Source: a virus
Taxonomy: Duplodnaviria > Heunggongvirae > Uroviricota > Caudoviricetes
IMG/VR virus record: IMGVR_UViG_2690316153_000015
Length of the DNA stretch: 37,792 nt
Strand: one strand, 5' to 3'
Shown: piece by piece, positions 1 through 37,792 of the stretch
Layout of the letters: every line of letters starts with the position of its first letter
Numbering within the stretch: the first letter of the stretch is position 1
The notes under the pieces: generated by a model
What the model was told of the DNA's origin: nothing
What the model saw: only the letters and a program-made list of their open reading frames with translations
Databases searched by the model: none
Translations under genes and position numbers: made by a program

Positions 1-1005
1 TTAATCCCCCGTGGACACTGCGTGGACACTCACGCCACCTTTCAGCGGATTAAGGGCCACCGCATCCTGCAGGTAATCCGGTGCAAAATGTGCATATGCC
101 ATTGTTTGCTGAATGGTTGCGTGGCCAAGAATCTTCTGAAGCGCAATAATGTTTCCTCCGTTCATCACAAAATGGCTGGCGAACGTATGCCGCAGCACAT
201 GTGCAGCCTGGCCTTTTGGTAAATCGGGCTTAACTCTTTTCAGCGCCAAGCAGAATTCCCGGTACTTCACCTCAAACAAGCCGCCTGTTTCTCTGGTTTT
301 GATCGCCTCACAAACTGCCTGCGAAATTGGCACTGTTCTCTTTCGGCCATTTTTGGTTTCAAGAAACGTTACACGGTTATGAACTATCTGTTCACCACGA
401 AGCTTACAAGCTTCACTCCAGCGCGCCCCTGTGCTTAAACACAAAAGCGCAACACGCCAGTAGTCGCCATCCAGTGTATCGAGCAATAGCGCTACTTCCT
501 TCTGGGACAGGAAAGCCATTTCTCGCGGGGATACATAAAGAATGGAGATCCCCCTTACCGGATGTTCTGCATCCCAAAGGCCTATTCTTTTCAGAACAGT
601 AAACATGCCGGATAGTCGGTTCATGTACCTGTTAGCAGATGACGGTTTCAATCCAGCAGCTATCTTTTGAGAACGCCACGCGATAATTTTCAGCTTATCA
701 AGATCCACAGCCTGCATATCAGCGCCAAGTTCATTGATTATGTTGCACAGTTGTTTTCGGTCTTCTTCCGCCTTACGCCTGTGTTGACCGTGATACATCC
801 ACCACAACTCAAGCAAATCATTTAGCGTTCGGCGATCACGGTAGCCCTGTATATATTCCCACTTTTCAGCGTTCGCCATGATGTAGCGTTCAGTGGCCAC
901 CGCTACCGATTTTTTGTCAAATACCTTACGCACGCGCTTTCCCTTGCGTCCGTTCGGCCTGATGTCCAGCAAATAACGACCATCTTCGAGCTTCTTAATT
1001 GACAT
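1..1005 (-). CDS. int: P2-type tyrosine integrase
   Basis: 340-codon ORF ending at window position 1-3; probable start at MSIKKLEDGRY; C-terminal HVLRHTFASH...MAYAHFAPDYLQDA resembles the P2 Int catalytic region as I recall it; sits at prophage edge next to the repressor. Confidence 0.9.
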   Translation of the reverse strand: MSIKKLEDGRYLLDIRPNGRKGKRVRKVFDKKSVAVATERYIMANAEKWEYIQGYRDRRTLNDLLELWWMYHGQHRRKAEEDRKQLCNIINELGADMQAVDLDKLKIIAWRSQKIAAGLKPSSANRYMNRLSGMFTVLKRIGLWDAEHPVRGISILYVSPREMAFLSQKEVALLLDTLDGDYWRVALLCLSTGARWSEACKLRGEQIVHNRVTFLETKNGRKRTVPISQAVCEAIKTRETGGLFEVKYREFCLALKRVKPDLPKGQAAHVLRHTFASHFVMNGGNIIALQKILGHATIQQTMAYAHFAPDYLQDAVALNPLKGGVSVHAVSTGD

Positions 1006-1101
1006 TGCGAAGCCCTCCAATGAACCGCCCTACAATTTCTCCAGCCTCTTTCCAGCAATAATCAGACCAGACAAAGAGCAGGTCTAACCAGTTTTCTGGA
1101 C

Positions 1102-1422
1102 TTAGCGGGGTGATTTTTGGTTTGTTTCGGTTGAAACCTGATCGCCCTCCGAATCGAAGAAGCCATCAAGAGAGAGAGGCGGAGCAATCTGCCCCGTCGC
1201 AGCATTAGTTTGATTAAACATCACCCAATCCGAATACTTCCGAAAACGAGGATGATTCAAAATCAGGAGTAACGTTTCTCCAGGTATCATTCTTCCCAAT
1301 ATTTCATAATTTTTGAGATTGTATTGAGATACCCCTGTCACCTCTTCCATCTCTCTACGTGACAATCCCTCTGCCTCTCGAATCAGGCGAAGTTTTTCTC
1401 CAAGGCTTGATTTATGGATCAT
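1102..1422 (-). CDS. Immunity repressor, P2 C-like (HTH)
   Basis: Small ORF co-oriented with int; probable start MIHKSSLGEKLRLIRE; C-terminal ...NQTNAATGQIAPPLSLDG resembles the P2 C tail; divergent from cox. Confidence 0.75.
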   Translation of the reverse strand: MIHKSSLGEKLRLIREAEGLSRREMEEVTGVSQYNLKNYEILGRMIPGETLLLILNHPRFRKYSDWVMFNQTNAATGQIAPPLSLDGFFDSEGDQVSTETNQKSPR

Positions 1423-1537
1423 ATGTGATCTAAACTCCACTCTATTGGGTTACATGTAATACAAAACATTCAAATAGCCAAAATAAGCCTATATAAGTCA
1501 TTTTGGGCCATTTGGACGAATTAAGGAGATTACCACA
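1423..1537. promoter_or_regulatory. Lysis-lysogeny switch region with presumed divergent promoters for C-int and cox operons
   Basis: AT-rich 115-bp intergenic region between divergently oriented repressor and cox; position equivalent to the P2 Pc/Pe operator region; individual promoter elements not resolved. Confidence 0.4.
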
Positions 1538-1825
1538 ATGAGCGAATCAGAGCTTGAGGGGTTCATTCAGGTAGCACCATATCCACTTGAAGCGGTGCCA
1601 TATCAACTATTTGCCAAGATGATTGGTCGCAAAGAATCAACCGTCAGAACCATGATTGACGCTGCAAAGTTACCAACGATTGACTTTGTGAAACCAGGTT
1701 CAGTGAAGACGCGAGCATCAGAAAACTGGGTATATCTGCCAGCATTTAACGCAGGTATGCGCAAAGCGTTTTTTGATCAGCCGAAAGAACGCCGCGATGC
1801 ATGGTTGTTGTGGCTGGGGCTTTAA
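1538..1825 (+). CDS. cox: Cox-like excisionase/early repressor
   Basis: 95-aa ORF with ...PYQLFAKMIGRKESTVRTMID...WVYLPAFN...WLLWLGL resembling P2 Cox; RBS AAGGAG upstream. Confidence 0.8.
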   Translation: MSESELEGFIQVAPYPLEAVPYQLFAKMIGRKESTVRTMIDAAKLPTIDFVKPGSVKTRASENWVYLPAFNAGMRKAFFDQPKERRDAWLLWLGL

Positions 1826-1831
1826 TCATAA

Positions 1832-2038
1832 ATGACCAGCAATATCACCAGCGCCATTTTGGACCTTGTATTCCTAGAAGTGGGTGTAATAGCGATTTAT
1901 CTGCTTAGCAAGCTAACAGGACAAAAAGAACGCTTTATTGTTCTCAACGTTCATTACCTCGCCGCTTATGCCAGAGGTCTTTTTCCGATCACCATTGGTG
2001 CGGTGCTCATGGCGTTTGTTATTTGGCTCATTGGGTAG
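1832..2038 (+). CDS. Small hydrophobic early protein (hypothetical)
   Basis: 68-aa ORF with two hydrophobic stretches, immediately after cox. Confidence 0.3.
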   Translation: MTSNITSAILDLVFLEVGVIAIYLLSKLTGQKERFIVLNVHYLAAYARGLFPITIGAVLMAFVIWLIG

Positions 2039-2508
2039 AGGCACGAAAAATGAATAAGCAACAGCGAAATGGCAAGCCCCATAACACGGGATTTCGTCGC
2101 AATTACTTTGAAAATGGGCGTTATGCCGGGGAAGTAAATAGGTACGGAGTTTTTGACATGAAGCAACAGTGCAATTCTTCACAGCAACGCTTCCGCAACG
2201 GGGAGGAACGCCATGCTAACCGTTTCGCTACCAGTACATCGCGTAGCAACTATCGCTACAACCTGAGCGAAACACACGCCACACCTGATGGCCATCCCGT
2301 AAAACAAATTGGTGAACACACCTGGCTGATTGAGAAAGCTGGAATCGTGGTTCACAGATGTCCGCACAACCCATTTACCGGAAACCGCATTTTTGCTCTG
2401 AGCAACGGCGACAATCAGTTTGGGCAGGATTTCACATTGTACGAAGCGCTACGCACGGTTGATCGTCTGCTGCGCGGACAGAATTTCATTAAACAGGCTG
2501 ATTTATAA
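2023..2508 (+). CDS. Hypothetical early-region protein (occupies the position of P2 B; start may be ATG at 2050)
   Basis: 161-aa ORF in the early operon; no motif recognised by eye. Confidence 0.45.
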   Translation: MAHWVEARKMNKQQRNGKPHNTGFRRNYFENGRYAGEVNRYGVFDMKQQCNSSQQRFRNGEERHANRFATSTSRSNYRYNLSETHATPDGHPVKQIGEHTWLIEKAGIVVHRCPHNPFTGNRIFALSNGDNQFGQDFTLYEALRTVDRLLRGQNFIKQADL

Positions 2509-2518
2509 CAGGTGCTTT

Positions 2519-2797
2519 ATGACCAAAGAGCATGCACAAGGTGTATTTATCCGTTTTATTGATTTTCGCGGTGAACTGTTATTACGCGCATCAGCTATTG
2601 ATGGAGTCGTCCCATCAAAAAAAAATGCAGCTACTTACGTTTATCTGAACGGCACGCGCCTGACCGTAGAACTTCCGTACCAGACTGTACACGAAATCAT
2701 TAGCGAAGCTGAAAAAGCACGTAATATTAATGGCGATAAACCCTATATCGAAATTATCTGCATGGATTCAGAAGCTGAAATTCAGAAAGCAGATTAA
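2519..2797 (+). CDS. Hypothetical early protein
   Basis: 92-aa ORF starting MTKEHAQGV, tightly packed in the early operon. Confidence 0.5.
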   Translation: MTKEHAQGVFIRFIDFRGELLLRASAIDGVVPSKKNAATYVYLNGTRLTVELPYQTVHEIISEAEKARNINGDKPYIEIICMDSEAEIQKAD

Positions 2798-2808
2798 AGG
2801 ACGTTTCG

Positions 2809-3051
2809 ATGGGCAAAGAATATAAAACTCTCATTAACAAAGCACTTGAGCGTTTTTATTTTCGCTTAAGTGCATCAGGCGCGCATGCTGAACGTGCAGC
2901 CCGTGACTCATTGACCAGGGCAATCCGGAGTCTGTATGACGTGGCTTTTTACGCTGATGATCTGGATGCACTTAACGAACTTTCCGAGCTGATCTGTGCC
3001 GCAGAATGCGGGGAACATATTGAACCGTATAAGCTGGGGAATATCGCATGA
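2809..3051 (+). CDS. Hypothetical early protein
   Basis: 80-aa ORF, RBS-like GGACG upstream, start/stop packed with neighbours. Confidence 0.45.
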   Translation: MGKEYKTLINKALERFYFRLSASGAHAERAARDSLTRAIRSLYDVAFYADDLDALNELSELICAAECGEHIEPYKLGNIA

Positions 3052-3161
3052 GTATATTTATCTCATGGCTTGTTCTGATTATTTCGGTGGCCTGCGCCAT
3101 TGGGATTATGCGAATTATTAATTCAGTGAAAAAGATTGAACGCTTTTTCACTGGCGAATAA
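3048..3161 (+). CDS. Possible 37-aa hydrophobic peptide (MSIFISWLVLIISVACAIGIMRIINSVKKIERFFTGE)
   Basis: ATG overlaps the stop of the upstream ORF (ATGA); single TM-like segment; not in the supplied ORF track because it is under 60 aa. Confidence 0.3.
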   Translation: MSIFISWLVLIISVACAIGIMRIINSVKKIERFFTGE

Positions 3162-3247
3162 CAGCGCAAATAAAACCACAGGTTAAATAAGAAAATGTAA
3201 AAACAATCCGCATTCGCGGAGGTATTCACACACGCCAAGGAGGCGTA

Positions 3248-3451
3248 ATGGCAATTAAGCATTTTCCTGTCGTTCGTTTTACCTCCAGAGGACGTGAATA
3301 CGAAGTCGACGAACGCCTGATTACCACAATCGACAAACACCGTTCGGAAAAGGATGCACACCACATCTACCTCACTGACGGCACTTACTTCTGCGCCACC
3401 AACGTGGCGCGGGTGAATCTTATCCGACAAGTACAGGAGCCACGCAGATGA
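3248..3451 (+). CDS. Hypothetical early protein
   Basis: 67-aa ORF with GGAGG RBS upstream; stop overlaps next start. Confidence 0.5.
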   Translation: MAIKHFPVVRFTSRGREYEVDERLITTIDKHRSEKDAHHIYLTDGTYFCATNVARVNLIRQVQEPRR

Positions 3452-3714
3452 CCATTCTGGACTACATCGCTACCCATCCGGGTTGTAGCGGCGGAGAAAT
3501 CGCCGCAGCACTGAATACCCCAACCACAGCCATCAATGCTGAGTTACGCCGACTCTGGCGCGGCGGCTTAGTCATCAGAACAAACCGCAGCACAGGTGGT
3601 CGCGCTCGCAAAGCAGGAGGCCAAGCTTCTTACCACGTAAACCCGATGCCGTTCGGGTGTAGCAATCCACTTACTCACATGTTTAACCAGCTACTGAAGG
3701 AAACCAGAGCATGA
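3448..3714 (+). CDS. Hypothetical early protein, possible DNA-binding
   Basis: 88-aa ORF, translationally coupled to neighbours (ATGA overlaps). Confidence 0.5.
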   Translation: MTILDYIATHPGCSGGEIAAALNTPTTAINAELRRLWRGGLVIRTNRSTGGRARKAGGQASYHVNPMPFGCSNPLTHMFNQLLKETRA

Positions 3715-4010
3715 GCACCATCAATCACCAGAAGCTACGCGAACTGGCATTTGCCCTGCAACGAATGGCAACGCCTCAAAAATTACTGGTATTTCGCGCA
3801 ATGCTCTCGCCGTCTGCTGTGCTGGCACTGCTGGATGAGCTGGAGCACGCCAGAACCACGGCTCCTGCCATTCGTCTGACGCTCCATCATGAAATCGCTG
3901 ATTTCTGCGCGACGTTGAAGGCGCCAGGCGAACCGGAAACACCGGAAGCAATACAGCAAGAACTGCTGCAACGCATTGACAAGGTTTTTGATTTTTTTCT
4001 GAACCAGTAA
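3711..4010 (+). CDS. Hypothetical early protein
   Basis: 99-aa ORF, translationally coupled. Confidence 0.5.
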   Translation: MSTINHQKLRELAFALQRMATPQKLLVFRAMLSPSAVLALLDELEHARTTAPAIRLTLHHEIADFCATLKAPGEPETPEAIQQELLQRIDKVFDFFLNQ

Positions 4011-4132
4011 GAAACCAGAACATGCACACACAAAAAAACCGCTTGCCATGCCGCAATCAGTCAGGTTACATTTCCGCTGCACCTCACAAAACGGGTGTCG
4101 GGTTTCGCAGCCTGCTGACTACACAAGCGCAC

Positions 4133-4153
4133 AACCGCGCCAGCGGTTTTTTT
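4133..4153 (+). terminator. Putative intrinsic terminator (AACCGC-GCCA-GCGGTT followed by T7)
   Basis: Short GC hairpin followed by a run of T directly visible in sequence. Confidence 0.4.
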
Positions 4154-4332
4154 GTGCGTACTGTATTGCCACGTTTTTTTCGCGTCAGAATTATGGCGGG
4201 GCGTACGGGGCCGACTTCGGTCGGGCCGGGTTCTTGTGTAGCCGGTACTGCGAACCTCGTACGTCTCGCCACCCACAGTTTCGCAGCTCTGGATGGTGAG
4301 TTTTCACAACTTACTACACAAGGGGCCACACC

Positions 4333-4563
4333 ATGGCAAACCGCAAACCACACCGCGCTATCGCGGAGAGTCGTCACATCCAGACTGAAATCAACCGCAG
4401 ACTTTCCCGCGCATCACGCGTCGCGCAAATCATGCACATCAATATGCTGCATGAGCGCAGCCACGCACTATCAAACATTTATTCCGCCTCTGTTTTCAGC
4501 TATCTGGCGGATGATCTGCACGAGCTTCAACAGCTCATCCAGCAGCAAAACAAACTCCATTAA
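4333..4563 (+). CDS. Hypothetical protein
   Basis: 76-aa ORF preceded by GGGGCC...ACCATG; no recognisable motif. Confidence 0.4.
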   Translation: MANRKPHRAIAESRHIQTEINRRLSRASRVAQIMHINMLHERSHALSNIYSASVFSYLADDLHELQQLIQQQNKLH

Positions 4564-4635
4564 TTCCTGTTCCGGGCCTTTCCTGCACCTTGCGGCGGGA
4601 GGCCTTCGCACATCTGTAACAAGAGGATTGCCGCA

Positions 4636-5001
4636 ATGATTCTCGCCAACGACTTTCTTGAATACCTGCTCAACACAGAACGTGATCTTGCCGCTCGCGT
4701 GCGTGATCGTTATGACATGTACCTGAAATCCCTGCCTGTACCGCAGCTCGCTGACGGAAAGATTGTTATTGATGGTCGCTACATGATTGACAGCCACGAG
4801 GGAAATTACAGGCTTTACCGCATTGAAGGTGGCACCCCGTCCGTTATTGGCATTTACCAGCGCCCATCCTCTGCAATCGTCGATGTGATTGCCGACAGCA
4901 TCCGCATCACACATCGCCATGCCGACACAGAAGACACCGTGCTGGAAATTCAGCGGCTGGCTACAGTCTGCCGCGACACCCTGAATGGCATGACGAAGTA
5001 A
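4636..5001 (+). CDS. Hypothetical protein immediately upstream of A
   Basis: 121-aa ORF with AGAGGA RBS-like sequence; stop 7 nt before A start. Confidence 0.5.
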   Translation: MILANDFLEYLLNTERDLAARVRDRYDMYLKSLPVPQLADGKIVIDGRYMIDSHEGNYRLYRIEGGTPSVIGIYQRPSSAIVDVIADSIRITHRHADTEDTVLEIQRLATVCRDTLNGMTK

Positions 5002-5007
5002 ATCACT

Positions 5008-7830
5008 ATGACGGCAGAGTACATCAGGGACTGGCAACAACCGCGCCACGCAGTGGGGCGTGAAGGAACGGGGATCCCCGCTCCTGAATCCGCGCTTTCC
5101 TCCTGGCTGGATGCCTACCGGGCAGAGAACGAGCGCCGCCAGGAAATGGCTGATGCGGCGTTCTCCGCCACGCCGCTGGGCAACCTGATTAATAAAAGCC
5201 TGGACGCACAGGAAAAACAGGACAAAACCATCACACTGGCAGGAGACGCCAGAAAACAGGCACGTGGCGCGGTGGATGAAGCCATGGCCTCACTGCGCCT
5301 GCTGCCGTCCTATCTGCGCGATCCGCTTATTCGCCACCTCTCCTTCCTGCGCAAAAAACAGGAAGCCGATCGCCGGAAAGGCAAAAAGAGCTGGCAGGCT
5401 GAACGCTACGCGTGCGGAACCCTGCGCAAAATATTCGAACGTCTGGACCGCACCGACCACCGCTGGCTGACACCGGGTTATCGCTCCCTTGCCGGACGCG
5501 AACGCCTGGATGATTTGCTTTACCTGCCGCAGCTCAACAAACACCAGATACAGACGCTGGCCACCATGACGGCGGCGATGTTCAGCAGCACCTTCGAAAA
5601 ACTCTGCGATGGCTTTGGCGCGACTGATGGCGAGCTGACCATGGATGTAACGCTGAAGGCTTATCAGATGCTGGCCCGCATGGCGTTACACCTGCACGCC
5701 ATGCCTCCACATTATGACGCACTGACAACAGACAAAGACCGGAGGAACGAACCGGACACGGAGCTGCTGCCGGGCGCAATCCTTCGCCTGACCTGTGCGG
5801 AATGGTGGAAACGCAAACTGTGGCTGTTACGTTGTGAGTGGCGGGAAGAACAACTCCGCGCCGCCTGTCTGGTTTCCAGAAAAACATCCCCCTATCTGAG
5901 CCAGGACGCGTTAAGCGAGTTTCGCGCACAGCGCGAGAAAACGCGCGATTTCCTGAAAAGTTTCATGCTGGAAAATGAAGACGGGTTCACGATTGATCTC
6001 GAGACGGTGTATTACGCGGGAGTAAGTAACCCGGTTCACCGTAAGGCAGAAATGATGGCCACCATGAAGGGACTGGAACTTCTGGCCGAAGCCCGTGGCG
6101 ACAGAGCGGTGTTTCTGACCGTCACCTGCCCGTCAAAATACCACGCAACAACGGAGAACGGTCATCCGAACCCCAAATGGAACGGGGCCACCATGCGCGA
6201 CTCCAGCGATTACCTGGTTAACACGTTTTTTGCGGCGGTCCGCAAAAAACTGAACCGCGACGGCCTGCGCTGGTATGGCATCCGCACGGTGGAGCCTCAC
6301 CATGACGGCACTGTGCACTGGCATATGATGGTCTTTGCACATCCGGACGAGATTGAAACCATCGTGTCCCACGTCTGCGATATTGCCATTCAGGAGGACC
6401 GCCACGAGCTGGGCGATGACATAACTCCGCGTTTTAAGGCGGAGTATGTCGACGGCTCAAAAGGCACACCAACCAGCTACATCGCCACCTACATCGGAAA
6501 GAACCTGGACAGCCGCGCCGTGGATGGCATCGACCCGAAAACGGGCAAGCCACGCGTTGACCACGAAACAGGTAAATCAATGGCCGAGAGCGTGGAGCGC
6601 GCCATCGGCTGGGCGCGCCTTCACCGGGTCCGTCAGTTCCAGTTCTTTGGCATCCCCTCCCGTCAGGTGTGGCGTGAACTGCGCCGCCTTGCCAGCCAGA
6701 TGGCACGCAATCCGGAAGGCCCGCAACGGCTGAAAGATGATGCAATGGATGCGGTACTCGCTGCCGCCGATGCCGGGTGTTTTGCCACCTACATTGAAAA
6801 ACAGGGTGGCGTGCTTGTTCCACGCAAGGACTACCTGATTCGCACCGCCTACGACCTCGCAGATGAGCTGAACGATTACGGCGAACAGAGCGTACAGATT
6901 TACGGGATCTGGTCACCACTCATCGGGGAATCCTCCCGTGTGTGCACGCATCCGGATAACTGGAAGCTGGTAAGACGTAAACCAGAACCGGAAGACAACG
7001 CCCACGAAAATGGTTTTGACCTTCAGGGCGGCCCTGCCGCCCCTTGGACTCGTGGCAATAACTGTCCCCGTGTACAGGAAACAGGCAACAACGGGACAGA
7101 ACAGCCGGAAGAACGGCCAGCACCGTGGCCGCAGCTTCCTGACGGCGTTGAAGTAAATGAATGGATGCGCTCACTGAAACGGCACGAACGCCGGGCGCTG
7201 ATGCGTTCGCTTCGTGACAAACAGGCAAAAAACAGCAGCGATGAAATGCAGAACTGGACACAGAGCCGCAAACAGCAGCGGCCTTTGCCTGATAACCACG
7301 AGTTACTCGCTAAAGAATGGCGGGAGTCTGCTGAATCTCTCGGCCTGCATATCGGTGAACAACAGATGCAGCACCTGTTACGGGGCGGCAGTCTGTACGT
7401 TGACGGCAGCATCATTGCACCGCAGGGATTTGAAATTGTACGCAAACCGGATACCCGCCCGGACAGCCGAATCACGCAGCTCTGGCAGCGTCTGAGCCGT
7501 AATCATGGCGTAAGCAGCACGGAGATCCGCCATAACCCGGTCGCCAGCTATCTGGCACAGCTGGGGGCATCAGACCCTGAAGCCGCCGCACGCCTGGCAT
7601 CCACACTTCAGCAGGACCAGAACACCATGAAAACACCCGTTACCGTGCTTTCTGACATGCTGCGCGCCATCCGCGACGCAGAGCACGCACAGAGAATCAG
7701 TGAAACCACTGAACGCGCCAGCCGCAAAGCAGACCTGCTGCGGGGTGGCCTGACCAGTGGAAACAAAAAACAGACAGAAACGGGACTCACGAATCCCGTA
7801 AATGAGCAAAAAACGCGCAGCGATATATGA
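5008..7830 (+). CDS. A: Replication initiation endonuclease A (rolling-circle, HUH superfamily)
   Basis: 940-aa ORF; HUH-like motif TVHWHMMVF and paired tyrosines YIATYIGK typical of P2 gpA / phiX174 A-type initiators; position after the early operon. Confidence 0.9.
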   Translation: MTAEYIRDWQQPRHAVGREGTGIPAPESALSSWLDAYRAENERRQEMADAAFSATPLGNLINKSLDAQEKQDKTITLAGDARKQARGAVDEAMASLRLLPSYLRDPLIRHLSFLRKKQEADRRKGKKSWQAERYACGTLRKIFERLDRTDHRWLTPGYRSLAGRERLDDLLYLPQLNKHQIQTLATMTAAMFSSTFEKLCDGFGATDGELTMDVTLKAYQMLARMALHLHAMPPHYDALTTDKDRRNEPDTELLPGAILRLTCAEWWKRKLWLLRCEWREEQLRAACLVSRKTSPYLSQDALSEFRAQREKTRDFLKSFMLENEDGFTIDLETVYYAGVSNPVHRKAEMMATMKGLELLAEARGDRAVFLTVTCPSKYHATTENGHPNPKWNGATMRDSSDYLVNTFFAAVRKKLNRDGLRWYGIRTVEPHHDGTVHWHMMVFAHPDEIETIVSHVCDIAIQEDRHELGDDITPRFKAEYVDGSKGTPTSYIATYIGKNLDSRAVDGIDPKTGKPRVDHETGKSMAESVERAIGWARLHRVRQFQFFGIPSRQVWRELRRLASQMARNPEGPQRLKDDAMDAVLAAADAGCFATYIEKQGGVLVPRKDYLIRTAYDLADELNDYGEQSVQIYGIWSPLIGESSRVCTHPDNWKLVRRKPEPEDNAHENGFDLQGGPAAPWTRGNNCPRVQETGNNGTEQPEERPAPWPQLPDGVEVNEWMRSLKRHERRALMRSLRDKQAKNSSDEMQNWTQSRKQQRPLPDNHELLAKEWRESAESLGLHIGEQQMQHLLRGGSLYVDGSIIAPQGFEIVRKPDTRPDSRITQLWQRLSRNHGVSSTEIRHNPVASYLAQLGASDPEAAARLASTLQQDQNTMKTPVTVLSDMLRAIRDAEHAQRISETTERASRKADLLRGGLTSGNKKQTETGLTNPVNEQKTRSDI

Positions 7831-7877
7831 AGCGCGCACAAAACAGGCAAAAACGGGATTTCAGAATCCCGTAAACG
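7770..7877. repeat. Two 36-bp direct repeats, each containing the dyad ACGGGA-N8-TCCCGT, straddling the A stop codon upstream of parM (parC-like centromere/operator candidate)
   Basis: ACAGACAGAAACGGGACTCACGAATCCCGTAAATGA (7770-7805) versus ACAGGCAAAAACGGGATTTCAGAATCCCGTAAACGA (7842-7877). Confidence 0.55.
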
Positions 7878-7906
7878 ATTAATTAATCAACATAAGGAAA
7901 ACCGAC

Positions 7907-8866
7907 ATGAAAATTTACATCGACGACGGCTCCACCAACATCAAGCTGGCATGGACTGAGAACGGCGAACGCCGCAACGCCATCAGCCCGAACAGCTTCA
8001 AGTCGGAATGGTCTGCGCCGTTCGGTGGCTCGCAGCCTGCTAACTACATGCTTGATGGCGTGCGCTATGGTTTTGATCCGGTCAGCGATCGCTTTGTCCA
8101 GACGACCGACACGCAATACCAGTACAGCGATGTGAATGTCATTGCCATTCATCACGCGCTGGTCAAATCAGACATCACGCCACAGGAAGTGGATGTGGTT
8201 GTTACCCTGCCACTGAGCGAATATTTCGACACAAACGCACAGCCGGACCTGGCCAACATCAACCGCAAAAAAGCGAACGTCATGCGCCCGGTGGAGTACC
8301 AGAACGGCGAAGCATTCACTATCCGTAACGTACGGGTTATGCCTGAATCCATTCCAGCTGGCTTTAAAGCACTGGCTGACATGAGTCCGTTTGAATCCCT
8401 GCTGATTGTGGATTTAGGCGGAACCACGCTGGATGTGGCAAAGGTTCAAGGGCAACTGGCAGGTATCAGCCAGGTGTTTTGCGATCCACACGTAGGCGTT
8501 TCCCTGATGGCCGATGCCGTACTGTCGGTGATGGCCACTAACGGTATGCGCACCAGTCACCACATCGCCAATACCATTATCGAACATCGCAATGATGAAG
8601 CCTGGCTGCGCCAGCACATCCACAATGACGCGCATTACGCCAGCCTGATGGCGGTTATTCGTGAAAAGGAAGAAACACTGAAACAACGCGTGATCCGCGC
8701 GCTGGCGGTTTTTTCGGGTTACGGGCGGGTGATGGTTGTCGGTGGAGGGGCGGAGATTGTGGCACCCGCTATCCGCGAAGTCTGCGGAGTTAATGCGACT
8801 TTCATCGCGGACGGGGTGCCACAGTTTGCTCTGGTTAATGGGCTGTACGCAATGGACAAGGAGTAA
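7907..8866 (+). CDS. parM: Actin-like plasmid segregation ATPase ParM/StbA family
   Basis: N-terminus MKIYIDDGSTNIKLAW...ISPNSFK...YSDVNVIAIHHAL closely resembles plasmid R1 ParM as I recall it; phosphate-binding DLGGTT and VGGGA motifs; 319 aa. Confidence 0.85.
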   Translation: MKIYIDDGSTNIKLAWTENGERRNAISPNSFKSEWSAPFGGSQPANYMLDGVRYGFDPVSDRFVQTTDTQYQYSDVNVIAIHHALVKSDITPQEVDVVVTLPLSEYFDTNAQPDLANINRKKANVMRPVEYQNGEAFTIRNVRVMPESIPAGFKALADMSPFESLLIVDLGGTTLDVAKVQGQLAGISQVFCDPHVGVSLMADAVLSVMATNGMRTSHHIANTIIEHRNDEAWLRQHIHNDAHYASLMAVIREKEETLKQRVIRALAVFSGYGRVMVVGGGAEIVAPAIREVCGVNATFIADGVPQFALVNGLYAMDKE

Positions 8867-8869
8867 ACC

Positions 8870-9185
8870 AATGACGACACCAACCAGACGGATAAGTTTC
8901 TATCTGAAGCCCGCCGCCGTCAAGAGTGAACAGGAGGCGTGCAATTACCTCGATAGCCTGCCAGCCTCCGAACGCAGCCGCGCGCAACGCGCGGCCTTTC
9001 TGGCTGGGCTAGCGCTCATAAAGCGCAACCCAGCATTTGCCTACTGGATGGCCGAATGGCCAGAGGACAACCTCCCCTTCAATACCGTTAGCATCAAGGA
9101 AACATACCAGGATAATCAGCCTAGCGGAGTTGAATGCAATTTTTATAAAATAAAAAAGAATATTCAAACCTTATTCCCAGAATAA
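8870..9185 (+). CDS. parR: ParR-like centromere-binding adaptor (ribbon-helix-helix)
   Basis: Start ATG at 8870 with AAGGAG RBS; RRISFYLKP...LDSLPASERSRAQRAAFLAGLAL resembles R1 ParR (…LDSIPQGERSRLNRAALTAGLAL); the longer track ORF from 8736 would overlap parM. Confidence 0.7.
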
Positions 9186-9234
9186 TCTGATAATTGTATG
9201 TGAACTAATAAAATACAGACCAACACATCATTCT

Positions 9235-9257
9235 GGCACCCTTGCTAACAGGGTGCC
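9235..9257. terminator. Hairpin GGCACCC-N9-GGGTGCC between convergent parR and the cassette
   Basis: Perfect 7-bp inverted repeat in the 83-bp convergent intergenic gap. Confidence 0.35.
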
Positions 9258-9268
9258 AATGTTTCAAA

Positions 9269-10111
9269 TCATGATGAAATTGCCGAAGTTTTTTTATCGT
9301 GCTGAAGTACCGCAAATGCCATTAAAACCTCAAGAGAATAGCGGCGATAATACTTAACAAAACCATAATAAAATACTCGGGATGCAGCAATACAAAACAA
9401 GAGAAGAAAACAAAAAGGTAACAGCCTGATATTTATATCTATTAAAAAGGATAGAAGGAACAGGAACATAAGCAACCAGACTGAAGCGAGAAAAACAAAT
9501 GTAATGTTTCTACAAAAACCATACAAAGCAACATAGTTTTGCATTTTCACCTGATGATTTTTAGAATGTTCATACACATAATGATAAGCAAGGCGAAAAA
9601 GATCGCCCCTCAAGCCCTTACGTCGATATAGCGTAGATACAGAAAAAACATTTATATAACCATCTCGTATTTGCGGCCAAAAGACTTTAATAAGTATAGA
9701 ATGCAGTGTGGTTTTATGATGTTCTGCTTTATCAAAAGCTGATACAGGAAATAAAAAAACTCCACGGATAAAATTAACTATACTGAACTTAGTATTATGT
9801 CGTTTTATTTTCAGGGAGCTTCTTTTAGAAAACAGATAAATTGAAGGATACCCAAGTTTACTGTTCATGTATTTTTCAATTAAACAGGATGATAGAATAG
9901 ATATGAAGTGACCTGAAATATATGATAGAACGATTAATACCACATATATAAATACACTTATTATTTCTTTATATTTCAGGATATGGTTAAGAATACCTTC
10001 TATATAAACAGGGTTAATTTCAATAGAAAACAAAAAAAGGATAAACAGGAATAACCCACCTGGAATTAGATAGCCCAAAAAGTCATAAAATGAAAACGGA
10101 TTCTGTGTCAC
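9269..10111 (-). CDS. Multi-pass membrane protein, unknown function (cassette gene 2); GTG start
   Basis: 280-aa ORF; at least four long hydrophobic segments; very AT-rich codon usage unlike flanking phage genes; GGGGGA RBS before GTG. Confidence 0.65.
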   Translation of the reverse strand: MTQNPFSFYDFLGYLIPGGLFLFILFLFSIEINPVYIEGILNHILKYKEIISVFIYVVLIVLSYISGHFISILSSCLIEKYMNSKLGYPSIYLFSKRSSLKIKRHNTKFSIVNFIRGVFLFPVSAFDKAEHHKTTLHSILIKVFWPQIRDGYINVFSVSTLYRRKGLRGDLFRLAYHYVYEHSKNHQVKMQNYVALYGFCRNITFVFLASVWLLMFLFLLSFLIDINIRLLPFCFLLLFCIAASRVFYYGFVKYYRRYSLEVLMAFAVLQHDKKTSAISS

Positions 10112-10150
10112 ACTTCCCCCTGTGTTACTTGTAAATTAAAGGGTAAAACA

Positions 10151-10648
10151 TTATTTGTTTTTCCGTAAAGGATTAGCTTTCCATCTTCTTACTAACCATT
10201 CGAATTCTTGATATGTAGTATCCGAATTAATGCTTTCTCTGATTGCTTTAATTAATGGCTCGGCAATATCATATGTCTCTACAACTGTTGTGTAAGATGT
10301 TCTTTTTATCATTTTTTCATCATAAATACCTTCACGAATACTTACAGCAACTCGCTCGTAAAAATTTAAAATATATTGAAATTTTCGACGCTCGGCCATT
10401 TCTTCATCTGTTATTATGCAACCATCACAAGGAAAAACATAAGAACGAAATGATTTGCCTGAACGATGCACTTGTTTCAGGGTATGCAATGACTCTATAT
10501 ATTGCATATCTTGCCGACTCTCAAAAAGAAAGTTGGCCGTTTGAGTTTTTTTTGCGGTACGCACATTGTAGATAATGGTTCCAATGGCAACCAAAACGCC
10601 AAGCAGAACAATAGCATTGCTGATGATTTGTAGTGTTATTGGGTTCAT
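10151..10648 (-). CDS. Single-pass membrane-anchored protein, unknown function (cassette gene 1)
   Basis: 165-aa ORF; N-terminal TM segment ITLQIISNAIVLLGVLVAIGTIIY then ~135-aa soluble domain with CDGC motif; AT-rich; 39 bp upstream of gene 2. Confidence 0.65.
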   Translation of the reverse strand: MNPITLQIISNAIVLLGVLVAIGTIIYNVRTAKKTQTANFLFESRQDMQYIESLHTLKQVHRSGKSFRSYVFPCDGCIITDEEMAERRKFQYILNFYERVAVSIREGIYDEKMIKRTSYTTVVETYDIAEPLIKAIRESINSDTTYQEFEWLVRRWKANPLRKNK

Positions 10649-10663
10649 CCTATTTCATCCATA

Positions 10664-10690
10664 AAAAAGGCGGGGAGCAAATCCCCGCCT
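10664..10690 (-). terminator. Intrinsic terminator on minus strand (GGCGGGGA-TTTGC-TCCCCGCC then T6), ending 15 nt upstream of the cassette start codon
   Basis: Perfect 8-bp GC stem followed by a T-run when read on the minus strand. Confidence 0.55.
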
Positions 10691-10845
10691 CATTAGAGGT
10701 CAACGTAGCTTAGAAACCATCAAATTCATCATACATTTTTTTCATATCAACCCCCTCATAGAAATCATAACCACGTTTTGTGGTTTTTGTGACGCATAAA
10801 CTACATCAAAGGCAAGCCACGGTCAAATATATAGGCATGCTTACC

Positions 10846-10872
10846 TGCACAAAAGTGCACAAATTTGCACAA
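10846..10872. repeat. Three TGCACAA heptamers at 10-bp spacing in the portal-proximal noncoding region
   Basis: TGCACAAAAGTGCACAAATTTGCACAA read directly; helically phased. Confidence 0.5.
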
Positions 10873-11295
10873 TTTTTTTGAACGACTTTTTACCCTTCCG
10901 GCCCGCATGGCGGCTGGATCCGTCAAGGATCCGTGCGTGCACAAAAAACGCGTTTTTTCTGCGCGCAGGTGACGGGGGAACAGCCCGCGTTTCAGGGGGT
11001 AAATAGCATTCCCTGAACGATGTCGCAGAGATAGAACAGAATGGCTGTATTTCTCACGCTGAGCGTGAAAAAGACGTGAGGGCTTTTGATTTGATGGGGT
11101 GAAAGGTAAGGCCGTCAAAATCGCACTGAGACGGCGAGAACATGCAGTCAACGCGGTGGGATTGCGTAAGAGTCTGACTGTCGATGATGGCAATCAGCAG
11201 GAAAGCATCGTGAAATTATCTGACTGATACAGGAGCTGGAGAGTCGGGGCATAAATTTTTTATGCCCCGGCGAAGCAGCAGACAAGCGAAGCGCG

Positions 11296-12342
11296 TCAGG
11301 ATGTGGGCTGGGTGTCTAACAGTGCGTAAGGGTTAAAGCGGATCACCTCTTCGCCAAGCCAGTCATTGATGTGCTTCATGGCCTCCATGACGGGCATCAG
11401 CTCGTTAATTGCGTAAACCCGCGCGGCCTTCTCCACATCACCAAACGCACTTTTTTCGCCCGGCATCGCCCCCATCAGTTGCGGCGGAACGCGGTGCGCA
11501 GCCAGCACATCATCACGGGATGCCGCCTTAACATTCATGAACTCATCCTTTGCGGTGATCTGCTGGAACGGCAAAATTTGCACCCCTTCTTTGCCCCCGT
11601 TGGGCGCATGAATGAGCACGTTTTTAAATGCACCACCACCACGCGCACCCTGTAACGTTTCTTTCAGGGAGTCCATGCTTTCGCGGTTTACCTGCGCTGC
11701 ACCGATGTAGATGATGCACCCGGCGTGGGATCCGTTGTCGTAATACAGTTTTCTGAACATGTCCGCCGAATGAGAAAGGCTGGCCGAGAGTAATGCGCCA
11801 AGATATTCCGGCATGCCGTAGATTTCCTGGTTAATATCCGGATTCATCAGGTGGCACACTTTGCCAGGGCGAAACTGGAACGCGTCCTTGCCATCCTGCA
11901 CATACCACCATGATTCAAGATCGCTTCCGCGTCGCATGTATTTCGCCAGGGCGTGCCGTAATTTAAGCGGTTCGCCGAGCATATTGCTCCGAAGCTCAAG
12001 GAATGCGTTACCGAACACAAACCAGTCCAGCGCCAGCGCCGAGAAATCCTGCCGGGAAAGCAGCGGGTGCGGGATGTAGCACCCGAGCAATACATTACGC
12101 TTAAAGTAAAGCGCAGACTGATGCCAGGACGTTTGCCGGGCGGCTCTTGCCAGACCGTACCAGTCCACCGGGGTTTCATACCACCGCCCGTTATCAGCAC
12201 AGTACATATTGTCCAGCAGGTCATGCCCGGTCAGGCGATAAGGACCATCAAATGTGAATGCACTGAGCGATGATTCTTTCCTGAGCGCATCAGCGAGATC
12301 AATGCGTGAACTCATGCGCACTTTTTTATTTTTTCTGCTCAT
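11296..12342 (-). CDS. Q: Portal protein (P2 gpQ-like)
   Basis: 348-aa ORF adjacent to and co-oriented with the large terminase; position and size as in P2 Q. Confidence 0.85.
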   Translation of the reverse strand: MSRKNKKVRMSSRIDLADALRKESSLSAFTFDGPYRLTGHDLLDNMYCADNGRWYETPVDWYGLARAARQTSWHQSALYFKRNVLLGCYIPHPLLSRQDFSALALDWFVFGNAFLELRSNMLGEPLKLRHALAKYMRRGSDLESWWYVQDGKDAFQFRPGKVCHLMNPDINQEIYGMPEYLGALLSASLSHSADMFRKLYYDNGSHAGCIIYIGAAQVNRESMDSLKETLQGARGGGAFKNVLIHAPNGGKEGVQILPFQQITAKDEFMNVKAASRDDVLAAHRVPPQLMGAMPGEKSAFGDVEKAARVYAINELMPVMEAMKHINDWLGEEVIRFNPYALLDTQPTS

Positions 12343-14093
12343 CAGAACTCCATAACCGTAAAACGCTCGTTTTCCCCTTCGCCGCCAATCGGTTCGTTAA
12401 TGACAGCAAGCATGGTTGCCCACGCAAGGTCGCCGTGGCTGATCCCCCTCGCACGGTCCGTTTCGTAAGTGATAAAGCCGCCCGGTGTTTTCACCTTACG
12501 CACGGCGTTAAAGGCTGCGACCAGCTCGCGTTCGGCGCGATCATATTCCCACCGCCCGGCACGCATTATTTGCAGCATTTTCAGTACCAGCGACCGTTTT
12601 GATGACAGCGTGAAGGTGTACGGAATAGCAGCAGGGAAAAACCGTTTCACTATCTGATAAACAGCCTCCCCGTTCCCGCCCGTCACATCAATGCCGATGT
12701 GTTCCACGTTGTAGCGACACGTGAACTCTTCAATGACTCTGGCCTGTTCTTCAAACTCCAGCCCCTGAACGCGTCGCGTCTCCACCGTTCGAAAACGGCC
12801 TCCAGGAACAGCCGGAGGAACCACCACGGACACAGCGCCGCTGTCGCCGTTTCCACTGCTGCCGTTTGCGTCATACCCAATCCATACCGGACGATTTCCC
12901 ATCGGGCGGGGAGCAAAAGGTTTCCAGTCTTTCCAGTCGTCGTATCCGTCAACACCGCAGCCAATCAGGATATTCAGGTTAAATGCCGATTCCCCTTCGC
13001 GGACAAACTCACACATATAGAGATTGCGGAACTCGTCTTCGGTGTTTTCATCACGAATTTCGTCAATATCGGTGTGTTTCCAGCCGTGATTAACCACATC
13101 TTCCAGCGTGACAATTTGCCGCCACGTCCGGTCAGGGCAGATAAGCCCGTTATGCAGCGTTTTCCAGTCCACAGAAAAACGCTGGCGTTTATGCGTGGCC
13201 TTTTTCTCGTTCCAGCGGTCGCCATTCCAGTAGGCGTATGCCTCGTGCGTTTCGGTGGATGGCGTGGAGAAGTAGGTGCGCCGCAGTCCGCTGAGGGTTG
13301 CCATAGCGCCAGCCACCTTGCGCAGTTCAGCAAAGCGACTGACCCAGAAAAATTCATCAAAATAAAAATTGCCCGTGTAGGACTGTGCCGTCGCAGCAGA
13401 AGTACCAAGAAAATGCAGCTCTGCGCCGTTGGAGAGGATGATTTTATCGCCCCCTTTCAGCTCCACATCAACTTCAGCCGCAGCCTTCTGAATAATGCTT
13501 TTAAACTGGAACGCCTGACGACGCGACGCAGACAAAAAAATCTGGTTACGCTGGTAAGGTTGTGCCACATCGTCACGCAGCGCCATCAGCAGTGCTTCCT
13601 GTGCAAAATACCAGGTCGCCCCAATCTGTCGGGATTTCAGGATCATCCTGTTACGTATCCCGGCTTCCCTGCAAAGGGTCAGGGAGTCAAACCAGCCCCG
13701 CTGATGCCACTCCAGCCTGCTGATGATTTTTTCCCGCAGTGCGGCAATCTGTTCCGGCGTGAAATGATTTTTGAGTTTTTTCGCCCGGCCTTTCTTTCCT
13801 GCGGCCATCACATCCGGCTGGCCATCATGCAGCTTTTTAAGCTGCCGGGTCAGCAGGTCTATTTCCTTGAAGTCACCACCTGTTTTATTCTGTTTTTCAG
13901 TAAGCTGGATGAGGCGCGCATCGATGGACTGCGTGACACGCTGCACGGGTGGCGTTTCATCCCACTGGTCGCGTTTTTTCCACGCATAAATCGTGTTCGG
14001 GTTTATTCCCATCAGACGTGATATTTCTGCGGGCGGATAACCCTGCCAGTAAAGTTGCCGCGCACGCTGGCGCACAAAAGCGTCCTGAATCAT
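12342..14093 (-). CDS. P: Terminase large subunit (P2 gpP-like)
   Basis: 583-aa ORF; helicase-like ATPase region and C-terminal nuclease-like region; divergent from O-N-M capsid operon as in P2. Confidence 0.88.
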   Translation of the reverse strand: MIQDAFVRQRARQLYWQGYPPAEISRLMGINPNTIYAWKKRDQWDETPPVQRVTQSIDARLIQLTEKQNKTGGDFKEIDLLTRQLKKLHDGQPDVMAAGKKGRAKKLKNHFTPEQIAALREKIISRLEWHQRGWFDSLTLCREAGIRNRMILKSRQIGATWYFAQEALLMALRDDVAQPYQRNQIFLSASRRQAFQFKSIIQKAAAEVDVELKGGDKIILSNGAELHFLGTSAATAQSYTGNFYFDEFFWVSRFAELRKVAGAMATLSGLRRTYFSTPSTETHEAYAYWNGDRWNEKKATHKRQRFSVDWKTLHNGLICPDRTWRQIVTLEDVVNHGWKHTDIDEIRDENTEDEFRNLYMCEFVREGESAFNLNILIGCGVDGYDDWKDWKPFAPRPMGNRPVWIGYDANGSSGNGDSGAVSVVVPPAVPGGRFRTVETRRVQGLEFEEQARVIEEFTCRYNVEHIGIDVTGGNGEAVYQIVKRFFPAAIPYTFTLSSKRSLVLKMLQIMRAGRWEYDRAERELVAAFNAVRKVKTPGGFITYETDRARGISHGDLAWATMLAVINEPIGGEGENERFTVMEF

Positions 14094-14247
14094 TGCTCCC
14101 CCTGAGTAATTACAGGAAGATTACCCGCGCGCGAAACCGTTCTCCTTAACCCCCTGTTCTGACTGTTTTCTTACAACAAAAGCCCTTTGTATCAGCCTGT
14201 TACGCTTTGCCATCATGACTGAAGAACCAGTCAGAGGGGCAAAAACT

Positions 14248-15084
14248 ATGACTAATGAAAAAAAGACATCCCGCAAAAAGTTTCGCGTGGCTGTCTCCGG
14301 TGTGACGGCAGACGGGCGCGAAATCAACGGCGACATGCTGAAAGCTGCCGCCACCAGTTATAACCCGTCCGTTTATGGTGCACGTGTGAATATTGAGCAC
14401 ATCCTGTCACCACTCCCCGGTAGCGAGTTTTCCGCTATGGGCGATGTTGTGGGGTTGAGCACCGAAGACATAACCGATGGCCCGCTGGCAGGCCGCACGG
14501 CACTGTATGCCGAAATTGAGCCGACCGCTCGCATGATGTCCCTGCTTAACGATGGTAAAAAAATTTACTCCAGTATTGAGCTGGAACCACAGTCAACCAT
14601 CACGGGAGGCCCTTACCTGCGCGGGCTGGCAATGACCGACACCCCCGCCAGCCTGGGCACGGAACGTCTGGCCTTTGCGGCACAACAACGTATGCAACTG
14701 ATGACATTCAACTGTCAGCAGGGAGACGTGGCGATGTTCACCGCCGCTATGGAGTCAGAACTTATCGAACTCACCGAACAACGTCAGGAAGAAGGCACCC
14801 AGTGGTTTAACCGCGTTATGGGGATTATTGGCCGTGGCCGCAAAGCGGATGACGCCAGTTTCTCCCGTATTCAGGAAGCGGTGGAAGGTGTCGCAACGTC
14901 ACAGGCCGATATTATCGACCGTTTTAATGCACTGGAAACCCGCCATCAGCAGGACAGCCAGAAAATCACTTCGCTGACCACAGAGCTGACAGCACTGAAG
15001 GAAAAGCTGCGCACGCAGGACGGCGATCCGCAGAACCGGTTCACCGCAACGGGCGCAGCCTCCGACCAGCTGGCTGACTTCTGA
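14248..15084 (+). CDS. O: Capsid scaffold protein (P2 gpO-like)
   Basis: Start at ATG 14248 after GAGGGG; KKFRVAVSGVTADGREINGDML and GLAMTDTPASLGTE resemble P2 gpO. Confidence 0.85.
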   Translation: MTNEKKTSRKKFRVAVSGVTADGREINGDMLKAAATSYNPSVYGARVNIEHILSPLPGSEFSAMGDVVGLSTEDITDGPLAGRTALYAEIEPTARMMSLLNDGKKIYSSIELEPQSTITGGPYLRGLAMTDTPASLGTERLAFAAQQRMQLMTFNCQQGDVAMFTAAMESELIELTEQRQEEGTQWFNRVMGIIGRGRKADDASFSRIQEAVEGVATSQADIIDRFNALETRHQQDSQKITSLTTELTALKEKLRTQDGDPQNRFTATGAASDQLADF

Positions 15085-15107
15085 TAAGACAAAGGAGCAA
15101 ATTTTTT

Positions 15108-16160
15108 ATGAATCTGGTGATGTCAGATAATGCCCGTAACAAGCTGGGCTGCTACATGACGCGACAGGCGTCGATTAACAATATCCCGGTTTCTGGGCTG
15201 GTATCGCGATTTACCGTGGAACCCTCGGTGCAGCAGCGTTTTGAAAACGCCTCAAAGGATAGCACCGAACTTACAAAAAAAATTAACGTGATCGGTGTGA
15301 CCGACCAGAAAGGCGAAAAAGTCCTCATGGACACCACCGGGCCGATTGCGCGCACAAATACCAGTTATGACGGCACAGATCGCCGCAACCCGATTAACGC
15401 TGTCGACCTGAAGTCCCGTCAGTACCAGTGTGAGCAGGTGAACTACGACACGTTTATTTCGTATCCGCAGCTTGATGCCTGGGCGGCGCACAATGACTTC
15501 CAGACCCGCATCAGCGCACAGATTGCCCGACAGGTGGCGCTTGACCGCATCATGATCGGCTTTAACGGCACGTCACACGCGGAAAAATCCAACTTCAGCA
15601 CCAACAAGCTGCTTCAGGACGTTAACGTGGGGTGGCTGGAGCACATCAGAACCAATGCCAGCGCGCGCGTAATGAATGACGTGACGCTGACCTCCCGCAA
15701 CATGGACAACACCGTGGCGCACGCGGGTAAGTATGCGAACGCTGATGCACTGGTTCAGGACGCACGCTCATCCCTGCTGGATGAATGGCACAAGGAAGCT
15801 GACGACCTCGTGGTGATTATGGGGCGCAACCTGTTTAACTCGCTGCGTCTGCCCGTGCTGAACAGCATCAGCGGCCAGAATCCCAATGCGGAATTACTCG
15901 CCGGACAGCTCATCCTGTCATCGCGCACCATTGGCGGGCTGGGTGTGTTCCTTGCGCCGTTCTTCCCGGATGCAACGATGCTGATCACCTCGTTCAACAA
16001 CCTGTCGATTTACTGGCAGAAAGGTTCAATGCGTCGTCTGATGAAAGACGAGCCGGAATACAACCGCATCGCCACCTACCAGTCCATCAATGACGCTTAT
16101 GTCGTTGAAGACTATGGCAAGTGCGCGATGGTCACTGGCCTGAAGTTCGCCGACAGCTAA
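15108..16160 (+). CDS. N: Major capsid protein (P2 gpN-like)
   Basis: 350 aa; RFTVEPSVQQ, IMIGFNGTSHAEKS, YVVEDYG resemble P2 gpN; AAGGAG RBS. Confidence 0.9.
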   Translation: MNLVMSDNARNKLGCYMTRQASINNIPVSGLVSRFTVEPSVQQRFENASKDSTELTKKINVIGVTDQKGEKVLMDTTGPIARTNTSYDGTDRRNPINAVDLKSRQYQCEQVNYDTFISYPQLDAWAAHNDFQTRISAQIARQVALDRIMIGFNGTSHAEKSNFSTNKLLQDVNVGWLEHIRTNASARVMNDVTLTSRNMDNTVAHAGKYANADALVQDARSSLLDEWHKEADDLVVIMGRNLFNSLRLPVLNSISGQNPNAELLAGQLILSSRTIGGLGVFLAPFFPDATMLITSFNNLSIYWQKGSMRRLMKDEPEYNRIATYQSINDAYVVEDYGKCAMVTGLKFADS

Positions 16161-16205
16161 TCAACTCACGGCGGGCATCATGCCCGCCAGTAACGGAGAG
16201 AACAA

Positions 16206-17006
16206 ATGATTACTCCTGCACAGCAACACTGGCAGAACGTGATGGCACAGCGCGCAGGCCGGGCGAATGAAGGCGTGGACCACGCCGCGCGTACCGCGCA
16301 TGAAGAGGTGCTGTATCGTCTGCGTCTGGCACAGGCCCGGCTTAAGGGCGTACAGGCCAGAAGCGCGAAAGCCGCCATCAAAAAAGAGTTGTTGCCGGAT
16401 TTTTCCGGCTGGATTGAGGGAACGCTGGAGGCTGACGGCGGGCAGCAGGATGAAGTGATTGCCACGCTGATGGTGTGGGCGATTGACTGCGGCGATCTTC
16501 CGCTGGCGTTGCGTATTGGTGCGTATGTGGTCCGTCATAACCTCATTATGCCGGATAACTTTGGCCGTACTGCTGCCACAGTGCTGACCGAAGAAATCTG
16601 CAACCCGGTACTGACGCAGGCCGGGGCGGATGCCGACGCGGATTTGTCCGCCTTTATCGAACCACTGGACACCCTCCGGAAGATTGTCACCGACCAGGAC
16701 ATGCCGGACGAAGTACGCGCCAAATTATGCAAGGCGTGCGCCTTTGCCCGTCGTGGTCTGACCGATGCAGACAACATGGCCTTATCACTGAAGCTGCTGC
16801 GCGAAGCGATGCACCTGAACCCGAACGCAGGTGTGAAACGCGAGATTGCAACCCTTTCCCGCGCCCTGAAAAAAGCCGATTCCGCAGCCGCATCAGAAGA
16901 CGCCAGCGCACAGCAGGCGCAGGACGAAAGCAGCAAAAGTAAAAAGACAACGCGGAAGCCTGCAACACGAAAAACCACCGCGACGCAGAAGGCGAAGCGC
17001 GGTTAA
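16206..17006 (+). CDS. M: Terminase small (endonuclease) subunit (P2 gpM-like)
   Basis: 266-aa ORF following the capsid gene; Lys-rich C-terminal tail; synteny. Confidence 0.75.
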   Translation: MITPAQQHWQNVMAQRAGRANEGVDHAARTAHEEVLYRLRLAQARLKGVQARSAKAAIKKELLPDFSGWIEGTLEADGGQQDEVIATLMVWAIDCGDLPLALRIGAYVVRHNLIMPDNFGRTAATVLTEEICNPVLTQAGADADADLSAFIEPLDTLRKIVTDQDMPDEVRAKLCKACAFARRGLTDADNMALSLKLLREAMHLNPNAGVKREIATLSRALKKADSAAASEDASAQQAQDESSKSKKTTRKPATRKTTATQKAKRG

Positions 17007-17107
17007 CGACTGACCCCGTCAGCGGGCGGCGTGCGCGGTGTTCCGGTTTGACTCCGTGGCCGTTTACACCGCGCACCCACCGCCCGATTTTTTCAGGAGT
17101 GAATCCC

Positions 17108-17602
17108 ATGAGCATGGTTGCCAGAACCAACCCCGGCCCCGCAGAGGACGACATCACCGATACCGATGATGGTGATACCCGTATTTCAGCGGGTGCATTC
17201 TGGCCGGATATTGTGCTGCGTGAGCTGCGTCTGGCGATACGACTGCCGGGCCGTGTGACCACCTCCCGCCTGCTGCATACCGCCACCGGGGCCGTGGCAC
17301 ACGTTACCCGCGAGCTGGAAGCGTGGCAGCAGGAACAGCAGGCGGCTAGCCATCAGACGCTGGCCGATGTTCCGGCCCCCGTAATTAACGGAGAAAGCGT
17401 CAATCTCTGGCTCTGGCGCAATGCTGTTTATACCGCCACACGCGCCCTGATTCTGGAGCGTTACCGCGATGCGGACACAACGGACAAGGGCGACCGCCGG
17501 GCGGATGCACTGGATATACAGACATCGGATTTGTGGCGCGATGTGAGCTGGGCCATCTCTGACATTCTGTGCCGCCCGCGAATCTTTGCGGAGTTGTGCT
17601 GA
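17108..17602 (+). CDS. L: Capsid completion protein (P2 gpL-like)
   Basis: Probable start MSMVARTNPG at 17108 after AGGAGTG; synteny. Confidence 0.7.
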   Translation: MSMVARTNPGPAEDDITDTDDGDTRISAGAFWPDIVLRELRLAIRLPGRVTTSRLLHTATGAVAHVTRELEAWQQEQQAASHQTLADVPAPVINGESVNLWLWRNAVYTATRALILERYRDADTTDKGDRRADALDIQTSDLWRDVSWAISDILCRPRIFAELC

Positions 17603-17802
17603 TGAAAGTGAAGGCACTGGAAGGCGACACCGTGGATTCGCTCTGTTTCCGGTACTACGGCACGACGCAGGGCGTCACCGAAAAGGTGCTGGATGCCAAC
17701 CCCGGACTCTGTCAGCAGGTATTTCTGGACGCCGGGCAGGAAGTGGAGATGCCGGAGCCGGAGAAGAAGAAACGAGAAATGATTCAGTTGTGGGGGGAGT
17801 AG
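17602..17802 (+). CDS. X: Tail protein X (P2 gpX-like)
   Basis: MKVKALEGDTVDSLCFRYYGTTQGVTEKVLDANPGL resembles P2 gpX; start overlaps L stop. Confidence 0.75.
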   Translation: MKVKALEGDTVDSLCFRYYGTTQGVTEKVLDANPGLCQQVFLDAGQEVEMPEPEKKKREMIQLWGE

Positions 17803-17804
17803 CA

Positions 17805-18128
17805 GTGAGCACCATTCAAACAGGGATCACAGAGCAGGTTATTGCGTGGCTCTTTGACCACCTGCCAACGGTGTATGCAGTAGGCGCGGCGGTCAGCATT
17901 TCCGCGCTGATGAGTCTTTATGACGGACGAACACTGGTTCAGACCGTAACGGGATCGCTGGCGTGCGGCGTTCTGGCCATGGCCGTGGCCGGGTCGTTGC
18001 GCTTCTTCGGTTTTCCTGAAGATGCCGTGACGTTTATCGGCGCATCAATCGGTTTTATGGGCGCAGAGAAAGCACGCGACAAGGTTATTGCAGCCTTTAA
18101 TCGCAGGGTGAAGGAGAAGGACGAATGA
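17805..18128 (+). CDS. Putative holin (GTG start)
   Basis: 107-aa protein with two to three hydrophobic helices and a charged C-terminus; immediately upstream of the endolysin. Confidence 0.6.
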   Translation: MSTIQTGITEQVIAWLFDHLPTVYAVGAAVSISALMSLYDGRTLVQTVTGSLACGVLAMAVAGSLRFFGFPEDAVTFIGASIGFMGAEKARDKVIAAFNRRVKEKDE

Positions 18129-18517
18129 GCAACACATTTAAATTCAGCAGCCGGAGCGAAAAGAATTTGCAGGGCGTAAATCCTGATCTGGTGAAAGTGA
18201 CCCGACGGGCACTGGAAATCTCGGAAGTGGATTTTGGTATCACCGAAGGGTTGCGCAGCCGTTACCGCCAGAAGCAACTTGTGGCCACGGGTAAGAGCCA
18301 GACCATGAACAGCCGCCACCTTACGGGGCATGCCGTGGATGTTGTGGCTTATATCGGCAGCCTGGTGTCATGGGAATGGCCACTGTACGAAAAAATCGCA
18401 GCAGCATTCAGACAGGCCAGCCGGGAACTGAATATTCCGGTGGAATGGGGCGGCGACTGGAAGACCCTGAAAGACGGACCGCATTTTCAGTTACCACACG
18501 GAGCCTATCCGGCATGA
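18125..18517 (+). CDS. Endolysin, peptidase M15 (zinc peptidoglycan peptidase) type
   Basis: 130 aa; SRHLTGHAVDV (H-x6-D) and a later GPHFQ histidine fit the zinc-binding pattern of M15 L-Ala-D-Glu peptidases; lysis-cassette position. Confidence 0.7.
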   Translation: MSNTFKFSSRSEKNLQGVNPDLVKVTRRALEISEVDFGITEGLRSRYRQKQLVATGKSQTMNSRHLTGHAVDVVAYIGSLVSWEWPLYEKIAAAFRQASRELNIPVEWGGDWKTLKDGPHFQLPHGAYPA

Positions 18518-18921
18518 AGCTCTGGCACACGCTGGGCGTCGCTTTCCTTCTGATTGCCGCATGGGGAACATCCATGCGTCTGTCGTGGTCGCTGGGCCGG
18601 GAGAACGCCAGAAACGAAGCGCAGGCCAGCGCCCTGAAAAGTACCGCCGACACCCTGAATATCATCAGCGCCGGGGTACAGGATATGCAGCAGGTGCTGG
18701 CGCAACTCCGCGTGGAAAATCAGCAACGCAATCAGGACGGAGAGGTAAGACGTGAACAGCTACGCAACGATATTGCAAAAGATGAATGCGCCCACGCTTT
18801 GCCTGACGCTCGTTTTACTGACAGGTTGCGCAGGCACGCAGAACGCGCCACGGCCAGCGCCGTCAGTCCGGCTTATACCGCAGACGCTGACCATACCGGT
18901 AACGCCTCCCCCCTTCCCTGA
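18514..18921 (+). CDS. Rz/LysB-like inner-membrane spanin
   Basis: Start MKLWHTLGVAFLLIAAWG gives N-terminal TM then a coiled-coil-like charged region; overlaps endolysin stop. Confidence 0.6.
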   Translation: MKLWHTLGVAFLLIAAWGTSMRLSWSLGRENARNEAQASALKSTADTLNIISAGVQDMQQVLAQLRVENQQRNQDGEVRREQLRNDIAKDECAHALPDARFTDRLRRHAERATASAVSPAYTADADHTGNASPLP

Positions 18922-19072
18922 CACTCCCACATGGGGAAATCTCGGTATATGGGGCGACCGCCTTCTGGATGCACTGGAAACCTGTAACGCGGATAAACGG
19001 GCCATTGAATTACTGGAACAGCGCAGGCTGCAACGACTGAACAACAAGGACAACAACCATGCTGAAAACTGA
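18752..19072 (+). CDS. Rz1/LysC-like outer-membrane lipoprotein spanin in an overlapping frame
   Basis: Signal peptide with lipobox LLTGC, proline-rich mature part; overlaps the 3' part of the Rz-like ORF in another frame. Confidence 0.6.
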   Translation: MNSYATILQKMNAPTLCLTLVLLTGCAGTQNAPRPAPSVRLIPQTLTIPVTPPPFPDTPTWGNLGIWGDRLLDALETCNADKRAIELLEQRRLQRLNNKDNNHAEN

Positions 19073-19526
19073 TTCCCTGCGTGAAGCCATGACCCGTTCA
19101 TGCCGATGGTGTCAGGCTAACCCGGAAAAATTCACCATTTTCGTGGAGAGCGGCAACATTGAAACGACCGGAGAAACGCCCTCGTTTGTTTACCGCTATC
19201 AGATGGTGATGTTTGTCATGGATTACGCAGGAGAGCTGGACGACCTCACGCTACCGCTGCTGGCGTGGTTATCCGAAAATCAGCCACAGTTGTTGCTCAA
19301 TCCGGAGCGTAATCAGGACATCAAATTTTCCGCCGTTATCAATGACGATGACAGCGCCGATCTCCTGTTTACGCTCCCCCTGCGGGAACGCGTTCGCATC
19401 ACGCGCAACAGTCAGGGCACACCGCAGGCAGAACACCTGCCGGAGCCAAAACCCCGTCTGCCCTCTTCCGAAGGCGACTGGTCGCATGTATTCCAGGATG
19501 TGACGTGGGGTGAAAGCGATGGATAA
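19059..19526 (+). CDS. R: Tail completion protein (P2 gpR-like)
   Basis: 155-aa ORF, synteny after lysis cassette. Confidence 0.7.
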   Translation: MLKTDSLREAMTRSCRWCQANPEKFTIFVESGNIETTGETPSFVYRYQMVMFVMDYAGELDDLTLPLLAWLSENQPQLLLNPERNQDIKFSAVINDDDSADLLFTLPLRERVRITRNSQGTPQAEHLPEPKPRLPSSEGDWSHVFQDVTWGESDG

Positions 19527-20154
19527 GACATTCACCCGCGTGGATGAAACCTTTGAGGCCATCCGCGACAGCCTGAATCAGCAGGCCATCAATAACATCG
19601 CCAGAAAGCTGGCACAGGATTTACGCCGCGCCCAGCAGGCGCGTATCCGGTCACAGAAAGCGCCGGACGGGACCGCGTGGACACCACGCAGACGCCGCGT
19701 AACCCGGATACAGGAACGCATTCGCTTTATCTGGAATAACGAAGCACGCACGCTGAAAAACTGGCATCACGACACGGGGAAATACGGGCGAACCATTACC
19801 GGGTGGGATGAGGATAAAAACAATATCCGCACGTTTTACCGGGATGACATCGACCGCTTTCTGGAAATACGCACCCGGCGCATCAACCAGGACAGCACAA
19901 AGCGCGTCCCCATGTTCGTAAAACTGCGCACCGCCCGCTACCTGAAAGCCCGTGCAGATGCTTCCGGTGTGACGGTGGGTTACAGCGGCGTGGCCGCACG
20001 TATTGCCCGCGTTCATCAGTTCGGTGAGCGCGATCAGGTTGCGCCGGGCATTTTCACCGATTACCCGGTACGTGAGCTGCTGGGTATCAGCCAGGCAGAT
20101 GAGCACCTGATTTATAACACGGTGCTGGGCCGGATTGCGGAGGCTGTACGGTGA
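19510..20154 (+). CDS. S: Tail completion protein (P2 gpS-like)
   Basis: 214-aa ORF, synteny. Confidence 0.7.
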   Translation: MKAMDKTFTRVDETFEAIRDSLNQQAINNIARKLAQDLRRAQQARIRSQKAPDGTAWTPRRRRVTRIQERIRFIWNNEARTLKNWHHDTGKYGRTITGWDEDKNNIRTFYRDDIDRFLEIRTRRINQDSTKRVPMFVKLRTARYLKARADASGVTVGYSGVAARIARVHQFGERDQVAPGIFTDYPVRELLGISQADEHLIYNTVLGRIAEAVR

Positions 20155-20732
20155 GCGCAGAACTCATGCGACTGCTGAGCAATATCATCCGCACCGGGAT
20201 CATCTCTGAAGTTGATGAGAAGTCCTGGCGCGTGCGCGTTCGCAGCGGCGAACTGGAAACAGGCTGGTTGCGCTGGAACACCACGCGCGCGGGAGCCTTC
20301 AATGTGTGGCTGCCGCCATCACCAGGCGAACAGGTGGTAATTGCCTGCATTGGCGGCAACCCGGAAACCGCCATGATAATTGGCAGCCTGTGGAGTGATG
20401 CCAATCCGGCACCCGGCAAAAGCCTGAAAGAAATCGTGATCAGCGCGCCGGACGGCGCGGTGTTCCGCTACGACGCAGACGCTGGCGCACTGAGCGCCAG
20501 CGGCATGAAAACAGCCACCCTGCAGGCATCCGTCAGCGTGACACTGGATACGCCCGTCGTGGAATGCACAAACCTTCTGAGAACAGCGACGCTTGACGTC
20601 ACAAAAGGGGGAAAGATGAGCGGCAATATCACGCACAGCGGCGGCGATTTCACCTCAAACGGCATCACAGTGCATACGCATAAGCACGGTGGCGTTAAAG
20701 GTGGCAGCGATTCGACAGGAGGCCCGCAGTGA
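20151..20732 (+). CDS. V: Baseplate spike/assembly protein (P2 gpV-like)
   Basis: 193-aa ORF with Gly-rich C-terminus; synteny. Confidence 0.75.
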   Translation: MSAELMRLLSNIIRTGIISEVDEKSWRVRVRSGELETGWLRWNTTRAGAFNVWLPPSPGEQVVIACIGGNPETAMIIGSLWSDANPAPGKSLKEIVISAPDGAVFRYDADAGALSASGMKTATLQASVSVTLDTPVVECTNLLRTATLDVTKGGKMSGNITHSGGDFTSNGITVHTHKHGGVKGGSDSTGGPQ

Positions 20733-21079
20733 CAACCCGCTACACAGGAATGAACCCGGACGGAACGGGAAACCTGAACGATATGGAGCACCTGAAACAG
20801 TCAGTCAGGGACATCCTGACCACCCCGCTGGCCAGCCGGGTTATGCGACGGGAATATGGCAGCCTTGTGCCTGATTTGATTGACGAACCCATGAATAACA
20901 CCACGCGTCTGCAATGCATGAGTGCTGCCGTGATTGCGCTGACACGATGGGAACCCCGCATTGCCCTGGACGCCATCGACGTTGTCTGGAAGGCAGGAGG
21001 CCGCGCCGGGGTGACGCTGTCGGGCACTGTCATGCAGACCATGCAGAATGTTGAATTAACCATCACGCTGAGAGAGTAA
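20729..21079 (+). CDS. W: Baseplate wedge protein (P2 gpW-like, gp25 family)
   Basis: 116-aa ORF, translationally coupled to V and J; synteny. Confidence 0.75.
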   Translation: MTTRYTGMNPDGTGNLNDMEHLKQSVRDILTTPLASRVMRREYGSLVPDLIDEPMNNTTRLQCMSAAVIALTRWEPRIALDAIDVVWKAGGRAGVTLSGTVMQTMQNVELTITLRE

Positions 21080-21082
21080 ATC

Positions 21083-21979
21083 ATGCCTGCTGTTGACCTT
21101 TCCCAGTTACCGGAACCCGCCATCATCGCGGAGCCTGATTTTGAGGCAATTCTGGCTGACACAAAGGCCATGATGATTGCGTCCTATCCTGCCGAACAGC
21201 GTGAAGCCGTCTCCGCCGCGCTGGAGCTGGAGTCGGAACCCCTGAACGTTATCGCTCAAACCATGTCGTTTCGTGAAATGCTGTTACGCCAGCGGGTTAA
21301 CGAGGGCGCACGCGCCTGCATGTTAAGCCACGGTTCAGGGACAAACCTGGACAACCTCGCGGGCAATATGAACACAAAGCGCCTGGTTATCACTCCGGCA
21401 ACGGATACCACCGACGCGGTGATGGAGAGCGACACCTCGCTGAGATTGCGGGCGCAACGGGCGTATGACGGCCTGAGTGTTGCTGGCCCGTCAGGTGCAT
21501 ACGAGTATTTTGCACGCAGCGCCAGCGGTCTGGTGCGTGATGCGCGGGCCATCAGCCCGTCTCCGGCCTGTGTGACGGTTTCCATCCTGTCCACTGAAGG
21601 CGACGGCACAGCAACGGAGGCGTTGCTTAATACCGTTCGCGCCGTTCTGAATGCAGAGGATACCCGCCCGGTGGCCGACCGCCTGACCGTACAGAGCGCC
21701 AGAATCGTGACATGGCGGCTGAATGCAAAACTGTACTTTTACCCCGGCCCGGAATCCGAACCTATTCTGGCCGCGGCTGAATCGTCGTTCAGGAAGTGGC
21801 TGGCTGAGCAGGGGCTTATCGGTCAGGACGTGGCGTTGTCCGCCATTGCTGCCGCACTGCATGTGCACGGTGTGCAACGCGTGGAGATAATCGAACCCAC
21901 ACAGAATATGGCCATCAGCGACATACAGGCGGCGCGCTGTGAGTCATTCACCATCAGCGAAGGTGGACGCAATGAGTAA
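21083..21979 (+). CDS. J: Baseplate protein (P2 gpJ-like)
   Basis: 298-aa ORF; synteny. Confidence 0.8.
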   Translation: MPAVDLSQLPEPAIIAEPDFEAILADTKAMMIASYPAEQREAVSAALELESEPLNVIAQTMSFREMLLRQRVNEGARACMLSHGSGTNLDNLAGNMNTKRLVITPATDTTDAVMESDTSLRLRAQRAYDGLSVAGPSGAYEYFARSASGLVRDARAISPSPACVTVSILSTEGDGTATEALLNTVRAVLNAEDTRPVADRLTVQSARIVTWRLNAKLYFYPGPESEPILAAAESSFRKWLAEQGLIGQDVALSAIAAALHVHGVQRVEIIEPTQNMAISDIQAARCESFTISEGGRNE

Positions 21980-22580
21980 TTCGTTGTTACCACCATCAGC
22001 CAGCAATTTCATGCGTTGTGCCGAAGCCGTCGGAACACGCATTACAGACATTCCGGTAGACCTCAACACACTGTGGTCGCCGGACACCTGCCCGGTGCAT
22101 CTGCTGCCTTATCTCGCCTGGGCGTTTTCCGTTGACCGCTGGGATCGCAACTGGCCGGAAGAGACAAAGCGACAGGTGATTCGTGATGCATGGCTGATAC
22201 ACCGACACAAAGGGACCATCAGCGCACTGCGAAGAGCCGTGGAGCCTCTCGGCTACCTGATTGAAGTAAAGGAGTGGTGGCAACTCAACGAGGAGCCGGG
22301 AACATTTCGCATTGTTGTCGGAGTACTTGATCAGGGCATCACCGATGAAATGTATCAGGAACTTGAGCGCCTTATTGCGGATGCAAAACCAGTAAGTCGC
22401 CATCTGACGGGGCTGGCGATCAGCCTGAGTGTGAACGGAAAGATTTTCGTTGGTACGGGATGCTATCACGGCGATGCCCTGACGGTTTATCCCTACACCC
22501 CGGAGTCCATTATTGTCGAAGGGGATTATTTCCCTGCCCCAGCCATTCATTTAATTGATAATCTGAGAGTAAACGCATGA
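21972..22580 (+). CDS. I: Baseplate / tail-fiber attachment protein (P2 gpI-like)
   Basis: Start MSNSLLPPS at 21972 overlapping J stop; synteny. Confidence 0.75.
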   Translation: MSNSLLPPSASNFMRCAEAVGTRITDIPVDLNTLWSPDTCPVHLLPYLAWAFSVDRWDRNWPEETKRQVIRDAWLIHRHKGTISALRRAVEPLGYLIEVKEWWQLNEEPGTFRIVVGVLDQGITDEMYQELERLIADAKPVSRHLTGLAISLSVNGKIFVGTGCYHGDALTVYPYTPESIIVEGDYFPAPAIHLIDNLRVNA

Positions 22581-24217
22581 CAGTGAAATACTACGCCATT
22601 CTGACTAATCAGGGCGCGGCACGACTGGCTAACGCGACGATGCTCGGCAGTAAGCTGAATCTGACGCAAATGGCCGTTGGTGATGCAAATGGTGTGTTAC
22701 CAACACCAGACCCTGCACAAACAAAACTGATTAACCAGAAACGCATTGCACCGCTGAATCTTCTGAGTGTTGACCCTAACAATCAGAGCCAGATTATTGC
22801 GGAGCAAATCATCCCTGAAAACGAGGGAGGATTCTGGATCCGTGAGATTGGTCTTTATGATGATGAAGGTGTACTCATTGCGGTGGCAAACTGCCCGGAA
22901 ACGTACAAACCGCAGTTGCAGGAAGGCAGTGGACGCACCCAGACTATCCGCATGATTCTGGTTGTCACGAACACCGAAGCCATCACGCTGAAAATCGACC
23001 CGTCTGTGGTTCTGGCAACCCGCAAATATGTGGATGATAAAATATCAGAGCACGAACAGTCACGACGTCACCCGGACGCCTCGCTGACCGTAAAAGGTTT
23101 TACTCAGTTAAGCAGTGCAATTAACAGTGAATCAGAAACACTGGCCGCAACACCGAAAGCGGTTAAGGCTGCATATGACCTGGCTAACGAGAAATATACC
23201 GCCCAGAACGCCACCACTACACAAAAAGGGATTGTTCAGCTCAGTAGCGCCACGAACAGCACGTCTGAAACACTGGCAGCGACACCAAAAGCTGTTAAGG
23301 CGGTAATGGATGAAACGAACAAGAAAGCACCATTAAACAGCCCGGCACTGACCGGAACGCCAACAACACCAACAGCGCCACAGGGGACTAATAGTACCCA
23401 GATCGCAAGCACGGCTTTCGTTATGGCCGCGATTGCCGCACTTGTAGATTCGTCACCTGATGCACTGAACACGCTGAACGAACTGGCTGCGGCGCTGGGC
23501 AATGACCCGAATTTTGCGACCACCATGACTAACGCGCTTGCGGGTAAGCAACCGAAGGATGCCACCCTGACGGCGCTGGCGGAGCTTGCTACATCAGCAG
23601 ATAAACTCCCATATTTTACAGGGGCAGATCGTGCCGCGTTAACCGCGTTGACAAGTGTTGGACGTGCCATTCTTGGTAAAACCAGCACTCAGGGAGTTCT
23701 TGATTACCTTGGTTTGGGAGAAGGCTCTGCATTACCGGTTGGGGTGCCTGTTCCGTGGCCTTCAGCCACTCCGCCAACAGGCTGGCTGAAATGCAATGGT
23801 GCGGCTTTTTCTGCTGAAGAATACCCGGAACTGGCAAAGGCTTACCCGACCAATAAATTGCCTGATTTACGCGGTGAATTTATTCGTGGCTGGGATGACG
23901 GTCGCGGGATTGATACTGGTCGCGCTTTGCTTAATTGGCAGCCACACACAATTTTGGACCATGCACACTATATGGAATTATGGACAGGGGACGGACTCGC
24001 CGCAGGAAGTGCACGGGAAGGAGTAAACCCAGGAATACTGGCTACATACGGTGACGGGGGAATAGTTAAAACGGACGAACCCGGTCTTAATGTGCCTTCC
24101 TCACTACGAGCTATTAGCTCTCGTAGTGTTAAACGTTATGGTGAAATTAGTGAAAATGTAGGTACAGAAACTCGTCCTCGTAACATCGCTTTTAATTATA
24201 TTGTAAGGGCCGCATGA
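22577..24217 (+). CDS. H: Tail fiber protein (P2 gpH-like); constant N-terminal part fused to the currently expressed variable C-terminal part
   Basis: 546 aa; N-terminus MTVKYYAILTNQGAARLANA; repeated ETLAATPKAVKA motifs; inversion crossover site lies inside the gene at 23697-23722. Confidence 0.85.
   Translation: MTVKYYAILTNQGAARLANATMLGSKLNLTQMAVGDANGVLPTPDPAQTKLINQKRIAPLNLLSVDPNNQSQIIAEQIIPENEGGFWIREIGLYDDEGVLIAVANCPETYKPQLQEGSGRTQTIRMILVVTNTEAITLKIDPSVVLATRKYVDDKISEHEQSRRHPDASLTVKGFTQLSSAINSESETLAATPKAVKAAYDLANEKYTAQNATTTQKGIVQLSSATNSTSETLAATPKAVKAVMDETNKKAPLNSPALTGTPTTPTAPQGTNSTQIASTAFVMAAIAALVDSSPDALNTLNELAAALGNDPNFATTMTNALAGKQPKDATLTALAELATSADKLPYFTGADRAALTALTSVGRAILGKTSTQGVLDYLGLGEGSALPVGVPVPWPSATPPTGWLKCNGAAFSAEEYPELAKAYPTNKLPDLRGEFIRGWDDGRGIDTGRALLNWQPHTILDHAHYMELWTGDGLAAGSAREGVNPGILATYGDGGIVKTDEPGLNVPSSLRAISSRSVKRYGEISENVGTETRPRNIAFNYIVRAA
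23697..23722 (+). repeat. Left inversion crossover site (hix/gix-like 26 bp): TTCTTGATTACCTTGGTTTGGGAGAA
   Basis: Imperfect dyad with central TT; its 12-bp right half is present in inverted orientation at 25562-25573; encodes LDYLGLGE in H. Confidence 0.65.
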
Positions 24218-24819
24218 TGAATAAAGCTGTATTAAATAGCGAACTCATTGCCATAAAAGCGGGAGATATTACCGTTTATAATTATGATGGTGAAACGCGG
24301 GAATATATTTCTACATCAACTGAATATCTCGCTGTCGGCGTCGGTATCCCGGCATGTTCTTGTTTAGATGCACCAGTTACACATAAAGCTGGTTATGCAA
24401 TCTGCCGTTCTGCAGATTTTAACTCATGGGAATATGTACCAGACCATCGCGGTGAAATCATCTATAGCACCGAAACAGGAGAATCGAAAGAAATCACAGC
24501 TCCGGGTGATTATCCTGAAAATACAACCACTATCGCCCCGTTAACGCCATACGATGAATGGGATGGTGAGAAATGGGTGACAGATACTGAGGCACAGCAT
24601 AGCGCCGCAGTAGGCGCGGCAGAAGCACAGCGTCAGTCACTGATTGATACTGCAATGGCTTCCATTAGTCTGATTCAACTGAAATTGCAGGCCGGGCGGA
24701 AGCTGATGCAGACAGAAAACCCCCGACTTAACGCTGTGCTGGATTACATTGACGCGGTGACGGCAACAGATACCAGCACAGCGCCGGACGTCATCTGGCC
24801 TGAACTGCCGGAGGCGTAG
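24214..24819 (+). CDS. G: Tail fiber assembly chaperone (P2 gpG-like), currently expressed orientation
   Basis: 201 aa; C-terminal DTSTAPDVIWPELP motif shared with the convergent gene at 24791-25210. Confidence 0.75.
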   Translation: MMNKAVLNSELIAIKAGDITVYNYDGETREYISTSTEYLAVGVGIPACSCLDAPVTHKAGYAICRSADFNSWEYVPDHRGEIIYSTETGESKEITAPGDYPENTTTIAPLTPYDEWDGEKWVTDTEAQHSAAVGAAEAQRQSLIDTAMASISLIQLKLQAGRKLMQTENPRLNAVLDYIDAVTATDTSTAPDVIWPELPEA

Positions 24820-25210
24820 GCCATTCAATATCTGGCGCACCGGAAGTATCGACCAGTTCCAGTGCGTCCAGATAATCCAGCCACAAATTATATTGCGCCA
24901 GTTCCTCACCTTTCAGGCGACCAATCGCCGCTTTACCTGGCCATTGTCTGCTGTTCATGTGCTCGTTGGCTTCATTAATAAGTTTTCTTTTTTTCAAATC
25001 CGCCAATGCAATAAGGTTTTCTTTTGATAAAGGTGGTTGCTCTGTCAAAACCGGATATCCCTCCTGATTGCTGACTATTTTCATGCCATTATCCTGACCA
25101 TCCAGTAGTAACAGCCATTCATCCGTGGTTATCTCAACAGCATCTGAAGGTGCTTTATTTAAATCGGTAAAAAAACCATTTTCTTTTTGTGAATAGAAGT
25201 ATCTATCCAT
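24791..25210 (-). CDS. Alternative tail fiber assembly chaperone (silent orientation)
   Basis: 139 aa; C-terminus VDTSGAPDIEWPTPP parallels G; converges on G at the segment centre. Confidence 0.7.
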   Translation of the reverse strand: MDRYFYSQKENGFFTDLNKAPSDAVEITTDEWLLLLDGQDNGMKIVSNQEGYPVLTEQPPLSKENLIALADLKKRKLINEANEHMNSRQWPGKAAIGRLKGEELAQYNLWLDYLDALELVDTSGAPDIEWPTPPAVQAR

Positions 25211-25213
25211 TTA

Positions 25214-25587
25214 TTAATCTCCAAAAGCAATCCAGTAAGCAAAAGGATTTATTCCTTGCTCAGTCACAGATGACATCAGGGAAAATTGCGATGGTGAAAC
25301 AGGTAACGCTGCAAAACTAACCATTGTTGACACACCTGACCGTGCATTATCGTACGATGCAACAACACAATAATTGGTATTGCTGAAAGATATCGGCAGG
25401 GTGATATTTACAGGTGAGCCTAATGGCCCTGATGCTGATATTCCCATTTGAATGATGGTTCCATCAGGCAATTTTCTCCAGCGATTAGAACTCGGATTTC
25501 TTTTCCAGGCTGACATATCCGGTATCTGATTTTCTCCTGTGCCCACATCCCTTTTCGCCGCTTCTCCCAAACCAACGTTTAAGAAAA
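25214..25587 (-). CDS. Alternative variable C-terminal tail-fiber exon (promoterless; fused to H constant part after inversion)
   Basis: Reading frame through the right crossover site encodes ...NVGLGE in the same frame as LGLGE at the left site; the track ORF 25214..25615 extends past the site to a fortuitous ATG. Confidence 0.6.
25562..25587 (-). repeat. Right inversion crossover site (hix/gix-like 26 bp): TTCTCCCAAACCAACGTTTAAGAAAA on plus strand
   Basis: First 12 bp are the reverse complement of GGTTTGGGAGAA at the left site; 55 bp upstream of the invertase start. Confidence 0.65.
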
Positions 25588-25642
25588 TGCAGAGATTACG
25601 GCTAACTGGCATCATCCCCGGTTTTTATTCAGGGGATCCATC

Positions 25643-26242
25643 ATGCTTATTGGCTATGTCCGCGTATCAACAAATGACCAGAATACAGAATTGCAGCGTA
25701 ACGCGCTGGAGTGCGCAGGATGTGAACTAATTTTTGAAGATAAAATCAGCGGAACGAAATCAGCCAGACCGGGATTGAAAAAACTGATCAGAACGCTATC
25801 AGAAGGAGATACGCTGGTTGTCTGGAAGCTGGACAGACTGGGCAGAAGTATGAAACACCTGATCACGCTTATTGAGGAATTGCGGGAAAAAGGTGTTAAT
25901 TTCCGTAGTCTGACGGACAGCATTGACACATCAACACCCATGGGGCGTTTCTTTTTTCACGTCATGGGGGCTTTAGCCGAAATGGAACGTGAATTAATTG
26001 TAGAGCGTACACTGGCCGGGCTGGCAGCAGCACGCGCACAAGGACGCATTGGCGGACGTCGCCCGAAGTTGACAAAAGAACAACACGAGCAAATAGCGAG
26101 GTTGATTAAAAACGGTCATGACAGGAAACAACTGGCGATCATTTACGACATCGGCATATCGACGATTTATCGTTATCACCCTGTAGGCGATATACAGGCT
26201 GAAGAAACAACCAGGCAGACTCAGGAAAATGAAAACCGCTAA
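25643..26242 (+). CDS. pin: Serine DNA invertase, Hin/Gin/Cin/Pin family
   Basis: 199 aa; N-terminal MLIGYVRVSTNDQ with catalytic Ser, resolvase core, C-terminal HTH; adjacent to the invertible segment. Confidence 0.9.
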   Translation: MLIGYVRVSTNDQNTELQRNALECAGCELIFEDKISGTKSARPGLKKLIRTLSEGDTLVVWKLDRLGRSMKHLITLIEELREKGVNFRSLTDSIDTSTPMGRFFFHVMGALAEMERELIVERTLAGLAAARAQGRIGGRRPKLTKEQHEQIARLIKNGHDRKQLAIIYDIGISTIYRYHPVGDIQAEETTRQTQENENR

Positions 26243-26268
26243 TCTGACCATTAGCGGTTTTGCGTTAA

Positions 26269-26763
26269 TCAAAACAGCCCTTTAACGGAGCTGGCCGCGC
26301 TGTTAAGGGATGATGTGACCTTATCTTTGAAGCCGGACAGCATATCACTGAACGATGAGGATTGCAGGCGCTCCCGCAAATCCTCATCACAGCGTTCAAG
26401 GGTCAGTGAAAATTCTATCTTTTTCGCCTTACCGTAGCGATCAAACTCGGAACGGGTCGTATTCGTTCCAGTCAGGACATACATGCCGTAAATCTGCCCG
26501 ACGCCATCAATCAAAGGCCAGGGTCGTCCTGTATAAGCCTGCGTGGTCAGCAGCGACAGCGACACTTCGCCACCTGTAATTTCAGGATAAAGCACACCAG
26601 AAAGAACGATGCGATCATCACCTGCACCGATATACTGCCAGCTTGCTGAACGGTTAATGCGTTCATTTTTCACATGCCGCCAGCTTTTGTTTTGCTGTAA
26701 CTGCTGATGCGGCAGCGTGCGCAGCTCAAAAACAAACATGCCGTAGATCATCATCATGGCCAT
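26269..26763 (-). CDS. U: Tail protein (P2 gpU-like)
   Basis: 164-aa ORF downstream of the tape measure on the minus strand; start uncertain among several N-terminal Met. Confidence 0.75.
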   Translation of the reverse strand: MAMMMIYGMFVFELRTLPHQQLQQNKSWRHVKNERINRSASWQYIGAGDDRIVLSGVLYPEITGGEVSLSLLTTQAYTGRPWPLIDGVGQIYGMYVLTGTNTTRSEFDRYGKAKKIEFSLTLERCDEDLRERLQSSSFSDMLSGFKDKVTSSLNSAASSVKGLF

Positions 26764-26769
26764 GACTCC

Positions 26770-29613
26770 TCAATCTTTATCGTAAAAACTGCCACGCCCG
26801 GCACGGGCGCGCCGTTCCATTTCTGCCCTGACCATTTCACCGACCAGTTTCGCCAGTTCGCGGGGATTCTGCGTAACAACGTTATGCAGATGAACATGAA
26901 TTTCACCACCAAATTCGGAGGCAACAGGCTCCCGGTTACGGGAAGTTACAGGAACTGATGCCACTGGAGATCGTATAGCCTCCGCCACCGGGCGGGAGCT
27001 GGCCGCAACAACAGTGACCAGCGCCGGAGGCAGCGGAGCCGGGACCACGGGTGTGATATTAATTGCGGGGGCAGGCTTACTGACCTGCGCAATCTTCCGC
27101 TCCTGCCACTCCCCACGAACAGCAAGTGCGCGGGGCAGGTTCTTAAAGACAATATCGCCGGGGCCAATGCGTTTTTTCGTCTCATCAACCAGCTTACCTG
27201 TGTTATCAGCAATTTTGCTGAGTCTGCGTAGCGTCCCGGTATTGCTGTCTGTGAGCGGTTTGTTGTCTTTGGGTTTATCACCTCCGGTGCCATTGCCATT
27301 TTCCACAGGCTTCGGCGGATTGATTTTCGCAAGGTCCCCCTGAAGCAAGGCAACCTTGTCCTGAAGAATGGCCGCACGCTGTGCGTCTTCGATTTTCTTG
27401 CGCGCCTTTTCCGCTTCATCCGGAAGGACGCCAAGTTTTTCAAGTATCCACGCCAGCGTATCCAGTAGCATTTTTGCAGGTGTCAGAACAAGCTGTAACG
27501 CACCGCCAAGAACGTTACCGAATATCTCGCCAGCACTGGTACATTTATCCAGCGTTTCCTTGCTGGACTCCATCGGTGACAGCAGCGATTTAAACCAGTT
27601 AAACACCTGGCTGATCCCGCTTCCGATTGCGTCAAAAACAGGACCAAACCGTTCAAAGGTTTCGCGCAACGGGGTCAGCCTTTCCATAATCCCGCTGAAC
27701 ACCCCGGCAAAAAATGCCCTGATGGGATCCCAGTATTTCCAGATAAGAACGGCAGCTCCGGCAAGCGCAGCCACGATAAGACCAACCGGACTGAACAGCG
27801 CCCCGATAGCGCCTCCCAGTAAAGAAACGGAACCCGTCACCATTCCCCATAGTGCTGGCAGGACCCTGACAGCATTCATTGATCCGGTCAGGAGAGAAAA
27901 ACCAAGACGCAGTTTTGCCAGCGGACCAGCAAGCACACCAATAGCCAGCGACAACGAGCCAACCGTTGCAGTCATTGCCAGCAACGCACCGCCTGCTATC
28001 AGTAGCTGGCGCGTCAGTGCCGGATGGGCCTGCGCCAGCGCCGTCACCCTTGATACCACCCGCGCGAGCCACTGCGTGACAGAACGCAGCGGACCGTCAA
28101 TCAGATCTGCAATGCGGATGCGCAACCCTTCCCATGCACTGCCGAGTGATTTCAGATCGCCGTCAAGGTTGTTGGCCATAACCTTTGCTGTGCGTTCAGC
28201 CTCACCGCGCGCGCCTTCAAGTTCTTTTCTCAGTTTGGGTAAGGAACCGTCACCCGCTGCATCAACGAGCGCCATAAACGATGTGAAAGCCTCTTCTCCG
28301 GCAATGTCCTTAAAGAACGATACCCGGTCAACTTCCCCGTATTTGCGGGTGGCTTTATAAAGGTCGGCCAGCACATCCTCCATCGGGCGCATTTTGCCCC
28401 CGGCATCCGAGACGGACACGCCCAGCTCTTTCAGAGCTTCTGCCGCCGCCTTTGGCGGTGATGCCAGACGAGCCAGGCTGGCACGCATTGCCGTCCCGGC
28501 ATCACTCCCTCTGATGCCCATATTCGCCAGCACGCCAGCCATCGCTGCGGCCTGCTCCAGCGATATTCCCAGCTTACCCGCCACCGGACCTGCATATTTC
28601 ATGGTTTCGCCCAGTGCGCGAAGGTCAGTGTTGGTACGGGTAAACGCTGCGGTGAGTGTGTCACCGACCCGGTCCATCTGGTCAGCAGAAAGGCCGAACT
28701 GCGTCAGGATATTTGAGCCAATATCCGCCGTCTCGCCGAGATCCATGCCGCCAGCCGTTGCCATGCTCAGCACGCCCGGAAGCGCAGCCTGAATGGCCTG
28801 CGGTGTGAAGCCAGCCATTGCAAGAAATGCCTGCCCACTGGCGGCATCGCCTGCGGTGAACTGCGTTTCAGAGCCAAGTTTTAACGCCTGCTCACGCAGC
28901 GCCTTAAACTGCGGGCTGTTCTGGTCGATTCGCGTCAGTGCCTGAACGCGGGACATCTCTTTCCCGAACCCGATCGCAGGCTGCAAAAAACGCCCGGCAG
29001 CATAGCCGCCAGCCGCTGCCGCACCAATTGCCAGCGCACCACCTGTTTTCAGTTTTCCCGCGGTTTCCTGCGCGCGCGAATACCGCTCACGCGCCCGCGT
29101 TACACGCGCAAGCGCCTGCCGTTCGCGTTCAAGCTGGTTGTTGTACTGTTCGGTGCGTCTGATGGCCTGCTGGATGGTGTTATCGCTGCCTGTCAGGGAA
29201 ATGCCGTGGCGTTTCAGCTCTCCGCCAAGCTCCCGCATTTTCTGAATTTCCCGTGTACGCGATTCATTCAGGCGTTCAAGCCGGGTGCTTAACTGCTGCA
29301 TCAGCTTTTGTTGTTTTTCGCTGAGCACTGTACCCGTGCGTTGTAACTGATTAAGGGCGTTAAGCTGGCGTCGTGCTTTCACGACGCCAGCATCCGCTTT
29401 ACTGACAGCGTCGCGGGCGCGCTCAAATGATCGCGCCTGACGCTCGAGATTTTTGATCGCCCCCTGCGTTCGCTGGATGGAGTCACCAAACTGCCCCATC
29501 AGGCGGCGGGCGTTTTCGGCAGGTCGGGTCAGCCTGTCAACGGCGCTGAAAGCGACCCGGATATCAAGAGTCTTCATTGTCTGCATTCCCGCTGCGAAGT
29601 GCCGCCCGCTCAC
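26770..29613 (-). CDS. T: Tail tape measure protein (P2 gpT-like)
   Basis: 947 aa; coiled-coil N-terminus, central Gly/Ala-rich hydrophobic region; preceded by frameshifted chaperone. Confidence 0.88.
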   Translation of the reverse strand: MSGRHFAAGMQTMKTLDIRVAFSAVDRLTRPAENARRLMGQFGDSIQRTQGAIKNLERQARSFERARDAVSKADAGVVKARRQLNALNQLQRTGTVLSEKQQKLMQQLSTRLERLNESRTREIQKMRELGGELKRHGISLTGSDNTIQQAIRRTEQYNNQLERERQALARVTRARERYSRAQETAGKLKTGGALAIGAAAAGGYAAGRFLQPAIGFGKEMSRVQALTRIDQNSPQFKALREQALKLGSETQFTAGDAASGQAFLAMAGFTPQAIQAALPGVLSMATAGGMDLGETADIGSNILTQFGLSADQMDRVGDTLTAAFTRTNTDLRALGETMKYAGPVAGKLGISLEQAAAMAGVLANMGIRGSDAGTAMRASLARLASPPKAAAEALKELGVSVSDAGGKMRPMEDVLADLYKATRKYGEVDRVSFFKDIAGEEAFTSFMALVDAAGDGSLPKLRKELEGARGEAERTAKVMANNLDGDLKSLGSAWEGLRIRIADLIDGPLRSVTQWLARVVSRVTALAQAHPALTRQLLIAGGALLAMTATVGSLSLAIGVLAGPLAKLRLGFSLLTGSMNAVRVLPALWGMVTGSVSLLGGAIGALFSPVGLIVAALAGAAVLIWKYWDPIRAFFAGVFSGIMERLTPLRETFERFGPVFDAIGSGISQVFNWFKSLLSPMESSKETLDKCTSAGEIFGNVLGGALQLVLTPAKMLLDTLAWILEKLGVLPDEAEKARKKIEDAQRAAILQDKVALLQGDLAKINPPKPVENGNGTGGDKPKDNKPLTDSNTGTLRRLSKIADNTGKLVDETKKRIGPGDIVFKNLPRALAVRGEWQERKIAQVSKPAPAINITPVVPAPLPPALVTVVAASSRPVAEAIRSPVASVPVTSRNREPVASEFGGEIHVHLHNVVTQNPRELAKLVGEMVRAEMERRARAGRGSFYDKD

Positions 29614-30093
29614 GCCAGCTAACCACTTCGCCGGGCGTCATCATGAAGATTTCGGCGGGCGACCAGTTAAAAATGGCGGCAATATCCGCCACAAAGTCTT
29701 CTATGTGCTCAAAGCACACAACCGTGATCAGGCTTCCGTCGCCTGTTCGTTCTTCCCGCCAGAGTCCGCACCGCTCAAAAAATTTACGGCAACCACACAT
29801 AACTGAATAAAGTCACGGGATGCCATTTTTTTGATCGTCACTTCATCCAGTCGCGGTGATGTCACGCGTGACAGCAGCGTAAACATGGATTCCGCTTTCA
29901 GATTCAGCACATCAGACAGCGACAAATCTCGCAGAGATCCAGCCTGCTCAATAGCCCCGGTGATCTCCACATACGTGATTTTTTCGCCGCCTCGCTCAAT
30001 GGGTTGGGTAAGTTTTACGCCACGCTCACTGGTTTCTTTCACAGTGTCAGTAACTACCGTGTTTTCGGTATCGATGTTTTTCGTCTCTTTCAT
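29564..30093 (-). CDS. E+E' tail chaperone fusion product made by programmed -1 frameshift
   Basis: Slippery heptamer T_TTT_TTG on the minus strand (plus-strand CAAAAAA at 29776-29782) inside E; the -1 frame ORF 29564..29800 continues from it. Confidence 0.65.
29728..30093 (-). CDS. E: Tail assembly chaperone (P2 gpE-like)
   Basis: 121-aa ORF with AAAGGAG RBS between tail tube and tape measure. Confidence 0.75.
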   Translation of the reverse strand: MKETKNIDTENTVVTDTVKETSERGVKLTQPIERGGEKITYVEITGAIEQAGSLRDLSLSDVLNLKAESMFTLLSRVTSPRLDEVTIKKMASRDFIQLCVVAVNFLSGADSGGKNEQATEA

Positions 30094-30147
30094 CAGGAAA
30101 CTCCTTTCAGTCAGAGGCGACGCACTGCGTCGCCTGCATATTACTTA

Positions 30148-30660
30148 TCAGCCAAGCCCAAGCGCGGAACGGATGCGATCGGGCACAATGTCCTTGCCGT
30201 CCTTCCGGTAGATGTGGTTCAACAGGTCGATTTCCCACAGCGGGCGATCGTTAACGCTCAGCTTGTAGTAGGTGTTTTTGACAGCGTAAGTGTGTGATGT
30301 GGCTTCGCCCTGTTTGGCTTCCCCCATATCAATTTCCGTCACACGCCCGCGCATCTCGATTTCATACAGATCGCTTTCTGCATCGGTGTAGTATTCACCC
30401 GCAAAACGCAGCAGCGTGCCGTCAATCGTGCCGCCATACTTAAGGAACAGCTCACGAACTGCGCCCCCCATGACAAAGCTCGCATCAAGCGCGGAGTCAT
30501 CCAGGCCGAGATCAATACTTACCGCTCCCATCATGCCACCACCCCGGTAGCTGTCGGTTTTGCGCGTCAGCTTAGGCAAAGTGACGGACGTCACCTTACC
30601 CACTTCGTTTTCACCATCCACAAACAGCGTAAAAAAGCGAAGATGTTTTGGCACAGCCAT
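30148..30660 (-). CDS. FII: Tail tube protein (P2 gpFII-like)
   Basis: 170-aa ORF directly after the sheath gene; synteny. Confidence 0.85.
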   Translation of the reverse strand: MAVPKHLRFFTLFVDGENEVGKVTSVTLPKLTRKTDSYRGGGMMGAVSIDLGLDDSALDASFVMGGAVRELFLKYGGTIDGTLLRFAGEYYTDAESDLYEIEMRGRVTEIDMGEAKQGEATSHTYAVKNTYYKLSVNDRPLWEIDLLNHIYRKDGKDIVPDRIRSALGLG

Positions 30661-31844
30661 CAGGCACCTCCCAGCACCGCAAATGCGGGTTCAAAGTATT
30701 CATCAGTAAACGTCTGGTAAAGCTCCATGTCTTCCAGTGGCGGAACGGGCGTATATTTGTAGCGAATACGCACACGCCCCTGACGTAAATCCGTGGTGCT
30801 GTTATCCACCACGTCATACCAGCACTCCGCGCCAATCAGTTTCCCGGCAGTCACCAGTGAATCCAGTTTTGCCCTGATGGCACTGATAACATCCTTCACG
30901 TTCGCAGGCGTCAGTGGACTGTCGATGGTTTCAAACTGCGCTTCCGCAATTGAATCAGCCAGCACCTGTGCGGTTCGGGTATACACCTCAAAAATGTAGG
31001 CGTTCGTTTCCGGTGTGCGGTTGCCCCAGAAGCGGAACCCGTTGCGACGAATAATGGTCGTGATTTCTTTGTTGTTGAGGCTGTTGGCATCGCTGTCTTC
31101 GGCCTGCAACGACCAGAACACATGCCTCGACATCCCCAGCACATTTTTAACCGGAACGTTGGACAGCGATTTGTGCCAGCCCTGCTCATGGTCAATGTAC
31201 GCACGAAGGCCGCACGCATAAGCAGGCGCGGGGAACGTTTCGTTTTCGCCACTTTTCGGGTTGTAGGCGATGAAGTCCGGCCATAAGAGCATCACTTCAC
31301 GTTCGTTGAATTTCTGGCGGTAGGTAATCGCTTCAGCCATCGTGTTACAGCCGTGACATGAGGCATACACAAATGCGCGCAGTTTACCCGCAATCACGCA
31401 CAGGGATTTTGTCACCGCCTCCGTGTCCAGCTCCGGCGCGGCCAGAATACGCGGACGGTATCCGATGCTTTCATCCTGCTCTGCAACAAGCAGCGCATAC
31501 ATCCCCGTATAGCTGCCGTCATCCTCAGAACCACCGATAACCAGTTGATCCTGCGTCTTTTCGTCTTCTTCTTTGTGTTCAGCCACGCGAACGACGATCA
31601 CCTTTGTGCTCACCTGGTCTGCGATGGCCTTAAGCGCACGATAAAGCGTCCCCGTTGTTCCGCATTTTCCCAGCACGTCATTGACGCGGGTCAGCAGTGT
31701 GGGCTTGTTCAGCGGGAACAGCTTCGCGTCCGCATCATCCGCCGTTGCCACGATACCGATAACGCTGGAATCAACATCGTTAATCGCTGTTACCAGGTCG
31801 GTATTTTCCGTAACACGGGCACCATGAAAACGAGTTTCACTCAT
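30660..31844 (-). CDS. FI: Contractile tail sheath protein (P2 gpFI-like)
   Basis: 394-aa ORF, first gene of the leftward tail operon. Confidence 0.88.
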   Translation of the reverse strand: MSETRFHGARVTENTDLVTAINDVDSSVIGIVATADDADAKLFPLNKPTLLTRVNDVLGKCGTTGTLYRALKAIADQVSTKVIVVRVAEHKEEDEKTQDQLVIGGSEDDGSYTGMYALLVAEQDESIGYRPRILAAPELDTEAVTKSLCVIAGKLRAFVYASCHGCNTMAEAITYRQKFNEREVMLLWPDFIAYNPKSGENETFPAPAYACGLRAYIDHEQGWHKSLSNVPVKNVLGMSRHVFWSLQAEDSDANSLNNKEITTIIRRNGFRFWGNRTPETNAYIFEVYTRTAQVLADSIAEAQFETIDSPLTPANVKDVISAIRAKLDSLVTAGKLIGAECWYDVVDNSTTDLRQGRVRIRYKYTPVPPLEDMELYQTFTDEYFEPAFAVLGGA

Positions 31845-32001
31845 AGCTTCAGCCCCTTGTATCCGTTAAATGATTCGGCAACAATCATCACCCACCACGC
31901 GCGTAATCTCACCCCTGCGCCGTTCTCCCGCCACGGCGACAACAAAAAGCAGTAACCCCCTCCGCACGCACATGCGACCATGCCACACAGGGAGGGAGCA
32001 G

Positions 32002-33111
32002 ATGACCGACACCACCATGCAATTGCTCAGTCAGGGCACAGACCCCGTGAAAATGCCGGATTTTGATATTCTCGCCGAGGGTAAAACGCTGTCCGGCGTG
32101 GCAGAACGCCTGATGAGCCTGTCACTGACCGACAACCGGGGATTTGAGGCGGACCAGCTCACCATCACGCTGGATGATGCCGATGGCCAGTTGCAGCTAC
32201 CGCCACGGGGCGCGCGTCTGACGGTTCTCATTGGCTGGAAAGGGGAACCGCTGACAGAAAAAGGCACTTACATTGTTGATGAAATCGCTCACGAAGGACC
32301 GCCGGACAGGCTGACTGTTTCAGCCAGAAGCGCAGATTTTCGGGATGAATTTAACGTTAAACGTGAGGTGTCCTGGCATGATGTGACCGTTGAGCGTGTG
32401 GTATCCGCCATCGCTCATCGGTATGGTCTGAAACCGCAAATCAGCGAAATGCTGATGGATATCGAAATCGACCACGCCGACCAGACCGAAGAAAGCGACA
32501 TGTCCTTCCTTACGCGCATGGCGGAAATGCTGGGCGCAATCACCACGGTAAAAAGCGGTAATCTGTTATTCATCATGCCCGGTGGTGGCGTGAACGCACA
32601 GGGCCAGCCGTTGCCCTCGTTCGCCATCACACGCAACAGCGGCGATCGCCATCAGTTCCGCATTGCTGACCGCGAAGCGTATACGGGGGTACGCGCTTAC
32701 TGGCTTGATCTTAATTACGGGAAAAAGAAAAAAGTCAGCGTGAAACGCCGCAAACCGTCAAAACCAAAAAAGGAGAAAAGCAGCAGCCGGGAAGGCGACT
32801 ATATGGAAGGTGCGGAAGGCAACGTGTTTGTGTTACGCAAAACTTATCAGAACGAGCAGGCAGCAAGACGCGCAGCGGCGGCAAAGTGGCAGCAGCTACA
32901 ACGCGGAGCCGCATCATTCTCCATCACGCTGGCGCGTGGACGTGCAGAACTCTACCCCGAAATGCATGGCACGGTAACAGGATTTAAAAACGAGATTGAT
33001 AATCAGGACTGGATTATTGCAAAAGCCGAGCACACCATTGATAACAGCGGCTTTACCACGCAGCTTGAGCTTGAGGCAAAAATCCCGGAATGGATAGCAG
33101 AAACAGAGTGA
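32002..33111 (+). CDS. D: Tail protein D (P2 gpD-like)
   Basis: Probable start MTDTTMQLLSQ at 32002 after GGAGGGAG; divergent from the sheath operon. Confidence 0.8.
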   Translation: MTDTTMQLLSQGTDPVKMPDFDILAEGKTLSGVAERLMSLSLTDNRGFEADQLTITLDDADGQLQLPPRGARLTVLIGWKGEPLTEKGTYIVDEIAHEGPPDRLTVSARSADFRDEFNVKREVSWHDVTVERVVSAIAHRYGLKPQISEMLMDIEIDHADQTEESDMSFLTRMAEMLGAITTVKSGNLLFIMPGGGVNAQGQPLPSFAITRNSGDRHQFRIADREAYTGVRAYWLDLNYGKKKKVSVKRRKPSKPKKEKSSSREGDYMEGAEGNVFVLRKTYQNEQAARRAAAAKWQQLQRGAASFSITLARGRAELYPEMHGTVTGFKNEIDNQDWIIAKAEHTIDNSGFTTQLELEAKIPEWIAETE

Positions 33112-33178
33112 GCAACTTAGACATATTAGCTCAAACTTAAACTGGCAAGTTTACAGTATAGAATTAAACATAAACGAC

Positions 33179-33209
33179 GGTCCGCTCCGTGTCAGAAGCG
33201 GACTTTGTC
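33179..33209 (+). terminator. Putative terminator hairpin after D (GGTCCGCT...AGCGGAC then TTTGTC)
   Basis: Inverted repeat followed by a T-rich tract between convergent D and the AT-rich gene. Confidence 0.35.
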
Positions 33210-33231
33210 ATCCCTATGTAAGGTTGATTGC

Positions 33232-34254
33232 TTAATACGCATTTAATTTAAATTTGTATTTGCCTTCTATGTAATGGATAAATTCAATTATGCTTTTTTC
33301 TATCGCATCTAATATATGAATATATCCATCCCGATTTAAGGTCCTATCCAACTCAAAGTGATGAACTATCCCATGTCTATATTGTATGATTTCAGAAATT
33401 CGATTCTCAAGAAAATCAACTGATTTTCCAATTCTTTTTTTCTTATAAAGAATCGCTCTCACATCTATATCCAGCCACTCTTTATATGCTTTGTTTAGGT
33501 GGGTTAAGTTTTGAAAAGTGTAATTTCTTGCAATAACACTTTCTATTGAAATATTTCCTTTCTCTATCTCAAGCAGAATATCAAAATCAACTTTTTGCTT
33601 ATACGATGTTCTTTTTGCTATTGCGAAAGGATCGTACTTTATAAGTATTTGAAAAGCTCTAGAGAAAAAGTATTCAAACATAGCAACCGCAAAAGGTACT
33701 AATCCATTATATATAACTCTACTGGGATCCATACATTGCATGTAATCAAAGTATTCGGATAAGCCGCCATCTTCCGGTAGGTTTAATTTAATAGAAGGTT
33801 CAGGTAAGGCATGTTTAACAGCGGAAATCTCATGATGGACATGATTAAATATTGAAGAAATGCCACGACTGATCGGACTACTAGAATCCTTCCATAGAGG
33901 AGCGTACCTATTTTTCCCATAATCACCTATAAGTGTTCCACCAAAAAGACTCCTTGCGCCTTTTAGAACATCATTAAGCATTTTTACATCATGCCAACTA
34001 GCGCTATATAAATTACGCACATGCAATGCCCATTTATTACCAGATATGTGTAATTCGTCATTTGAAACAGGATATATATCAGCCGAAACTCCATCTGTAG
34101 ATTTGAAGTCCGTATCATCAAACCAAGAGTAATTCAACGTTCCTTGGGGCCATCCCCACAAATGTTTACACCTTTTAAAACCTAAATTTTCAAGGTAATT
34201 TTTAAGTTCGTTTCTAGTTGCTTTTTTAGGGTACAGCGTTATATCTCTTCCCAT
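33232..34254 (-). CDS. AT-rich hypothetical protein with C-terminal R-x4-H (HEPN-like) motif
   Basis: 340-aa ORF; low GC relative to backbone; motif YRHGIVHH near the C-terminus; inserted between D and ogr. Confidence 0.6.
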   Translation of the reverse strand: MGRDITLYPKKATRNELKNYLENLGFKRCKHLWGWPQGTLNYSWFDDTDFKSTDGVSADIYPVSNDELHISGNKWALHVRNLYSASWHDVKMLNDVLKGARSLFGGTLIGDYGKNRYAPLWKDSSSPISRGISSIFNHVHHEISAVKHALPEPSIKLNLPEDGGLSEYFDYMQCMDPSRVIYNGLVPFAVAMFEYFFSRAFQILIKYDPFAIAKRTSYKQKVDFDILLEIEKGNISIESVIARNYTFQNLTHLNKAYKEWLDIDVRAILYKKKRIGKSVDFLENRISEIIQYRHGIVHHFELDRTLNRDGYIHILDAIEKSIIEFIHYIEGKYKFKLNAY

Positions 34255-34445
34255 GCTTTATTCACCTGATATACAATATTTTAAATTTTAACTATTATGA
34301 ACGTATGAATTTTCACATTGGATGTATGGAAGTTCAACAACTATTGAAAGTTCAATTTTCACTCTTCGCACAGAGCGAGCTGTTAGTTGGAATTAGGGAT
34401 CGTACAATCTAGAATAGCGGCAACACCACGTTAAGGGAGGTCGCT

Positions 34446-34706
34446 ATGTTCCGTTGTCCGCTTTGTGGCGCATCTGCCCGTATCCGCACAAGTCGTCCGG
34501 AAAATGATTCAAACACCGTGCGGCAAAAGTATTACCAGTGTAACAATCTGGAATGCGGCGTATGCTTCTCAACACTGGAAGCTTTCCATAAATTCACATC
34601 GAAACACGCCTCCGGCGTTCACTCTTCAGAAGGTATCCCGTGGCATGAGCTACCAGCTTCACACAGGGGAAACAATCAGATGAGTTTGCCTTTACCTCAG
34701 AATTAA
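34446..34706 (+). CDS. ogr: Ogr-type zinc-finger late gene activator
   Basis: MFRCPLCGAS...QCNNLECGV gives the C-x2-C...C-x4-C pattern and N-terminus of P2 Ogr. Confidence 0.85.
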   Translation: MFRCPLCGASARIRTSRPENDSNTVRQKYYQCNNLECGVCFSTLEAFHKFTSKHASGVHSSEGIPWHELPASHRGNNQMSLPLPQN

Positions 34707-34896
34707 CAAGCAGAATTGCCGGAGTAACAAAAAAGCGATAGATTACGCGCGGGTGCCTTTCGGCTGATGGTCGGAGGGAATACCCGAAGGCCAGATGTGG
34801 AAAGGCCCCGGAAAACACTTTTGTTTAACCGAGGCCCTAACCGTCTACCCTAAGCAAGTGAAAGGTTAGCGCCTCTCCGGAAAAGGAGCAAGTGCT

Positions 34897-35037
34897 ATGT
34901 CGCAAAAATCGCTTACAGCCATCACGTTCTGCGTGACGGTAATCCTCATCATCTGGATGTTGCACGGTTCGCTGTGCGAAATACGGATGAGTTTCTGGGG
35001 AGCGGAGTTTGCGGCGTTCTTACAGTGTAAGCAGTAA
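34897..35037 (+). CDS. Hok/Gef-family type I toxin (46 aa: MSQKSLTAITFCVTVILIIWMLHGSLCEIRMSFWGAEFAAFLQCKQ)
   Basis: Single TM helix followed by the conserved SLCEIR...E.AAF signature of Hok/Gef peptides; AAGGAG RBS; GC hairpin GACGGGGGA-GTAAT-CCCCCGTC downstream; absent from the ORF track because under 60 aa. Confidence 0.65.
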   Translation: MSQKSLTAITFCVTVILIIWMLHGSLCEIRMSFWGAEFAAFLQCKQ

Positions 35038-35298
35038 GGAAACCGCGACGGGGGAGTAATCCCCCGTCAATCGGTTGCCAGGGTAAGGTCGATAAGGCAC
35101 CCTATCTCACGGCTCTAAATGCAAAAATTCCATGAAACTGTGGGATTTTTGCATCACTACTGATACAGATCTGCCCTTCTATATGTCTCACTCTATACCA
35201 GCTAATCAATTGACACTTATCAATAAAAAAAAATCTGATAAAATCAAAATGTTTTGTAACAAATATCAACTCGTATTGATCCAAAGGAGGCGGATTAC

Positions 35299-35631
35299 AT
35301 GGCATTAATCAAATGTCCTGAATGCCAGAAAGAGGTGAGCGATTCAGCATTGTATTGCCCTGCTTGCGGTAAACAAATAAAAAAACTTAAGCGTTCATTT
35401 TTTGGAAAGCTCATTAAGTGGATATTTATATTATTTAATATTTTTATGATCTATACGCTTTTAGTTGGACTGGGAGGCACTAGTGAAATAATAAATAATG
35501 CTACATCCGATGCCGAAAAAGCCGGTGCAGTTATTGGTACAGGCTTAGGTTTAATTACCATTGGAAGTTTATGGGTTATTGGCGATATCATTATCGGAAT
35601 TTTAGTATTTCTTACTAAACCAAAAGGATAA
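35299..35631 (+). CDS. Zinc-ribbon membrane protein (hypothetical)
   Basis: 110 aa; N-terminal CPEC-x13-CPAC zinc ribbon then two hydrophobic helices; AT-rich; GGAGG RBS. Confidence 0.6.
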   Translation: MALIKCPECQKEVSDSALYCPACGKQIKKLKRSFFGKLIKWIFILFNIFMIYTLLVGLGGTSEIINNATSDAEKAGAVIGTGLGLITIGSLWVIGDIIIGILVFLTKPKG

Positions 35632-35635
35632 CAAA

Positions 35636-36529
35636 ATGAAAAATATAATTTTTTCTATAGGTGCATCATTTATATCAATTAGTGTACTGCCTGTTCACGC
35701 AGCAACTGAACATAATAACTTCAATGCAGTACTCCAGTGCCGAGCAATAGAAAATAATAAAGACAGACTTTCTTGTTACGATAAGTCAATACAACCGACT
35801 CGAACGAAAGTTGCTGAAAAATTCGAAAGCAGAGATCAATGCCCTGATGAGAAAGATGATGACAGACGTTTATCTTGTTATGATCGTTTTTTTTCTCCAA
35901 CATTTACTCCATCTGTAAACTCAAAATCTAAAACGGAAAAGCCAGTAACAACAGAGGCTCAGCAACCAAATCTTTCTGAGATATCTAAATGCCGAGCAGA
36001 AAATGATAAAGAAGCCAGACTAAACTGCTACGATAAACTATTCCCACAGGATAAAGCTGTTCAAGCTGAATCAAAATTAGAGAAAGCCACAGATGTAGGA
36101 AAATGGCACACATCCATTACTACATCGCCAATTGATGATTCGAAAAATGTAATTTTATCGTTAGAAAGTGATGATTATATCAGAACTCCATTTGGAGAAG
36201 CGGTTACTCCCACTCTGTTTATAGCTTGCCGAGAAAAGAAAACCGAAGTATTTCTTAGTTGGGATGTATATTTAGGCCTTGAACAAACCAGCATGCTTTA
36301 TCGTCTTGATAAACAGAAAGCAGTTGAGCGAAACTGGCTAGTATCTACAGATACAAAGGCTGTTTTTTATAAAGGTAATGACATTGATTTCATCCGAAAA
36401 CTAGCCAACTCAAACAAAATGTATACAAAAATAACTCCTTATAATGAGAGCCCTGTAAGTGCAACTTTCAATTTAAACGGCCTGTCAAACGCGCTAAAAC
36501 CACTTCAAGCTGCTTGTAACTGGAAATAG
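35636..36529 (+). CDS. Secreted protein with three tandem C-x12-C-Y-D repeats (hypothetical)
   Basis: 297 aa; signal peptide ending VHA-AT; repeats CRAIENNKDRLSCYDK, CPDEKDDDRRLSCYDR, CRAENDKEARLNCYDK; 4 bp after the upstream gene. Confidence 0.65.
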   Translation: MKNIIFSIGASFISISVLPVHAATEHNNFNAVLQCRAIENNKDRLSCYDKSIQPTRTKVAEKFESRDQCPDEKDDDRRLSCYDRFFSPTFTPSVNSKSKTEKPVTTEAQQPNLSEISKCRAENDKEARLNCYDKLFPQDKAVQAESKLEKATDVGKWHTSITTSPIDDSKNVILSLESDDYIRTPFGEAVTPTLFIACREKKTEVFLSWDVYLGLEQTSMLYRLDKQKAVERNWLVSTDTKAVFYKGNDIDFIRKLANSNKMYTKITPYNESPVSATFNLNGLSNALKPLQAACNWK

Positions 36530-36555
36530 CATAAATCATGTGGCTTAGCCACAAT

Positions 36556-36600
36556 CACAGATAACACAAAGCCCGTGAAAACGGGCTTTGTGTTATCTGT
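36556..36600 (+). terminator. Strong hairpin (19-bp perfect stem ACAGATAACACAAAGCCCG / CGGGCTTTGTGTTATCTGT, 7-nt loop)
   Basis: Perfect inverted repeat 26 bp after the stop of the secreted-protein gene. Confidence 0.5.
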
Positions 36601-36614
36601 AACTCGAAAATGTG

Positions 36615-36631
36615 GTCACTACGTGGACACG
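36615..36631. repeat. Candidate attR core GTCACTACGTGGACACG, matching GACACTGCGTGGACAC at 14..29 inside the 3' end of int
   Basis: 15 of 17 bp shared between a sequence at the int end of the prophage and one just before host flk. Confidence 0.3.
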
Positions 36632-36796
36632 TGCTGATATAAATCCTTTTATATCAATAAATTAAATCATCATTTTTTTCATCAACAAGGATTTTCACGT
36701 TTGTGTTACCTGTATGAGACGAGAGTTAACCGGACAAGTGTGCCATAATCTCGCGGCCAGGCATACTTGCGAAGATTTCAGGTATAAGGATACGTA

Positions 36797-37792
36797 ATGA
36801 TACAACCTATTTCCGGCCCTCCTCCTGGGCAACCACCAGGTCAGGGAGATAACCTGCCGTCTGGCGCGGGCAATCAGCCTTTATCCAGTCAGCAACGTAC
36901 TTCGCTGGAAAGCTTAATGACGAAAGTGACCTCACTGACGCAACAACAAAGAGCAGAACTGTGGGCGGGTATCAGGCACGATATTGGTCTGTCGGGAGAT
37001 TCACCGCTGCTTTCGCGTCACTTCCCTGCCGCTGAGCATAATCTGGCGCAACGTCTGCTGGCCGCGCAAAAAAGCCATTCTGCCCGCCAGCTTTTAGCGC
37101 AATTAGGGGAGTATTTACGTCTGGGGAATAATCGTCAGGCGGTCACGGATTATATCCGTCATAACTTTGGTCAGACACCGCTGAATCAGCTCTCACCGGA
37201 GCAATTAAAAACCATTCTCACCCTGTTGCAGGAAGGGAAGATGGTTATTCCGCAACCACAGCAGCGCGAGGCGACCGACCGTCCTTTATTACCGGCGGAG
37301 CACAATGCGCTAAAACAGCTGGTGACCAAACTTGCGGCGGCAACGGGGGAACCCAGCAAACAGATCTGGCAATCGATGCTGGAACTTTCCGGGGTGAAAG
37401 ATGGCGAGTTAATTCCAGCGAAACTGTTTAACCATCTGGTGACCTGGTTGCAGGCGCGCCAGACGTTAAGCCAGCAAAATACGCCGACGCTGGAATCACT
37501 ACAGATGGCGCTAAAACAACCTTTAGATGCCAGTGAACTGGCGGCGTTATCGGCATATATCCAGCAAAAATATGGCCTTTCTGCGCAATCATCGCTTTCT
37601 TCTGCCCAGGCCGAGGATATTCTTAATCAGCTTTATCAACGGCGGGTTAAAGGGATTGATCCGCGTGATATGCAACCGCTGCTTAATCCTTTTCCACCGA
37701 TGATGGACACGTTGCAAAATATGGCAACGCGTCCCGCGCTGTGGATACTGTTAGTCGCGATTATCCTGATGCTGGTCTGGCTGGTTCGTTAG
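36797..37792 (+). CDS. flk: Flagellar regulator Flk (host gene, C-terminal membrane anchor)
   Basis: 331-aa ORF with PPGQPPGQ N-terminus, Gln-rich body and C-terminal TM LWILLVAIILMLVWLV, as in enterobacterial Flk; normal GC content. Confidence 0.8.
   Translation: MIQPISGPPPGQPPGQGDNLPSGAGNQPLSSQQRTSLESLMTKVTSLTQQQRAELWAGIRHDIGLSGDSPLLSRHFPAAEHNLAQRLLAAQKSHSARQLLAQLGEYLRLGNNRQAVTDYIRHNFGQTPLNQLSPEQLKTILTLLQEGKMVIPQPQQREATDRPLLPAEHNALKQLVTKLAAATGEPSKQIWQSMLELSGVKDGELIPAKLFNHLVTWLQARQTLSQQNTPTLESLQMALKQPLDASELAALSAYIQQKYGLSAQSSLSSAQAEDILNQLYQRRVKGIDPRDMQPLLNPFPPMMDTLQNMATRPALWILLVAIILMLVWLVR

Follow-up and report, generated by a model that had tools for sequence, protein, structure and literature searches.

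How would a P2-like phage that integrates into its host chromosome make use of an actin-like partition system, and where on the phage DNA would such a system take hold? The role of this kind of system in an integrating P2-like phage has apparently not been asked, though the element is common in E. coli, and a literature search on partition in Xuanwuvirus and Peduoviridae found nothing specific. The window, the whole 37,792-nucleotide stretch of DNA analysed here, is a P88-like (Xuanwuvirus, P2-like) E. coli prophage with an intact parM-parR operon. Judged from sequence, the two repeats upstream of parM are most likely a variant of a plasmid centromere, unusual in having two palindromic sites, where ParR grips the phage DNA.

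The parM-parR operon

The main features of the locus are collected in the table. The ParM protein aligns over its full length with R1 ParM (PDB 1mwk; E 1.6e-92, residues 1-316). The gene directly 3' of parM encodes the ParR adaptor, for which the closest solved ParR is that of pB171 (PDB 2jd3; E 0.012, residues 6-57). Residues 6-14 of ParR, RRISFYLKP, do not vary among 29 cluster representatives whose overall identity is 39-95%, and a C-terminal NI..LFPE motif is conserved. An AF2 model of the ParR monomer shows the expected order of helices, but its pLDDT is 57, a low confidence, and it is too poor for a fold search. A search for homologues of ParR returned P88-like ParRs only, and no ParM between 52% and 96% identity was found in collections of phages and plasmids or in GTDB; the ParM homologues of intermediate identity used below come only from a large protein database.

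Table. Coordinates of the partition locus and its repeats in the window
Feature	Position	Strand	Remarks
Gene A	5008-7830		940 aa; Pfam Phage_GPA
Site 1, distal 42-nt repeat	7764-7805	+	Within the last codons of gene A; repeat finder
Dyad 1, ACGGGAC-TCACG-AATCCCGT	7780-7799		Conserved core GGG-N10-CCC at 7782-7797
Variable spacer between sites	7806-7836		Holds the A stop codon TGA, 7828-7830
Site 2, proximal 42-nt repeat	7837-7878	+	A-parM intergenic region; repeat finder
Dyad 2, ACGGGATT-TCAG-AATCCCGT	7853-7872		Conserved core GGG-N10-CCC at 7855-7870
parM leader	7882-7898	+	Conserved ATTAATCAA (7882-7890); Shine-Dalgarno AAGGA (7894-7898)
parM, actin-like segregation ATPase	7907-8866	+	319 aa; Pfam StbA_N 3.6e-80, ParM_N 2.3e-68
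parR, ribbon-helix-helix-type adaptor	8871-9185	+	104 aa, ATG 8871; PF10784 Plasmid_stab_B 1.9e-28

Anatomy of the repeat pair

A sequence-only reading of this DNA had described two near-identical direct repeats of 36 bp, 72 bp apart, each with the inverted repeat ACGGGA-N8-TCCCGT, the first in the last codons of A and the second 30 bp before parM. This description holds with small corrections. The repeat finder returns one direct-repeat family, whose two copies are identical at 34 of their 42 positions (81%) and lie 73 nt apart, start to start; both contain the inverted repeat. Site 1 corresponds to codons 920-933 of A, the stop codon of which falls between the repeats, and the end of site 2 is 28 nt from the parM ATG.

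The pair is the only one of its kind in the window. Allowing up to three mismatches, AACGGGA-N8-TCCCGTAAA is found at just two places in 37.8 kb, both of them the dyads, against an expectation of 0.19. A dispersed family of the REP or MITE type is not seen, the window holding two copies only. The sole other direct-repeat family of at least 14 nt in positions 7600-9400 is a 17-nt two-copy match.

The leader of parM carries ATTAATCAA, which is common to the P88-like, Hafnia and Plesiomonas loci although the surrounding DNA has diverged; it could work as a weak -10 element or in translation initiation.

Promoters, terminators and transcription

The same reading had proposed that the repeats serve as ParR binding sites, both as centromere and as autoregulatory operator. 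The operator half is unsupported in this phage, since no credible sigma-70 promoter was found in the repeats or in the 170-200 nt upstream of parM. A consensus scan found no plus-strand promoter in 7300-7907, and the spacer 7806-7836 contains no promoter-like site. With a sigma-70 PWM made for this analysis, the best score in the 200 nt upstream of parM is 1.7 bits, the P88-like median being 3.6; the same matrix gives 9-15 bits upstream of parM in nine plasmid parC regions and one from a phage-plasmid. In the Hafnia relative described below there is a 9.6-bit promoter candidate with its -35 element within the proximal dyad, and by comparison with this candidate the parMR promoter of the window may be weak or lost; a weak one would lie at about 7859-7887.

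As an alternative, the reading had offered a pair of terminators for gene A. This was not borne out: on the plus strand neither hairpin is followed by a T-run (AAA directly follows the stem), and the upstream ORF ends at points that shift, relative to the sites, from lineage to lineage. Given the lack of a recognisable promoter and of a plus-strand terminator after A, parM and parR are probably co-transcribed with A, as part of the early replication operon.

An antisense RNA, running from a minus-strand promoter in early parM into the terminator-like hairpin at 7872-7853, was considered and set aside. The best candidate promoters on the minus strand score 5.9-6.7 bits, near the 99.9th percentile across the window (5.9).

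Comparison with known type II centromeres

In R1, pB171 and pSK41, parC adjoins parM upstream (PMC2241845, PMC9426499). The R1 site consists of two sets of five 11-bp direct iterons around a 39-bp promoter core, 159 bp in total (PMC2241845). The P88-like locus resembles it in that a cis site lies directly upstream of a homologous parM, the adaptor belongs to the PF10784 family, and repeated candidate ParR sites form two blocks in DNA rich in A-tracts. CAAAAAC, a heptamer found in R1-like and IncI-K iteron regions, also occurs once here, beside dyad 2 (7848-7854), and CAAAAAAC, which is one A longer, occurs at 7764 and 7807. The organization is otherwise different: in place of a tandem array with an embedded promoter there are two units of 42 nt, each containing a 20-bp palindrome, without 10-11 bp periodicity, and site 1 is inside coding sequence. 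The autocorrelation at lags 10/11 has a z of about 1.3, as against 3.2-4.4 in six parC regions from plasmids, phage-plasmids and MAGs, and TRF detects no tandem array, although it does so in one relative (L104). Neither result supports phased AAAAC-type iterons of 10-11 bp, a possibility raised on inspection by the positions of the C in AAAC (7771, 7781, 7814, 7844 and 7854). The motif A[AG]AAAC is nonetheless denser here than anywhere else in the window (four in 100 bp), and could contribute to the flanks of the sites.

Small numbers of sites and palindromic sites both have precedents. The ParR of pB171 reportedly binds only two repeats, of 10 bp each, ahead of parM (PMC9426499), which is a precedent for a small number of sites; those in par1 are short direct repeats beside a promoter, whereas here they are 73 bp apart and internally palindromic. 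The srpC site of SXT/R391 ICEs is a type II centromere of palindromic or mixed orientation, as seen by EMSA (PMC4489591). Like the present locus, srpMRC is a type II partition locus on a normally chromosome-integrated element, and its par genes are driven by a promoter that depends on activation and is not of the constitutive, autoregulated kind. It differs in that it belongs to an ICE and not a phage, and in that SrpR has no detectable ParR homology, while the P88-like system, known here from sequence alone, has a bona fide PF10784 ParR. In Clostridium botulinum, cParC comprises three palindromic repeats that bind their own ParR by EMSA (PMC12270681). This system likewise has a palindromic centromere, a precedent for such type II centromeres on chromosomes; however, its host is Gram-positive, its sequence is distant, and cparC is drawn after cParR and not before parM.

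Several observations were counted against a centromere. There are only two sites, compared with the ten iterons of the R1 ParR scaffold; the region is not an R1-type array and, unlike canonical parC, has no embedded promoter; all characterised ParRs bind direct repeats, according to a review-type statement (PMC9426499); helices 1-2 of ParR vary strongly without matching changes in the sites; the dyads of the window look like intrinsic terminators on the minus strand; and the ParR model is of low confidence.

Conservation and linkage among P88-like prophages

The P88-like set comprises 83 loci, of which the 49 distinct sequences were analysed. Polymorphism avoids the arms of the dyads: pi is 0.026 in the arm cores and 0.186 in the dyad centres, with 0.072 in the spacer and 0.057 at third codon positions of A. 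The left flank (16 nt, pi 0.027) is conserved like the arms, and only the dyad centres are more polymorphic than the spacer. Site 1 is almost unchanging apart from 7786 and 7791; the change C7786T, present in 28 of the 49, turns dyad 1 into a perfect 8+4+8 palindrome, ACGGGATT-CACA-AATCCCGT. In dyad 2 the centre (7861-7864) is highly polymorphic while the arms are conserved.

On a larger scale, 1443 occurrences of a 147-nt region were counted in 5426 E. coli genomes, 1304 of which carry it, about a quarter of complete genomes. Among the matches listed, it always lies at the replication-endonuclease gene of a P88-like prophage. At least 1299 of 1305 matching E. coli records (>99%) have both copies of the repeat. 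In plasmids the region is found within P88-like DNA only, and the 42-nt repeat itself matches plasmids only in such DNA, besides chance matches at E ~7.

The repeats might be a functionless remnant of a local duplication, and two observations would fit: the copies are 19% diverged, and in one locus (L057) an exact 73-bp deletion has removed one copy and left parMR intact. We consider this very improbable, because the two-copy spacing is kept across lineages and in nearly all of the E. coli records, and because of the low polymorphism of the arms.

Linkage is to parMR. In locus L086 a different ORF, of 155 aa, precedes parM, and homology with the window starts at about 7766, at the start of repeat 1; the repeats thus travel with parMR and not with A. 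A search for related phages that carry the same parMR without the repeats, which the sequence-only reading had named as a check, did not refute the proposal of ParR sites.

Repeat variants were compared with the allelic type of ParR, and no correlation was found. The same ParR accompanies both major variant sets (those of the window and of L082), and allelic types that differ strongly in helices 1-2 have repeats without matching changes.

The two-site arrangement in distant relatives

P2-like phages of Hafnia and Plesiomonas encode a ParM 62% identical to that of the window. Each locus contains exactly two GGG-N10-CCC elements, the sole such pair in the whole locus, spaced 73 bp in the P88-like phages, 73 bp in Hafnia and 72 bp in Plesiomonas. 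Measured from the parM ATG, the cores are at -125/-52, -128/-55 and -131/-59, respectively. This architecture and spacing are retained across lineages that are about 45-53% identical over the region; between lineages, site columns are 57-67% identical as against 35-44% in neighbouring columns. An AA..G in the right flank is also conserved in Hafnia and Plesiomonas. What has been lost there is the A-run of the left flank, and with it the minus-strand U-tract, as well as the strength of the hairpin, with only 3-4 bp paired in Plesiomonas. The loss of both hairpin strength and minus-strand T-run makes a protein-binding site more likely than a terminator or an RNA hairpin.

These losses bear on two alternatives. 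The dyads could be intrinsic terminators of minus-strand transcripts, insulating gene A from antisense transcription that arises in the minus-strand cargo genes or in the late portal operon. In the window, both hairpins (8 pairs, 4 of them G-C, with a loop of 4; folding energy -10.2 kcal/mol per hairpin as RNA) run on the minus strand into terminator-like T-rich tails, TTTTTGCCTGT and TTCTGTCTGT, and the minus-strand genes at 9269-10648 have no obvious T-run terminator. Yet position and spacing are kept in Hafnia and Plesiomonas without a U-tract, P88 itself has plus-strand genes after parR, a strong minus-strand terminator is already present at 10691-10667 after the portal operon, and a terminator would not need a left flank as conserved as the arms. 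We regard this explanation as improbable.

The dyads could instead act as hairpins in the plus-strand A-parM mRNA, for processing or stabilisation, or to adjust how much A is made relative to ParM. The lack of a promoter and of a terminator suggests that parMR shares a transcript with A, and in that case the mRNA would contain both hairpins; they fold with -9 and -11.4 kcal/mol on the plus strand (z -3.9 and -2.7), and the common polymorphisms A7853G and C7870T retain G-U pairing there. The polymorphisms conflict between strands, however: T7799C, and the ACAGGA present in both dyads of L086, break plus-strand pairing and retain wobble pairing on the minus strand, so wobble-preserving transitions give no consistent signal and the attempt to assign a strand to an RNA hairpin by this route was abandoned. 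Folding potential is lost in Plesiomonas and Hafnia while GGG-N10-CCC, the spacing and the right flank stay, and conservation reaches well past the stem. An mRNA element, too, has little probability in our estimate.

If the sites bind protein, the protein need not be ParR. They could be bound, for replication or regulation, by the A replication protein, by a different early product of the phage or by a host factor; site 1 is within A, origins of the P2 type lie within A, and helices 1-2 of ParR vary while the sites show no matching changes. We judge this to be unlikely. The sites adjoin parM even where other genes part it from A, as in L086 and in a Hafnia locus (L098) with a 167-aa ORF between the two genes, and the A proteins of the three GGG-N10-CCC lineages are unlike in length and C-termini.

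The sole protein feature that tracks the type of site across clades is the ParR beta-strand. The ParRs of the three lineages with GGG-N10-CCC have TRR(I/V)SFYL in common. In a Serratia/Enterobacter sister clade (L101-L104, L108), which has the same order A - (cargo) - parM - parR - portal and a ParM 54-58% identical to that of the window, the strand reads (N/L)RK(I/V)SFYL, with RK and not RR. The repeats of this clade are always upstream of parM, as here, but they are different: GGGAACGAAATAG inverted arms, TCTATTT iterons (L108), or a tandem array of 11 bp x 9.2 (by TRF), which L104 has in addition. The inverted arms, GGGAACGAAATAGAAAAAT, are 19-20 nt long and 25-28 nt apart. Across relatives, therefore, the sites are inherited together with parMR, as the linkage in L086 indicates, and co-vary with ParR, as the RR and RK clades indicate.

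A probable two-site centromere and its proposed mechanism

On this evidence we think it probable, with some confidence, that the two repeats act in cis as the centromere (parC) of a type II ParMRC system of the prophage. The repeats are directly upstream of parM and no other substantial repeats occur in the cassette, both proteins of the operon are recognised and intact, the two sites are deeply conserved with low arm polymorphism within the P88-like phages, the invariance of the ParR beta-strand parallels the type of site, and there are precedents for type II centromeres of palindromic or mixed orientation. Of the original proposal, it is thus the centromere half that has good support, from position, linkage to parMR, two-site conservation in distant relatives and the invariant ParR strand.

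What we infer of ParR binding, its stoichiometry, co-transcription and the biological role would combine as follows. ParR dimers would read the arms of the dyads through the invariant N-terminal beta-strand, the sequence read being the core GGG-N10-CCC extended rightward by R-N-A-A-W-N-G, with probably two dimers, head to head, on each palindrome. A distance of 73 bp is about seven helical turns, so that both sites would face the same way on the helix and could be joined in a single compact complex of ParR and DNA. Growing ParM filaments would next be caught at their ends by the C-terminal tail of ParR (NI..LFPE), and these filaments would push two DNA copies apart. Were parMR transcribed as part of the early replication operon, the targets of the machine would be circular phage genomes that are excised or replicating, and not the integrated prophage.

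More tentatively, and with considerable doubt about the combination as a whole, the locus may represent a stripped-down, promoter-less ParMRC system with two palindromes, present in P2-like prophages of Enterobacterales, serving phage circles and equipped with a fast-diversifying ParR. One part of the centromere would lie within the end of the upstream coding sequence, and the partition machine would be made only together with the early replication operon. Its task would be to spread or segregate circles, or to support a transient plasmid-like carrier state, rather than stable plasmid inheritance.

A centromere of this kind would widen the range of parC architectures to one that is palindromic, widely spaced, promoter-less and overlapping with coding sequence, and could be of use in annotating type II partition loci, the centromeres of which usually go unannotated. 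A defined, minimal two-site centromere would also offer an experimental handle on ParR binding, on filament capture by two sites, and on the movement of phage circles at induction or establishment. Should the sites bind no ParR, the cassette would be one without a recognisable centromere, which would be more surprising still.

Prophages of the P88-like type are co-resident in numbers of up to three per genome, and the diversification of ParR outside the invariant strand possibly averts cross-talk between them at the ParM-ParR step.

Genomic setting and sequence of the repeat pair

The repeats lie upstream of parM in a P88-like prophage (Xuanwuvirus, Peduoviridae), whose genes are ordered integrase (left end of the window), C-like repressor, Cox, early genes, cargo, portal and terminase, with the early genes through parR running on the + strand. 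The ORF that ends at 7830 codes for replication protein A of the P2 type (Phage_GPA, 1.7e-129). The parM product hits StbA_N/ParM_N and matches the R1 ParM structure (1mwk, E 1.6e-92), while the 104-aa ParR falls in PF10784 and matches pB171 ParR (2jd3, E 0.012). isrK and the C4 antisense RNA may form a P1/P4-style antisense-RNA immunity element within the P2-type early operon.

Features of the window and of related loci
Feature	Position	Strand	Details
C-like repressor	1102-1440	-
Cox	1538-1825	+
isrK	4079-4153	+	Rfam, 61.9 bits
C4 antisense RNA	4189-4276	+	Rfam, 83.2 bits
Gene A	5008-7830	+
Distal repeat (site 1)	7764-7805		CAAAAAACAGACAGAAACGGGACTCACGAATCCCGTAAATGA; 42 nt; dyad 7780-7799
Proximal repeat (site 2)	7837-7878		CACAAAACAGGCAAAAACGGGATTTCAGAATCCCGTAAACGA; 42 nt; dyad 7853-7872
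Conserved parM leader element	7882-7890		ATTAATCAA
parM	7907-8866	+
parR	8871-9185	+
Hairpin after parR	9234-9258		TGGCACCCT-TGCTAAC-AGGGTGCCA; between converging parR and minus-strand cargo gene
Cargo genes	9269-10648	-	280-aa membrane-like protein (phrog_12528); DUF4760 protein
Strong terminator-like hairpin	10667-10691	-	GAGGCGGGGA-TTTGC-TCCCCGCCTT, then TTTT; upstream of cargo genes
L057, one repeat remaining	1401-1470
L086, ORF between A and parM	957-1424		155 aa, Cys-rich
Sister-clade candidate centromere, L101	3882-3947
Sister-clade candidate centromere, L102	2883-2950
Sister-clade candidate centromere, L103	2888-2941
Sister-clade candidate centromere, L104	172-326		ATGGGAACGAA; 11-bp tandem array x 9.2
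Sister-clade candidate centromere, L108	5-244		TCTATTT iterons

The sequence-only reading had described direct repeats with internal dyads, and a repeat finder bears this out with slightly different length and spacing: one family of two copies (42 nt, 81% identity, 73 nt start to start) with a 20-nt dyad inside each copy. The copies are separated by 31 nt, and 28 nt lie between the end of the second and the parM ATG. The extended dyad pattern, at up to 3 mismatches, has two matches in the 37.8 kb, both at the repeats (0.19 expected). An R1-type iteron array was rejected, the autocorrelation at lag 10-11 having a z of about 1.3 where six control parC regions gave 3.2-4.4; TRF found no tandem array at the repeat region.

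Fourteen phage records are 96-99% identical to the window over 7300-9300. Of 5426 complete E. coli genomes, 1304 carry the 147-nt repeat region, at 1441 places on chromosomes and 2 on plasmids. It sits at the replication-endonuclease gene in all matches listed, so a dispersed repeat was ruled out.

Conservation of the two-site architecture

Plasmid ParMs are 39-52% identical to the window ParM, and the regions upstream of their genes are classical parC, with two blocks of 10-11 bp iterons flanking a strong promoter. Intermediate ParMs were supplied by a large protein database; every one that could be placed belongs to a P2-like prophage whose genes run A - parM - parR - portal, at 62% identity in Hafnia and Plesiomonas and 54-58% in Serratia and Enterobacter. 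The DNA upstream of parM in Hafnia and Plesiomonas shares only 46-53% identity with the window. It contains exactly two GGG-N10-CCC motifs, 73 bp apart in Hafnia and 72 bp apart in Plesiomonas, positioned from the parM ATG at -128/-55 and -131/-59, respectively (window, -125/-52). The motif has a frequency of 2-6 per 10 kb, and each whole locus has a single pair spaced by 70-75 bp, the one upstream of parM. The consensus of the six sites is GGG-A-Y-N5-A-A-W-CCC-R-N-A-A-W-N-G, with between-lineage identity of 57-67% in site columns versus 35-44% in neighbouring columns.

Other features are lost. The Plesiomonas dyads can form 3-4 base pairs at most, and the A-run left of the dyad, a minus-strand U-tract in the window, is missing in Hafnia and Plesiomonas. 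The upstream ORF terminates past site 1 in Plesiomonas, between the sites in P88-like phages and within site 2 in Hafnia. A pair of terminators for gene A, the alternative offered earlier, was rejected given this varying stop placement and the absence of a + strand T-run behind either hairpin. Minus-strand intrinsic terminators would fit the sequence in the window only, the fit disappearing in relatives without the left A-run, and are very improbable. Hairpins in the + strand mRNA are equally improbable, the pairing not being kept across lineages and the polymorphisms pointing to conflicting strands; terminators and RNA hairpins alike misfit the lost pairing, lost A-run and shifting stop codon. 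That the repeats are a mere remnant of duplication is the least credible reading, contradicted by how deeply their number, spacing and position are conserved. The pattern of conservation and loss fits a sequence-specific, spacing-sensitive protein site.

Variation among P88-like loci

Eighty-three P88-like loci gathered from IMG/VR, GTDB genomes and GenBank gave 51 distinct 310-nt sequences, 49 of which were analysed. The dyad arms are almost invariant and the four central bases highly polymorphic; nucleotide diversity (pi) is 0.026 in the arm cores, 0.027 in the 16-nt left flanks, 0.072 in the inter-repeat spacer and 0.186 in the dyad centres, with 0.057 at third codon positions of A. The final 21 codons of A, encoded by repeat 1 and spacer sequence, lack a coding-type pattern of variation. 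In 28 of the 49 sequences, C7786T turns dyad 1 into a perfect 8+4+8 palindrome. The spacer at 7809-7838, the most polymorphic stretch after the dyad centres, has an AT-rich middle flanked by GC-rich blocks (ACGCGCAGCGATATATGAAGCGCGCA; CGCGCCATAAATACGAAGTGCGC in some relatives) and no equivalent in the Hafnia or Plesiomonas loci compared.

One locus (L057) lacks exactly 73 bp and retains a single repeat, as would be expected had the two copies recombined. In another (L086), A stops earlier and is separated from parM by a different ORF; homology to the window sets in near 7766, where repeat 1 starts, and the ORF runs into the repeat, gaining the 20-residue tail of A (KQT.TG.TNPVNEQKTRSDI). With homology starting at repeat 1, the repeats are assigned by sequence to the parMR cassette and not to gene A. 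A protein other than ParR might in principle bind the sites; as they track parMR and not A, this is very improbable.

Covariation of ParR with the repeats

Among P88-like phages ParM is 96-99% identical and the adjacent ParR 39-100%; DNA homology between the window and P88 stops some 55 nt inside parR. From residue 18 on the protein is hypervariable; it occurs in several allelic types, and its linker varies strongly (L001, L008-L010, L017-L096). Residues 6-14, RRISFYLKP, are invariant and align where the match to pB171 ParR begins, the expected position of the ribbon-helix-helix beta-strand; the C-terminal NI..(L/F)FP motif is also retained. Diversifying selection or recombination may act on the adaptor, perhaps linked to co-resident copies (up to three per genome).

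The strand TRR(I/V)SFYL is common to the three lineages with GGG-N10-CCC sites. In the Serratia/Enterobacter clade it reads (N/L)RK(I/V)SFYL and the repeats are of a different type: inverted arms of 19-20 nt (GGGAACGAAATAGAAAAAT), 25-28 nt apart, which share a GGGA core with the P88-type arms. The tandem array of L104 comes in addition, and L108 has the TCTATTT iterons. This sister clade comprises phage-borne ParMR of Serratia, Enterobacter and metagenomic contigs. Repeats upstream of parM are constant across the family, with a sequence that shifts with the predicted ParR reading strand, and this joint change is the strongest computational evidence that they are ParR sites. Of the earlier proposal that they serve ParR as centromere and autoregulatory operator, the centromere half is upheld by this covariation and by the architecture kept in distant relatives, and we consider the two repeats to be quite probably ParR centromere sites.

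Transcription of parMR

The operator half is unsupported in the window phage: no recognisable sigma-70 promoter was found in the 200 nt upstream of parM (best score 1.7 bits). The median is 3.6 bits across P88-like loci, and nine parC regions from plasmids and one from a phage-plasmid score 9-15 bits. Hafnia has a 9.6-bit candidate with its -35 at the centre of the proximal dyad, formed with a TATATT that overlaps ATTAATCAA. This element, which occupies the matching -10 region immediately 5' of the parM Shine-Dalgarno, is kept in P88-like, Hafnia and Plesiomonas phages despite diverged surrounding intergenic DNA. Because of this candidate and the element conserved in three lineages, an ancestral or weak ParR-repressed promoter is still conceivable.

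No + strand terminator was found between A and parM, and the simplest reading of the sequence is that parMR would be co-transcribed with the early replication operon. The hairpin following parR is likely the end of the early/par transcript. Two minus-strand cargo genes separate parR from the portal gene; in relatives this slot holds other cargo, HicAB, KAP NTPase, DUF3800 or SSB.

Proposed mechanism and precedents

ParR dimers would bind the palindrome arms head to head, and the two sites, seven helical turns apart, could be bridged on one DNA face, giving a compact complex whose ParR tails would catch the ends of ParM filaments. Growth of the filaments would part two copies. Nearly all genomes have the prophage in integrated form, and the operon is apparently dependent on the early promoter; the substrates are therefore likely to be circular phage genomes that have been excised or are replicating.

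In function, the nearest precedent is srpMRC of the SXT/R391 ICEs, also on integrated elements, where type II partition genes are expressed only upon activation and stabilise the excised circle (PMC4489591). Its centromere, srpC, has direct and inverted 13-bp repeats bound by SrpR (PMC4489591). A palindromic type II centromere has been demonstrated by EMSA in C. botulinum (PMC12270681). The window repeats would represent a new centromere architecture in a known kind of element, carried by a very common prophage.

One complete P88-like genome (L097, NZ_CP148288.1), with integrase, Cox, A, parM, parR and structural genes, was deposited from an E. coli isolate as a 34.5-kb circular, non-mobilizable 'plasmid'; either the assembly captured the phage while excised or replicating, or the record hints at a plasmid-like state.

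Follow-up and report, generated by a model that had tools for sequence, protein, structure and literature searches.

Why should a temperate phage that integrates into the chromosome of its host carry, directly behind its replication gene, what appear to be the partition genes of a plasmid? The question is raised by a 37.8-kb stretch of phage DNA (the window, by which we mean the whole stretch analysed) that represents a genome of the phage P88 type (Xuanwuvirus, Peduoviridae). Its P2-like surroundings comprise a tyrosine integrase gene at 1-1020, the gene for the replication endonuclease gpA at 5008-7830, and portal and terminase genes downstream of the pair in question, parM and parR; gpA was the sole replication gene recognised in the window with Pfam. 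Because the window begins at the stop codon of the integrase gene, integration is deduced not from its own letters but from chromosomal copies, 98.6% identical, that are present in hundreds of complete E. coli genomes. The features with which we are mainly concerned are as follows.

5008 to 7830, plus strand: gpA, replication endonuclease, 940 aa (Pfam Phage_GPA, E 1.7e-129; phrog_91, 'nicking at origin of replication')
7764 to 7805, plus strand: repeat 1 of a 42-nt direct repeat, with palindrome ACGGGACTCACGAATCCCGT at 7780-7799; inside the 3' end of gpA; candidate parC-like ParR site
7837 to 7878, plus strand: repeat 2, with the perfect 8+4+8 palindrome ACGGGATTTCAGAATCCCGT at 7853-7872; in the spacer between gpA and parM; candidate ParR operator or centromere
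7907 to 8866, plus strand: parM, actin-like ATPase, 319 aa, starting MKIYIDDGSTNIKLAW (Pfam, PDB 1mwk, phrog_691)
8871 to 9185, plus strand: parR, centromere-binding adaptor, 104 aa, containing LDSLPASERSRAQRAAFLAGLAL (Pfam Plasmid_stab_B, phrog_2515)
8925 to 9185: parR from the end of DNA homology to P88 onwards (other parR alleles at 9820-10131 in locus L001 and 5965-6276 in locus L011)
9234 to 9258, no strand assigned: perfect inverted repeat of 9 bp (TGGCACCCT / AGGGTGCCA), separating parR from the convergent low-GC cargo genes

The occurrence of ParM and ParR in a P88-like phage, and the main idea that it prompts, of an episomal phage, have already been annotated and remarked on in print. 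The RefSeq copies in P88, phiSM and other Xuanwuvirus records are named 'plasmid segregation protein ParM' and 'partition protein', and PHROGs has dedicated 'partition protein' families for both (phrog_691 for ParM, phrog_2515 for ParR). In their analysis of the gpA-Q locus in P2-like phages of E. coli, the site of tin and old in P2 itself and of defence systems in other P2-like phages, Rousset et al. (2022; PMC9122126) voiced the episome idea for the partition genes found there. In the paper describing phiSM, the gene is listed simply as a 'fitness' factor (PMC6456863). A literature search for experiments on ParM in P2-like phages (binding, filament or phenotype) found none. What the present analysis contributes is the definition of a candidate cis site, and the placing of the cassette with the replication module rather than with the defence hotspot.

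ParMRC is a type II plasmid segregation system, and the original prediction was that a module of this kind, like that of plasmid R1, lay in a P2-like prophage at a position where P2 has no such genes. Pfam, the alignment with PDB 1mwk and the ParR alignment agree that a plasmid-type (R1-type) ParM and ParR are indeed encoded in this P2-like temperate phage, the matches to both families being significant and far beyond chance, and tin and old occupy the same position in P2. As to size, the 319 residues predicted for ParM were correct, whereas ParR has 104 residues (ATG at 8871, stop codon at 9183-9185) and not 105. Residues 1-157 of ParM match Pfam StbA_N (E 3.6e-80), and residues 159-316 match the ParM C-terminal domain (E 2.3e-68); residues 1-316 align with R1 ParM (PDB 1mwk, E 1.6e-92), the identity to the ParM encoded by R100 (the same protein as that of R1) is 46% by tblastn, and phrog_691 is matched with E 8.1e-88. 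A search of NCBIfam gave sub-threshold matches only. In the 1mwk alignment the motifs DDGST..K (residues 6-13), PES (146-148), DLGGTT (169-174) and GGGA (279-282) are identical to those of R1, and D6-D7-G8-S9-T10-K13, E147, D169-L-G-G-T-T174 and G279-G-G-A282 are invariant in seven ParMs of the phage clade, whose identity to the window protein goes down to 54%; the assignment of catalytic residues follows the R1 literature. On this alignment, the phage protein possesses every nucleotide-binding motif of the R1 type. Moreover, purifying selection acts on both parM and parR; for parM, dN/dS was 0.00-0.18 across 21 pairs of sequences.

ParR matches Pfam Plasmid_stab_B over profile positions 1-70 of 72 (E 7.7e-29) and phrog_2515 with E 1e-54; there is also a weak match to the ParR of pB171 (PDB 2jd3, E 0.012). 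Alignment showed the N-terminal strand TRRISFYLKP to be conserved, and near the C-terminus KKNIQTLFPE aligns with KKNAMKLIN of R100 ParR, N97 and L101 being invariant in seven sequences. In R1 the C-terminal tail of ParR is reportedly the ParM-binding peptide (the work associated with PDB 4a62). The window ParR thus has the N-terminal DNA-binding region of the family, together with a C-terminal motif that can be aligned with this tail. Shine-Dalgarno sequences precede both genes, that of parR overlapping the parM stop codon, and parR is predicted to be translationally coupled to parM.

In these respects, the cassette is much like the parMRC (stbAB) system of R1 and R100: the genes come in the order parM, parR and their translation signals overlap, there are repeats immediately ahead of parM, the alignment of ParM is full-length, and ParR belongs to the same Pfam family, with the N-terminal strand and a C-terminal KKN..L motif common to both. 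It differs in being carried by an integrating P2-like phage instead of a plasmid, in the separate clade formed by the phage ParMs, and in the small size of its ParR, since R100 ParR has 116 residues and is only 33% identical. A further difference concerns the DNA upstream: R1 and R100 have ten 11-bp direct iterons flanking a promoter, whereas the window has two 20-bp palindromes 73 bp apart and no consensus promoter.

Where, then, might ParR bind? The 42-nt repeats 1 and 2, which are 81% identical and also lie 73 bp apart, each contain one of these palindromes, the second of them in the 76-bp spacer between gpA and parM, 35 nt ahead of the parM ATG. The palindromes share the motif CGGGAYT-N4-AATCCCG, of which there is no other copy in the window at up to two mismatches. 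P88, the ST131 phage, a circular record considered below (L009) and loci L011 and L012 have this motif in the same two positions, and it occurs nowhere else in those loci, the whole phage of L009 included; a Salmonella locus has the exact motif at the second place only, its first palindrome having one change. Among seven alleles, the arms of the palindromes are invariant and variation is confined to the central four nucleotides. Both are predicted to form hairpins (-9 to -10.7 kcal/mol), that of palindrome 2 having the lowest energy (-10.7 kcal/mol, z -4.4). In Plesiomonas, two related units (GCGGGACAAC...CCCG) occur 72 bp apart, and the N-terminal strand of ParR is TRRISFYLNP; in Serratia and Enterobacter there is instead an inverted repeat, ATAGAAAAAT / ATTTTTCTAT, with its halves 26-28 bp apart, and the ParR strand is NRKISFYLKP. 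The ParR strand and the upstream repeat thus change type in step, TRR going with the CGGGA palindromes and NRK with the ATAGAAAAAT inverted repeat. The repeat search that gave these results recovered, as a control, the classical 11-bp iteron array of R100 parC; upstream of the phage parM it found no R1-style 11-bp iterons beyond the two 42-nt units. The palindrome pair is therefore rightly placed and changes with ParR, yet is built unlike R1 parC, and we regard it as a candidate site for ParR binding. It should be added that two sites, compared with the ten 11-bp iterons of R1 and R100, may be too few for a ParR ring.

Some smaller details of this region may be mentioned. The last 70 nt or so of gpA (about 25 codons) overlap repeat 1, and a change from Leu to Phe (CTC to TTC), present in certain gpA alleles, makes palindrome 1 perfect, so that the cis element seems to constrain the end of the gpA protein. 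Between palindrome 2 and the ribosome-binding site of parM, the sequence TTAATTAATCAA at 7879-7890 does not vary within the E. coli group, and Hafnia and Plesiomonas have ATTAATCAA in the corresponding position; the TTAATTAATCAA element might serve as a weak -10 region or as a protein-binding site. AAAC motifs are spaced roughly every 10-11 bp upstream of parM, in a stretch too short for this to be meaningful.

How might the cassette be transcribed? No sigma-70 consensus promoter was found in 7500-7907, and inspection by hand of the region between gpA and parM gave only weak promoter candidates, which were not conserved in Salmonella; nor did a terminator scan find any plus-strand terminator between the two genes. 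Since neither a consensus promoter nor a plus-strand terminator separates gpA from parM, we infer that the cassette is co-transcribed with the early replication operon, parMR being reached by read-through. Such read-through would give parMR a function early in the lytic cycle or in establishment, instead of one expressed in the lysogen, and ParR might possibly exert feedback on transcription at palindrome 2. The transcription unit probably ends at the inverted repeat at 9234-9258, which was not flagged by the terminator scan because no run of T follows it.

The cassette region is 96-99% identical to those of Escherichia phage P88, Citrobacter phage phiSM, other Xuanwuvirus records and an ST131 prophage, and P88, phiSM and the other Xuanwuvirus phages have the same module, with ParM 96-98% identical, in the same position after gpA and with the same palindromes. 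The window nevertheless differs from P88 in its ParR allele and in its downstream cargo. ParR has at least three allelic forms, with 52-62% identity to that of the window, among phages whose ParMs are 96-98% identical; the window allele is that of the ST131 prophage, and is 56% identical to P88 ParR. At the DNA level, homology to P88 stops near 8925, within parR, from which it seems that the recombination boundary of the hotspot is within this gene. On its left side, the variable hotspot of these phages begins within or beyond parR, and not at gpA. In the window, parR is directly followed by a low-GC island (9269-10648, minus strand; 32-34%, against about 55% around it) of two convergent genes, one encoding a 280-aa protein that appears hydrophobic by eye (phrog_12528, with a weak PADLOC match to Csx27, E 1.9e-5) and the other a 165-aa DUF4760 protein. 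Because of their situation in the gpA-Q defence hotspot after parR, these two genes are a candidate anti-phage pair.

A survey of related prophages, of the kind recommended with the original prediction, showed that the cassette recurs after gpA across six genera. ParMs of the phage clade are 54-100% identical, their hosts being Escherichia, Salmonella, Hafnia, Plesiomonas, Serratia and Enterobacter; those from the last four genera are 54-62% identical to the window protein, and all are encoded downstream of gpA (with one or two small ORFs intervening in two of these loci). There, parM is followed by parR, by cargo genes that vary (among them HicAB and a KAP NTPase) and by the portal gene, in some cases with ogr before the portal. 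In a scan of species-representative genomes, gpA was upstream of every ParM that was at least 54% identical and of none that was 53% identical or less. In a neighbour-joining tree (constructed without support values) the phage ParMs form one clade, apart from those of R100 and other plasmids, the nearest plasmid ParM being about 52% identical to that of the window. An E. albertii locus (L011) has gpA and ParM 98% identical to those of the window but a portal protein only 30% identical, indicating that the cassette travels with the replication module. This type of gpA is present in 1355 complete E. coli genomes (at a coverage of at least 80%) and parM in 1279-1303, a co-occurrence of about 95% when counted by genome, not by locus; about 24% of complete E. 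coli genomes have parM, among them ST131, O157:H7 and O104:H4 strains. The cassette thus has a long history in P88-like and related P2-like phages, where it is under selection and nearly fixed as part of the replication module. The separate clade of phage ParMs and their linkage to gpA across genera speak against recent capture from a plasmid, and the high co-occurrence with gpA and the constant position in six genera against free swapping as hotspot cargo.

Phage-plasmids are extrachromosomal prophages such as P1, D6, N15 and SSU5. Is the P88-like phage to be counted among them? Both the original prediction and Rousset et al. (PMC9122126) would have the partition genes maintain the prophage as a low-copy plasmid for many generations, as an alternative to integration, and the plasmid type of the cassette fits such a role. 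Yet in 5426 complete E. coli genomes parM occupied 1441 chromosomal places, compared with two on plasmids, and the 'plasmid' matches in PLSDB were mostly very large records. The exception that deserves attention is a 34,461-bp circular 'plasmid', pZ1323PEC0009-2 (NZ_CP148288.1), from a cat E. coli assembly, which is a complete P88-like phage; a contig bearing the module in Plesiomonas is also phage-sized, at 32,167 bp. The circular record is joined next to the integrase gene, as an excised circle would be, and a 99.9% identical twin of it is integrated in the chromosome of strain Z1323HEC0067. Free phage circles are abundant after infection or induction, and the record may be excised DNA resulting from spontaneous induction. 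Furthermore, the tyrosine integrase has been kept, and P2 gpA is an early lytic gene silenced by the immunity repressor, so that a prophage kept as a repressed plasmid, with gpA as its sole recognisable replication gene, would not replicate. The separate replicon and plasmid-type replication that define phage-plasmids were thus lacking in these phages, with the one circular record as the exception. Long-term plasmid maintenance seems to us improbable, and the cassette probably does not serve it. The part of the episome idea that survives is a transient circular stage, which the one circular whole-phage record makes plausible, while the chromosomal counts and the retention of the integrase speak against a regular plasmid state.

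The original prediction also allowed that the module interferes with competing plasmids or phages, perhaps (as cargo for competition or defence) by titrating or mis-segregating incoming DNA with related centromeres. The location invites this suggestion, for the gpA-Q hotspot is where tin, old and the defence systems of other P2-like phages reside, and immediately behind the cassette come variable genes (DUF4760 in the window, HicAB or a KAP NTPase in other loci). No evidence in support of it emerged, however: PADLOC gave no match for the cassette, the palindrome is absent from the other loci compared, and cross-reaction with plasmid systems is unlikely because of the low identities to the nearest plasmid ParM and to R100 ParR. 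Nor does parMR share with the anti-phage cargo of the hotspot either variable presence or membership of known defence families, being near-fixed with the gpA lineage and constant in position across genera; we consider interference very improbable indeed. Somewhat more credible, though still unlikely, is that the hairpins are no centromere at all, but structural elements in RNA or DNA that might, for instance, end leftward antisense transcription or stabilise the early transcript, ParR having its real site elsewhere or the cassette being a decaying relic without a cis site. T-rich runs follow both hairpins on the minus strand, where they were scored as terminator-like, and the folding energies given above fit this reading; and parM truncations are common, occurring in hundreds of database sequences (a 229-aa cluster, n=649, and a 188-aa cluster, n=555), in addition to which a single frameshift sequence fuses ParM to ParR. 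The common truncations imply that the gene is dispensable, at least for keeping a prophage, and the truncated and fused variants together that the module has decayed in some prophage lineages. On the other hand, the downstream cargo of P88 is on the plus strand, so that there is no obvious leftward transcript to be stopped; repeat 1 is inside the gpA coding sequence; an R1-type centromere occupies exactly this position in the R100 control; and the purifying selection on parM is not what would be expected of a relic.

By a modest margin of belief, and judging from sequence comparisons, we favour the view that the cassette is a functional ParMRC-type apparatus by which circular phage DNA is moved following infection or excision. 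ParR dimers would bind the two palindromes, one at the end of gpA and the other in the parM leader, and filaments of ATP-ParM, capped by the ParR-DNA complex, would move circular phage genomes apart or towards a favoured site. The substrate would be the extrachromosomal circle present after infection or excision (P2-type replication by gpA gives circles that are monomeric), and the gain either better replication or packaging, or the delivery of unintegrated circles to both daughter cells; lasting persistence in plasmid form would not be the benefit. A fuller proposal, which we put forward tentatively and as perhaps rather than probably correct, is that an integrating P2-type phage has its own actin-like spindle in its replication module, with ParMR, acting on the two palindromes at the gpA end, separating or positioning the monomeric circles made by gpA during lytic growth, or taking unintegrated genomes to both daughters. 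This would amount to a short 'plasmid phase' in about one-quarter of P2-like phages, including the ST131, O157 and O104 prophages.

There is a precedent in the integrated prophage CGP3 of Corynebacterium glutamicum, the only tested case of such a prophage cassette that we found, in which the actin-like ATPase AlpC and the DNA-binding adaptor AlpA, with the upstream site alpS, are induced early and are needed for full phage copy number; the system acts on excised circular phage DNA and raises the efficiency of its replication (PMC4446434). As in the window, motor and adaptor are encoded in an integrated prophage, with sites for the adaptor (candidate ones in the window) upstream of the operon, whereas the CGP3 adaptor gene comes first (in the window the motor gene does), and CGP3 is a large, cryptic prophage of a Gram-positive host; the resemblance is one of function, not of family membership. 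A ParM homologue among the StbA-type partition genes of Escherichia phage D6 (47.5% identity over 99% of the length) is likewise phage-borne, but D6 is, by its 91-kb record and annotation, a plasmid prophage in which a partition system is expected, while the window phage integrates. If the P88-type cassette does act on phage circles, then cytoskeleton-assisted replication, as with AlpC and PhuZ, would extend to a small, well-studied and genetically tractable phage family, with implications for the frequency of abortive lysogeny as an outcome of infection.

Finally, we draw attention to two further regions of the window. A serine recombinase gene (25643-26242, plus strand; Resolvase and HTH_7, E 8.9e-52) adjoins oppositely oriented Caudo_TAP tail-fibre assembly genes (24791-25210, minus strand), and 24791-26242 as a whole looks like an invertible tail-fibre switch of host range of the Gin/Cin kind. 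At the right end, a second low-GC stretch (33232-36529, 35-37%) encodes a 340-aa protein with a weak, sub-threshold match to RiboL-PSP HEPN (E 1.2e-4), a zinc-ribbon protein and a VasI-like protein (E 2.6e-25); a 'T6SS VasI family protein' is also listed for phiSM (PMC6456863).

Follow-up and report, generated by a model that had tools for sequence, protein, structure and literature searches.

Small inner-membrane proteins that exclude superinfecting phages, such as SieB, Imm and Sp of T4, and lactococcal Sie2009, are each encoded by one accessory gene situated at a prophage end or in a hotspot. In P2, tin and old occupy the slot equivalent to the one described here. Leader-peptide attenuators and arrest peptides (trpL/pheL type, TnaC, cat/cmlA) consist of a short ORF led by a Shine-Dalgarno sequence (SD) and followed by a terminator and the regulated gene, and arrest peptides are conserved in their own amino acid sequence. 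The EP domain of the plant proteins EDS1, PAD4 and SAG101 receives the TIR-derived nucleotides pRib-ADP/AMP and ADPr-ATP and has been regarded so far as plant-specific. TIR and NLR-like proteins have already been traced to a prokaryotic antiviral origin.

Among eight other cargo systems that were cloned from the gpA-gpQ hotspot of P2-like phages, three were protective and five were inactive, and the hotspot also carries cytolethal distending toxin and ParMR, the latter in about one in four P2-like phages (Rousset et al., 2022, Cell Host Microbe; PMC9122126). Six of eight unknown loci from the P4 hotspot were protective (PMC13586616). Table S5B of Rousset et al. (2022) lists “System 3: DUF4760” with 1,102 occurrences and the remark “1 TM in protein 1, 4 TM in protein 2”, and in that survey it ranks third in frequency among the cargoes of the E. 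coli P2 hotspot. System 3 is a catalogue entry without a functional note, and its sequences are missing from the cloned-construct table. Csx27 is a family of proteins with four transmembrane (TM) helices; as summarized in PMC7642515 and PMC11662929, its sole tested activity is repression of Cas13b and a channel role is predicted (Smargon 2017; Makarova 2019), and what these sources relate of the family includes a link to natural-transformation and DNA-modification genes.

The locus considered here lies in a window of 37,792 nucleotides, which is the whole stretch of DNA analyzed (IMG/VR record IMGVR_UViG_2690316153_000015). The initial annotation treated its two genes as unrecognized, which is not accurate. 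ORF-A belongs to Pfam family DUF4760, ORF-B gives a weak but consistent match to Csx27, and the pair is identical to System 3 save for one residue in protein 2 and sits in the same gpA-gpQ hotspot. The features of the locus are listed below; the inverted repeat at 9234..9258, the spacer and the micro-ORF with its SD were read directly from the sequence.

7907..9185: ParM/ParR partition module, between gene A and the cassette
9234..9258, no strand: inverted repeat TGGCACCCT-N7-AGGGTGCCA between ORF-B and ParR, which are convergent
9269..10111, minus strand: ORF-B (extended Csx27 family), 280 aa, GTG start, 4-TM
10112..10150, minus strand: spacer between ORF-A and ORF-B, with the strong ORF-B SD (GGGGGAAG, 10120..10113)
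10151..10648, minus strand: ORF-A (DUF4760), 165 aa, ATG start, with a predicted N-terminal TM anchor and a predicted cytoplasmic helical domain of EDS1-family EP-domain-like fold
10661..10691, minus strand: intrinsic-terminator-like hairpin (GAGGCGGGGA/UCCCCGCCUU, 10691..10667) with T-tract; 10 pairs, 7 of them GC, in the terminator scan
10695..10703, minus strand: conserved box TTGACCTCT, complementary to the micro-ORF SD region
10706..10719, minus strand: 5-bp hairpin around the micro-ORF stop codon (UGGUU-UCUA-AGCUA), predicted by RNAalifold
10710..10757, minus strand: SD GAGGGGG (10757..10751) and 11-codon micro-ORF (10745..10710), MKKMYDEFDGF-stop
10764..10793, minus strand: tentative promoter-like site GTCACA-18-TATGAT from a consensus scan, with the inverted repeat ACCACAAAACGTGGT in its spacer

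The coordinates of the two co-oriented genes, 39 bp apart, are as first annotated, and so is their division into a single-pass and a polytopic membrane protein, with which the Phobius prediction in Table S5B of Rousset et al. (2022) agrees. The GTG start of ORF-B is backed by its strong SD and by homologues that share the same N-terminus, MxQNPFSFYDF. GC content is 0.349 in ORF-A and 0.318 in ORF-B against 0.577 in gpA, 0.545 in ParM, 0.54 in the portal gene and 0.512 in the whole window, which bears out the claim that both genes are far more AT-rich than the phage backbone. The proposed horizontal acquisition is consistent with this sharp drop and with the near-identical copies found in many E. 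coli genomes. All neighbors of the cassette are P2-family phage genes, the window holds no tRNAs, and the P2 cos sequence is absent from it at up to 3 mismatches. The host element is best explained as a P88/186-like P2-family prophage with the cassette in its cos-proximal gpA-gpQ hotspot. The earlier placement in this diversity and defense hotspot stands, except that the ParM/ParR module separates gene A from the cassette.

Of 5,426 complete E. coli genomes, 289 (approximately 5%, ST131 among them) carry near-identical copies of the cassette, as do 3 phage records, and the abundance of the pair is largely that of one clonal cassette at ≥99% identity. Among 99 loci, A and B are found together only if B reaches 96% identity or more; the one further contig with both has B at 87% (93.7% nucleotide identity). 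ORF-B is absent from all 21 genome loci and from 40 of the 49 viral loci of DUF4760. Diverged DUF4760 genes (46-88% identity) all lack ORF-B, and diverged ORF-B genes (37-46%; about 68 loci) all lack DUF4760 within 5-6 kb. Two loci, L133 and L134, have the same phage backbone (portal 100%, gpA 97%, ParM 97%) with a 78% DUF4760 allele and without ORF-B. At least 44 of 59 diverged ORF-B loci belong to lambdoid prophages and hold ORF-B as a lone gene beside yfdQR-like genes or beside xis/int. Across 17 genera, the DUF4760 unit is homologous at the nucleotide level from window positions 10745-10756 to 10151-10196, leader included, and this homology ends at the ORF-A stop codon, which is also where homology to A-only loci stops. 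DUF4760 occupies the same slot of P2-type prophages in many genera without ParMR, and it is also found as a single-gene islet in the core chromosome, e.g. beside nrdAB-yfaE (L028, L030, L031). Co-occurrence across diverged homologues, which would mark a dedicated two-gene system, is not seen; the genes are together only at a B identity of at least 87%. The idea of a dedicated sensor and effector pair is not supported, as the genes are evolutionarily separable and joined in one shallow lineage only. Judged from these comparisons, A and B are two independent genes stacked together and not a matched pair. System 3 has been treated as one system, whereas the locus here resolves into two separable units plus an unannotated micro-ORF and terminator. 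This separability changes how the cassette should be tested, namely with the genes singly and the native leader included.

The reading we prefer, with a probability of about one half, is that two autonomous, horizontally acquired single-gene accessory units are stacked in the gpA-gpQ hotspot, that expression of DUF4760 is gated by its leader, and that each protein protects the lysogen at the inner membrane. It builds on the observed anatomy, family assignments, separability and leader conservation. Unit 1 (about 10793..10151) would comprise a promoter, the strongly translated micro-ORF MKKMYDEFDGF, an intrinsic terminator and DUF4760. Unit 2 (10120..9269) would be the 4-TM protein of the Csx27 family, which elsewhere occurs as a lone prophage gene, led by a strong SD of its own, and both units would be transcribed together in this lineage. 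Each protein might guard the lysogen against other phages, by exclusion or by a triggered membrane effect. ORF-A and ORF-B resemble the superinfection-exclusion proteins named above in kind; no sequence or profile similarity to SieB, T4 Imm/Sp, Sie2009 or tin/old was detected. Literature searches with DUF4760, the WP accessions of both proteins and the peptide motif returned no functional study, and neither protein is in the supplements of Vassallo 2022.

ORF-A matches Pfam DUF4760 (PF15956) with 119.3 bits (cut-off 25; E 1.8e-34), residues 12-156 aligning to profile positions 2-141 of 141, and contains no other Pfam domain at E up to 1. Its single N-terminal hydrophobic helix (residues 8-26) has no K/R before it and RTAKK after it, and these flanks suggest an N-out/C-in topology. 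DUF4760 would be a bitopic inner-membrane protein with a cytoplasmic EP-like helical domain. The CDGC motif pointed out earlier is present at residues 74-77. In close homologues its second Cys becomes K/R/G/T/S and its first is often A/G/I, so it is not a meaningful feature and was dropped as a functional motif. The invariant basic residues of the family are R45, R68, K115 and R137. Approximately 230 listed of 293 DUF4760 relatives are single-domain proteins of about 165-211 aa, except for truncated entries and a possible fusion (P0229), and a widened search for domain fusions or signaling-enzyme neighbors returned single-domain enterobacterial proteins only. NCBIfam gave no match for ORF-A or ORF-B. 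Among the PADLOC-DB v2 models no known defense system fits DUF4760; the only match, PDC-S35 (E 0.014), is inconsistent across the family, being hit weakly by 3 of 24 members (best E 0.0042).

The best and clearly set apart structural matches of the DUF4760 model are EDS1/PAD4/SAG101 structures, which were retrieved by two programs with 130-152 of 165 residues aligned, Foldseek E-values of 0.2-0.5 and sequence identity of 7-10%. The predicted cytoplasmic helical domain thus appears to share its fold with the EDS1-family EP domain, at the level of fold only. The match is assigned to the EP domain because the query consists entirely of helices, whereas the second domain of the EDS1 family is alpha/beta, so this placement is probable for the model. 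A sequence-level link between DUF4760 and EDS1 was sought and rejected; a profile search of all PDB sequences (E up to 10) returned no EDS1-family chain, and Pfam (E up to 1) gave nothing. EDS1-family proteins bind their TIR-derived nucleotide as heterodimers and have a lipase-like domain N-terminal to EP, whereas DUF4760 has a TM helix there, and the locus contains neither a partner EP protein nor a TIR gene. The AC1 “2TM + 1TM + TIR” system of the same hotspot was considered as a relative and discarded (hhalign probability <1% against both family profiles); kinship with it would have tied the EP-like fold to TIR signaling. The EP-like domain may bind a small acidic ligand or a phage component. 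It is a long shot that DUF4760 is a bacterial and phage homologue of the EP domain, a membrane-anchored receptor that binds either an ADP-ribose-derived nucleotide or the upstream x-DEFDGF micropeptide as its small acidic signal and then acts on the membrane to stop phage, its synthesis gated by a new micro-ORF/terminator class widespread in enterobacterial phages. If this were true, the EP domain would gain a prokaryotic antiviral origin. The occurrence of the signal-receptor fold of EDS1/PAD4/SAG101 in a phage or bacterial protein could bear on the origin of that domain. ORF-A comes with an undescribed micro-ORF upstream, and its modeled fold has until now been observed in plant immune proteins alone.

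ORF-B matches phrog_12528 (E 1e-71) and, weakly, the PADLOC Csx27 HMM (E 1.9e-5, residues 6-243), PADLOC models having no curated threshold. Its family numbers 1,107 representatives at the 50% cluster level. Among 40 diverse members, 28 match the Csx27 model (best E 1.3e-8), 13 match the Cas-VI-B-associated model tm_4 and none matches Pfam; almost nothing else among 5,027 models is matched. These weak but consistent matches suggest that ORF-B belongs to an extended Csx27 4-TM family. The AlphaFold model places TM helices at approximately 8-27, 48-85, 184-224 and 231-279, in agreement with hydropathy, and the positively charged central loop and the C-terminus are predicted to be cytoplasmic; a structure search of ORF-B gave no informative fold match. 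ORF-B and Csx27 have in common four TM helices, a similar size and HMM similarity over most of the protein. They differ in that ORF-B has about 280 aa, some 120 of them in a central cytoplasmic domain, against 206 positions in the Csx27 model, and in that Csx27 proper is a type VI-B1 accessory beside cas13b and a CRISPR array, whereas ORF-B is a lone prophage-borne gene. No cas genes are annotated in the 25.7-kb equivalent locus and no CRISPR array lies nearby. By analogy with the published prediction for the Csx27 family, ORF-B might exert a channel-like action on nucleic-acid entry. One distant member of the ORF-B family is in an operon with methyltransferases. This large prophage-borne branch offers a tractable E. 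coli setting for a family whose function is only predicted.

A short ORF with an SD and then an intrinsic terminator directly before DUF4760 are kept in all intact loci examined. The micro-ORF is retained in 17 genome loci and in 42 of the 47 viral loci that have upstream sequence (49 loci in total), the 5 exceptions being 3 variant peptides and 2 insertion-disrupted alleles. Every change in the DEFDGF codons across 12 loci is synonymous, and the motif occurs exactly once in the window and has no match in the control loci, which total 674 kb. The micro-ORF ends 18 nt upstream of the terminator-like hairpin, whose stem ends 19 nt upstream of the DUF4760 ATG. Every aligned locus has a hairpin of -11 to -17 kcal/mol with a T-tract, even where the stem sequence is wholly different (L027, L031); 92% of the cells of this hairpin are paired and its observed score is reached by 0 of 500 shuffles. 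In the stop-codon hairpin both partners vary in 3 of the 5 pairs (U-A to C-G, 8 versus 7 sequences) and 88% of cells are paired. The box reads (T/C)T(A/G)ACCTCT in 13 of 17 aligned leaders, and when the window leader is folded, the MFE and centroid structures both pair it with the SD. This SD:box pairing was not accepted as a proven helix, as any CCUC box complements any SD and covariation cannot decide. RNAalifold and RNAfold found the terminator, the stop-codon hairpin and the SD:box stem and no convincing structure competing with the terminator arms, so this may be something other than a classical attenuator. The leader matches no Rfam family.

No promoter fits between the terminator and the DUF4760 start, and DUF4760 and ORF-B would therefore be made only from read-through transcripts, so that the micro-ORF and terminator would keep the expression of DUF4760, and of ORF-B behind it, low or conditional. 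The region has 8 promoter-like sites against an expectation of 6.8, no excess over chance; both GTCACA and the inverted repeat ACCACAAAACGTGGT recur in two P2-located DUF4760 loci (L013, L101). The leader is similar to attenuators in having a short ORF with a strong SD right upstream of an intrinsic terminator and gene, and similar to arrest peptides in its conserved peptide sequence. Unlike these known leaders it has neither regulatory codon runs nor a convincing antiterminator, its micro-ORF stops 18 nt short of the hairpin, and the micro-ORF also occurs at operon ends without a downstream gene (L172, L277). At least 119 copies of the x-DEFDGF micro-ORF occur in viral contigs, 84 of the 119 not at DUF4760. 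This micro-ORF of 8-11 codons with its hairpin (usually a terminator) is unannotated, and may serve phage accessory genes generally as a regulatory or micropeptide element. An extra 174-aa gene in L001 was considered as a sharer of the micro-ORF and rejected, being a different protein without such a leader.

Other readings account for parts of these data. It is doubtful that the micro-ORF acts in trans, as an abundant and labile acidic micropeptide (x-DEFDGF-COOH) that partners or neutralizes DUF4760 in the manner of an antidote and toxin, the scarce membrane protein being set free when a phage shuts off host expression. Such a role would fit conservation at the peptide level (33 DNA versions of the encoding 21-mer), the micro-ORF copies at operon ends with nothing downstream to regulate, the lack of an antiterminator, and the invariant basic residues of DUF4760, which could bind an acidic ligand; the strong micro-ORF SD and the weak DUF4760 SD behind a terminator would also lead one to expect a high peptide-to-protein ratio. 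However, the copies located elsewhere mean that the peptide is not exclusive to DUF4760, and alleles in which IS421 splits the leader-DUF4760 unit inside the hairpin persist in several genomes, which is hard to square with an essential antidote unless DUF4760 is silenced too. A genuine two-component system, in which DUF4760 senses infection and activates the 4-TM protein to disrupt the membrane (abortive infection), is unlikely. The genes are closely spaced and co-oriented, the terminator scan finds no terminator between them, ORF-B has a strong SD, the pair is intact in the 289 genomes and in the copy diverged to 93.7%, Rousset et al. (2022) list it as one system, and TM proteins are common effectors of validated systems. 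Yet neither family needs the other, as the diverged members of each show, the same phage backbone also exists with an allele lacking ORF-B, the pair owes its numbers largely to one clonal cassette, and the AC1 system of the same hotspot is unrelated. Tight packing and co-transcription would also suit a functional pair, which counts against stacked units.

That the cargo is not anti-phage at all and serves lysogenic conversion or envelope physiology, maintenance or addiction of a plasmid-like prophage with ParMR, or control of DNA uptake, is improbable. The cassette adjoins ParMR in a hotspot with non-defense cargo, DUF4760 islets occur in the core chromosome, the Csx27-family link to transformation and DNA modification and the distant member with methyltransferases point the same way, and no validated defense model is matched. 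Against this, DUF4760 recurs in the P2-type slot of many genera without ParMR, B-family genes sit at classical moron or exclusion-gene positions, and alleles turn over fast in a fixed slot, as is typical of defense cargo. The three protective systems among the eight from the P2 hotspot and the six among eight from the P4 hotspot speak for a defense role; the five inactive P2 systems, together with the non-defense cargo of that hotspot, count against it. Downstream of ORF-B, the inverted repeat at 9234..9258, which the terminator scan passed over because a clear T-tract is missing, may be a bidirectional terminator.

The DUF4760 protein gene (ORF-A) and the gene for a four-TM protein of the extended Csx27 family (ORF-B, hereafter B) share one orientation with 39 bp between them, and their GC contents (0.349 and 0.318) are low against those of gpA (0.577), ParM (0.545) and the portal gene (0.54). 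ORF-A has a single hydrophobic helix near its N-terminus with RTAKK after it, suggesting an N-out/C-in topology. Four TM helices are found in B, with a predicted cytoplasmic location for both termini and for the basic central region of ~120 aa. The site is the gpA-gpQ hotspot of a P2-family prophage, and a partition module separates the cassette from gene A. The initial annotation had described the two co-oriented minus-strand genes, their spacing, low GC and membrane helices accurately, and its placement of them in the P2 hotspot is borne out. The CDGC motif it pointed out in ORF-A is present but not conserved among homologues.

Cassette and neighbouring genes in the window
5008..7830, plus strand: gpA, replication protein, 940 aa
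7907..8866, plus strand: ParM, partition protein
~8870..9185, plus strand: ParR/StbB-type partition protein
9269..10111, minus strand: ORF-B, 280 aa, GTG start
10151..10648, minus strand: ORF-A, 165 aa, ATG start
11296..12342: portal gene
12342..14093: terminase

The pair had been regarded as unrecognised, which does not hold. Exactly this pair is "System 3, DUF4760" in Table S5B of Rousset et al., where it is counted 1,102 times in the P2 hotspot with the remark "1 TM in protein 1, 4 TM in protein 2" and without functional comment (Rousset et al., 2022; PMC9122126). Neither the sequences nor the name of System 3 were found in the table of cloned systems of the same paper, and literature searches with DUF4760 and both RefSeq proteins found no functional study. 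The cassette is thus already catalogued, with its function uncharacterised. The 1.7-kb cassette region is present in 289 of 5,426 complete E. coli genomes, with the pair annotated as "hypothetical protein" and "DUF4760 domain-containing protein". Three deposited phages (vB_EcoM-705R2, vB_EcoM-569R5 and a P88-like ST131 prophage) match the region at 99% identity or more.

Loci (L-numbers below) were gathered through homologues of either protein, and each was then checked for the other. Among 99 loci, the pair is limited to those with B at least 96% identical. One additional pair, on the short contig L100 with B at 87%, can be placed in the same lineage as the window cassette because nucleotide identity is 93.7% over the whole cassette. 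None of 21 genome loci from ~17 genera, with DUF4760 at 46-88% identity, has B within 6 kb, and in a second set, of viral DUF4760 loci, B occurs in only 9 of 49, all nine being the same cassette. P2-type prophages of Pectobacterium, Xenorhabdus, Kluyvera and Dryocola have a lone DUF4760 gene in the equivalent slot, and L133 and L134 carry the phage backbone of the window (portal 100%, gpA 97%, ParM 97%) with a DUF4760 allele at 78% and no B. Conversely, B homologues at 37-46% identity are found without DUF4760; of 59 viral B loci, at least 44 are in lambdoid prophages, where B immediately follows yfdQ-yfdR-like genes or immediately precedes an xis-like gene and integrase. At the nucleotide level, homology between the DUF4760 unit and its counterparts in other genera stops at the ORF-A stop codon. 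We conclude that two autonomous accessory genes were recently stacked here and that they are not a co-evolved sensor-effector pair; the pairing proposed initially is not supported, since the two families are separable across loci. Within the window the genes are likely co-transcribed, because the terminator scan gave no hit in the gap that separates them and the SD of B (GGGGGAAG) is strong. With this arrangement on one side and the separability on the other, a true two-gene system is judged quite improbable.

DUF4760 is also seen as a chromosomal single-gene islet, and so exists outside prophages too. In L028, L030 and L031 (~5960-6480), from some Enterobacteriaceae, the low-GC islet has nrdA-nrdB-yfaE-like genes on one side and a GlpT-like transporter gene on the other, as identified by N-terminal sequences. 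A metagenomic 287-aa protein, P0229, joins a DUF4760 segment to PF06541, a polytopic membrane family; it may be a genuine fusion or an artefact of gene calling. The gene for P0241, a distant relative of B, appears to form an operon with methyltransferase genes and those of two unknown proteins of 358 and 490 aa (L104:753-4839), adjoining a nucleotidyltransferase/HepT-like pair. Part of the Csx27 family is reportedly tied to DNA modification, which the P0241 context would fit.

An unannotated leader precedes DUF4760 and is kept alongside it across ~17 genera.

Leader upstream of ORF-A in the window
10661..10793, minus strand: whole leader, unannotated, including a stop-codon hairpin
10793..10764, minus strand: promoter-like site at the start of the leader
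10769..10785, minus strand: inverted repeat AACCACAAAACGTGGTT in the spacer of the promoter-like site
10745..10710, minus strand: micro-ORF MKKMYDEFDGF, 11 codons, strong SD
10703..10695, minus strand: conserved box TTGACCTCT between micro-ORF and hairpin
10691..10667, minus strand: terminator-like hairpin, 10 pairs (7 GC), then a T-tract; 19 nt upstream of the ORF-A ATG

Homology to DUF4760 loci of other genera starts just upstream of the micro-ORF. SD, micro-ORF and hairpin are found in 17 of 17 aligned genome loci, and the peptide pattern is matched in 42 of 47 viral loci with upstream sequence; of the other five, two are alleles disrupted by insertions and three encode a variant peptide (…DEFEWV). 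In 12 loci ending DEFDGF, all changes in those six codons are synonymous. Pairwise codon differences over the last seven codons are 180 synonymous vs 37 nonsynonymous, the latter all at codon -7. The motif occurs exactly once in the window and nowhere in 674 kb of control loci. The terminator and stop-codon hairpins are 90% paired on the alignment vs 35-59% in slid controls, and the covariation score is 0.31 vs at most 0.13 in controls (none of 500 shuffles scores as high as the alignment). In the stop-codon hairpin, three of five pairs are altered on both sides, although the aligned leaders are related sequences and such counts overstate independent events. In the MFE and centroid folds of the window leader, the box pairs with the SD region; SD-like and anti-SD-like strings are inherently complementary, so this helix is only a candidate. 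The inverted repeat may be an operator, and a similar ACCAC-N5-GTGGT repeat recurs at the P2-located DUF4760 loci L013 and L101. An Rfam search of the leader matched no family, and literature searches did not find the motif.

A promoter cannot fit between the terminator and the ORF-A ATG, so on this layout DUF4760 must be made from read-through transcripts, as must B in the absence of an internal promoter. Several E. coli genomes, among them ST131 (L157, NZ_OX637964.1; genome hits H4-H8), have an IS421 insertion inside the terminator hairpin, with its target duplication at window 10673..10685; the insertion cuts promoter and micro-ORF off from DUF4760 and B. L114 is a second insertion allele broken at the same place.

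A degenerate DNA scan of viral contigs for DEFDGF-stop (L158-L275) gave at least 119 matches. Among the 119 listed, 35 are upstream of DUF4760 and 84 elsewhere, 90 are ORFs of at most 12 codons, and 98 have a hairpin of -10 kcal/mol or stronger within 60 nt downstream; the 21-mer is encoded in 33 DNA versions, and peptide forms include MYDEFDGF (22), MNDEFDGF (15) and MKDEFDGF (13). The M-x(1-4)-DEFDGF-stop micro-ORF with hairpin is widespread in enterobacterial phage contigs, and is also present in L276:3553-3613 and L277 (~3020-3090). E. coli A8 has, in the same hotspot, the order gpA-ParM-ParR-[micro-ORF + hairpin]-174-aa hypothetical-Ea22-like-portal, and at the end of a Gp49-family gene the micro-ORF ATG overlaps the stop codon, with a palindrome and terminator downstream. 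Other hotspot cargo can likewise have the micro-ORF upstream, and further copies close operons; sometimes there are two convergent copies (L172) or the motif is duplicated in tandem. These viral micro-ORFs are unannotated, and the family was not found in Rfam or in literature searches.

DUF4760 is always accompanied by the element, and the element is not exclusive to DUF4760, because it occurs in other contexts. The micro-ORF could encode a cis-acting arrest/attenuation peptide or a trans-acting acidic micropeptide. An antidote-like pairing of micropeptide and DUF4760 appears unlikely. Beyond the anatomy, family memberships, gene separability and leader conservation, which are shown, the favoured reading (probability about 0.5) is that each protein protects the lysogen. 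The micro-ORF and terminator would hold DUF4760 nearly silent until read-through increases, and the Csx27-like protein may have a channel-like action on nucleic-acid entry. Both products would act at the inner membrane to shield the lysogen from other phages, as the membrane topology and the position in a validated defence hotspot suggest. Of the eight additional P2 systems cloned from it, only three were active (Rousset et al., 2022; PMC9122126). A non-defence role is considered quite improbable. The initial observation is confirmed and its interpretation partly supported.

The locus offers three testable leads that were not found in the literature searched: the modelled EP-domain-like fold of DUF4760, the conserved micro-ORF/terminator element and the Csx27 relatives borne by prophages.

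The ParM/ParR-type (StbA/Plasmid_stab_B) module at 7907..9185 (plus strand) separates gpA from the cargo; in O157:H7 genomes an IS3 element follows the homologous ParR gene in place of the cassette, and homology stops at window ~9217. In the 940-aa gpA, the Pfam Phage_GPA domain accounts for residues 179-503 only, and the long C-terminal extension of ~430 aa has no domain assignment. The window lacks a ~610-bp segment found between cassette and portal gene in many related prophages (window ~11296-11300 vs L001:14202-14811). This segment contains a gene for a 174-aa hypothetical protein (WP_000236495), which belongs to the common arrangement as listed in Rousset et al. (2022; PMC9122126).

Follow-up and report, generated by a model that had tools for sequence, protein, structure and literature searches.

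The window analyzed here, a stretch of DNA of 37,792 nucleotides, is a P88-like prophage (Xuanwuvirus, P2-related). The interval between its gene for a gpA-like replication protein and its gene for portal protein Q adjoins cos and is the interval described as a hotspot of defence genes in P2-like phages (PMC9122126). In the window, this interval contains plus-strand genes for ParM and a ParR-like protein and, on the minus strand, genes for a 165-residue protein of the DUF4760 family and a 280-residue membrane protein. The DUF4760 gene is preceded by a probable promoter, an unannotated micro-gene of 11 codons and an intrinsic terminator, in this order (Table 1).

Table 1. Features of the DUF4760 locus and its surroundings (positions in the window; minus-strand elements are read from high to low numbers).
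Feature	Position	Strand	Description
gpA-like replication protein	5008-7830	+	Homologue of replication gene A
ParM	7907-8866	+	Followed by a ParR-like gene (+)
280-residue protein	9269-10111	-	Multi-pass membrane protein; weak Csx27 match (E = 1.9e-5); PHROG 12528
DUF4760 gene	10151-10648	-	165 residues; N-terminal transmembrane helix and all-helical domain
Spacer ATGGATGAAATAGG	10649-10662	-	14 nucleotides; weak SD-like GGAnG; no room for a promoter
Intrinsic terminator	10663-10691	-	Core stem GGCGGGGA (10689-10682)/TCCCCGCC (10676-10669), extending to 10691/10667; loop TTTGC (10681-10677); T6 (10668-10663)
Anti-SD-like element TTGACCTCT	10695-10703	-	Can pair with the SD region of the micro-ORF (10757-10747)
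Small hairpin enclosing the micro-ORF stop codon	10706-10719	-	10719-10715 pairs with 10710-10706; found by RNAalifold
Micro-gene (unannotated)	10710-10757	-	SD GAGGGGG (10757-10751), ATG at 10745, TAA (10712-10710)
5' leader stem-loop	10769-10785	-	AACCAC-aaaac-GTGGTT; minimum-free-energy and centroid folds
Probable sigma-70 promoter	10798-10826	-	TTGACC (10826-10821), 17-nucleotide spacer, TAGTTT (10803-10798)
Portal Q	11296-12342	-	
Terminase P	12342-14093	-	

The original prediction described a perfect hairpin followed by TTTTTT and ending 15 nucleotides before the ATG of the 165-residue gene. The coordinates agree with this description: the core hairpin and T-run occupy positions 10689 to 10663 of the minus strand and, since 14 nucleotides separate T6 from the ATG (10648), the A of this codon is located 15 nucleotides past the last T. 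The full stem (GAGGCGGGGA/TCCCCGCCTT) comprises 10 pairs; the terminator consists of a stem of 8-10 bp with 7 GC pairs, a 5-nucleotide loop and six Ts. Folded alone, it has an energy of -19.4 kcal/mol (z = -4.3), and none of 200 shuffled sequences was as stable. The hairpin ranked first among the terminator-like sites of positions 1 to 20000 of the window, and the palindrome is present in a single copy in the window (chance expectation of 0.02). A T-run was absent from the plus strand at the hairpin, indicating that the terminator is unidirectional and has the same sense as the 165-residue gene. Searches of Rfam gave no match at the gathering threshold between positions 10600 and 10900, which leaves the leader without a family; sub-threshold matches to SorX and isrP in this region were caused by the terminator.

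Loci encoding DUF4760 were gathered through the protein alone from contigs representing one genome per species (28 loci) and from IMG/VR (59 loci), and our counts are based on the 82 DUF4760 loci with enough upstream sequence. In nearly all members other than those of the Pasteurellaceae type, a GC-rich hairpin followed by T4 to T9 was found between the stop codon of the micro-ORF and the start codon of the DUF4760 gene. At least 12 distinct stem sequences, each with its T-run, occupy the equivalent position, including GGTGAGTC/GACTCACC, GCGGAGCC/GGCTCCGC, AGCTACCCGCC/GGCGGGTAGC, CGGGGCC/GGCCCCG and TCGGAGG/CCTCCGA. The hairpin of Citrobacter phage Shae_phiSM displays a compensatory change (GGCGGaGA/TCtCCGCC) and another loop in front of the same T-run. 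The helix was recovered by RNAalifold from 25 leaders. An explicit count revealed that 94.3% of the cells were paired and that both sides had changed in five of the seven pairs; none of 500 shuffles attained these values, and slid controls were 35-55% paired. The hairpin is retained in Morganella and Entomohabitans, in which the T-run is missing, and is absent from Pasteurellaceae, in which the stop codon of the micro-ORF overlaps the start codon of the DUF4760 gene (TAATG). Fold energy, comparison with shuffled sequences and conservation of both the pairing and the T-run thus bear out the identification of the hairpin as an intrinsic terminator and, by comparative criteria, this terminator is functional. 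The original prediction was also right in stating that no promoter could be accommodated between the hairpin and the ATG. Throughout the family, 0-21 nucleotides separate the T-run from the start codon of the DUF4760 gene, a gap too small for a promoter in every member. In addition, a generic scan and the alignment of homologues revealed no -35/-10 pair conserved across or 3' of the hairpin. The spacer in front of the DUF4760 gene contains a conserved element, ATGGATGAA.

The hairpin is ordinary in itself; its position is informative, since it exposes a micro-gene that has been retained alongside DUF4760 in several bacterial orders. This micro-gene encodes MKKMYDEFDGF in the window (SD and start codon arranged as GAGGGGG-N5-ATG) and MKKVFDEFDGF in Shae_phiSM. 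A micro-ORF was found upstream of the DUF4760 gene in 80 of the 82 loci, a set that spans Enterobacterales to Rhodobacterales and includes DUF4760 proteins with as little as approximately 30% identity. The two remaining loci were disrupted by insertions, one of which matches the IS421 insertion of E. coli MSI001. The peptides end in the consensus x-D-E-[FY]-[DE]-[GW]-[FV]-stop or in a clear variant of it, such as NEGWDGF in Pasteurellaceae, NEGWGG in Rhodovulum, and DEFEWV, DENDGF or IGGF elsewhere. Comparison of 30 distinct nucleotide versions showed that most of the variation in the last six codons falls at wobble positions (GAT/GAC, GAA/GAG, TTT/TTC and GGT/GGC); the amino acids specified by codons 2 to 5 vary freely. 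Synonymous variation of the DEFDGF codons indicates that selection acts on the peptide, as judged from the aligned sequences; the count of synonymous and non-synonymous changes is partly circular because the motif served to pick the ORFs, a circularity that does not affect the near-universal presence of the micro-ORF. Translation signals of the two genes differ in predicted strength, pairing of the SD with the 16S tail amounting to about -12 kcal/mol for the micro-ORF (median of -11.4) and to -3.1 kcal/mol for DUF4760. A second mini-ORF, ATGGATGAAATAGGATGA, which ends on the ATG of the DUF4760 gene, was rejected since, by eye, neither its frame nor its stop codon was conserved in relatives. 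For genome annotation, the lesson is that a terminator located just 5' of a start codon can signal a missed tiny gene rather than a missing promoter.

The original prediction had also considered that the true start codon or promoter might lie elsewhere. This did not hold for the start codon, which is fixed by an in-frame TGA (10657-10655) barring upstream extension of the ORF and by the alignment of the N-terminus of the protein with its homologues. It did hold for the promoter, since TTGACC-17-TAGTTT was found approximately 110-160 nucleotides upstream of the hairpin, thus making the terminator internal to the transcription unit of the cassette itself. In 14 diverged leaders, the only invariant blocks were TTGA(C) and TA...T, with a fixed spacing of 17 nucleotides. 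The -10 element is weak, matching at three of six positions, yet it is conserved; the low match accounts for the failure of the generic scan to detect this promoter. The candidate returned by the scan, GTCACA-18-TATGAT (10793-10764), was rejected because it was not conserved in homologues. In many relatives, a palindrome, ATTACC-N5-GGTAAT, covers the -10 element; it is degenerate in the window. Transcription is predicted to start at about 10791-10790 and the terminated RNA to be about 125 nucleotides long. The hairpin at the 5' end of the leader keeps its position in homologues, in which its sequences differ (GACTAC/GTAGTC, GACGACA/TGTCGTC and GTTTTCAT/ATGAAAAC). As a side observation, the positions that are invariant among the leaders are those that matter most for sigma-70.

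The promoter, the micro-ORF and the terminator, together with their order and conservation, are established by sequence comparison, the RNA ends being predictions. We consider it likely that the hairpin acts both as the Rho-independent terminator of a tiny unannotated unit and as an attenuator that lies inside the operon and precedes the DUF4760 gene. According to this model, the sigma-70 promoter would initiate, at about 10791, an RNA bearing the 5' stem-loop, the strong Shine-Dalgarno sequence and the 11-codon ORF, and most transcripts would be halted at the T-run, yielding the RNA of about 125 nucleotides. Since no promoter follows the terminator, DUF4760 would be made only from read-through transcripts, which alone would also carry, in this lineage of E. 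coli, the gene for the 280-residue membrane protein. The ribosome-binding site of the DUF4760 gene is predicted to be weak, and the terminator combined with the difference in SD strength would bring production of the micropeptide far above that of DUF4760, a protein whose gene appears built for such low relative expression. The overlap of stop and start codons (TAATG) without a separate SD in Pasteurellaceae may be another route to less downstream product, similar in its effect. We infer partial termination at the T-run and, by analogy, a role of the terminator in dosage, the micropeptide being an antidote to, or a partner of, a membrane effector that may be harmful. Any role of the module in defence would likewise be an extrapolation.

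Read-through could alternatively be set by translation of the micro-ORF, with DUF4760 being switched on when translation is disturbed, for instance by phage infection. We consider this unlikely, although it overlaps with the model proposed above and would refine it. The order of leader ORF and terminator is that of a classical attenuator, and two structures could report ribosome occupancy or stalling. The first is the helix formed by the SD region and the anti-SD-like element (10757-10747/10703-10695), which is present in the minimum-free-energy and centroid structures of the window and recurs in close relatives as duplexes of -10 to -18 kcal/mol. The second is the hairpin enclosing the stop codon (10719-10706), which covaries: in 25 leaders, 89.5% of its cells were paired and both sides changed in three of the five pairs, one position being CG in 12 leaders and UA in 7. 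Furthermore, the conserved residues of the peptide directly precede the stop codon, as they do in nascent-peptide sensors such as TnaC. Both the SD:anti-SD helix and the stop-codon hairpin could still add regulation. However, the SD:anti-SD duplex was absent from distant members and restricted to a close enterobacterial subgroup. No conserved antiterminator pairing was found for the 5' arm of the terminator: when the RNAs were cut off behind the loop, this arm paired with different partners in different loci, and RNAalifold detected no conserved alternative. The stop codon is separated from the stem by 17-21 nucleotides in close relatives and by 26-60 nucleotides in distant ones, distances that, given the footprint of a ribosome, place the stem beyond the reach of a terminating one. 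Tandem motifs (DEFEW-C-DEFDGF and DEFEGF-DEFDGF) and free-standing 8-codon copies favour a peptide acting in trans. In view of the lack of a conserved antiterminator and of the distance between the stop codon and the stem, we favour a constitutively leaky dosage terminator. The terminator nonetheless looks strong (10 bp, -19.4 kcal/mol, U6); constitutive leakage through it might be very low, and conditional antitermination is therefore conceivable.

A further possibility, raised in the original prediction, is that the cassette is expressed when the late Q/P transcript reads through into it across cos in the circular or prophage form. The hairpin would then end or insulate the late P-Q transcript, and expression of the cassette, coming mainly from this read-through, would be tied to induction or infection. 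Searches of the minus strand from the stop codon of Q (11296) to the cassette revealed no strong canonical terminator, the conserved hairpin located right after Q (11268-11246) being devoid of a T-run, and late transcripts could therefore reach position 10691. If so, the hairpin might also insulate DUF4760 from them. Comparison with related phages argues against late read-through as the mode of expression. Collinearity of the window with phages P88, 500465-2 and P88_4B11 extends from Q to three TTGTGCA repeats and is lost at about 10846, where homology to the P88-like backbone stops. The hairpin and approximately 195 nucleotides upstream of it are specific to the cassette, and the hairpin was absent from P88-like phages carrying other cassettes. 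The cassette is shared with Shae_phiSM (83% identity), and the content of the same gpA-gpQ junction differs among P88, 500465-2 and Shae_phiSM. [quoted passage not shown] Finally, the same layout, including a conserved promoter of its own, exists outside phages. In Enterobacter soli, the module stands alone between genes for a Trp/Tyr permease and an acetyltransferase, and in Rahnella it comes after the ast operon. Both copies retain the promoter, the micro-ORF and the terminator in the absence of nearby phage genes. By this comparison of sequences, the module is autonomous; its leader was detected in 299 of 5,426 complete E. coli genomes (about 5%), and a locus of 99-100% identity is present, for instance, in an ST131 strain. 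We therefore regard expression from the late transcript as improbable.

The promoter, the 5' hairpin, the micro-ORF and the terminator are also present, at 86% identity, on six plasmids of 46-49 kb that belong to E. coli, E. fergusonii and K. aerogenes and do not encode DUF4760. In this orphan version, which is a further point against dependence on a late phage transcript, the micro-ORF encodes MKKRYDEFDGF and the terminator is GGCGGG-ttggtt-GCCCGCC-T6. Homology to the plasmids ends directly past the T-run, indicating that a small functional unit has its 3' end at the hairpin. The micro-gene and its terminator could thus be seen as an independent mini-moron, next to which the DUF4760 gene would be silent or would depend on an unrecognised promoter overlapping the hairpin; DEFDGF micro-ORFs adjoining unrelated genes in other phages are compatible with this reading. 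It is nevertheless very improbable, since linkage of the micro-ORF to the DUF4760 gene persists across divergent proteins and bacterial orders, including cases of overlapping stop and start codons, the gap of 0-21 nucleotides is conserved, and a conserved -35/-10 pair is lacking across and 3' of the hairpin. Occurrence of DEFDGF micro-ORFs beside unrelated genes does imply that the peptide may act independently of DUF4760.

The reading of the palindrome as a DNA-level element (cos, or a target for recombination or insertion sequences) or as a chance hairpin, prompted by its position towards the cos-proximal end of a recombination hotspot and by the insertion of IS421 within it in E. coli MSI001, is effectively refuted by covariation, pairing being kept while the stem sequences differ, as well as by the conserved and strand-specific T-run and by the co-transfer of the palindrome with the module outside phages. 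A resemblance of GAGGCGGGGA to part of the 19-mer of P2 cos was dropped because this 19-mer was absent even when three mismatches were allowed.

With its internal terminator, the module is close to several known systems. In operons of type III toxin-antitoxin (TA) systems, a Rho-independent terminator located between the antitoxin and the toxin modulates expression of the latter, limiting it relative to the upstream product (PMC5086642). Like these operons (ToxIN, AbiQ, TenpIN and CptIN), the module consists of one promoter, a short upstream element, a terminator and a promoterless effector gene; type III loci also occur in settings of phage defence and mobile elements. The resemblance concerns the architecture only, namely gene order and the lack of an intervening promoter. 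In place of tandem RNA repeats, none of which were found in the transcribed leader (the sole tandem repeat, 2.7 copies of TGCACAAAAG at 10846-10872, lies upstream of the promoter), the upstream element of the module is a translated ORF of 11 codons whose peptide is under selection. The DUF4760 protein is a membrane-anchored helical protein, in contrast to the endoribonucleases of the ToxN, AbiQ, CptN and TenpN families. With the leader-peptide attenuators of trp, his, pheA and pyrBI, the module shares the succession of a short, strongly SD-led leader ORF, a terminator and a structural gene. It differs from them by the lack of a conserved antiterminator, of a run of regulatory codons and of control by ribosome position, the leader stop codon being too far from the stem, and by a peptide that is conserved and also occurs free-standing. 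The third relative is the group of morons, such as old and tin, found in the gpA-gpQ hotspot of P2-like phages. Location, variable content, and possession of a promoter and a terminator are common to these morons and to the cassette; the terminator of the cassette precedes the main gene within the unit instead of closing it. Searches with PADLOC and NCBIfam did not assign DUF4760 to a known defence family. The combination 'DUF4760 + StbA + Plasmid_stab_B + ...' already appears in the catalogue of the P2 hotspot by Rousset et al. 2022 (PMC9122126), an article whose main text does not use the word 'terminator' (0 occurrences) and gives no sign of describing the micro-ORF or the terminator. The module is a variant of the known architecture in which a terminator separates two elements, with a micro-gene that was previously unannotated.

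The DUF4760 protein of the window matches Pfam PF15956 (1.8e-34) and PHROG 2284, a group of unknown function. Sequence searches of PADLOC, NCBIfam and the PDB gave no match, and searches of the literature returned one incidental paper for 'DUF4760' and nothing relevant for 'DEFDGF'. The AlphaFold2 model (pLDDT of 92.6) comprises an N-terminal transmembrane helix and a helical domain. Top Foldseek matches to this model had non-significant E-values; the EDS1 EP-domain-like fold suggested by the model is a lead rather than a classification, and no bacterial homologues of the EP domain were found in the literature. Variants of the peptide did not covary with an internal DUF4760 motif, YQEFEWL. The gene for the 280-residue membrane protein is probably co-transcribed with the DUF4760 gene. 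It was rejected as a conserved partner of the module and is regarded as a lineage-specific add-on, since homologues downstream of DUF4760 were found solely in near-identical E. coli loci and not in Shae_phiSM.

These features provide a testable hypothesis for an uncharacterised protein family located in a catalogued P2 defence hotspot. Tentatively, and with the odds against it, the locus may be a two-component, TA-like phage-defence module, in which a short-lived and abundant acidic peptide ending in ...DEFDGF-COOH would restrain an EDS1 EP-domain-like membrane effector, the terminator would set the excess of peptide, and free-standing M-x-DEFDGF peptides would be anti-defence antidotes. If so, the copies present in phiV10-like and T4-like coliphages and in phage-like plasmids would be anti-defence genes. 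Pseudo-ToxI of phage PhiTE and Dmd of T4 are examples of phage antidote mimics. The analogy is purely positional: the upstream element is found free-standing in phages or plasmids devoid of the effector. Free-standing phage copies of DEFDGF fit a role as antidote mimics, other roles being equally open. One possibility, based on analogy, is that the acidic peptide with its C-terminal Phe resembles the tail of SSB, the motif of which is DDDIPF (PMC5872125).

The wider distribution of the motif was examined by scanning IMG/VR for the exact DEFDGF-stop pattern, which was found in more than 120 stretches. Among the 81 matches that were examined, only 13 belonged to DUF4760 modules. About 48 were 8-codon M-x-DEFDGF ORFs, mostly near-identical copies of MHDEFDGF, in approximately ten distinct contexts as judged by eye. 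A family of DEFDGF peptides of 8-21 residues is thereby flagged in many coliphages; in the phage records that we inspected, the ORFs were unannotated. A search by tblastn of a phage collection with the 21-residue T4-like peptide gave no match. In phiV10/TL-2011b-like podophages, the DEFDGF micro-ORF is located directly upstream of the small terminase gene and, in a T4-like contig, between gp55 and gp47/46. Longer ORFs included the tandem DEFEW-C-DEFDGF, and a hairpin with a T-rich run was again present 3' of many DEFDGF ORFs.

DEFDGF-stop micro-ORFs, the motif encoded in the leader of the DUF4760 gene, are widespread in coliphage contigs devoid of DUF4760 (stretches L095-L174 of the comparison set). 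These micro-ORFs, which were absent from the annotation of the records inspected, mostly comprise 8 codons (M-x-DEFDGF), and some contain the motif in tandem. In phiV10/TL-2011b-like phages, the micro-ORF is located upstream of the small terminase gene, and in a T4-like contig it lies between gp55 and gp47/46.

The promoter, 5' hairpin, micro-ORF and terminator were also detected together, with 86% identity, on six non-mobilizable plasmids of 46-49 kb (matches H61-H66). The plasmid micro-ORFs encode MKKRYDEFDGF, and DUF4760 was not found anywhere on the plasmid. The ATG located right behind the T-run of the plasmid copy opens a candidate hydrophobic ORF of 33 codons, which is antisense to a second small ORF. 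In E. coli MSI001 (L094, about 2678-3900), the terminator hairpin is split by an insertion of IS421 (IS4 family), which parts the leader from DUF4760. A similar junction is present in stretch L039, in which the left arm of the hairpin is replaced.

Within the leader, a short hairpin surrounds the stop codon of the micro-ORF. The bases following the stop codon covary with the third (wobble) bases of the Asp and Gly codons (CG:12 vs UA:7). The YQEFEWL motif of DUF4760 loosely resembles the motif of the micropeptide (DEFEWV, DEFDGF), and comparison across loci revealed no covariation between the two.

In many relatives (e.g. L006, L008, L010, L043, and L053), a palindrome, ATTACC-N5-GGTAAT, overlaps the -10 element of the module promoter; the version present in the window is degenerate. 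Repeated copies of the same palindrome follow the MHDEFDGF micro-ORF of phiV10-like phages (L103, about 12540-12590), and a second palindrome, GTGACATGTCAC, accompanies several of the orphan micro-ORFs. Both palindromes may be operators for a regulator.

In P88-like phages, three TTGTGCA repeats located ca. 20-50 nt upstream of the -35 element of the module mark exactly where the backbone gives way to the hotspot, the gpA-gpQ interval beside cos. On the backbone side, the hairpin following the portal gene Q, which has no T-run, is identical in all five aligned phages except 500465-2, where one C is missing from the 3' arm. This hairpin and the AAAAAACGCGTTTTTT palindrome are candidates for the 3' end of the late transcript or for terminase/cos binding.

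Positions of the features in the window and in the stretches used for comparison
Feature	Location	Strand	Context
280-aa multi-pass membrane protein	window 9269-10111	-	downstream of DUF4760
DUF4760 motif YQEFEWL (residues 146-152)	window 10190-10210	-	near-invariant, internal
5-bp hairpin	window 10706-10719	-	around micro-ORF stop codon
Three TTGTGCA repeats	window 10846-10872; also upstream regions of L005-L062		
16-nt palindrome AAAAAACGCGTTTTTT	window 10943-10958	-	conserved cos-side backbone
Perfect 10-bp hairpin GGGGCATAAA-AAA-TTTATGCCCC	window 11246-11268	-	directly behind Q stop codon
ParM and ParR-like Plasmid_stab_B gene	window 7907-9185	+	adjoining hotspot, inside prophage
Leader copy	L092 2440-2625		plasmid pMS21199B
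DEFDGF micro-ORF, example	L103 12616-12642	-	
DEFDGF micro-ORF, example	L110 5319-5345		
DEFDGF micro-ORF, example	L128 10678-10743		

The 280-aa membrane protein of the cassette, which is limited to the E. coli lineage, matches PHROG 12528 and displays a weak PADLOC match (E = 1.9e-5) to Csx27, an accessory protein of type VI-B CRISPR systems.

Elsewhere in this P2-related prophage, adjoining matches above the Rfam gathering thresholds to isrK (61.9 bits) and to the C4 antisense RNA (83.2 bits) at 4079-4276 (+) constitute an immunity RNA pair of the P1/P7 type. The ParM protein harbors the domains StbA_N and ParM (E = 1e-80). The presence of this plasmid-type partition system, with its ParR-like partner, suggests that the prophage lives as a phage-plasmid or retains a vestige of that lifestyle.

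Follow-up and report, generated by a model that had tools for sequence, protein, structure and literature searches.

A P2-like prophage carries its tail-fibre locus within the window (the whole 37.8-kb stretch of DNA that was analysed). The locus comprises gene H, two C-terminal cassettes with their chaperone genes, two short crossover sites and a serine invertase gene, in the following arrangement:

22577..24217, plus strand: tail-fibre gene H in its present form, 546 aa (open reading frame; Pfam)
23697-23722, no strand: left 26-bp crossover site, TTCTTGATTACC TT GGTTTGGGAGAA, with the central TT at 23709-23710
23711..24217, plus strand: variable C-terminal cassette Sv(+), now fused to H (Pfam Collar)
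24214..24819, plus strand: assembly chaperone of the (+) cassette, TfaE-like, 201 aa (Caudo_TAP, 8.5e-30)
24791..25210, minus strand: assembly chaperone of the (-) cassette, TfaP-like, 139 aa (Caudo_TAP, 3.4e-25)
25214..25573, minus strand: silent alternative C-terminal cassette Sv(-), 119 aa (Gp53-like_C, 1.7e-13)
25562-25587, no strand: right 26-bp crossover site, TTCTCCCAAACC AA CGTTTAAGAAAA, with the central AA at 25574-25575
25643..26242, plus strand: serine DNA invertase, 199 aa (Pfam Resolvase and HTH_7)
25665..25727, no strand: putative recombinational enhancer in the 5' end of the invertase gene (alignment, synonymous conservation and motif scan)
26232..26261, no strand: perfect 12-bp hairpin at the convergent invertase/gpU junction (inverted repeat I13; terminator-like scan match)

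Gene H and its two cassettes

The start of gene H overlaps the stop of gene I, and its stop overlaps the start of tfa. The product carries the Pfam domains Phage_tail_fib (1-150) and Collar (389-436), together with Phage_fiber_2 repeats. Its constant part covers aa 1-378 and ends at the crossover. The left site lies in the H frame, where it reads ...VLDYLGLGE (aa 374-382), and the right site is in frame with the minus-strand cassette, where it reads GLGE. A separate Caudo_TAP chaperone gene follows each cassette and the two sets sit on opposite strands, the convergent tfa genes sharing a 29-bp 3' overlap (24791-24819).

The Sv(+) cassette shows 59.7% identity to StfE of e14, and its matches among PDB sequences include the T4 gp37 tip 2xgf (3.9e-17) and also short tail fibres; by domain and sequence match, it is a collar-type receptor-binding tip. 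The corresponding chaperone is 90.5% identical to TfaE of e14, and the chaperone of the (-) cassette is 53.5% identical to TfaP. The Sv(-) cassette, which begins with GLGEAAKRDVGTG, shows only 30% identity to the C-terminus of e14 StfP and at best 51% to proteins of cultured phages, and a sequence search found no relative of it with a solved structure. The two tips fall into unrelated Pfam families (Collar vs Gp53-like_C) and their phage relatives also differ; the comparison suggests that they differ in receptor specificity.

The (-) cassette pair faces away from H, lacks the constant part and has no identified promoter, and it is therefore regarded as silent. In RefSeq, the ORF at 25214-25615 that contains the silent cassette is annotated as a stand-alone gene; the naming of this cassette varies with orientation, either as a stand-alone gene or as a frameshifted pseudogene.

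Crossover sites and the adjacent serine invertase

The full sequences of the left site, TTCTTGATTACCTTGGTTTGGGAGAA, and of the right site, TTCTCCCAAACCAACGTTTAAGAAAA (reverse complement TTTTCTTAAACGTTGGTTTGGGAGAA), were obtained both by direct reading and by script. Both are hix-like imperfect dyads and are mutually inverted. With TT as the left core and AA as the right core, the cores match in the inverted orientation only. The exact 12-mer GGTTTGGGAGAA occurs twice in the 37.8-kb window, once per strand, as against about 0.005 exact matches expected by chance in 2 x 37.8 kb according to simple arithmetic. The site pair also forms the longest inverted repeat of the region 22500-26400 (I1, 18 nt, 94% complementary).

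Every 26-mer was scanned, both halves being scored against the Hin-family half-site TTNTCNNAAACC with a maximum of 18. The left site reached 15/18 and the right site 17/18. These were the only two sites in the window scoring at least 13/18; a third hix-like site was not found in the whole window, where the next-best 26-mer scored 12/18. On shuffling the window 30 times, no site of 15 or more was obtained in 29 of the shuffles and one in the remaining shuffle. The site pair is thus far above chance. As a control, the same script recovered the annotated boundaries of the Mu G segment, the sites of the e14 P segment and the cix-like sites of P1, in line with the likeness to these three architectures that the first-pass annotation had drawn.

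A multi-site, shufflon-like or multiple-inversion system, such as Min of p15B, the three-repeat module of EPEC or the shufflons, was considered and rejected on finding only two sites. A shufflon proper was rejected on the type of enzyme also, as shufflons need the tyrosine recombinase Rci and the recombinase here is, by Pfam, of the serine type.

The invertase gene starts 56 bp beyond the right site. Its product matches Resolvase at residues 3-135 (8.9e-52) and HTH_7 at 138-180 (1.4e-12), and is 81.5% identical to PinE, 74.7% to Cin and 73.3% to Gin. The sequences of the Gin crystal structures 4m6f and 3uj3 were matched with E values of about 1e-91 (best 2.5e-91), whereas the match to gamma-delta resolvase was much weaker (E = 2e-31). 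No specific NCBIfam invertase model was matched at its cut-off, the sub-threshold matches being to other serine recombinases only. Ser9 aligns with the catalytic serine of Gin, a position at which 3uj3 has an alanine substitution; the segments MLIGYVRVSTNDQ and KLDRLGRS recur unchanged in Gin, and Y5, R7, S9, D64, R65 and R68 are all present. The helix-B motif PGLKKLIR, common to all six aligned invertases, contains K46, K47 and R50, which we take to follow Hin numbering minus 1 (Hin K47, K/R48 and K/R51). This basic motif, a signature of the invertases regulated by an enhancer, is conserved among DNA invertases and is mostly missing from resolvases and integrases (PMC3798978). On the strength of these alignments, the gene product is assigned to the Pin/Gin/Cin/Hin subclass of DNA invertases.

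The features put forward in the first-pass annotation are borne out by these results, namely inverted 26-bp imperfect dyads at 23697 and 25562, the left one in frame in H at LGLGE and the right one in frame with an alternative C-terminal exon, two chaperone genes that converge in mid-segment, and an adjacent Pin-family serine invertase.

The coding region of the invertase aligns without gaps from its ATG with gin, cin and pinE. Among six related genes, synonymous codon identity is 0.64-0.69 over codons 1-32 vs 0.22-0.52 later, a modest rise. Two candidate 15-bp Fis cores with weak motif scores are located at 25665-25679 and 25713-25727, 48 bp apart, and the nearer one lies 97 bp from the right site. 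In the native Hin system, the enhancer distance is about 100 bp (PMC3798978). Taken together, the alignment, the codon conservation and the motif scan are consistent with a putative enhancer with Fis sites near the start of the invertase coding region. At the other end of the gene, the hairpin at 26232-26261 is probably a bidirectional terminator, as judged from its sequence.

Evidence for inversion and competing explanations

Inversion was performed in silico at the central TT of the crossover sites. Both products are open, with 546 aa in the present orientation vs 497 aa in the flipped one, and they share aa 1-382. Two complete genomes of E. coli, NZ_CP025856 and NZ_LR882997, contain the predicted inverted junction with 801 of 801 bases identical; in both of them, the exact 497-aa fibre is annotated and the same tfa proteins appear with their strands swapped. 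The segment in NZ_LR882997 is the reverse complement of that in the window over 1863 bp, without gaps (99.95%), and the flanks are colinear, with 96.8% identity downstream and 99.6% over 11 kb upstream. The single mismatch in the flipped segment, together with the identity of the upstream flank, indicates that the inversion was recent. Of these two genomes, only NZ_CP025856 has an annotated recombinase identical to that of the window (WP_000905075.1), the recombinase of NZ_LR882997 having another accession. In a census of contigs, the exact 546-aa H(+) was found on 42 and the exact predicted 497-aa H(-) on 59, counts that carry no information on the rate of switching since the contigs are non-independent samples. 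Judged from these genomes, both orientations occur naturally, with breakpoints exactly at the sites. The first-pass annotation had named a single orientation and an inactive invertase as findings that would speak against a switch; public genomes hold both orientations and the catalytic Ser9 is intact.

The locus is very probably a functional invertible tail-fibre segment of the Pin/Gin type, with two states, in a P2-like (Gemsvirus-like) E. coli prophage. According to the proposed mechanism, invertase dimers would bind the two 26-bp sites, Ser9 would cut the central TT/AA with a 2-nt stagger, and one pair of half-sites would rotate before religation, the chemistry of strand exchange being presumably that of the invertase family. 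By this means, the 1865-bp segment (centre to centre) would flip. In the present orientation, aa 1-378 of H are joined to the collar-type tip, giving the 546-aa fibre followed by the TfaE-like chaperone gene; in the flipped orientation, the same part would be joined to the gp53-like tip, giving the 497-aa fibre followed by the TfaP-like chaperone gene. By analogy with the family, inversion would depend on Fis, the enhancer and supercoiling, and the invertase would be expressed at a low level in the lysogen. As inversion yields two fibre forms, a lysogen population would release two types of virion with differing receptor-binding tips. These tips are expected to bind different receptors, and the swap presumably changes host range.

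Alternatively, the architecture may have been inherited and inversion may have ceased in this prophage, either because the invertase is no longer expressed or because the enhancer has decayed, the flips in other genomes then being old and fixed. In accordance with this, a consensus scan found no sigma-70-like promoter for the invertase in the stretch upstream of it (25588-25642), and the enhancer is only putative, with weak motif matches. The related phage record NC_041848 has a truncated invertase without HTH, which shows that decay does happen within the group. The invertase ORF of the window, however, has its full length and a complete set of catalytic residues, and 801 public contigs carry the identical protein, under a multispecies Enterobacteriaceae label. 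In both sites the inner halves are still perfect and the central dinucleotides still match, the flip in NZ_LR882997 is recent by the figures given above, and the (-) orientation is found in two backgrounds of differing divergence, 96.5% and 99.6%. Loss of inversion in this prophage is accordingly considered quite improbable.

It has also to be considered that one or more other Pin/Gin-family invertases in the cell drive the inversion, the adjacent gene not being its specific driver. Gin, Cin, Pin and Hin are able to complement one another, and the number of similar regions per E. coli genome has a median of 2 and a maximum of 12, with 8 in WS3294A. Such activity in trans would still be compatible with a role of the gene in cis, and the arrangement seen here, with cognate e14-like sites and an intact invertase gene 56 bp away from the right-hand one, is standard; that the adjacent gene is not the specific driver therefore appears very improbable indeed. 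Hardly any credence is given to flips by RecA-dependent homologous recombination at short inverted repeats or to assembly artefacts: an 18-nt inverted repeat with 94% complementarity is indeed present, but 18 bp with a mismatch is shorter than efficient RecA recombination needs, the breakpoints lie precisely at the centres of the hix-like dyads, and misassembly would hardly explain why both forms turn up in complete genomes as well as on contigs of several origins (42 and 59).

Read as a working two-state segment, the locus of this P2-family prophage is a clean and fully intact case of a bet-hedging switch of host range. The type of switch is textbook, and the find adds little beyond annotation because earlier work has documented the mechanism, the family and its presence in P2-like prophages of E. 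coli. It has a bearing on annotation, in that clusters of fibre proteins split one gene into two isoforms. A wider reading, considered rather unlikely, is that the gp53-like tip targets a receptor or host beyond the usual E. coli LPS-core range and, separately, that the widespread invertase cross-acts on related segments in one genome, thereby coupling the tail-fibre states of co-resident prophages.

Comparison with known inversion systems

The G segment of Mu, inverted by Gin, is likewise a two-state system (S/U vs S'/U') with the invertase gene just past the right site, and its sites have the same 12-2-12 layout as those of the window. The Mu segment, however, is about 3 kb long, has TC/GA as its central dinucleotide and contains variable parts much longer than those of the window, and DNA similarity between the two is confined to the invertase gene. 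The sites of the P1 C segment, inverted by Cin, have the TT/AA core too, whereas the invertase gene lies upstream of the fibre gene in P1 and at the opposite end, beyond the right site, in the window.

Among P2-like elements, inversion of a tail-fibre segment was shown by sequencing and PCR in prophages of EPEC E2348/69 (PMC4272514). A 97%-identical invertase has been catalogued from this strain, though it was assigned to the strain and not to a particular prophage. The EPEC P2-like prophage has three inverted repeats in contrast to the two sites of the window. Multi-cassette relatives (L014) contain several collar fragments and one chaperone, whereas the window has two complete cassette-chaperone pairs. 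Escherichia phage 500465-2 (Peduoviridae, Gemsvirus) has the same layout, with H, tfa, tfa', a silent cassette and an annotated DNA invertase, and it resembles the window also in the equivalent positions of the sites and in the opposite-strand placement of its FI-U tail block. Its cassettes differ from those of the window, the region aligning only in parts (72-99%); its invertase is 83% identical and its left outer half-site differs.

The FI-U block was itself considered as a product of the invertase and rejected, as neither boundary has a hix-like site, only a 9-bp inverted repeat being present, and as the same arrangement is found in phage 500465-2 and in both flipped genomes. A truncation of gpD, as implied by a short PGAP annotation, was rejected as well: its reading frame runs uninterrupted for 413 codons, has a good ATG/SD at 32002 and matches Phage_GPD.

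In canonical P2 (NC_001895), the order is H-G-terminator-fun(Z)-FI and neither a second cassette nor an invertase is annotated there, which agrees with the earlier statement that this phage lacks the switch.

The e14 P segment of K-12 (stfP/tfaP, tfaE/stfE, pinE) has the same order as the window: constant fibre part, site, cassette with chaperone, convergent chaperone with cassette, site, and invertase. Its left site, CTCTCGAAAACC TT GGTTTGGGAGAA, is identical to that of the window in the inner half and the central dinucleotide, and its right site, TTCTCCCAAACC AA CGTTTATGAAAA, likewise has the same inner half and central dinucleotide, with the outer half one base away. In e14, too, the convergent tfa genes overlap by 29 bp. 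The two differ in that e14 is a cryptic lambdoid remnant and the window holds a complete-looking P2-like prophage, the constant part of which is, unlike that of e14, a P2 H-type fibre with a Phage_tail_fib N-terminus. They differ also in state, since the StfE/TfaE-like set is ON in the window, whereas the K-12 e14 reference is in the StfP/TfaP state.

Crossover sites, fibre cassettes and invertase

The two 26-bp dyads claimed in the first-pass annotation, at 23697 and 25562, were found exactly at these positions, both on reading the sequence and by script. The two sites have in common a 12-mer that lies on opposite strands and is found nowhere else in the window, and together they form the longest inverted repeat of the region. 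When all 26-mers of the window were scored against the Hin-family half-site pattern TTNTCNNAAACC, which was validated on known systems, just two reached at least 13 of 18, with scores of 15 and 17 (next best 12); a score of 15 was almost never attained in shuffled windows. The script also finds the annotated boundaries of the Mu G segment, the sites on either side of the e14 P segment and, in a P1 genome, cix-like sites. The e14 sites share the inner half-sites and central dinucleotides of the window exactly and differ from it by one base in the right outer half.

Features of the switch, in window coordinates
22577-24217: H (546 aa), with P2-type fibre N-terminus, fibre repeats and C-terminal collar domain
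23697-23722: left crossover site, TTCTTGATTACC TT GGTTTGGGAGAA
24214-24819: TfaE-like chaperone gene of the (+) cassette, 3' of H with an ATGA overlap
24791-25210, minus strand: TfaP-like chaperone gene, convergent with the TfaE-like gene (29-bp overlap)
25214-25573, minus strand: (-) cassette (119 aa), with Gp53-like_C domain, 5' of the TfaP-like gene
25562-25587: right crossover site, TTCTCCCAAACC AA CGTTTAAGAAAA
25643-26242: serine recombinase gene (199 aa), with Resolvase and HTH_7 domains

The left site spans codons 374-382 of H (VLDYLGLGE), with the crossover TT within codon 378, and the silent (-) cassette begins GLGE at the right site. The collar-type tip now fused to H resembles the collar regions of T4 gp37 and gp12 and has 774 phage relatives, with a top identity of 70% in Klebsiella phages. 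For the gp53-like tip, no solved relative was found by sequence; it has only 55 phage relatives, led by one at 51% in an E. coli phage, and shows about 37% identity to Shigella phages SfI, SfII, SfIV and SfV. The TfaE-like chaperone is 90.5% identical to e14 TfaE. The switch gives rise to annotation artefacts in both cassettes: the silent cassette of the window is annotated as a stand-alone 'gp53-like domain-containing protein' (25214-25615, minus strand) that starts at an ATG on the far side of the crossover site, and the other silent cassette, in a flipped genome (L002, 13768-14270), as a frameshifted pseudogene.

The recombinase gene starts 56 bp past the right site and is followed by a perfect 12-bp hairpin that it shares with the convergent gpU gene. 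Gin crystal-structure sequences match residues 1-185 of the protein (E ~1e-91), Ser9 being aligned with the position changed to Ala in 3uj3; the identity is 81.5% to PinE, 74.7% to Cin and 73.3% to Gin. The protein has the helix-B basic motif PGLKKLIR, reported by McLean et al. as a conserved feature of DNA invertases under Fis/enhancer control that resolvases and integrases generally lack (PMC3798978). The N-terminal half is closest to PinE and the C-terminal HTH region (RRPKLTKEQHEQIARLIKNGHDRKQLAIIY) matches phage 500465-2; by these alignments, the invertase (25643-26242) looks mosaic. In a relative from O157:H43 T22 recorded as 'Escherichia phage P2' (L004, NC_041848), the invertase (11995-12489) has 165 aa, lacks the HTH and diverges past about residue 128, and the switch there may be dead or reliant on a trans-acting invertase.

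From the ATG on, the invertase gene aligns without gaps with gin, cin and pinE, genes that have the Fis-binding enhancer in the aligned 5' region. In a set of six genes, synonymous codon identity was 0.64-0.69 in codons 1-32, as against 0.22-0.52 later. Two candidate 15-bp Fis cores, both weak motif matches, lie 48 bp apart, the nearer being 97 bp from the right site; the corresponding distance in native Hin is about 100 bp (PMC3798978). A consensus scan of 25588-25642 found no sigma-70-like promoter for the invertase. Between the right site and the invertase start codon, a terminator-like hairpin is followed by a T-run (25604-25623, plus strand), with closely similar sequence in two P2-like relatives and partly similar sequence in e14; this hairpin might insulate the invertase from fibre-operon read-through.

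Evidence for inversion

Inversion was simulated at the central dinucleotide, and the predicted left junction was searched in 5,426 complete E. coli genomes; it was found, at 801/801 bases, in two of them, NZ_CP025856 and NZ_LR882997. NZ_LR882997 carries the 1863-bp stretch between the crossover points in reverse-complement form relative to the window, with one mismatch and no gaps, and its flanks are colinear with the window (99.6% over 11 kb upstream, 96.8% downstream). In both genomes, the predicted 497-aa fusion is annotated and the tfa proteins of the window are found on opposite strands; the recombinase is an identical protein in NZ_CP025856 and has a different accession in NZ_LR882997. 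A search of 15 billion proteins gave exact copies of the 546-aa isoform on 42 contigs and of the 497-aa isoform predicted in silico on 59, the contigs not being independent samples. Compared in this way, natural sequences show that one constant region occurs with either tip and that the breakpoints coincide with the predicted sites.

Experiments on a relative lend support: a 97%-identical invertase has been catalogued from EPEC E2348/69, a strain for which whole-genome sequencing and PCR have demonstrated inversions in two P2-like prophages (PMC4272514). The original finding holds, and comparative evidence supports the mechanism for the window locus.

The prophage and its setting

The window comes from an E. 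coli chromosome and bears a P2-family prophage. The queried region is 99.9% identical to E. coli WS3294A (NZ_CP035819), where the element is bounded by a phage integrase beside pdxB on one side and by ogr with a Hok/Gef gene on the other. The gene order is the same as in Escherichia phage 500465-2 (Peduoviridae, Gemsvirus), and the switch sits at the end of the V-W-J-I-H string of baseplate and tail-fibre genes.

The minus strand carries the tail block FI-FII-E-E'-T-U (26269-31844), which converges on the invertase gene, and the plus strand carries gpD (31870-33111); in canonical P2, all of these follow fun(Z) on a single strand. The opposite-strand block is common to phage 500465-2 and both flipped genomes; neither hix-like sites nor meaningful inverted repeats were found flanking its FI-U borders. 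In RefSeq, gpD is just 266 aa with a small partial pseudogene upstream; 413 codons are open in the region, there is a Phage_GPD match, and a good SD/ATG start at 32002 would give 369 aa, so that the short annotation looks like a start-site problem and not a truncation. A 340-aa ORF between gpD and ogr (33232-34254, minus strand) has a sub-threshold HEPN_RiboL-PSP Pfam match (22.5 bits, cut-off 28.4) and no match in PADLOC; it is a candidate for a moron or defence gene occupying a P2 variable slot. ParM-like and partition-protein genes in the early region (~8900-10175) and a Hok/Gef toxin gene after ogr (~34900-35040), both placed by converting coordinates from L001, represent maintenance genes of the plasmid type within a P2-like element.

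Comparison with known switches

The architecture is that of the e14 P, Mu G and P1 C segments, e14 being the closest. Canonical P2 was said to lack such a switch, and this is borne out by its gene order at the corresponding position, H-G-terminator-fun(Z)-FI, with no invertase annotated. Prophages with a 97%-identical invertase (L012-L017, ~1300-4950) include multi-cassette versions; one of these, L014, has five collar-domain ORFs around one chaperone gene and resembles the three-repeat, four-variant module reported from EPEC (PMC4272514). The window, in contrast, holds the simple two-site form; its switch belongs to a thoroughly known kind and is for that reason of low interest.

Follow-up and report, generated by a model that had tools for sequence, protein, structure and literature searches.

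A 340-aa protein encoded at 33232..34254 on the minus strand of a P2-like prophage of E. coli is, in our analysis, probably an anti-phage effector of abortive infection that works as a single, self-contained protein and is borne as a moron, a reading that we favour with considerable room for doubt. The protein combines an N-terminal α/β domain with a predicted HEPN RNase domain, and we are confident that it is a HEPN-fold protein with an intact RNase-type site. The window, which is the whole 37,792-nucleotide stretch of DNA analysed, was assigned to a P2-like prophage (Peduoviridae, Gemsvirus-type). We infer that the protein is an active RNase, that its N-terminal domain holds it in check and senses the trigger, which RNA it targets, and that it protects against phage.

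The ORF call on the window gave a 340-aa ORF with an ATG start at 33232..34254. Its GC content was 0.337, compared with 0.526 in the phage part of the window, and the sliding GC profile showed values of 0.30-0.38 over approximately 33050-34400 and of 0.52-0.58 on the side of gene D. The left flank was tail gene D (31870..33111, plus strand; Pfam Phage_GPD, 2e-17), which is convergent with the target gene and ends 120 bp from its stop. The right flank was the ogr/Delta late-gene activator (34446..34706, plus strand; Pfam Ogr_Delta, 5e-14), which is divergent from the target gene and starts 191 bp from its ATG. A first-pass annotation made from the sequence had reported a low-GC minus-strand ORF between D and ogr, convergent with D, and its coordinates, length of 340 aa and low GC were all reproduced. 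The string YRHGIVHH, described there as lying close to the C-terminus, was located at aa 292-299 of the protein, placing the R-x4-H motif at R293-x4-H298. The gene is AT-rich and of foreign origin.

Comparison with the empty D-ogr junction of sister prophages delimited an inserted cargo module of approximately 1284 bp (33126..34409). In a BLAST search with window positions 32900-34800, homology with the empty locus L010 ended at approximately 33125 and restarted at 34410. The earlier statement that D and ogr normally lie close together agreed with the empty loci of this lineage, in which 42 bp separate the D stop from the ogr ATG. The module junctions shared only a 4-bp TAGA microhomology; no target-site duplication was found at the module ends, and the inverted repeats flanking the module were chance-level repeats only. 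The module contained one ORF, a hairpin terminator and 155 bp of AT-rich upstream DNA, with no room for a second protein gene.

The signals around the ORF were then described on the minus strand. An intrinsic-terminator-like hairpin with a 9-bp stem and six G-C pairs (33180..33203) was found 29 nt after the target stop, and the folding of the 3' region gave a z of -2.9 relative to shuffles. Because this hairpin reads on both strands, it can also terminate D. The AT-rich upstream region of 155 bp (34255..34409) presumably holds the gene's own promoter, as judged from sequence. A Shine-Dalgarno element, AGGTG (34263-34267), precedes the ATG by 8 nt. Two direct repeats, TTGAACTTyCA (34327-34337 and 34345-34355, spaced 18 bp), could be an operator or promoter element, and a minus-strand scan upstream of the gene found no strong match to a sigma-70 consensus promoter. 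The leader showed no unusual RNA structure (z = -0.85). An Rfam E-value scan of 32900-36800 returned sok only, outside the module, and no abiF RNA motif, and no conserved partner gene was found among the neighbourhoods of relatives examined. The target is a standalone gene without a partner; the proposal of a single-gene cargo held, with a 1.28-kb module carrying one ORF and no conserved neighbour in relatives.

The right arm of the prophage was virtually identical to Escherichia phage 500465-2, with the same gene order and a target protein 99.7% identical. The right end reads D, target gene, ogr, hok/sok and then host DNA near flk. A search of 5,426 complete E. coli genomes found an identical target gene in 65 (1.2%), as one copy each, always chromosomal and in all 65 cases in the D-ogr context, and no match was found in 72,556 plasmids. 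Approximately 95% of sister prophages were without the gene. About 1,200 E. coli genomes had this type of D/ogr junction, which was uninterrupted in 720. Other occupants of the site in sister prophages were single genes in either orientation, namely genes for a PIN_12 protein of 356 aa (locus L011, 1915-2985), a DUF3800 protein of 389 aa (L012, 1834-3003), a hypothetical protein of 221 aa (L013, 1937-2602), an α/β-hydrolase of 252 aa (L014, 1869-2627) and a SEC-C/YecA-family protein of 379 aa (L015, 2133-3272); an IS element was a further occupant. Since different single genes, or none, occupy this position in sister prophages, D-ogr is a cargo slot. The foreign GC content, the discrete breakpoints at 33126/34409, the terminator, and a slot that is empty or has at least six alternative occupants mark the target gene as moron cargo. 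The five alternative protein-coding cargos gave no real match to PADLOC models. As none of them is catalogued as a defence gene, the view of D-ogr as a defence hotspot is suggestive and not conclusive. These uncatalogued cargos may amount to a store of accessory or defence genes.

The HEPN reading rests on conservation, profile matches and structure prediction. The predicted RNase active-site motif, R293-H294-G295-I296-V297-H298 (33361..33378, minus strand), is an Rx4H motif, supported by conservation and the model. R-x4-H occurred in 53% of shuffles of the target protein and R-x4-6-H in 89%, indicating that the motif alone is not above chance, and a second R-x4-H at R308-H313 was unconserved. 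We therefore regard R293 and H298 as meaningful through their conservation across relatives and not through motif presence. Conservation was assessed in 24 close relatives and in 58 full-length diverse relatives of 20-62% identity. R293 and H298 were invariant in both sets, and the only invariant columns in the 58 diverse relatives were D89, E194, R293 and H298. Positions conserved at 90% or more in these relatives included G55, S86, N94, F104, G105, G106, G113, F247, Q248 and H294. The first-pass annotation had taken R-x4-6-H as the HEPN signature and had named non-conservation among homologues as a refutation; the R-x4-H of the target was invariant in the 58 relatives. H294, the polar residue directly after R293, was 95% conserved in the 58 relatives, and active HEPN domains are known to carry a polar N, D or H directly after the conserved R (PMC3710099). 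HEPN families also usually have a conserved upstream acidic residue, typically as Ex3[KR] in helix 2 (PMC3710099). The invariant acidic residue E194 (33673..33675, minus strand), in the long helix 177-207, is a candidate second active-site residue; its context is E194-YFF-S198, so that the Ex3[KR] spacing is not kept.

The Pfam profile HEPN_RiboL-PSP (PF18735) matched aa 181-329 over profile positions 29-189 of 191 (E 1.2e-4), with a score of 22.5 bits for the target protein, below the gathering cut-off of 28.4 bits. The same profile was matched by 40 of the 58 diverse relatives, and no other profile recurred. Scores of relatives fell on both sides of the cut-off: P0004 (81% identical; 32.4) and P0060 (29.0) passed, while P0099 (27.2) and P0006 (23.3) failed. 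By these scores, the target subfamily appears to sit at the edge of the PF18735 model.

Two AlphaFold2 models were built, model 1 from a 24-sequence alignment (pLDDT 80.3) and model 2 from the 58-sequence diverse alignment (pLDDT 95.7, pTM 0.90). Both had identical topology with a helical C-terminal domain. The predicted HEPN domain spans aa 179-335 (33250..33720, minus strand) and follows a long helix (aa 127-149) and a linker. In the models it is an up-down bundle of four helices, with an insert separating helix 2 from helix 3; helix 282-299 carries the motif at its C-terminal end, ahead of the loop that leads to helix 308-333. This placement corresponds to that in known HEPN domains, in which the Rx4-6H motif sits where helix 3 closes and extends into the loop that joins it to helix 4 (PMC3710099). 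A Foldseek search of model 1 (pLDDT 80.3) against PDB and BFVD viral structures returned no match at E <= 0.001, the sole suggestive row being a phage MAE_28990-like HEPN protein at E 0.18, and the family profile retrieved nothing at E <= 10 from all PDB sequences. The HEPN relationship is therefore at superfamily level only. The proposed Foldseek check for a HEPN fold was thus negative in PDB and BFVD, the structure-prediction check gave HEPN topology in both AlphaFold2 models, and the HEPN reading as a whole was supported by the PF18735 matches, the invariant R293 and H298 and the canonical modelled topology.

A word-index search found 295 homologues, and the best 120 of these 295 were 64-87% identical and full length. 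They came from Pantoea, Proteus, Shewanella, Aeromonas, Pseudomonas, Methylococcaceae, Halochromatium and many metagenomes. When 1.84 billion cluster representatives were searched exhaustively with a profile, 339 clusters at 50% identity were obtained. Complete family members were approximately 330-370 aa long and matched the query end to end, and members of odd length were frameshifts, deletions or split genes. Disrupted copies (frameshift, split gene) were present in several genomes, as expected for a costly gene. In many members, the codons of Y195-F196-F197 formed a T6-T8 homopolymer beside E194 (loci L020, 4001-5100, and L021, 4001-5077). The Pseudomonas sp. 15A4 copy carried a 1-nt deletion in this T tract, giving a 203-aa truncated ORF, the Geovibrio copy was split into 240 and 113 aa, and about 30 more N-terminal 'halves' of approximately 200 aa each were present in databases. 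These disruptions may reflect an off-switch prone to slippage, or else an artefact of sequencing. The copy in the window reads TAC TTT TTC at 33664-33672, so the run is interrupted and the gene is intact.

The N-terminal α/β domain (aa 1-125; 33880..34254, minus strand) has the order β-α-β-β-β-α-β and is a putative sensor or regulatory domain. It had no family match. Its conserved patch, S-x2-D-x4-N followed by FGG, contains the invariant Asp89, and G55, S86, N94, F104, G105, G106 and G113 within the domain are near-invariant. The mean top-residue frequency of the N-terminal domain versus the nuclease was 0.85 versus 0.79 in close relatives and 0.40 versus 0.40 in distant ones. A profile search with the N-terminal domain only retrieved the target family alone, including truncated copies, indicating that the domain is never combined with another effector. 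The model suggests that the N-terminal and HEPN domains pack as one unit (pTM 0.90). We also considered an MNT-like nucleotidyltransferase reading of the domain and rejected it, as there were no nucleotidyltransferase structural matches and the motif spacing was wrong. Tentatively, and with more doubt than confidence, we suggest that the domain is a previously undescribed sensor or enzymatic module that directly detects a conserved infection cue; such a cue could be a small molecule, or else a macromolecule of phage or host that is conserved, and not a fast-evolving phage protein. If this were true, sensing by the N-terminal domain would provide solo HEPN immunity with a new sensor-effector logic, and phages and islands would have carried it through Gammaproteobacteria and into other groups. 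The undescribed domain is the most intriguing part of the target protein.

The genomic contexts of relatives were varied. In all seven other hosts examined, the gene was AT-rich relative to its flanks. A Shewanella relative lay beside ssb, an Aeromonas relative formed an islet between a chemoreceptor gene and cysC, and a relative in an smpB island lay beside AbiTii (PADLOC, 9e-34) and two integrases. A Pseudomonas relative was found in a DUF927/MvaT element beside a UvrD-type helicase. The disrupted Geovibrio copy was at smpB, with an integrase and hipA. Two relatives were phage-borne: a Pantoea relative (82% identical) lay in a lambdoid prophage after a λ-P-like replication gene and adjoined the PADLOC candidate PDC-S11 (5.5e-112), and a relative in another P2-like phage (81% identical) adjoined tail-fibre and assembly genes, probably in a Z/fun-type slot. 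A recognisable defence gene was present in just two of about nine neighbourhoods (AbiTii and PDC-S11).

The target protein was compared with known systems. PADLOC v2, which includes ApeA, PD-T4-2, PD-T4-5, PD-T7-3 and AbiD/F, gave 0 families at E <= 1, and NCBIfam and PHROG profiles gave no match; judged by these profiles, the protein lies outside every PADLOC-catalogued defence system. Literature searches on WP_000532200, 'RiboL-PSP' and PF18735 found no experimental work on the target family, and found no test of any protein with its two-domain architecture. The closest analogue is HepS of Gifsy-1 in Salmonella, which has no partner gene and is constitutively expressed but inactive (PMC13043305). 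HepS is activated by a phage tail-tip protein and cuts tRNA anticodon loops, resulting in abortive infection (PMC13043305). Both are solo HEPN proteins on prophages. However, HepS (PDB 9oik) is a single domain with a 218-residue chain, whereas the target adds the 125-aa N-terminal α/β domain; the two have no detectable sequence similarity and differ in Pfam family, and the phage carrying HepS is lambdoid whereas that of the target is P2-like.

The only profile matching the target, with nearly the whole model covered, is that of the Ribo L-PSP-HEPN family (PF18735; Anantharaman et al. 2013); that study (PMC3710099) counts the family as catalytically active and relates it distantly to AbiF/AbiD. 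The features that gave PF18735 its name, the endoRNase L-PSP fusion and the ParB operon, are absent from the target family: no L-PSP/YjgF domain was found in 58 members and no ParB in the neighbourhoods examined. HEPN proteins recur among validated E. coli defence genes (PMC9519451, PMC10952713), and a review lists PF18735 for PD-T4-2, PD-T4-5, PD-T7-3 and ApeA. These systems, PD-T4-5 (AbiF/D-like), PD-T7-3, PD-T4-2 and ApeA (Vassallo 2022, Gao 2020), are small HEPN-containing systems like the target; they are frequently borne by P2-like prophages or other mobile elements, and for several the mode of action is abortive infection. Their architecture differs from that of the target, whose hotspot is D-ogr and not gpA-gpQ or Z/fun. 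AbiF/AbiD proteins (Abi_2), including the RNA-regulated AbiF of a C. difficile prophage (PMC12373285), are phage- or plasmid-borne solo HEPN toxins. The target protein had no Abi_2 Pfam match, and an AbiF-type RNA antitoxin is unsupported because neither an abiF RNA motif nor a structured leader was found. HepT/MNT type VII toxin-antitoxin systems (PDB 7ae2, 5yep, 8xdj) have toxins of approximately 130 aa that are neutralised by an adjacent MNT nucleotidyltransferase, and the target differs from them in having no MNT gene or domain in its module. The target is a credible new member of the solo-HEPN abortive-infection class.

In the mechanism that we propose, by analogy with HepS and other characterised solo HEPN defence proteins, the target would be transcribed alone, opposite to the flanking late genes, ending at its own terminator. 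The lysogen would express the protein, with the nuclease held inactive by the tightly packed N-terminal domain until that domain senses a sign that a competing phage has infected the cell. The C-terminal HEPN RNase would act through R293 and H298, helped by H294 and probably by E194, in a metal-independent site; as in other HEPN enzymes, two copies of the protein most likely pair to complete it. The active enzyme would go on to cut an essential cellular RNA (tRNA anticodon loops or mRNA), and translation would then stop before the invader finishes its cycle. The earlier proposal of a defence or toxin cargo thus gained from the finding of a single-gene mobile cargo with a HEPN domain, but found no PADLOC system match, and its defence activity is a matter of interpretation. 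One point against the defence reading is the conservation of the N-terminal domain (0.85 in close relatives), which is above that usual for arms-race sensors.

Other functions were weighed against the same data. An RNase that serves the phage in the prophage life cycle or in mobile-element conflict, rather than in abortive infection of the lysogen, might degrade host or competitor transcripts after induction, counter a host defence or exclude P4-like satellites. Its position inside a phage genome beside late genes would suit such a role, as would the constant conflict of P2-like phages with P4 satellites (PMC9122126) and the presence of counter-defence functions among the accessory genes of phage hotspots. 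However, the gene is transcribed against the late operons and not behind a late promoter, it also occurs in integrase-bearing chromosomal islands without phage genes, a setting in which a part in the phage life cycle would hardly make sense, and it is dispensable, as shown by the sister prophages that do without it; we consider this role unlikely.

If the gene were an addiction or stabilisation toxin that keeps the prophage in the lineage, the HEPN RNase would be a post-segregational killer, the N-terminal domain would be its fused, cis-acting antitoxin, and other phages would be unaffected by it. Differential stability, which post-segregational killing needs, cannot arise with a fused antitoxin, and the N-terminal domain does not resemble a nucleotidyltransferase. 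The module contained no MNT or other antitoxin gene and no Rfam match, the scanned stretch contained no abiF RNA motif, and the gene was absent from the plasmids searched, where addiction modules thrive, making this explanation very improbable. We give as little credence to a hitch-hiking housekeeping or regulatory protein for RNA processing or RNA binding, or to a non-cleaving HEPN protein that binds nucleotides or RNA. Some HEPN domains are indeed binding modules without catalysis (PMC3710099), and the very high conservation across orders (64-87% among the best 120 of 295 homologues) would be in keeping with a housekeeping or binding function. Non-catalytic HEPN domains, however, have lost Rx4-6H, whereas the target keeps the R, the H, the polar residue after R and the upstream acidic residue. 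The family is also patchy, AT-rich and island- or phage-borne, with recurrent pseudogenes, a distribution that fits an accessory conflict gene and not a housekeeping one.

If the abortive-infection reading is confirmed, an uncatalogued single-gene defence family of about 340 clusters at 50% identity would be added to the E. coli immune repertoire, with members also in Pantoea, Proteus, Shewanella, Aeromonas, Pseudomonas, methanotrophs and purple sulfur bacteria. For a specialist, one more HEPN moron carried by a P2-like phage would come as no surprise, yet this family is widespread, uncatalogued and well modelled. With a model at pLDDT 95.7, it would lend itself well to studying how a solo HEPN nuclease stays silent and gets triggered; the cultured phage 500465-2 carries the gene, and R293, H298, E194 and D89 are clear choices for point mutants. 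The D-ogr gap of Gemsvirus-type P2-like prophages would, if confirmed, be a third cargo slot worth mining.

Several further features of the prophage were observed outside the module. The minus strand carries the tail operon FI-FII-E-E'-T-U (26269-31844), whereas D (31870-33111) and the tail-fibre genes upstream are read from the plus strand. The tail block (window 25643-33111) has a DNA invertase gene (25643-26242) at its other edge. From these strands, the tail block is inverted relative to the classical P2 order, and the arrangement is fixed in 500465-2 and strain B7A. A hok/sok type I toxin-antitoxin module lies directly 3' of ogr (window 34751-35069) and is kept in all sister prophages examined. 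It comprises sok RNA at 34751-34910 (Rfam RF01794, 51.9 bits versus a gathering score of 59, E 6.6e-10), a Hok/Gef ORF of 46 aa (34897-35037) and a hairpin terminator (35046-35069). Window positions 35299-36529, past the end of the prophage and short of host flk, hold a gene pair with a GC content of 0.33-0.38, coding for a zinc-ribbon membrane protein of 110 aa (phrog_6586, 7e-43) and a VasI/TagO-like T6SS-associated protein of 297 aa (Pfam VasI, 2.6e-25). As ihfA lies no more than about 300 bp past hok in lysogens integrated elsewhere, the pair probably forms an islet of its own that does not belong to the prophage. In E. coli strain M19 (L011, 3898-4225), a Com-family regulator and a DNA methyltransferase, Mu mom-like, were found past hok; they occupy the position of the host DNA of the window, which suggests a further variable slot at the right end of the prophage.

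Follow-up and report, generated by a model that had tools for sequence, protein, structure and literature searches.

Type I toxin-antitoxin loci of the hok kind carry an overlapping mok frame and an antisense Sok RNA in the leader of the toxin gene. For the hok/sok (parB) locus of plasmid R1, translation of mok up to the hok ribosome-binding site has been reported to be mandatory, and mutations in the mok start codon as well as premature mok stops abolish toxicity (PMC9841398). In the chromosomal hokC/mokC/sokC (gef) locus of E. coli K-12, mokC begins at an ATG located 8 nt after a GAGG and extends HokC in frame at its N terminus. A plasmid copy of the R1 type likewise has an ATG 8 nt after GAGG and a frame that reads into hok. 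Prophages also bear loci of the hok/sok type, such as hokW-sokW in the Stx2 prophage Sp5. In a 2026 catalogue of the Hok family (bioRxiv 10.1101/2025.08.07.668861), hok was found to be enriched in prophages, with no enrichment near defense systems; this catalogue considered the coding sequence only, with Mok and Sok outside its analysis.

Here we describe a locus of this kind within a stretch of 37,792 nucleotides of viral DNA (IMG/VR record IMGVR_UViG_2690316153_000015; hereafter, the window), which represents a P2-like prophage of the P88 type. We consider it very likely that positions 34716-35102 are a complete hok/sok-type type I toxin-antitoxin cassette of the 46-residue Hok subfamily (cluster 72 of the catalogue), and that it rides as cargo in this P88-like (P2-like) prophage, in the interval from ogr to its right end. 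The Hok family, the 46-residue subfamily, and the exact peptide have all been catalogued already, and the gene is already annotated by PGAP. The only unusual feature of the window cassette is its lack of mok.

The Hok peptide and its prophage setting

The original prediction described a 46-codon ORF behind ogr with a strong ribosome-binding site and a GC hairpin downstream, and each of these is present in the window. The ORF lies on the + strand at 34897..35037 (46 codons plus stop) and encodes a 46-aa peptide, MSQKSLTAITFCVTVILIIWMLHGSLCEIRMSFWGAEFAAFLQCKQ. Its Shine-Dalgarno (SD) sequence, AAGGAG, can be read at 34883-34888 on the same strand, 8 nt before the ATG. The hairpin is a GC stem-loop after the stop codon, GACGGGGGA-GUAA-UCCCCCGUC (35048..35069, + strand), with a 9-bp stem (35048-35056 / 35061-35069) in which relatives show compensatory changes at five pairs. 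This stem-loop lacks the U tract that would follow a canonical terminator, and its probable function is to protect the processed hok mRNA at its 3' end, by analogy with the last stem-loop of the truncated R1 hok mRNA (PMC9841398).

This ORF is a genuine gene for a Hok toxin and has its regulatory RNA elements. Peptides of the Hok/Gef family have about 50 aa, a transmembrane helix at the N terminus, a conserved C..T…LCE…E.A.F pattern, and a score above the family cut-off, and the 46-aa window peptide agrees with this description in length, helix, pattern, and score. It matches Pfam HOK_GEF (PF01848) with 30.1 bits (E 3.7e-7; gathering score 22 bits) and PHROG 251 with an E-value of 2.5e-23. When aligned to HokA, HokC, and R1-type Hok, it keeps the invariant L-C-E ... 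E.A.F columns, and its residues C12, T14, L26-C27-E28, and E37 fall on conserved Hok/Gef positions. Across 59 variants of the cassette the ORF is 46 codons long in 57 and 47 codons long in the other two, and it is conserved in E. coli, Salmonella, Klebsiella, Citrobacter, and E. albertii with 61-100% identity, which we count in support of selection acting on the ORF. The Hok/Gef identity assigned in the original prediction is thereby upheld, but the ORF is not unannotated as had been stated: it is labelled “Hok/Gef family protein” by RefSeq/PGAP and “MokW-like host killing” in RefSeq phage records.

The closest named relative of the window peptide is HokA (NCBIfam NF007290), the best-scoring named Hok, with 43% identity (E 2e-11) and the segments W-M..SLCE and AAFL.CK in common. 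Because its score against NF007290 is 35.8 bits, far under the equivalog cut-off of 89, the window Hok is not a HokA orthologue; it is also four residues shorter, and hokA occupies another genomic site, adjoining cspA. No intact hokA leader was found for comparison; the two hokA loci examined, in K-12 and in an ST131 strain, both have IS150 directly upstream. Identity is 33% to R1 Hok, which has 52 aa compared with 46, and 24% to HokC. The “MokW-like” label derives from hokW-sokW, which resembles the window locus in being a prophage-borne locus of the hok/sok type, and it reached the window ORF only through the family name of PHROG 251. We rejected the possibility that the window locus is the published hokW, as HokW is HokC/D-like, with 51 aa and the termini MKQQKAM…DYESEK (primers in Takada et al. 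2021, PMC8621323), whereas the window peptide has 46 aa and reads MSQKSL…LQCKQ, and the two are different paralogues. The Stx-phage relative of the window cassette is instead a second hok cassette, located downstream of lom, with 82% nucleotide identity. The names hokX/sokX also exist in the literature; no mapping of them to the window cassette was achieved.

The exact window peptide is unique sequence #1628 of the Hok catalogue, in cluster 72 (bioRxiv 10.1101/2025.08.07.668861). Two peptides of this cluster were cloned and tested there: 72_1621, which differs from the window peptide by one residue (V16A) and is reported as toxic, and the Stx-phage form 72_1589. Of the 45 peptides tested, three were non-toxic, and these include neither of the two (bioRxiv 10.1101/2025.08.07.668861).

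The hok cassette is prophage cargo and lies outside the P2 core. The window prophage encodes an integrase (1-1020, - strand), a C-type repressor, cox, the replication protein gpA, late genes, gpD, and ogr (34446-34706), together with a ParM/ParR partition module that is common to the same phage group. PADLOC reports a weak Csx27 match at 9269-10111. The region 34400-35300 is 100% identical to Escherichia phage 500465-2 and 95-98% identical to P88, P884B11, Chuche, PhiR44_2, and Citrobacter phage Shae_phiSM, and in several related phages of the P88 type the similarity ends at 35108-35110, immediately past the cassette. The core chromosome (5' end of pdxB, flk) returns only at about 36676, and the two further cargo genes that lie in between are present in only 237 of 5426 E. 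coli genomes. The cassette itself was found in 1586 of the 5426 complete E. coli genomes, mostly adjoining ogr. The unit of about 370 nt is also found in lambdoid and Stx prophages, where it follows lom or gpJ (78-83% identity). Further copies lie next to a T6SS vgr gene and, in Salmonella, behind the ogr of a P2-like prophage and as tandem pairs; others come from Klebsiella oxytoca, Citrobacter braakii, and E. albertii. In E. coli and Salmonella, the 46-residue Hok subfamily is frequent in prophages of both the P2-like and the lambdoid type, and the cassette behaves as a discrete, mobile cargo module.

The hok leader, its RNA switch, and the antisense strand

The whole cassette spans approximately 34716 to 35102, from the -35 box of hok through the fbi element, so that the bounds of 34720-35075 proposed originally are too short at both ends (the -35 box at 34716 and the fbi element at 35087-35102 lie beyond them). 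The hok promoter (34716..34744, + strand) consists of a -35 box TTGCCG at 34716-34721, a 17-nt spacer, and a -10 box TAGATT at 34739-34744, and homology to the Stx-phage copies begins at this -35 box. Among the 59 variants TTGCCG is found in 42 and TAGATT or TAGAAT in 52, with the same spacing. The promoter agrees with the consensus at 8 of 12 positions, just under the threshold of the stringent scan. Transcription is predicted to start in the region of GGGUGCC at 34751, where the G lies 6 nt beyond the -10 box, and the predicted full-length hok mRNA covers 34751..35102 (+ strand), with its 5' end placed by the promoter and by where the Rfam model begins, and its 3' end at or past the fbi element. 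Homology among cassette relatives ends at AAGGCACCC (35094-35102).

Positions 34751-34910 match the complete Rfam model RF01794 with 51.9 bits (E 5e-10), which is under the gathering score of 59; relatives of the cassette score 33-57 bits and K-12 hokC scores 118 bits. On K-12 this model, named “sok”, matches the hokC/mokC strand, opposite the annotated sokC. The match in the window therefore shows a hok leader and not the existence of an antisense RNA, and we dropped it as evidence for the latter. The hokC and window leaders are homologous, with RF01794 on the hok-sense strand in both, and each of them begins with GGGUGC at the 5' end, contains a GAGGCC motif, and has the same spacing of the AAGGAG ribosome-binding site. 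An Rfam match to CsrC at 34955-35078 (13 bits, E 0.57) was dismissed as chance. The 360-nt hok transcript folds with a minimum free energy of -160.1 kcal/mol and a z-score of -7.75, with its 5' and 3' ends paired, and both this fold and the RF01794 match go beyond chance. The original classification as a hok-type type I toxin locus is supported.

Folding with ViennaRNA and covariation among relatives point to three elements on the + strand that correspond to the conformational switch of other hok mRNAs: a tac element (GGGUGCCUUUCGGCU, 34751..34765), a complementary fbi element (…GGUCGAUAAGGCACCC, 35087..35102), and a ucb-like box (GAAAGGCCCC, 34797..34809). In the predicted fold of the full-length RNA, 34751-34765 pairs with 35087-35102 in a long-range tac/fbi closure, and the ucb-like box pairs with the GAGG region. 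When the 3' tail is removed (34751-35072), tac pairs with ucb instead, and GAGGC pairs with GCCUC. The latter helix (34831-35 with 34871-75) closes the predicted Sok-target hairpin at 34831..34875 (+ strand), whose loop at 34848-34857 contains CUAA, a YUNR-type motif; the predicted unpaired probability of this loop is 0.24 in the full-length RNA and 0.89 after truncation. In the RNAalifold consensus, the target helix (columns 111-123 / 146-157) has 97% of its cells paired.

In an alignment of 26 non-redundant relatives, tac:fbi covaries at four pairs (9, 10, 8, and 7 double-sided changes), and so do pairs of tac:ucb (7, 8, 3, and 3). Alignment columns 35, 36, 38, and 39 of tac covary with both fbi and ucb, and in each of the two helices about 92% of cells are paired, compared with 30-55% when the partners are slid. 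At columns 81:116 of the ucb:GAGG helix, a GC pair is replaced by AU in five sequences. The compensatory changes in tac:fbi and tac:ucb imply a regulatory RNA under selection, and covariation across the three helices is, at the level of sequence comparison, the signature of the hok conformational switch. The hok SD is predicted to pair with an upstream CUCC at 34875-34878, a would-be anti-SD. This helix (columns 150-160 / 168-179) has 92.7% of its cells paired, with one-sided changes only. The AUG region is predicted to pair with the conserved coding segment for AEFAAF, and the SD and AUG are largely paired in both forms, with an unpaired probability of 0.33 in the full-length and 0.42 in the truncated RNA.

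The original prediction also expected mok and sok elements upstream of hok and proposed a search of the opposite strand for a promoter and terminator. The sok part of this expectation finds support in a conserved promoter-like pair and a terminator-like hairpin, while the mok part does not hold (see below). The predicted sok promoter (34863..34891, - strand) has a -35 box TTGCTC (34891..34886), a 17-nt spacer, and a -10 box TAACCT (34868..34863). It matches the consensus weakly, at only 6 of 12 positions, yet the pair is well conserved in the 59 variants, with TTGCTC in 52, TAACCT in 56 (and TATCCT in 2), and the 17-nt spacer in 57. The stringent promoter and terminator scan reported neither the hok nor the sok promoter, and its sole flag, a minus-strand “terminator”, is the post-stop hairpin read backwards. 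The predicted Sok-like antisense RNA (34799..34856, - strand; about 58 nt, with ends placed from the promoter and the hairpin) would begin with a 5' tail complementary to the target loop, followed by a terminator hairpin (34836-34829 / 34811-34804) and UUUCC, and it folds with -23.8 kcal/mol and a z-score of -3.09. The minus strand of the leader aligns with the sok strands of K-12 hokC and of the R1-type plasmid copy, and the promoter-like pair sits at approximately the same position as the sokC and R1-type promoters, about 6 nt nearer the hok ATG. Homology and conservation thus leave the predicted Sok well supported.

Taken together, the likeness to R1 hok/sok extends to the Hok-family peptide, the tac/fbi closure with its alternative tac/ucb pairing, the GAGGC:GCCUC target hairpin with a YUNR-type loop, the stem-loop after the stop, and a predicted antisense promoter that overlaps the hok ribosome-binding region and would give an antisense RNA of about 60 nt. 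The two differ in that the R1 element belongs to a plasmid and the window element to a prophage, and in that the window cassette has no mok start after GAGG, every frame there being closed by a stop ahead of the hok ribosome-binding site.

The leader without a mok frame

We took as mok a frame that starts about 8 nt after a GAGG SD and is read at least to the hok ribosome-binding site, and searched for it in all three frames, first in 13 and then in 59 cassette variants. The GAGG at 34831-34834 sits where the mok SD lies in R1 and hokC, but no start follows it: an ATG, GTG, or TTG 4-12 nt after GAGGC was found in none of the 59 variants, whereas the hokC and R1-type controls each have one. Between GAGG and the hok ribosome-binding site, the window copy has stops in all three frames (34838-34840, 34851-34853, and 34867-34869). 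The mokC frame continues into HokC, but the corresponding hok frame of the window is interrupted by a TAG at -30 from the hok ATG, which is present in 51 of the 59 variants and is the complement of the sok -10 box. No conserved mok start, frame, or stop was found in any of the three frames of the 59 variants, and judging from these sequences the window leader is without a mok frame.

Other short frames are present in the leader. The window copy has one upstream ORF at 34767-34853 and another of 24 codons at 34795..34869 (+ strand), which is in the hok frame and ends with the TAG 27 nt before the hok ATG. Neither is conserved among relatives in start, frame, or stop. A canonical ORF that reaches the hok ribosome-binding site exists in only 20 of the 59 variants, in the form of long frame +2 ORFs with varied starts, ten of which begin at an ATG without an SD sequence. 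A phrase search of the literature for descriptions of hok loci without mok gave no relevant hit.

Proposed expression and probable role of the cassette

By analogy with R1, the full-length hok mRNA would be inert, and slow trimming of its 3' end to the stem-loop at 35048-35069 would flip it to the tac:ucb form. The short-lived Sok would then bind the exposed target loop, and the duplex would be degraded. If the sok gene were lost or silenced, the long-lived hok mRNA would be translated and Hok would depolarize the inner membrane. Because there is no mok leader frame, Hok would have to be translated directly from its own ribosome-binding site, and Sok would act through RNA decay or RNA structure and not through a block of mok translation. 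We suggest, tentatively and at somewhat less than even confidence, that cluster 72 (46-residue) Hok may work without a Mok leader peptide, with direct translation of Hok from its own ribosome-binding site and control by Sok through duplex decay or re-routing of the GCCUCUCC anti-SD segment. When Sok binding was simulated by forcing 34797-34857 to be unpaired, the unpaired probability of the hok SD fell from 0.42 to 0.33, and as this effect is small, it gives weak support for closure of the SD by Sok.

A different solution would be that a short upstream ORF replaces mok, with its translation unwinding the anti-SD hairpin and licensing hok, and with Sok blocking it. The obvious candidate is the ORF at 34795..34869, which has a GAAGG 4 nt before its ATG and lies wholly inside the region predicted to be covered by Sok; as it ends 14 nt before the hok SD, a terminating ribosome could open the CUCC:GGAG pairing. 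Its GAAGGCCNGATG start is present in 47 of the 59 variants, but it is gone in the other 12, including all Salmonella, Klebsiella, and Citrobacter copies examined. Indels of 1-2 nt in the leader shift the frame between close relatives, and the stop wanders from -81 to +134 relative to hok, with most copies stopping 45-46 nt before hok, well ahead of the ribosome-binding site, so that we regard such a substitute as improbable. It could also be that the native locus is poorly expressed, since mok is mandatory in R1 and the SD and AUG of the window are predicted to be largely paired. Taken to its end, this would make the cassette a translationally silent relic, whose mRNA yields no Hok without mok and which persists by hitch-hiking with the prophage. 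The loss of toxicity in R1 mok mutants (PMC9841398), the stops in all three frames of the window leader, and the inactivation of many chromosomal hok loci of K-12, such as hokA by IS150, are in line with such a relic. Against it, the length of the ORF is kept across several taxa, none of the promoter, tac, fbi, ucb, or target hairpin is disrupted, and both alternative helices are upheld by compensatory changes, implying that the switch is still under selection. Peptides 72_1621 and 72_1589 also stand outside the non-toxic set of the catalogue (bioRxiv 10.1101/2025.08.07.668861), and we consider a silent relic very improbable.

The original prediction offered prophage stabilization and phage exclusion as roles, and both are reasonable suggestions. 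From what is known of other hok loci, the cassette probably serves to retain the prophage, on which the cell would come to depend. Its main role could instead be lysis and release of progeny at induction, or abortion of infection by other phages, and we regard this as rather unlikely. In Sp5, the antisense RNA of hokW-sokW vanishes after mitomycin C, HokW accumulates, and the phage yield is halved without the locus (PMC8621323), but as described above hokW is a different paralogue. R1 hok/sok is cited in the same study as lowering the plating of T4 (PMC8621323). P2-like phages carry cargo at variable sites, and the window prophage has more cargo beside the cassette; however, PADLOC has no defense-system model that matches Hok or the neighboring cargo, and the catalogue gives no sign of hok clustering with defense systems. 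The ParM/ParR module of the same prophage leans toward a maintenance role for the cassette, and the occurrence of ParM/ParR and hok/sok together in P88-like phages is a small hint of investment in plasmid-style maintenance.

The apparent independence from mok is the only point in the window cassette that we consider worth an experiment. If it is true, the mok-free subfamily would be a natural exception to the R1 rule of obligatory mok translation. A widespread subfamily that lacks mok and has its full RNA switch under selection would also provide a natural test of whether the Hok family requires mok coupling, and of what role the conserved GAGG plays when it is not a ribosome-binding site.

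A possible RNA constraint in the hok coding sequence, and database labels

Within the hok coding sequence, the start codon and first 16 nt (34897-34912) are predicted to pair with the segment encoding AEFAAF (35003-35018). Synonymous sites in the latter are nearly invariant among 26 relatives, which, from sequence comparison, suggests an RNA-structure constraint acting inside the coding sequence itself. The Rfam model RF01794, labelled "sok antitoxin", matches the hok-sense strand, that is, the mRNA leader, both in the window (34751-34910) and at the K-12 hokC locus (L004, 602-754), where the annotated sokC RNA lies on the opposite strand; relying on this model to assign strands will mislabel the antitoxin. 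The Hok ORF (34897-35037) is also named "MokW-like host killing" in the RefSeq phage records NC_049343.1 and NC_026014.1 and in PHROG 251. This name is doubly misleading, as the ORF is Hok rather than Mok and is not the experimentally studied hokW paralogue.

Copies of the hok cassette elsewhere

Among the genome contig matches L017, L018 and L021, cassette copies encoding the identical peptide were found in assemblies labelled as a Planococcaceae MAG and Vagococcus sp., and an 857-nt Xanthomonas pisi contig has a copy with 74% identity. All of these most likely represent enterobacterial contamination of the assemblies concerned. Salmonella contigs contain a tandem pair of cassettes of the 46-residue subfamily, about 490 nt apart (L014, 1501-2131; L015, 1501-2135), and each copy has its own promoter as well as its own tac and fbi, the pairing elements at the 5' and 3' ends of the predicted hok mRNA.

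Right end of the island and additional cargo

Two further cargo genes lie 3' of the hok cassette (35110-36675). The first (35299-35631) encodes a membrane protein with a zinc ribbon and the second (35636-36529) a VasI/TagO-like protein associated with type VI secretion; just 237 of the 5426 E. coli genomes carry them. Sequence common to all genomes restarts at about 36676 with the 5' end of pdxB, followed by flk, which places the right end of the island at that point rather than at the hok cassette. Just beyond the end of similarity to P88-type phages is a perfect, AT-rich 10-bp inverted repeat (35119-35154; ATGCAAAAAT … ATTTTTGCAT), which could serve as the hok terminator or represent a recombination junction.

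An inserted 340-aa ORF on the minus strand (33232-34254) separates tail gene D from ogr and may be a cargo or defence gene; it gave a weak RiboL-PSP-HEPN match below the cut-off (E 1.2e-4) and no match in PADLOC or PHROG. Two more minus-strand ORFs (9269-10648) occupy the variable region that separates the partition module from the portal gene, where P2-like phages usually carry cargo. One encodes a member of PHROG 12528 (280 aa) that has a weak Csx27 match in PADLOC (E 1.9e-5), and the other a DUF4760 protein.

A plasmid-type partition module

Directly 3' of replication gene A is a plasmid-type partition module (7764-9185) encoding ParM (7907-8866; Pfam StbA_N and ParM_N) and a ParR-like partition protein (about 8871-9185; phrog_2515). 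These genes are preceded by two direct repeats of 42 nt (7764-7805 and 7837-7878), each with an internal ACGGGA..TCCCGT hairpin, that could be a centromere-like site. The P88-like phages with the hok cassette also share this module, and therefore both stability loci of plasmid R1, parMRC and hok/sok, have counterparts in these integrating phages.

Follow-up and report, generated by a model that had tools for sequence, protein, structure and literature searches.

What two AT-rich genes are doing at the right end of a P2-like E. coli prophage, and whether they belong to the phage or to the adjoining host chromosome, is the question raised by positions 35299 to 36529 of the window, by which we mean the whole stretch of 37,792 nucleotides that was analysed. 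An earlier note had read them as a moron operon encoding a zinc-ribbon membrane protein and a secreted protein with Cys repeats. Our best guess is that the pair constitutes a lysogen-expressed envelope module, possibly a protective one.

The gene pair at the prophage end

Gene 1 is the ORF at 35299-35631 (110 aa) and gene 2 the ORF at 35636-36529 (297 aa), both on the + strand. The TAA stop of gene 1 ends at 35631 and the ATG of gene 2 stands at 35636, which leaves a gap of 4 bp, and both starts are preceded by strong Shine-Dalgarno sequences (AAGGAGG at 35284-35290 for gene 1, AAGGA immediately 5' of 35636 for gene 2). The GC content of the pair is 36–38%, compared with about 52–60% for the phage backbone, and its composition is thus unlike that of the backbone. 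The tight linkage and AT-richness described in the earlier note were confirmed in coordinates, gap and base composition, and so was the position assigned to the pair, between a hok-like gene at 34897-35037 (PF01848, 30.1 bits) and the right prophage end. There, the attR core TTCATCAACAAGGATTTT, 18 bp in length, lies at 36678-36695 (unstranded), in the first codons of the host gene pdxB. Host DNA resumes at about 36676: prophage-free genomes, K-12 included, match the window only from there and have pdxB and flk adjacent. No att repeat of at least 12 bp was found within the window. The attL site is located just to the left of it, and the att core was settled using strain A8, whose attL carries the identical 18-bp core; the gene pair lies inside attL/attR.

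Looking upstream of gene 1, a consensus scan found a sigma-70-type promoter-like site at 35217..35244 (+ strand; −35 TTATCA, 16-nt spacer, TG-extended −10 TAAAAT), a scan match that is not significant by itself. Prophages of Klebsiella, Raoultella and Enterobacter keep the −35/−10 block 5' of the orthologous gene, as does a Pantoea chromosomal copy, whereas its flanks are unalignable. Just 3' of the −10, a conserved palindromic block, TTTTGTAACAAAT (35252..35264, + strand), is nearly identical in the window, in five other loci and in the Pantoea chromosomal locus, and represents a possible operator. After gene 2, a perfect 20-bp stem-loop is found at 36557..36600 (+ strand), within a folded stretch (36530-36612) whose MFE, a smaller upstream hairpin included, is −43.4 kcal/mol (z = −10.9 versus shuffles). 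This stem-loop was not called by the terminator scan because it has no U-tract; it is probably a transcription stop or an att-arm element.

Comparison over P2-like prophages, which the earlier note had recommended, showed that the pair is optional. It was present in 237 of 5426 complete E. coli genomes and absent from prophage-free strains at pdxB-flk, as well as from P2-like prophages that are similar in other respects but have host DNA directly after ogr-hok. In other genomes the pair occurs at a different att site, meaning that it moves with the phage, and it was also found in P2-like prophages of Klebsiella, Pectobacterium and Salmonella as well as in sequenced phage genomes. Both genes are under purifying selection (dN/dS 0.06–0.23), and every Cys and motif residue is retained from genus to genus. 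The earlier note had itself named an adverse outcome, namely that the two would be conserved core genes of the host, present at this locus (here pdxB-flk) in prophage-free strains. This explanation can practically be dismissed, because the pair is absent from such strains, in which pdxB and flk are adjacent and the match to the window starts only at about 36676, occurs in few of the E. coli genomes, lies inside attL/attR, is mobile and is carried by phage genomes.

Alternatively, the pair could be passenger DNA, captured from the chromosome beside an att site by aberrant excision and persisting without a selected function. The Pantoea chromosomal gene 1, which sits between cueR and copA behind the same promoter footprint, could be viewed as a source of this kind, and one locus (L017) has a P2-like integrase directly beside gene 1, in an orientation fitting capture. 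The dN/dS values contradict a neutral pattern, however, and so does the conservation of the Cys and motif residues across genera; moreover, prophages of at least five genera keep the same pair in the same position, and the number of repeats in the gene 2 protein has changed from one to two to three with the frame intact. We thus hold the passenger explanation to be very improbable. The position inside the att boundaries, the presence or absence among related phages and the deviant composition all bear out the reading of the earlier note, the promoter-like footprint and the hairpin being a putative promoter and terminator of the unit, and the gene pair is supported as optional phage cargo, a moron at the prophage end.

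The two encoded proteins

Gene 1 (35299..35631, + strand) encodes a protein of 110 aa that combines a C4 zinc ribbon with a DrpB-like two-helix inner-membrane module. The zinc ribbon, predicted to be cytoplasmic, covers aa 4-26 (nt 35308-35376), with CPEC at aa 6-9 and CPAC at aa 20-23, and matches Pfam Zn_Ribbon_1 (PF13240) above the cut-off (E=1.8e-7); the protein also matches phrog_6586 (E=7e-43). Two hydrophobic segments, at about aa 38-60 and 83-106, correspond to the helices 34-66 and 71-105 of the AlphaFold2 (AF2) model. The Pfam match, the hydrophobic segments and the modelled helices thus agree with the zinc ribbon and two TM helices noticed earlier. Basic residues flank both helices on the cytoplasmic side, and the predicted topology is N-in/C-in. 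The family is highly conserved, with a mean column identity of 73%.

The membrane module (aa 28-110, nt 35380-35628) is, as judged by profile comparison, homologous to the cell-division protein DrpB. The NCBIfam DrpB model NF038392 was matched by 33 of 36 gene 1 homologues, all below its cut-off (best E 5e-7), gene 1 itself scoring 22.1 bits against a curated cut-off of 50. When the gene 1 family was compared with a DrpB alignment by hhalign, aa 28-110 aligned with DrpB 10-93 at a probability of 92.7% (E=4.2e-7), a result that is convincing only against the DrpB alignment, as the single K-12 DrpB sequence gave a probability of only 16%. The identity between gene 1 and DrpB is about 19%, and the motifs RSxxGKxxxWxF and T-[RK]-P-[KR] are common to the gene 1 family and DrpB. 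In the phage family T106 and P108 of gene 1 are invariant, and they align with T89 and P91 of DrpB. Gene 1 belongs to a far larger family, with 7797 matches at E<=1e-3, and in Pantoea and Haemophilus it is also found alone, on the chromosome and without VasI.

Gene 2 (35636..36529, + strand) encodes a VasI/TagO-family exported protein of 297 aa. Its N-terminus resembles a signal peptide of the Sec type (aa 1-22, nt 35636-35701, + strand, as read from the sequence), with a hydrophobic segment at aa 4-22 that ends in VHA followed by AT, and no lipobox. It is followed by three Cys-x11-Cys helical hairpins at aa 28-52, 62-86 and 112-136 (nt 35717-35791, 35819-35893 and 35969-36043, + strand) and by an IalB-like beta-sandwich at aa 152-297 (nt 36089-36526, + strand). 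The signal-like N-terminus and the three tandem repeats, whose motifs lie at aa 35-50, 69-84 and 119-134, stood as described in the earlier note; the variable spacing of 9 to 11 residues given there did not, since it is fixed in all three copies as C-x8-R-L-x-C-Y-D-[KR], that is, C-x11-C. Among 58 homologues (34–70% identity), C119, R128, L129, C131, D133 and C198 were invariant and C294 nearly so. The repeat motif is therefore not a chance occurrence, as its Cys, R, L and D residues, together with the C198/C294 pair, are invariant or nearly so in all these proteins.

The repeat, which had not been recognised as a named domain, turned out to be the N-terminal element of Pfam VasI PF11319 / TIGR03360. 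Gene 2 scored 89.6 bits with PF11319 (cut-off 26.5), the best stretch, aa 118-296, spanning positions 1-184 of the 184 of the model, and two partial stretches fell on repeats 1 and 2. With the NCBIfam equivalog TIGR03360 it scored 75.9 bits, below the cut-off of 124.2; the NCBI annotation nevertheless names the protein 'type VI secretion system-associated protein TagO'. VasI homologues have one, two or three copies of the motif, gene 2 having three, and the repeat number evolved from one to two to three without loss of the reading frame. The RLxCYD motif is also present at the N-termini of further exported proteins. The C-terminal half has the IalB-like beta-sandwich fold, the assignment being made on fold, and its score with the IalB family PF06776 (20.6 bits, E=5e-4) was below the cut-off of 22.1. 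Structural neighbours were IalB, a flagellar LPHT-ring component and uncharacterised phage proteins, none of which brings functional information; a viral fold search in BFVD returned uncharacterised phage proteins only, and a PDB sequence search with the family profile gave chance-level matches only, to ATP synthase subunit d and Tim21. As the pair encodes a DrpB-related zinc-ribbon protein and a VasI/TagO protein, it is recognisable cargo and not a new domain.

Partnership, genomic context and possible roles

Of 80 IMG/VR viral loci, at least 59 have gene 1 immediately 5' of the VasI gene and 68 have ogr upstream, and prophages of Raoultella, Klebsiella, Brenneria, Salmonella and Pectobacterium show the same pairing. 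In Spectribacter, in a Desulfobulbaceae MAG and in a third protein (P0052), a zinc ribbon, a TM segment and a VasI domain are fused, independently, into one chain, and another E. coli P2-like prophage has a different zinc-ribbon membrane protein, with a TM2 domain, beside a two-repeat VasI. The fusions may reflect co-localisation only, because zinc-ribbon-TM modules are generic membrane anchors. Since gene 1 occurs alone in Pantoea and Haemophilus, and many genomes have VasI without gene 1, the partnership is not obligate.

The surroundings of VasI-like genes in other temperate phages point to lysogeny. Brucella phage BiPBO1 has its VasI-like gene directly behind the repressor gene, both on one strand and 8 bp apart, and in Klebsiella ST11-VIM1phi8.1 it likewise comes after the repressor. 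IMG/VR loci show the order HTH repressor, VasI, integrase on one strand, a string that in one case also contains an AAA_15/AAA_21 ATPase. From these gene positions we infer that the pair would be expressed in the lysogen.

The explanation that we favour, with slightly more confidence than doubt, is that of a two-gene moron operon of a P2-like phage whose products form a joint inner-membrane-anchored periplasmic assembly. The operon is an accessory one of a temperate phage, placed between ogr/hok and attR and probably read from its own promoter. Gene 1 supplies a small inner-membrane protein in which a C4 zinc ribbon, predicted to be cytoplasmic, is followed by the DrpB-homologous two-helix hairpin. 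Gene 2 supplies a VasI/TagO (DUF3121) protein that is predicted to be Sec-exported and periplasmic, with three N-terminal helical hairpins on flexible linkers, a disulfide staple being probable in each, and with an IalB-like beta-sandwich at the C-terminus that a fourth disulfide probably closes. The four predicted disulfides join consecutive cysteines (35-47, 69-81, 119-131 and 198-294). Both proteins would work as one assembly anchored in the inner membrane, which would be produced in the lysogen and would act on the cell envelope independently of any T6SS gene cluster.

As to what such an assembly might do, it could tentatively be seen as shielding the lysogen envelope from injection devices (superinfecting phages, tailocins, T6SS), a form of superinfection exclusion or envelope immunity. 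The periplasmic binding or immunity-like module suggested in the earlier note is likewise a plausible candidate role. None of the PADLOC-DB v2 defence models gave a family at E<=0.1 for either protein, and neither matched known immunity or defence families. It is more doubtful that the pair exemplifies an undescribed, widespread prophage envelope system, in which an inner-membrane anchor and disulfide-stapled hairpins spanning the periplasm would block contractile injection machines (myophage tails, tailocins, T6SS spikes) or would sense damage and signal to Rcs via the DrpB-like partner. If this were true, VasI/TagO would be primarily a phage/lysogeny envelope-protection family borrowed by some T6SS clusters, and not a T6SS part.

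Two other explanations give the leading part to one protein of the pair. Gene 2 could be a phage-supplied T6SS helper, its VasI-like product raising, from the periplasm, the killing by a host T6SS as VCA0118 does in V. cholerae, and making the lysogen a better competitor. A T6SS is present in many Enterobacterales, and gene 2 does belong to Pfam VasI. The family has a single known phenotype, a T6SS one: VCA0118 is required to kill amoebae and has a part in killing E. coli, but Hcp/VgrG-1 are secreted without it (PMC3166118). A 99%-identical protein of phage ΦSM was listed by its authors as T6SS/putative virulence cargo (Magaziner et al. 2019, PMC6456863). Searches of the literature for VasI/TagO with prophages and for DUF3121 brought up just these two sources, one on the V. 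cholerae mutant and one on ΦSM. The helper role is nevertheless rather unlikely: gene 2 falls below the TIGR03360 equivalog cut-off, the window, a P2-like prophage, contains no T6SS gene, and no T6SS Pfam family is among the 25 most frequent for the 133 genes flanking 25 chromosomal relatives. The Vibrio, Photobacterium and Pseudomonas relatives had been expected to sit in T6SS clusters, an expectation that was dropped as their flanks showed none. Moreover, VasI-like genes are carried by Brucella and Pasteurella phages, and no T6SS is known in Brucella. The role of TagO/VasI itself is still given as unknown in a 2026 review.

The other explanation makes gene 1 a modulator of envelope signalling or division which, like overproduced DrpB, would localise to the divisome and/or activate Rcs (and Psp) via RcsC, altering capsule and envelope state, with VasI as an accessory. 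That the profile-profile homology extends over the entire membrane module, that both motifs are common to the two proteins and that the invariant T106 aligns with T89, which is required for Rcs activation by DrpB (PMC11709261), all speak for such an activity. However, we regard it as quite unlikely in view of the low identity and of a score well under the NCBIfam cut-off, and because DrpB is devoid of a zinc ribbon and the periplasmic loops differ, that of DrpB being necessary for ftsEX suppression (PMC11709261). Furthermore, the Rcs effects of DrpB are multicopy effects that have no known role in physiology (PMC11709261), and the conserved VasI partner would be left unexplained.

Whichever function applies, VasI/TagO emerges as a common temperate-phage cargo, placed where lysogen-expressed genes sit and usually not beside T6SS genes, with a recurrent partner in a zinc-ribbon protein homologous to the divisome/Rcs-linked DrpB. 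An opaque annotation is thereby turned into testable ideas, namely exclusion or envelope protection, Rcs activation, and a boost of T6SS killing; if none of these ideas is true, the locus is ordinary uncharacterised prophage cargo.

Comparison with known systems

The lysogenic-conversion cargo of P2 comprises old, tin and Z/fun. The gene pair resembles these in being made of AT-rich, dispensable genes of a P2-type genome that vary between relatives, but it lies at ogr-attR and not at the classical P2 cargo sites, and has no sequence or fold relationship with them. Imm and Sp of T4 form a membrane/periplasm exclusion pair. The likeness to them is limited to the layout, one inner-membrane and one periplasmic protein, in the absence of a sequence or fold relationship, and exclusion is here an analogy.

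DrpB (YedR; NF038392 / PF28000) is a divisome-associated two-TM protein of E. coli whose experimental properties are septal localisation, ftsEX suppression and Rcs activation. Gene 1 is like it in size, in its predicted N-in/C-in two-helix topology and in the motifs at either end of the module, among whose residues is the Thr that Rcs activation requires, and differs from it by an extra N-terminal zinc ribbon and an unlike periplasmic loop. IalB (invasion-associated locus B of Bartonella; PF06776, PDB 3DTD), to which the sandwich of gene 2 is similar, lacks the Cys hairpins, and its own molecular function is not known.

The closest counterpart of gene 2 is ORF1 of Citrobacter rodentium phage ΦSM, a 'T6SS VasI family protein' that is 99–100% identical and lies at the same end of a P2/P88-like genome; the ΦSM listing, as putative virulence cargo, analysed neither its repeats and function nor its partner gene. 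Phages 500465-2, PhiR44_2 and P884B11 carry the same gene as ΦSM, the recorded host of PhiR44_2 being E. coli C. Finally, gene 2 shares with VasI/TagO (PF11319, formerly DUF3121; TIGR03360; prototype V. cholerae VCA0118) its export, the C-x8-RLxCYD hairpin at the N-terminus and the C-terminal beta-sandwich closed by a conserved Cys pair. Unlike the prototype, which has one hairpin, it has three, and it is encoded on a phage, outside a T6SS cluster, and paired with a zinc-ribbon membrane protein.

Layout and mobility of the two-gene unit

The window is a P2-like prophage. It carries, in order, an integrase gene on the minus strand (1-1005), tail genes, ogr (34446-34706), a hok/gef-family toxin gene (34897-35037; 46 aa, PF01848, 30.1 bits) with a GC-rich hairpin on its 3' side (35046-35069), and then host flk (36797-37792). 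Between the hok-family gene and the host lie two plus-strand ORFs, gene 1 (35299-35631, 110 aa) and gene 2 (35636-36529, 297 aa), exactly where the earlier note had placed them; a 4-bp gap divides them, and a good Shine-Dalgarno sequence stands before each. They are also AT-rich as described, with 36-38% GC versus about 52-60% in the surrounding phage genes. An 18-bp att core, TTCATCAACAAGGATTTT, is located at 36678-36695, and the same 18 bp is found at attL beside the integrase in strain A8, where it falls within the first codons of pdxB. K-12 and other prophage-free E. coli align to the window only from about 36676, with pdxB and flk adjacent there. The shared core and this junction thus put the right end of the prophage about 150 bp beyond the pair, and the alternative raised in the earlier note, of core host genes at this locus, is refuted.

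Of 5426 complete E. coli genomes, 237 carry the pair at 80% coverage or more. The pair is missing from other P2-like prophages, in which ogr-hok adjoins host DNA directly, and in strain PSS-08-2 the ogr-hok-pair block is the end of a P2-like prophage at another site, beside tRNA-Leu/Cys/Gly. As for deposited phage genomes, gene 2 is present at 100% identity in phage 500465-2 and at 99% in Citrobacter Shae_phiSM and in PhiR44_2 (recorded host E. coli C), with relatives in Xuanwuvirus P884B11 (95%) and many Klebsiella phages (64%). These results support the proposal of prophage-end cargo: the two AT-rich genes form an optional and probably autonomous unit of a P2-like phage.

Several other features were observed at this locus. 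Integration takes place within the first codons of pdxB (36678-36695; 941-982 in L055, the strain A8 locus), and in the lysogen the annotated pdxB takes its start codon, a TTG, from the phage and gains eight N-terminal codons; the signals for its expression are thereby supplied by phage DNA. The hok-family gene is present in about 19 of 43 three-repeat ogr-zinc ribbon-VasI viral loci and missing from the other 24, meaning that it is separable cargo. A gene for a 98-aa protein with a zinc ribbon and a TM2 domain (6830-7126 in comparison locus L018) is found at the same ogr-hok-attR position in 94 complete E. coli genomes, where it lacks the 2-repeat VasI neighbour that it has in L018. Zinc-ribbon membrane proteins of small size are recurrent at this prophage end. 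A 4.2-kb contig from a Firmicutes MAG, 'Planococcaceae bacterium UBA3378' (DEQA01000038.1), carries a gpD-ogr-hok-pair end (identity to the window 100% for VasI, 99% for gene 1, 98% for gpD, only 74% for ogr); this public record almost certainly reflects contamination or mis-binning.

Elsewhere in the prophage, a minus-strand 340-aa ORF of 35-39% GC (33232-34254), between tail gene D and ogr, is missing from the related PSS-08-2 prophage; it matches HEPN_RiboL-PSP weakly (PF18735, E=1.2e-4, below cut-off), gave nothing in PADLOC, PHROG or NCBIfam, and may be cargo of a defence or toxin type. A second AT-rich island (about 9000-10700, 31-38% GC; minus-strand ORFs 9269-10111 and 10151-10648) encodes a 280-aa protein (phrog_12528, with a weak Csx27-like PADLOC match, E=1.9e-5) and a 165-aa protein (phrog_2284), and looks like another variable cargo site.

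Gene 2 encodes a VasI-family protein, predicted to be exported

The gene 2 product begins with a signal-like segment ending VHA|AT and carries the motif C-x8-R-L-x-C-Y-D-[KR] at residues 35-50, 69-84 and 119-134. The three copies agree with the earlier description; the spacing does not, being fixed at C-x11-C and slightly tighter than the C-x(9-11)-R-L written there. Nor is the repeat without a name. Residues 118-296 cover the Pfam VasI model (PF11319, formerly DUF3121) end to end (89.6 bits, cut-off 26.5), with two further partial matches on repeats 1 and 2, and this identifies the repeat as the canonical element at the N-terminus of VasI proteins. NCBI annotates the protein as 'type VI secretion system-associated protein TagO', and its score is below the TIGR03360 equivalog cut-off (75.9 versus 124.2 bits). 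Among 92 homologues there are one (about 205-220 aa), two (about 247-250 aa) or three motif copies (about 294-307 aa), and the repeat types vary in combination (A+B, A+C, A+B+C, C alone).

The AF2 model, built on a 58-sequence alignment, has a C-terminal beta-sandwich with two helices (residues 155-297, pLDDT above 90) and a helical element at each repeat (pLDDT about 70-82), joined to one another and to the domain by disordered linkers. Repeats 1 and 3 form helix-turn-helices (29-35/41-51 and 113-120/125-135) and repeat 2 has one modelled helix (75-85). Two more cysteines, 198 and 294, lie outside the motifs, and both this C-terminal pair and the motif cysteines are conserved across the homologues. 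The eight mature cysteines would pair consecutively (35-47, 69-81, 119-131 and 198-294), an arrangement that would suit periplasmic oxidation. Overall, the gene 2 product is a predicted exported protein of VasI/IalB fold that carries three Cys hairpins.

The membrane partner and its association with VasI

The predicted zinc ribbon and two membrane segments of gene 1 were recovered: its CPEC...CPAC matches Pfam Zn_Ribbon_1 (E=1.8e-7) and is followed in the AF2 model by a two-helix module (34-66 and 71-105). The family (phrog_6586; 73% mean column identity over 36 sequences) matches NCBIfam DrpB (NF038392) in 33 of 36 members, all below the curated cut-off, and hhalign against a 30-sequence DrpB alignment gave a probability of 92.7% (E=4e-7, residues 28-110 to DrpB 10-93). 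Gene 1 is predicted to encode a zinc-ribbon/DrpB-like protein of the inner membrane. The two-helix module is widespread (7797 matches at E<=1e-3 in a profile search), either by itself or extended at its N or C terminus by other sequence. Gene 1 occurs as a solo chromosomal gene in Haemophilus and also in Pantoea, where its neighbours are cueR and copA; a P2-like integrase adjoins it in one Pantoea genome, in the orientation expected if phage gene 1 arose via aberrant excision. A promoter-like block upstream of gene 1 is kept between the Pantoea and phage copies. Directly 3' of the −10 of the pair's predicted promoter lies a palindrome, TTTTGTAACAAAT (35252-35264), kept in E. coli, Klebsiella, Raoultella and Enterobacter prophages and at the Pantoea gene, which may be an operator for some regulator.

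Among 80 IMG/VR viral loci with a gene 2 relative, ogr is upstream in 68 and gene 1 directly upstream in at least 59, six more near-identical loci being mis-scored owing to frameshifts. The order ogr, gene 1, VasI recurs in Pectobacterium, Klebsiella, Raoultella, Brenneria and Salmonella. Zinc ribbon, TM segment and VasI are independently fused in one polypeptide in Spectribacter (L051, 225 aa) and a Desulfobulbaceae MAG (L038, 347 aa), and a further fusion, P0052, is carried by a P2-like prophage; the VasI match of each is above the Pfam cut-off. In a further P2-like prophage of E. coli, the neighbour of a 2-repeat VasI is a zinc-ribbon membrane protein of another kind, with a TM2 domain. The link is not obligate, given the solo gene 1 copies and the many VasI relatives that lack a neighbour of this type.

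Genomic context and possible role

VasI-like genes are repeatedly found in lysogeny operons of unrelated temperate phages. In Brucella phage BiPBO1 the repressor gp68 is followed after 8 bp by VasI-like gp67 on the same strand; in Klebsiella ST11-VIM1phi8.1, too, a VasI-like gene comes after the repressor on one strand, and IMG/VR loci carry an HTH repressor, VasI and an integrase on one strand. An AAA_15/AAA_21 ATPase is included in that string once, in another phage group: on IMG/VR contigs L137/L138 (about 3844-8560) the same-strand order is HTH repressor, 200-aa protein, VasI, ATPase, integrase, and the string has the look of a cargo cassette in a lysogeny operon, its ATPase being of a defence type. 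The position behind the repressor is a classic place for lysogen-expressed genes. We infer that the lysogen produces both proteins of the pair and that together they would make up a periplasmic assembly, anchored in the inner membrane, which acts on the envelope without a T6SS cluster. That this assembly shields the lysogen from incoming injection machines is a speculative idea, which we advance tentatively.

It is unlikely that the pair is a phage-supplied T6SS helper. [quoted passage not shown] In this analysis no T6SS gene was found near the pair, and T6SS families were absent from the top-ranking Pfam families of the 133 genes flanking 25 chromosomal VasI relatives (from Vibrio, Photobacterium, Shewanella, Pseudomonas and others), where phage integrase was commonest, tied with methyltransferase and acetyltransferase domains. 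Passenger DNA is very improbable; both genes are under purifying selection (dN/dS 0.06-0.23).

The pair proteins were already in databases under family names, and ΦSM ORF1, 99% identical to gene 2, was given in 2019 as 'T6SS VasI family protein' cargo (PMC6456863). The literature searched yielded no description of the hairpin expansion from one to three copies, of the DrpB homology of gene 2's partner, of the zinc ribbon-TM-VasI fusions, or of a VasI link to lysogeny operons rather than T6SS clusters. Overproduced DrpB activates Rcs via the RcsC periplasmic domain, and its T89 is required (PMC7648144, PMC11709261). A DrpB-like modulation of Rcs or division by the pair seems to us quite unlikely. 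Gene 1 and DrpB have RSxxGKxxxWxF and T-[RK]-P-[KR] in common, and the invariant T106 of gene 1 aligns with DrpB T89.
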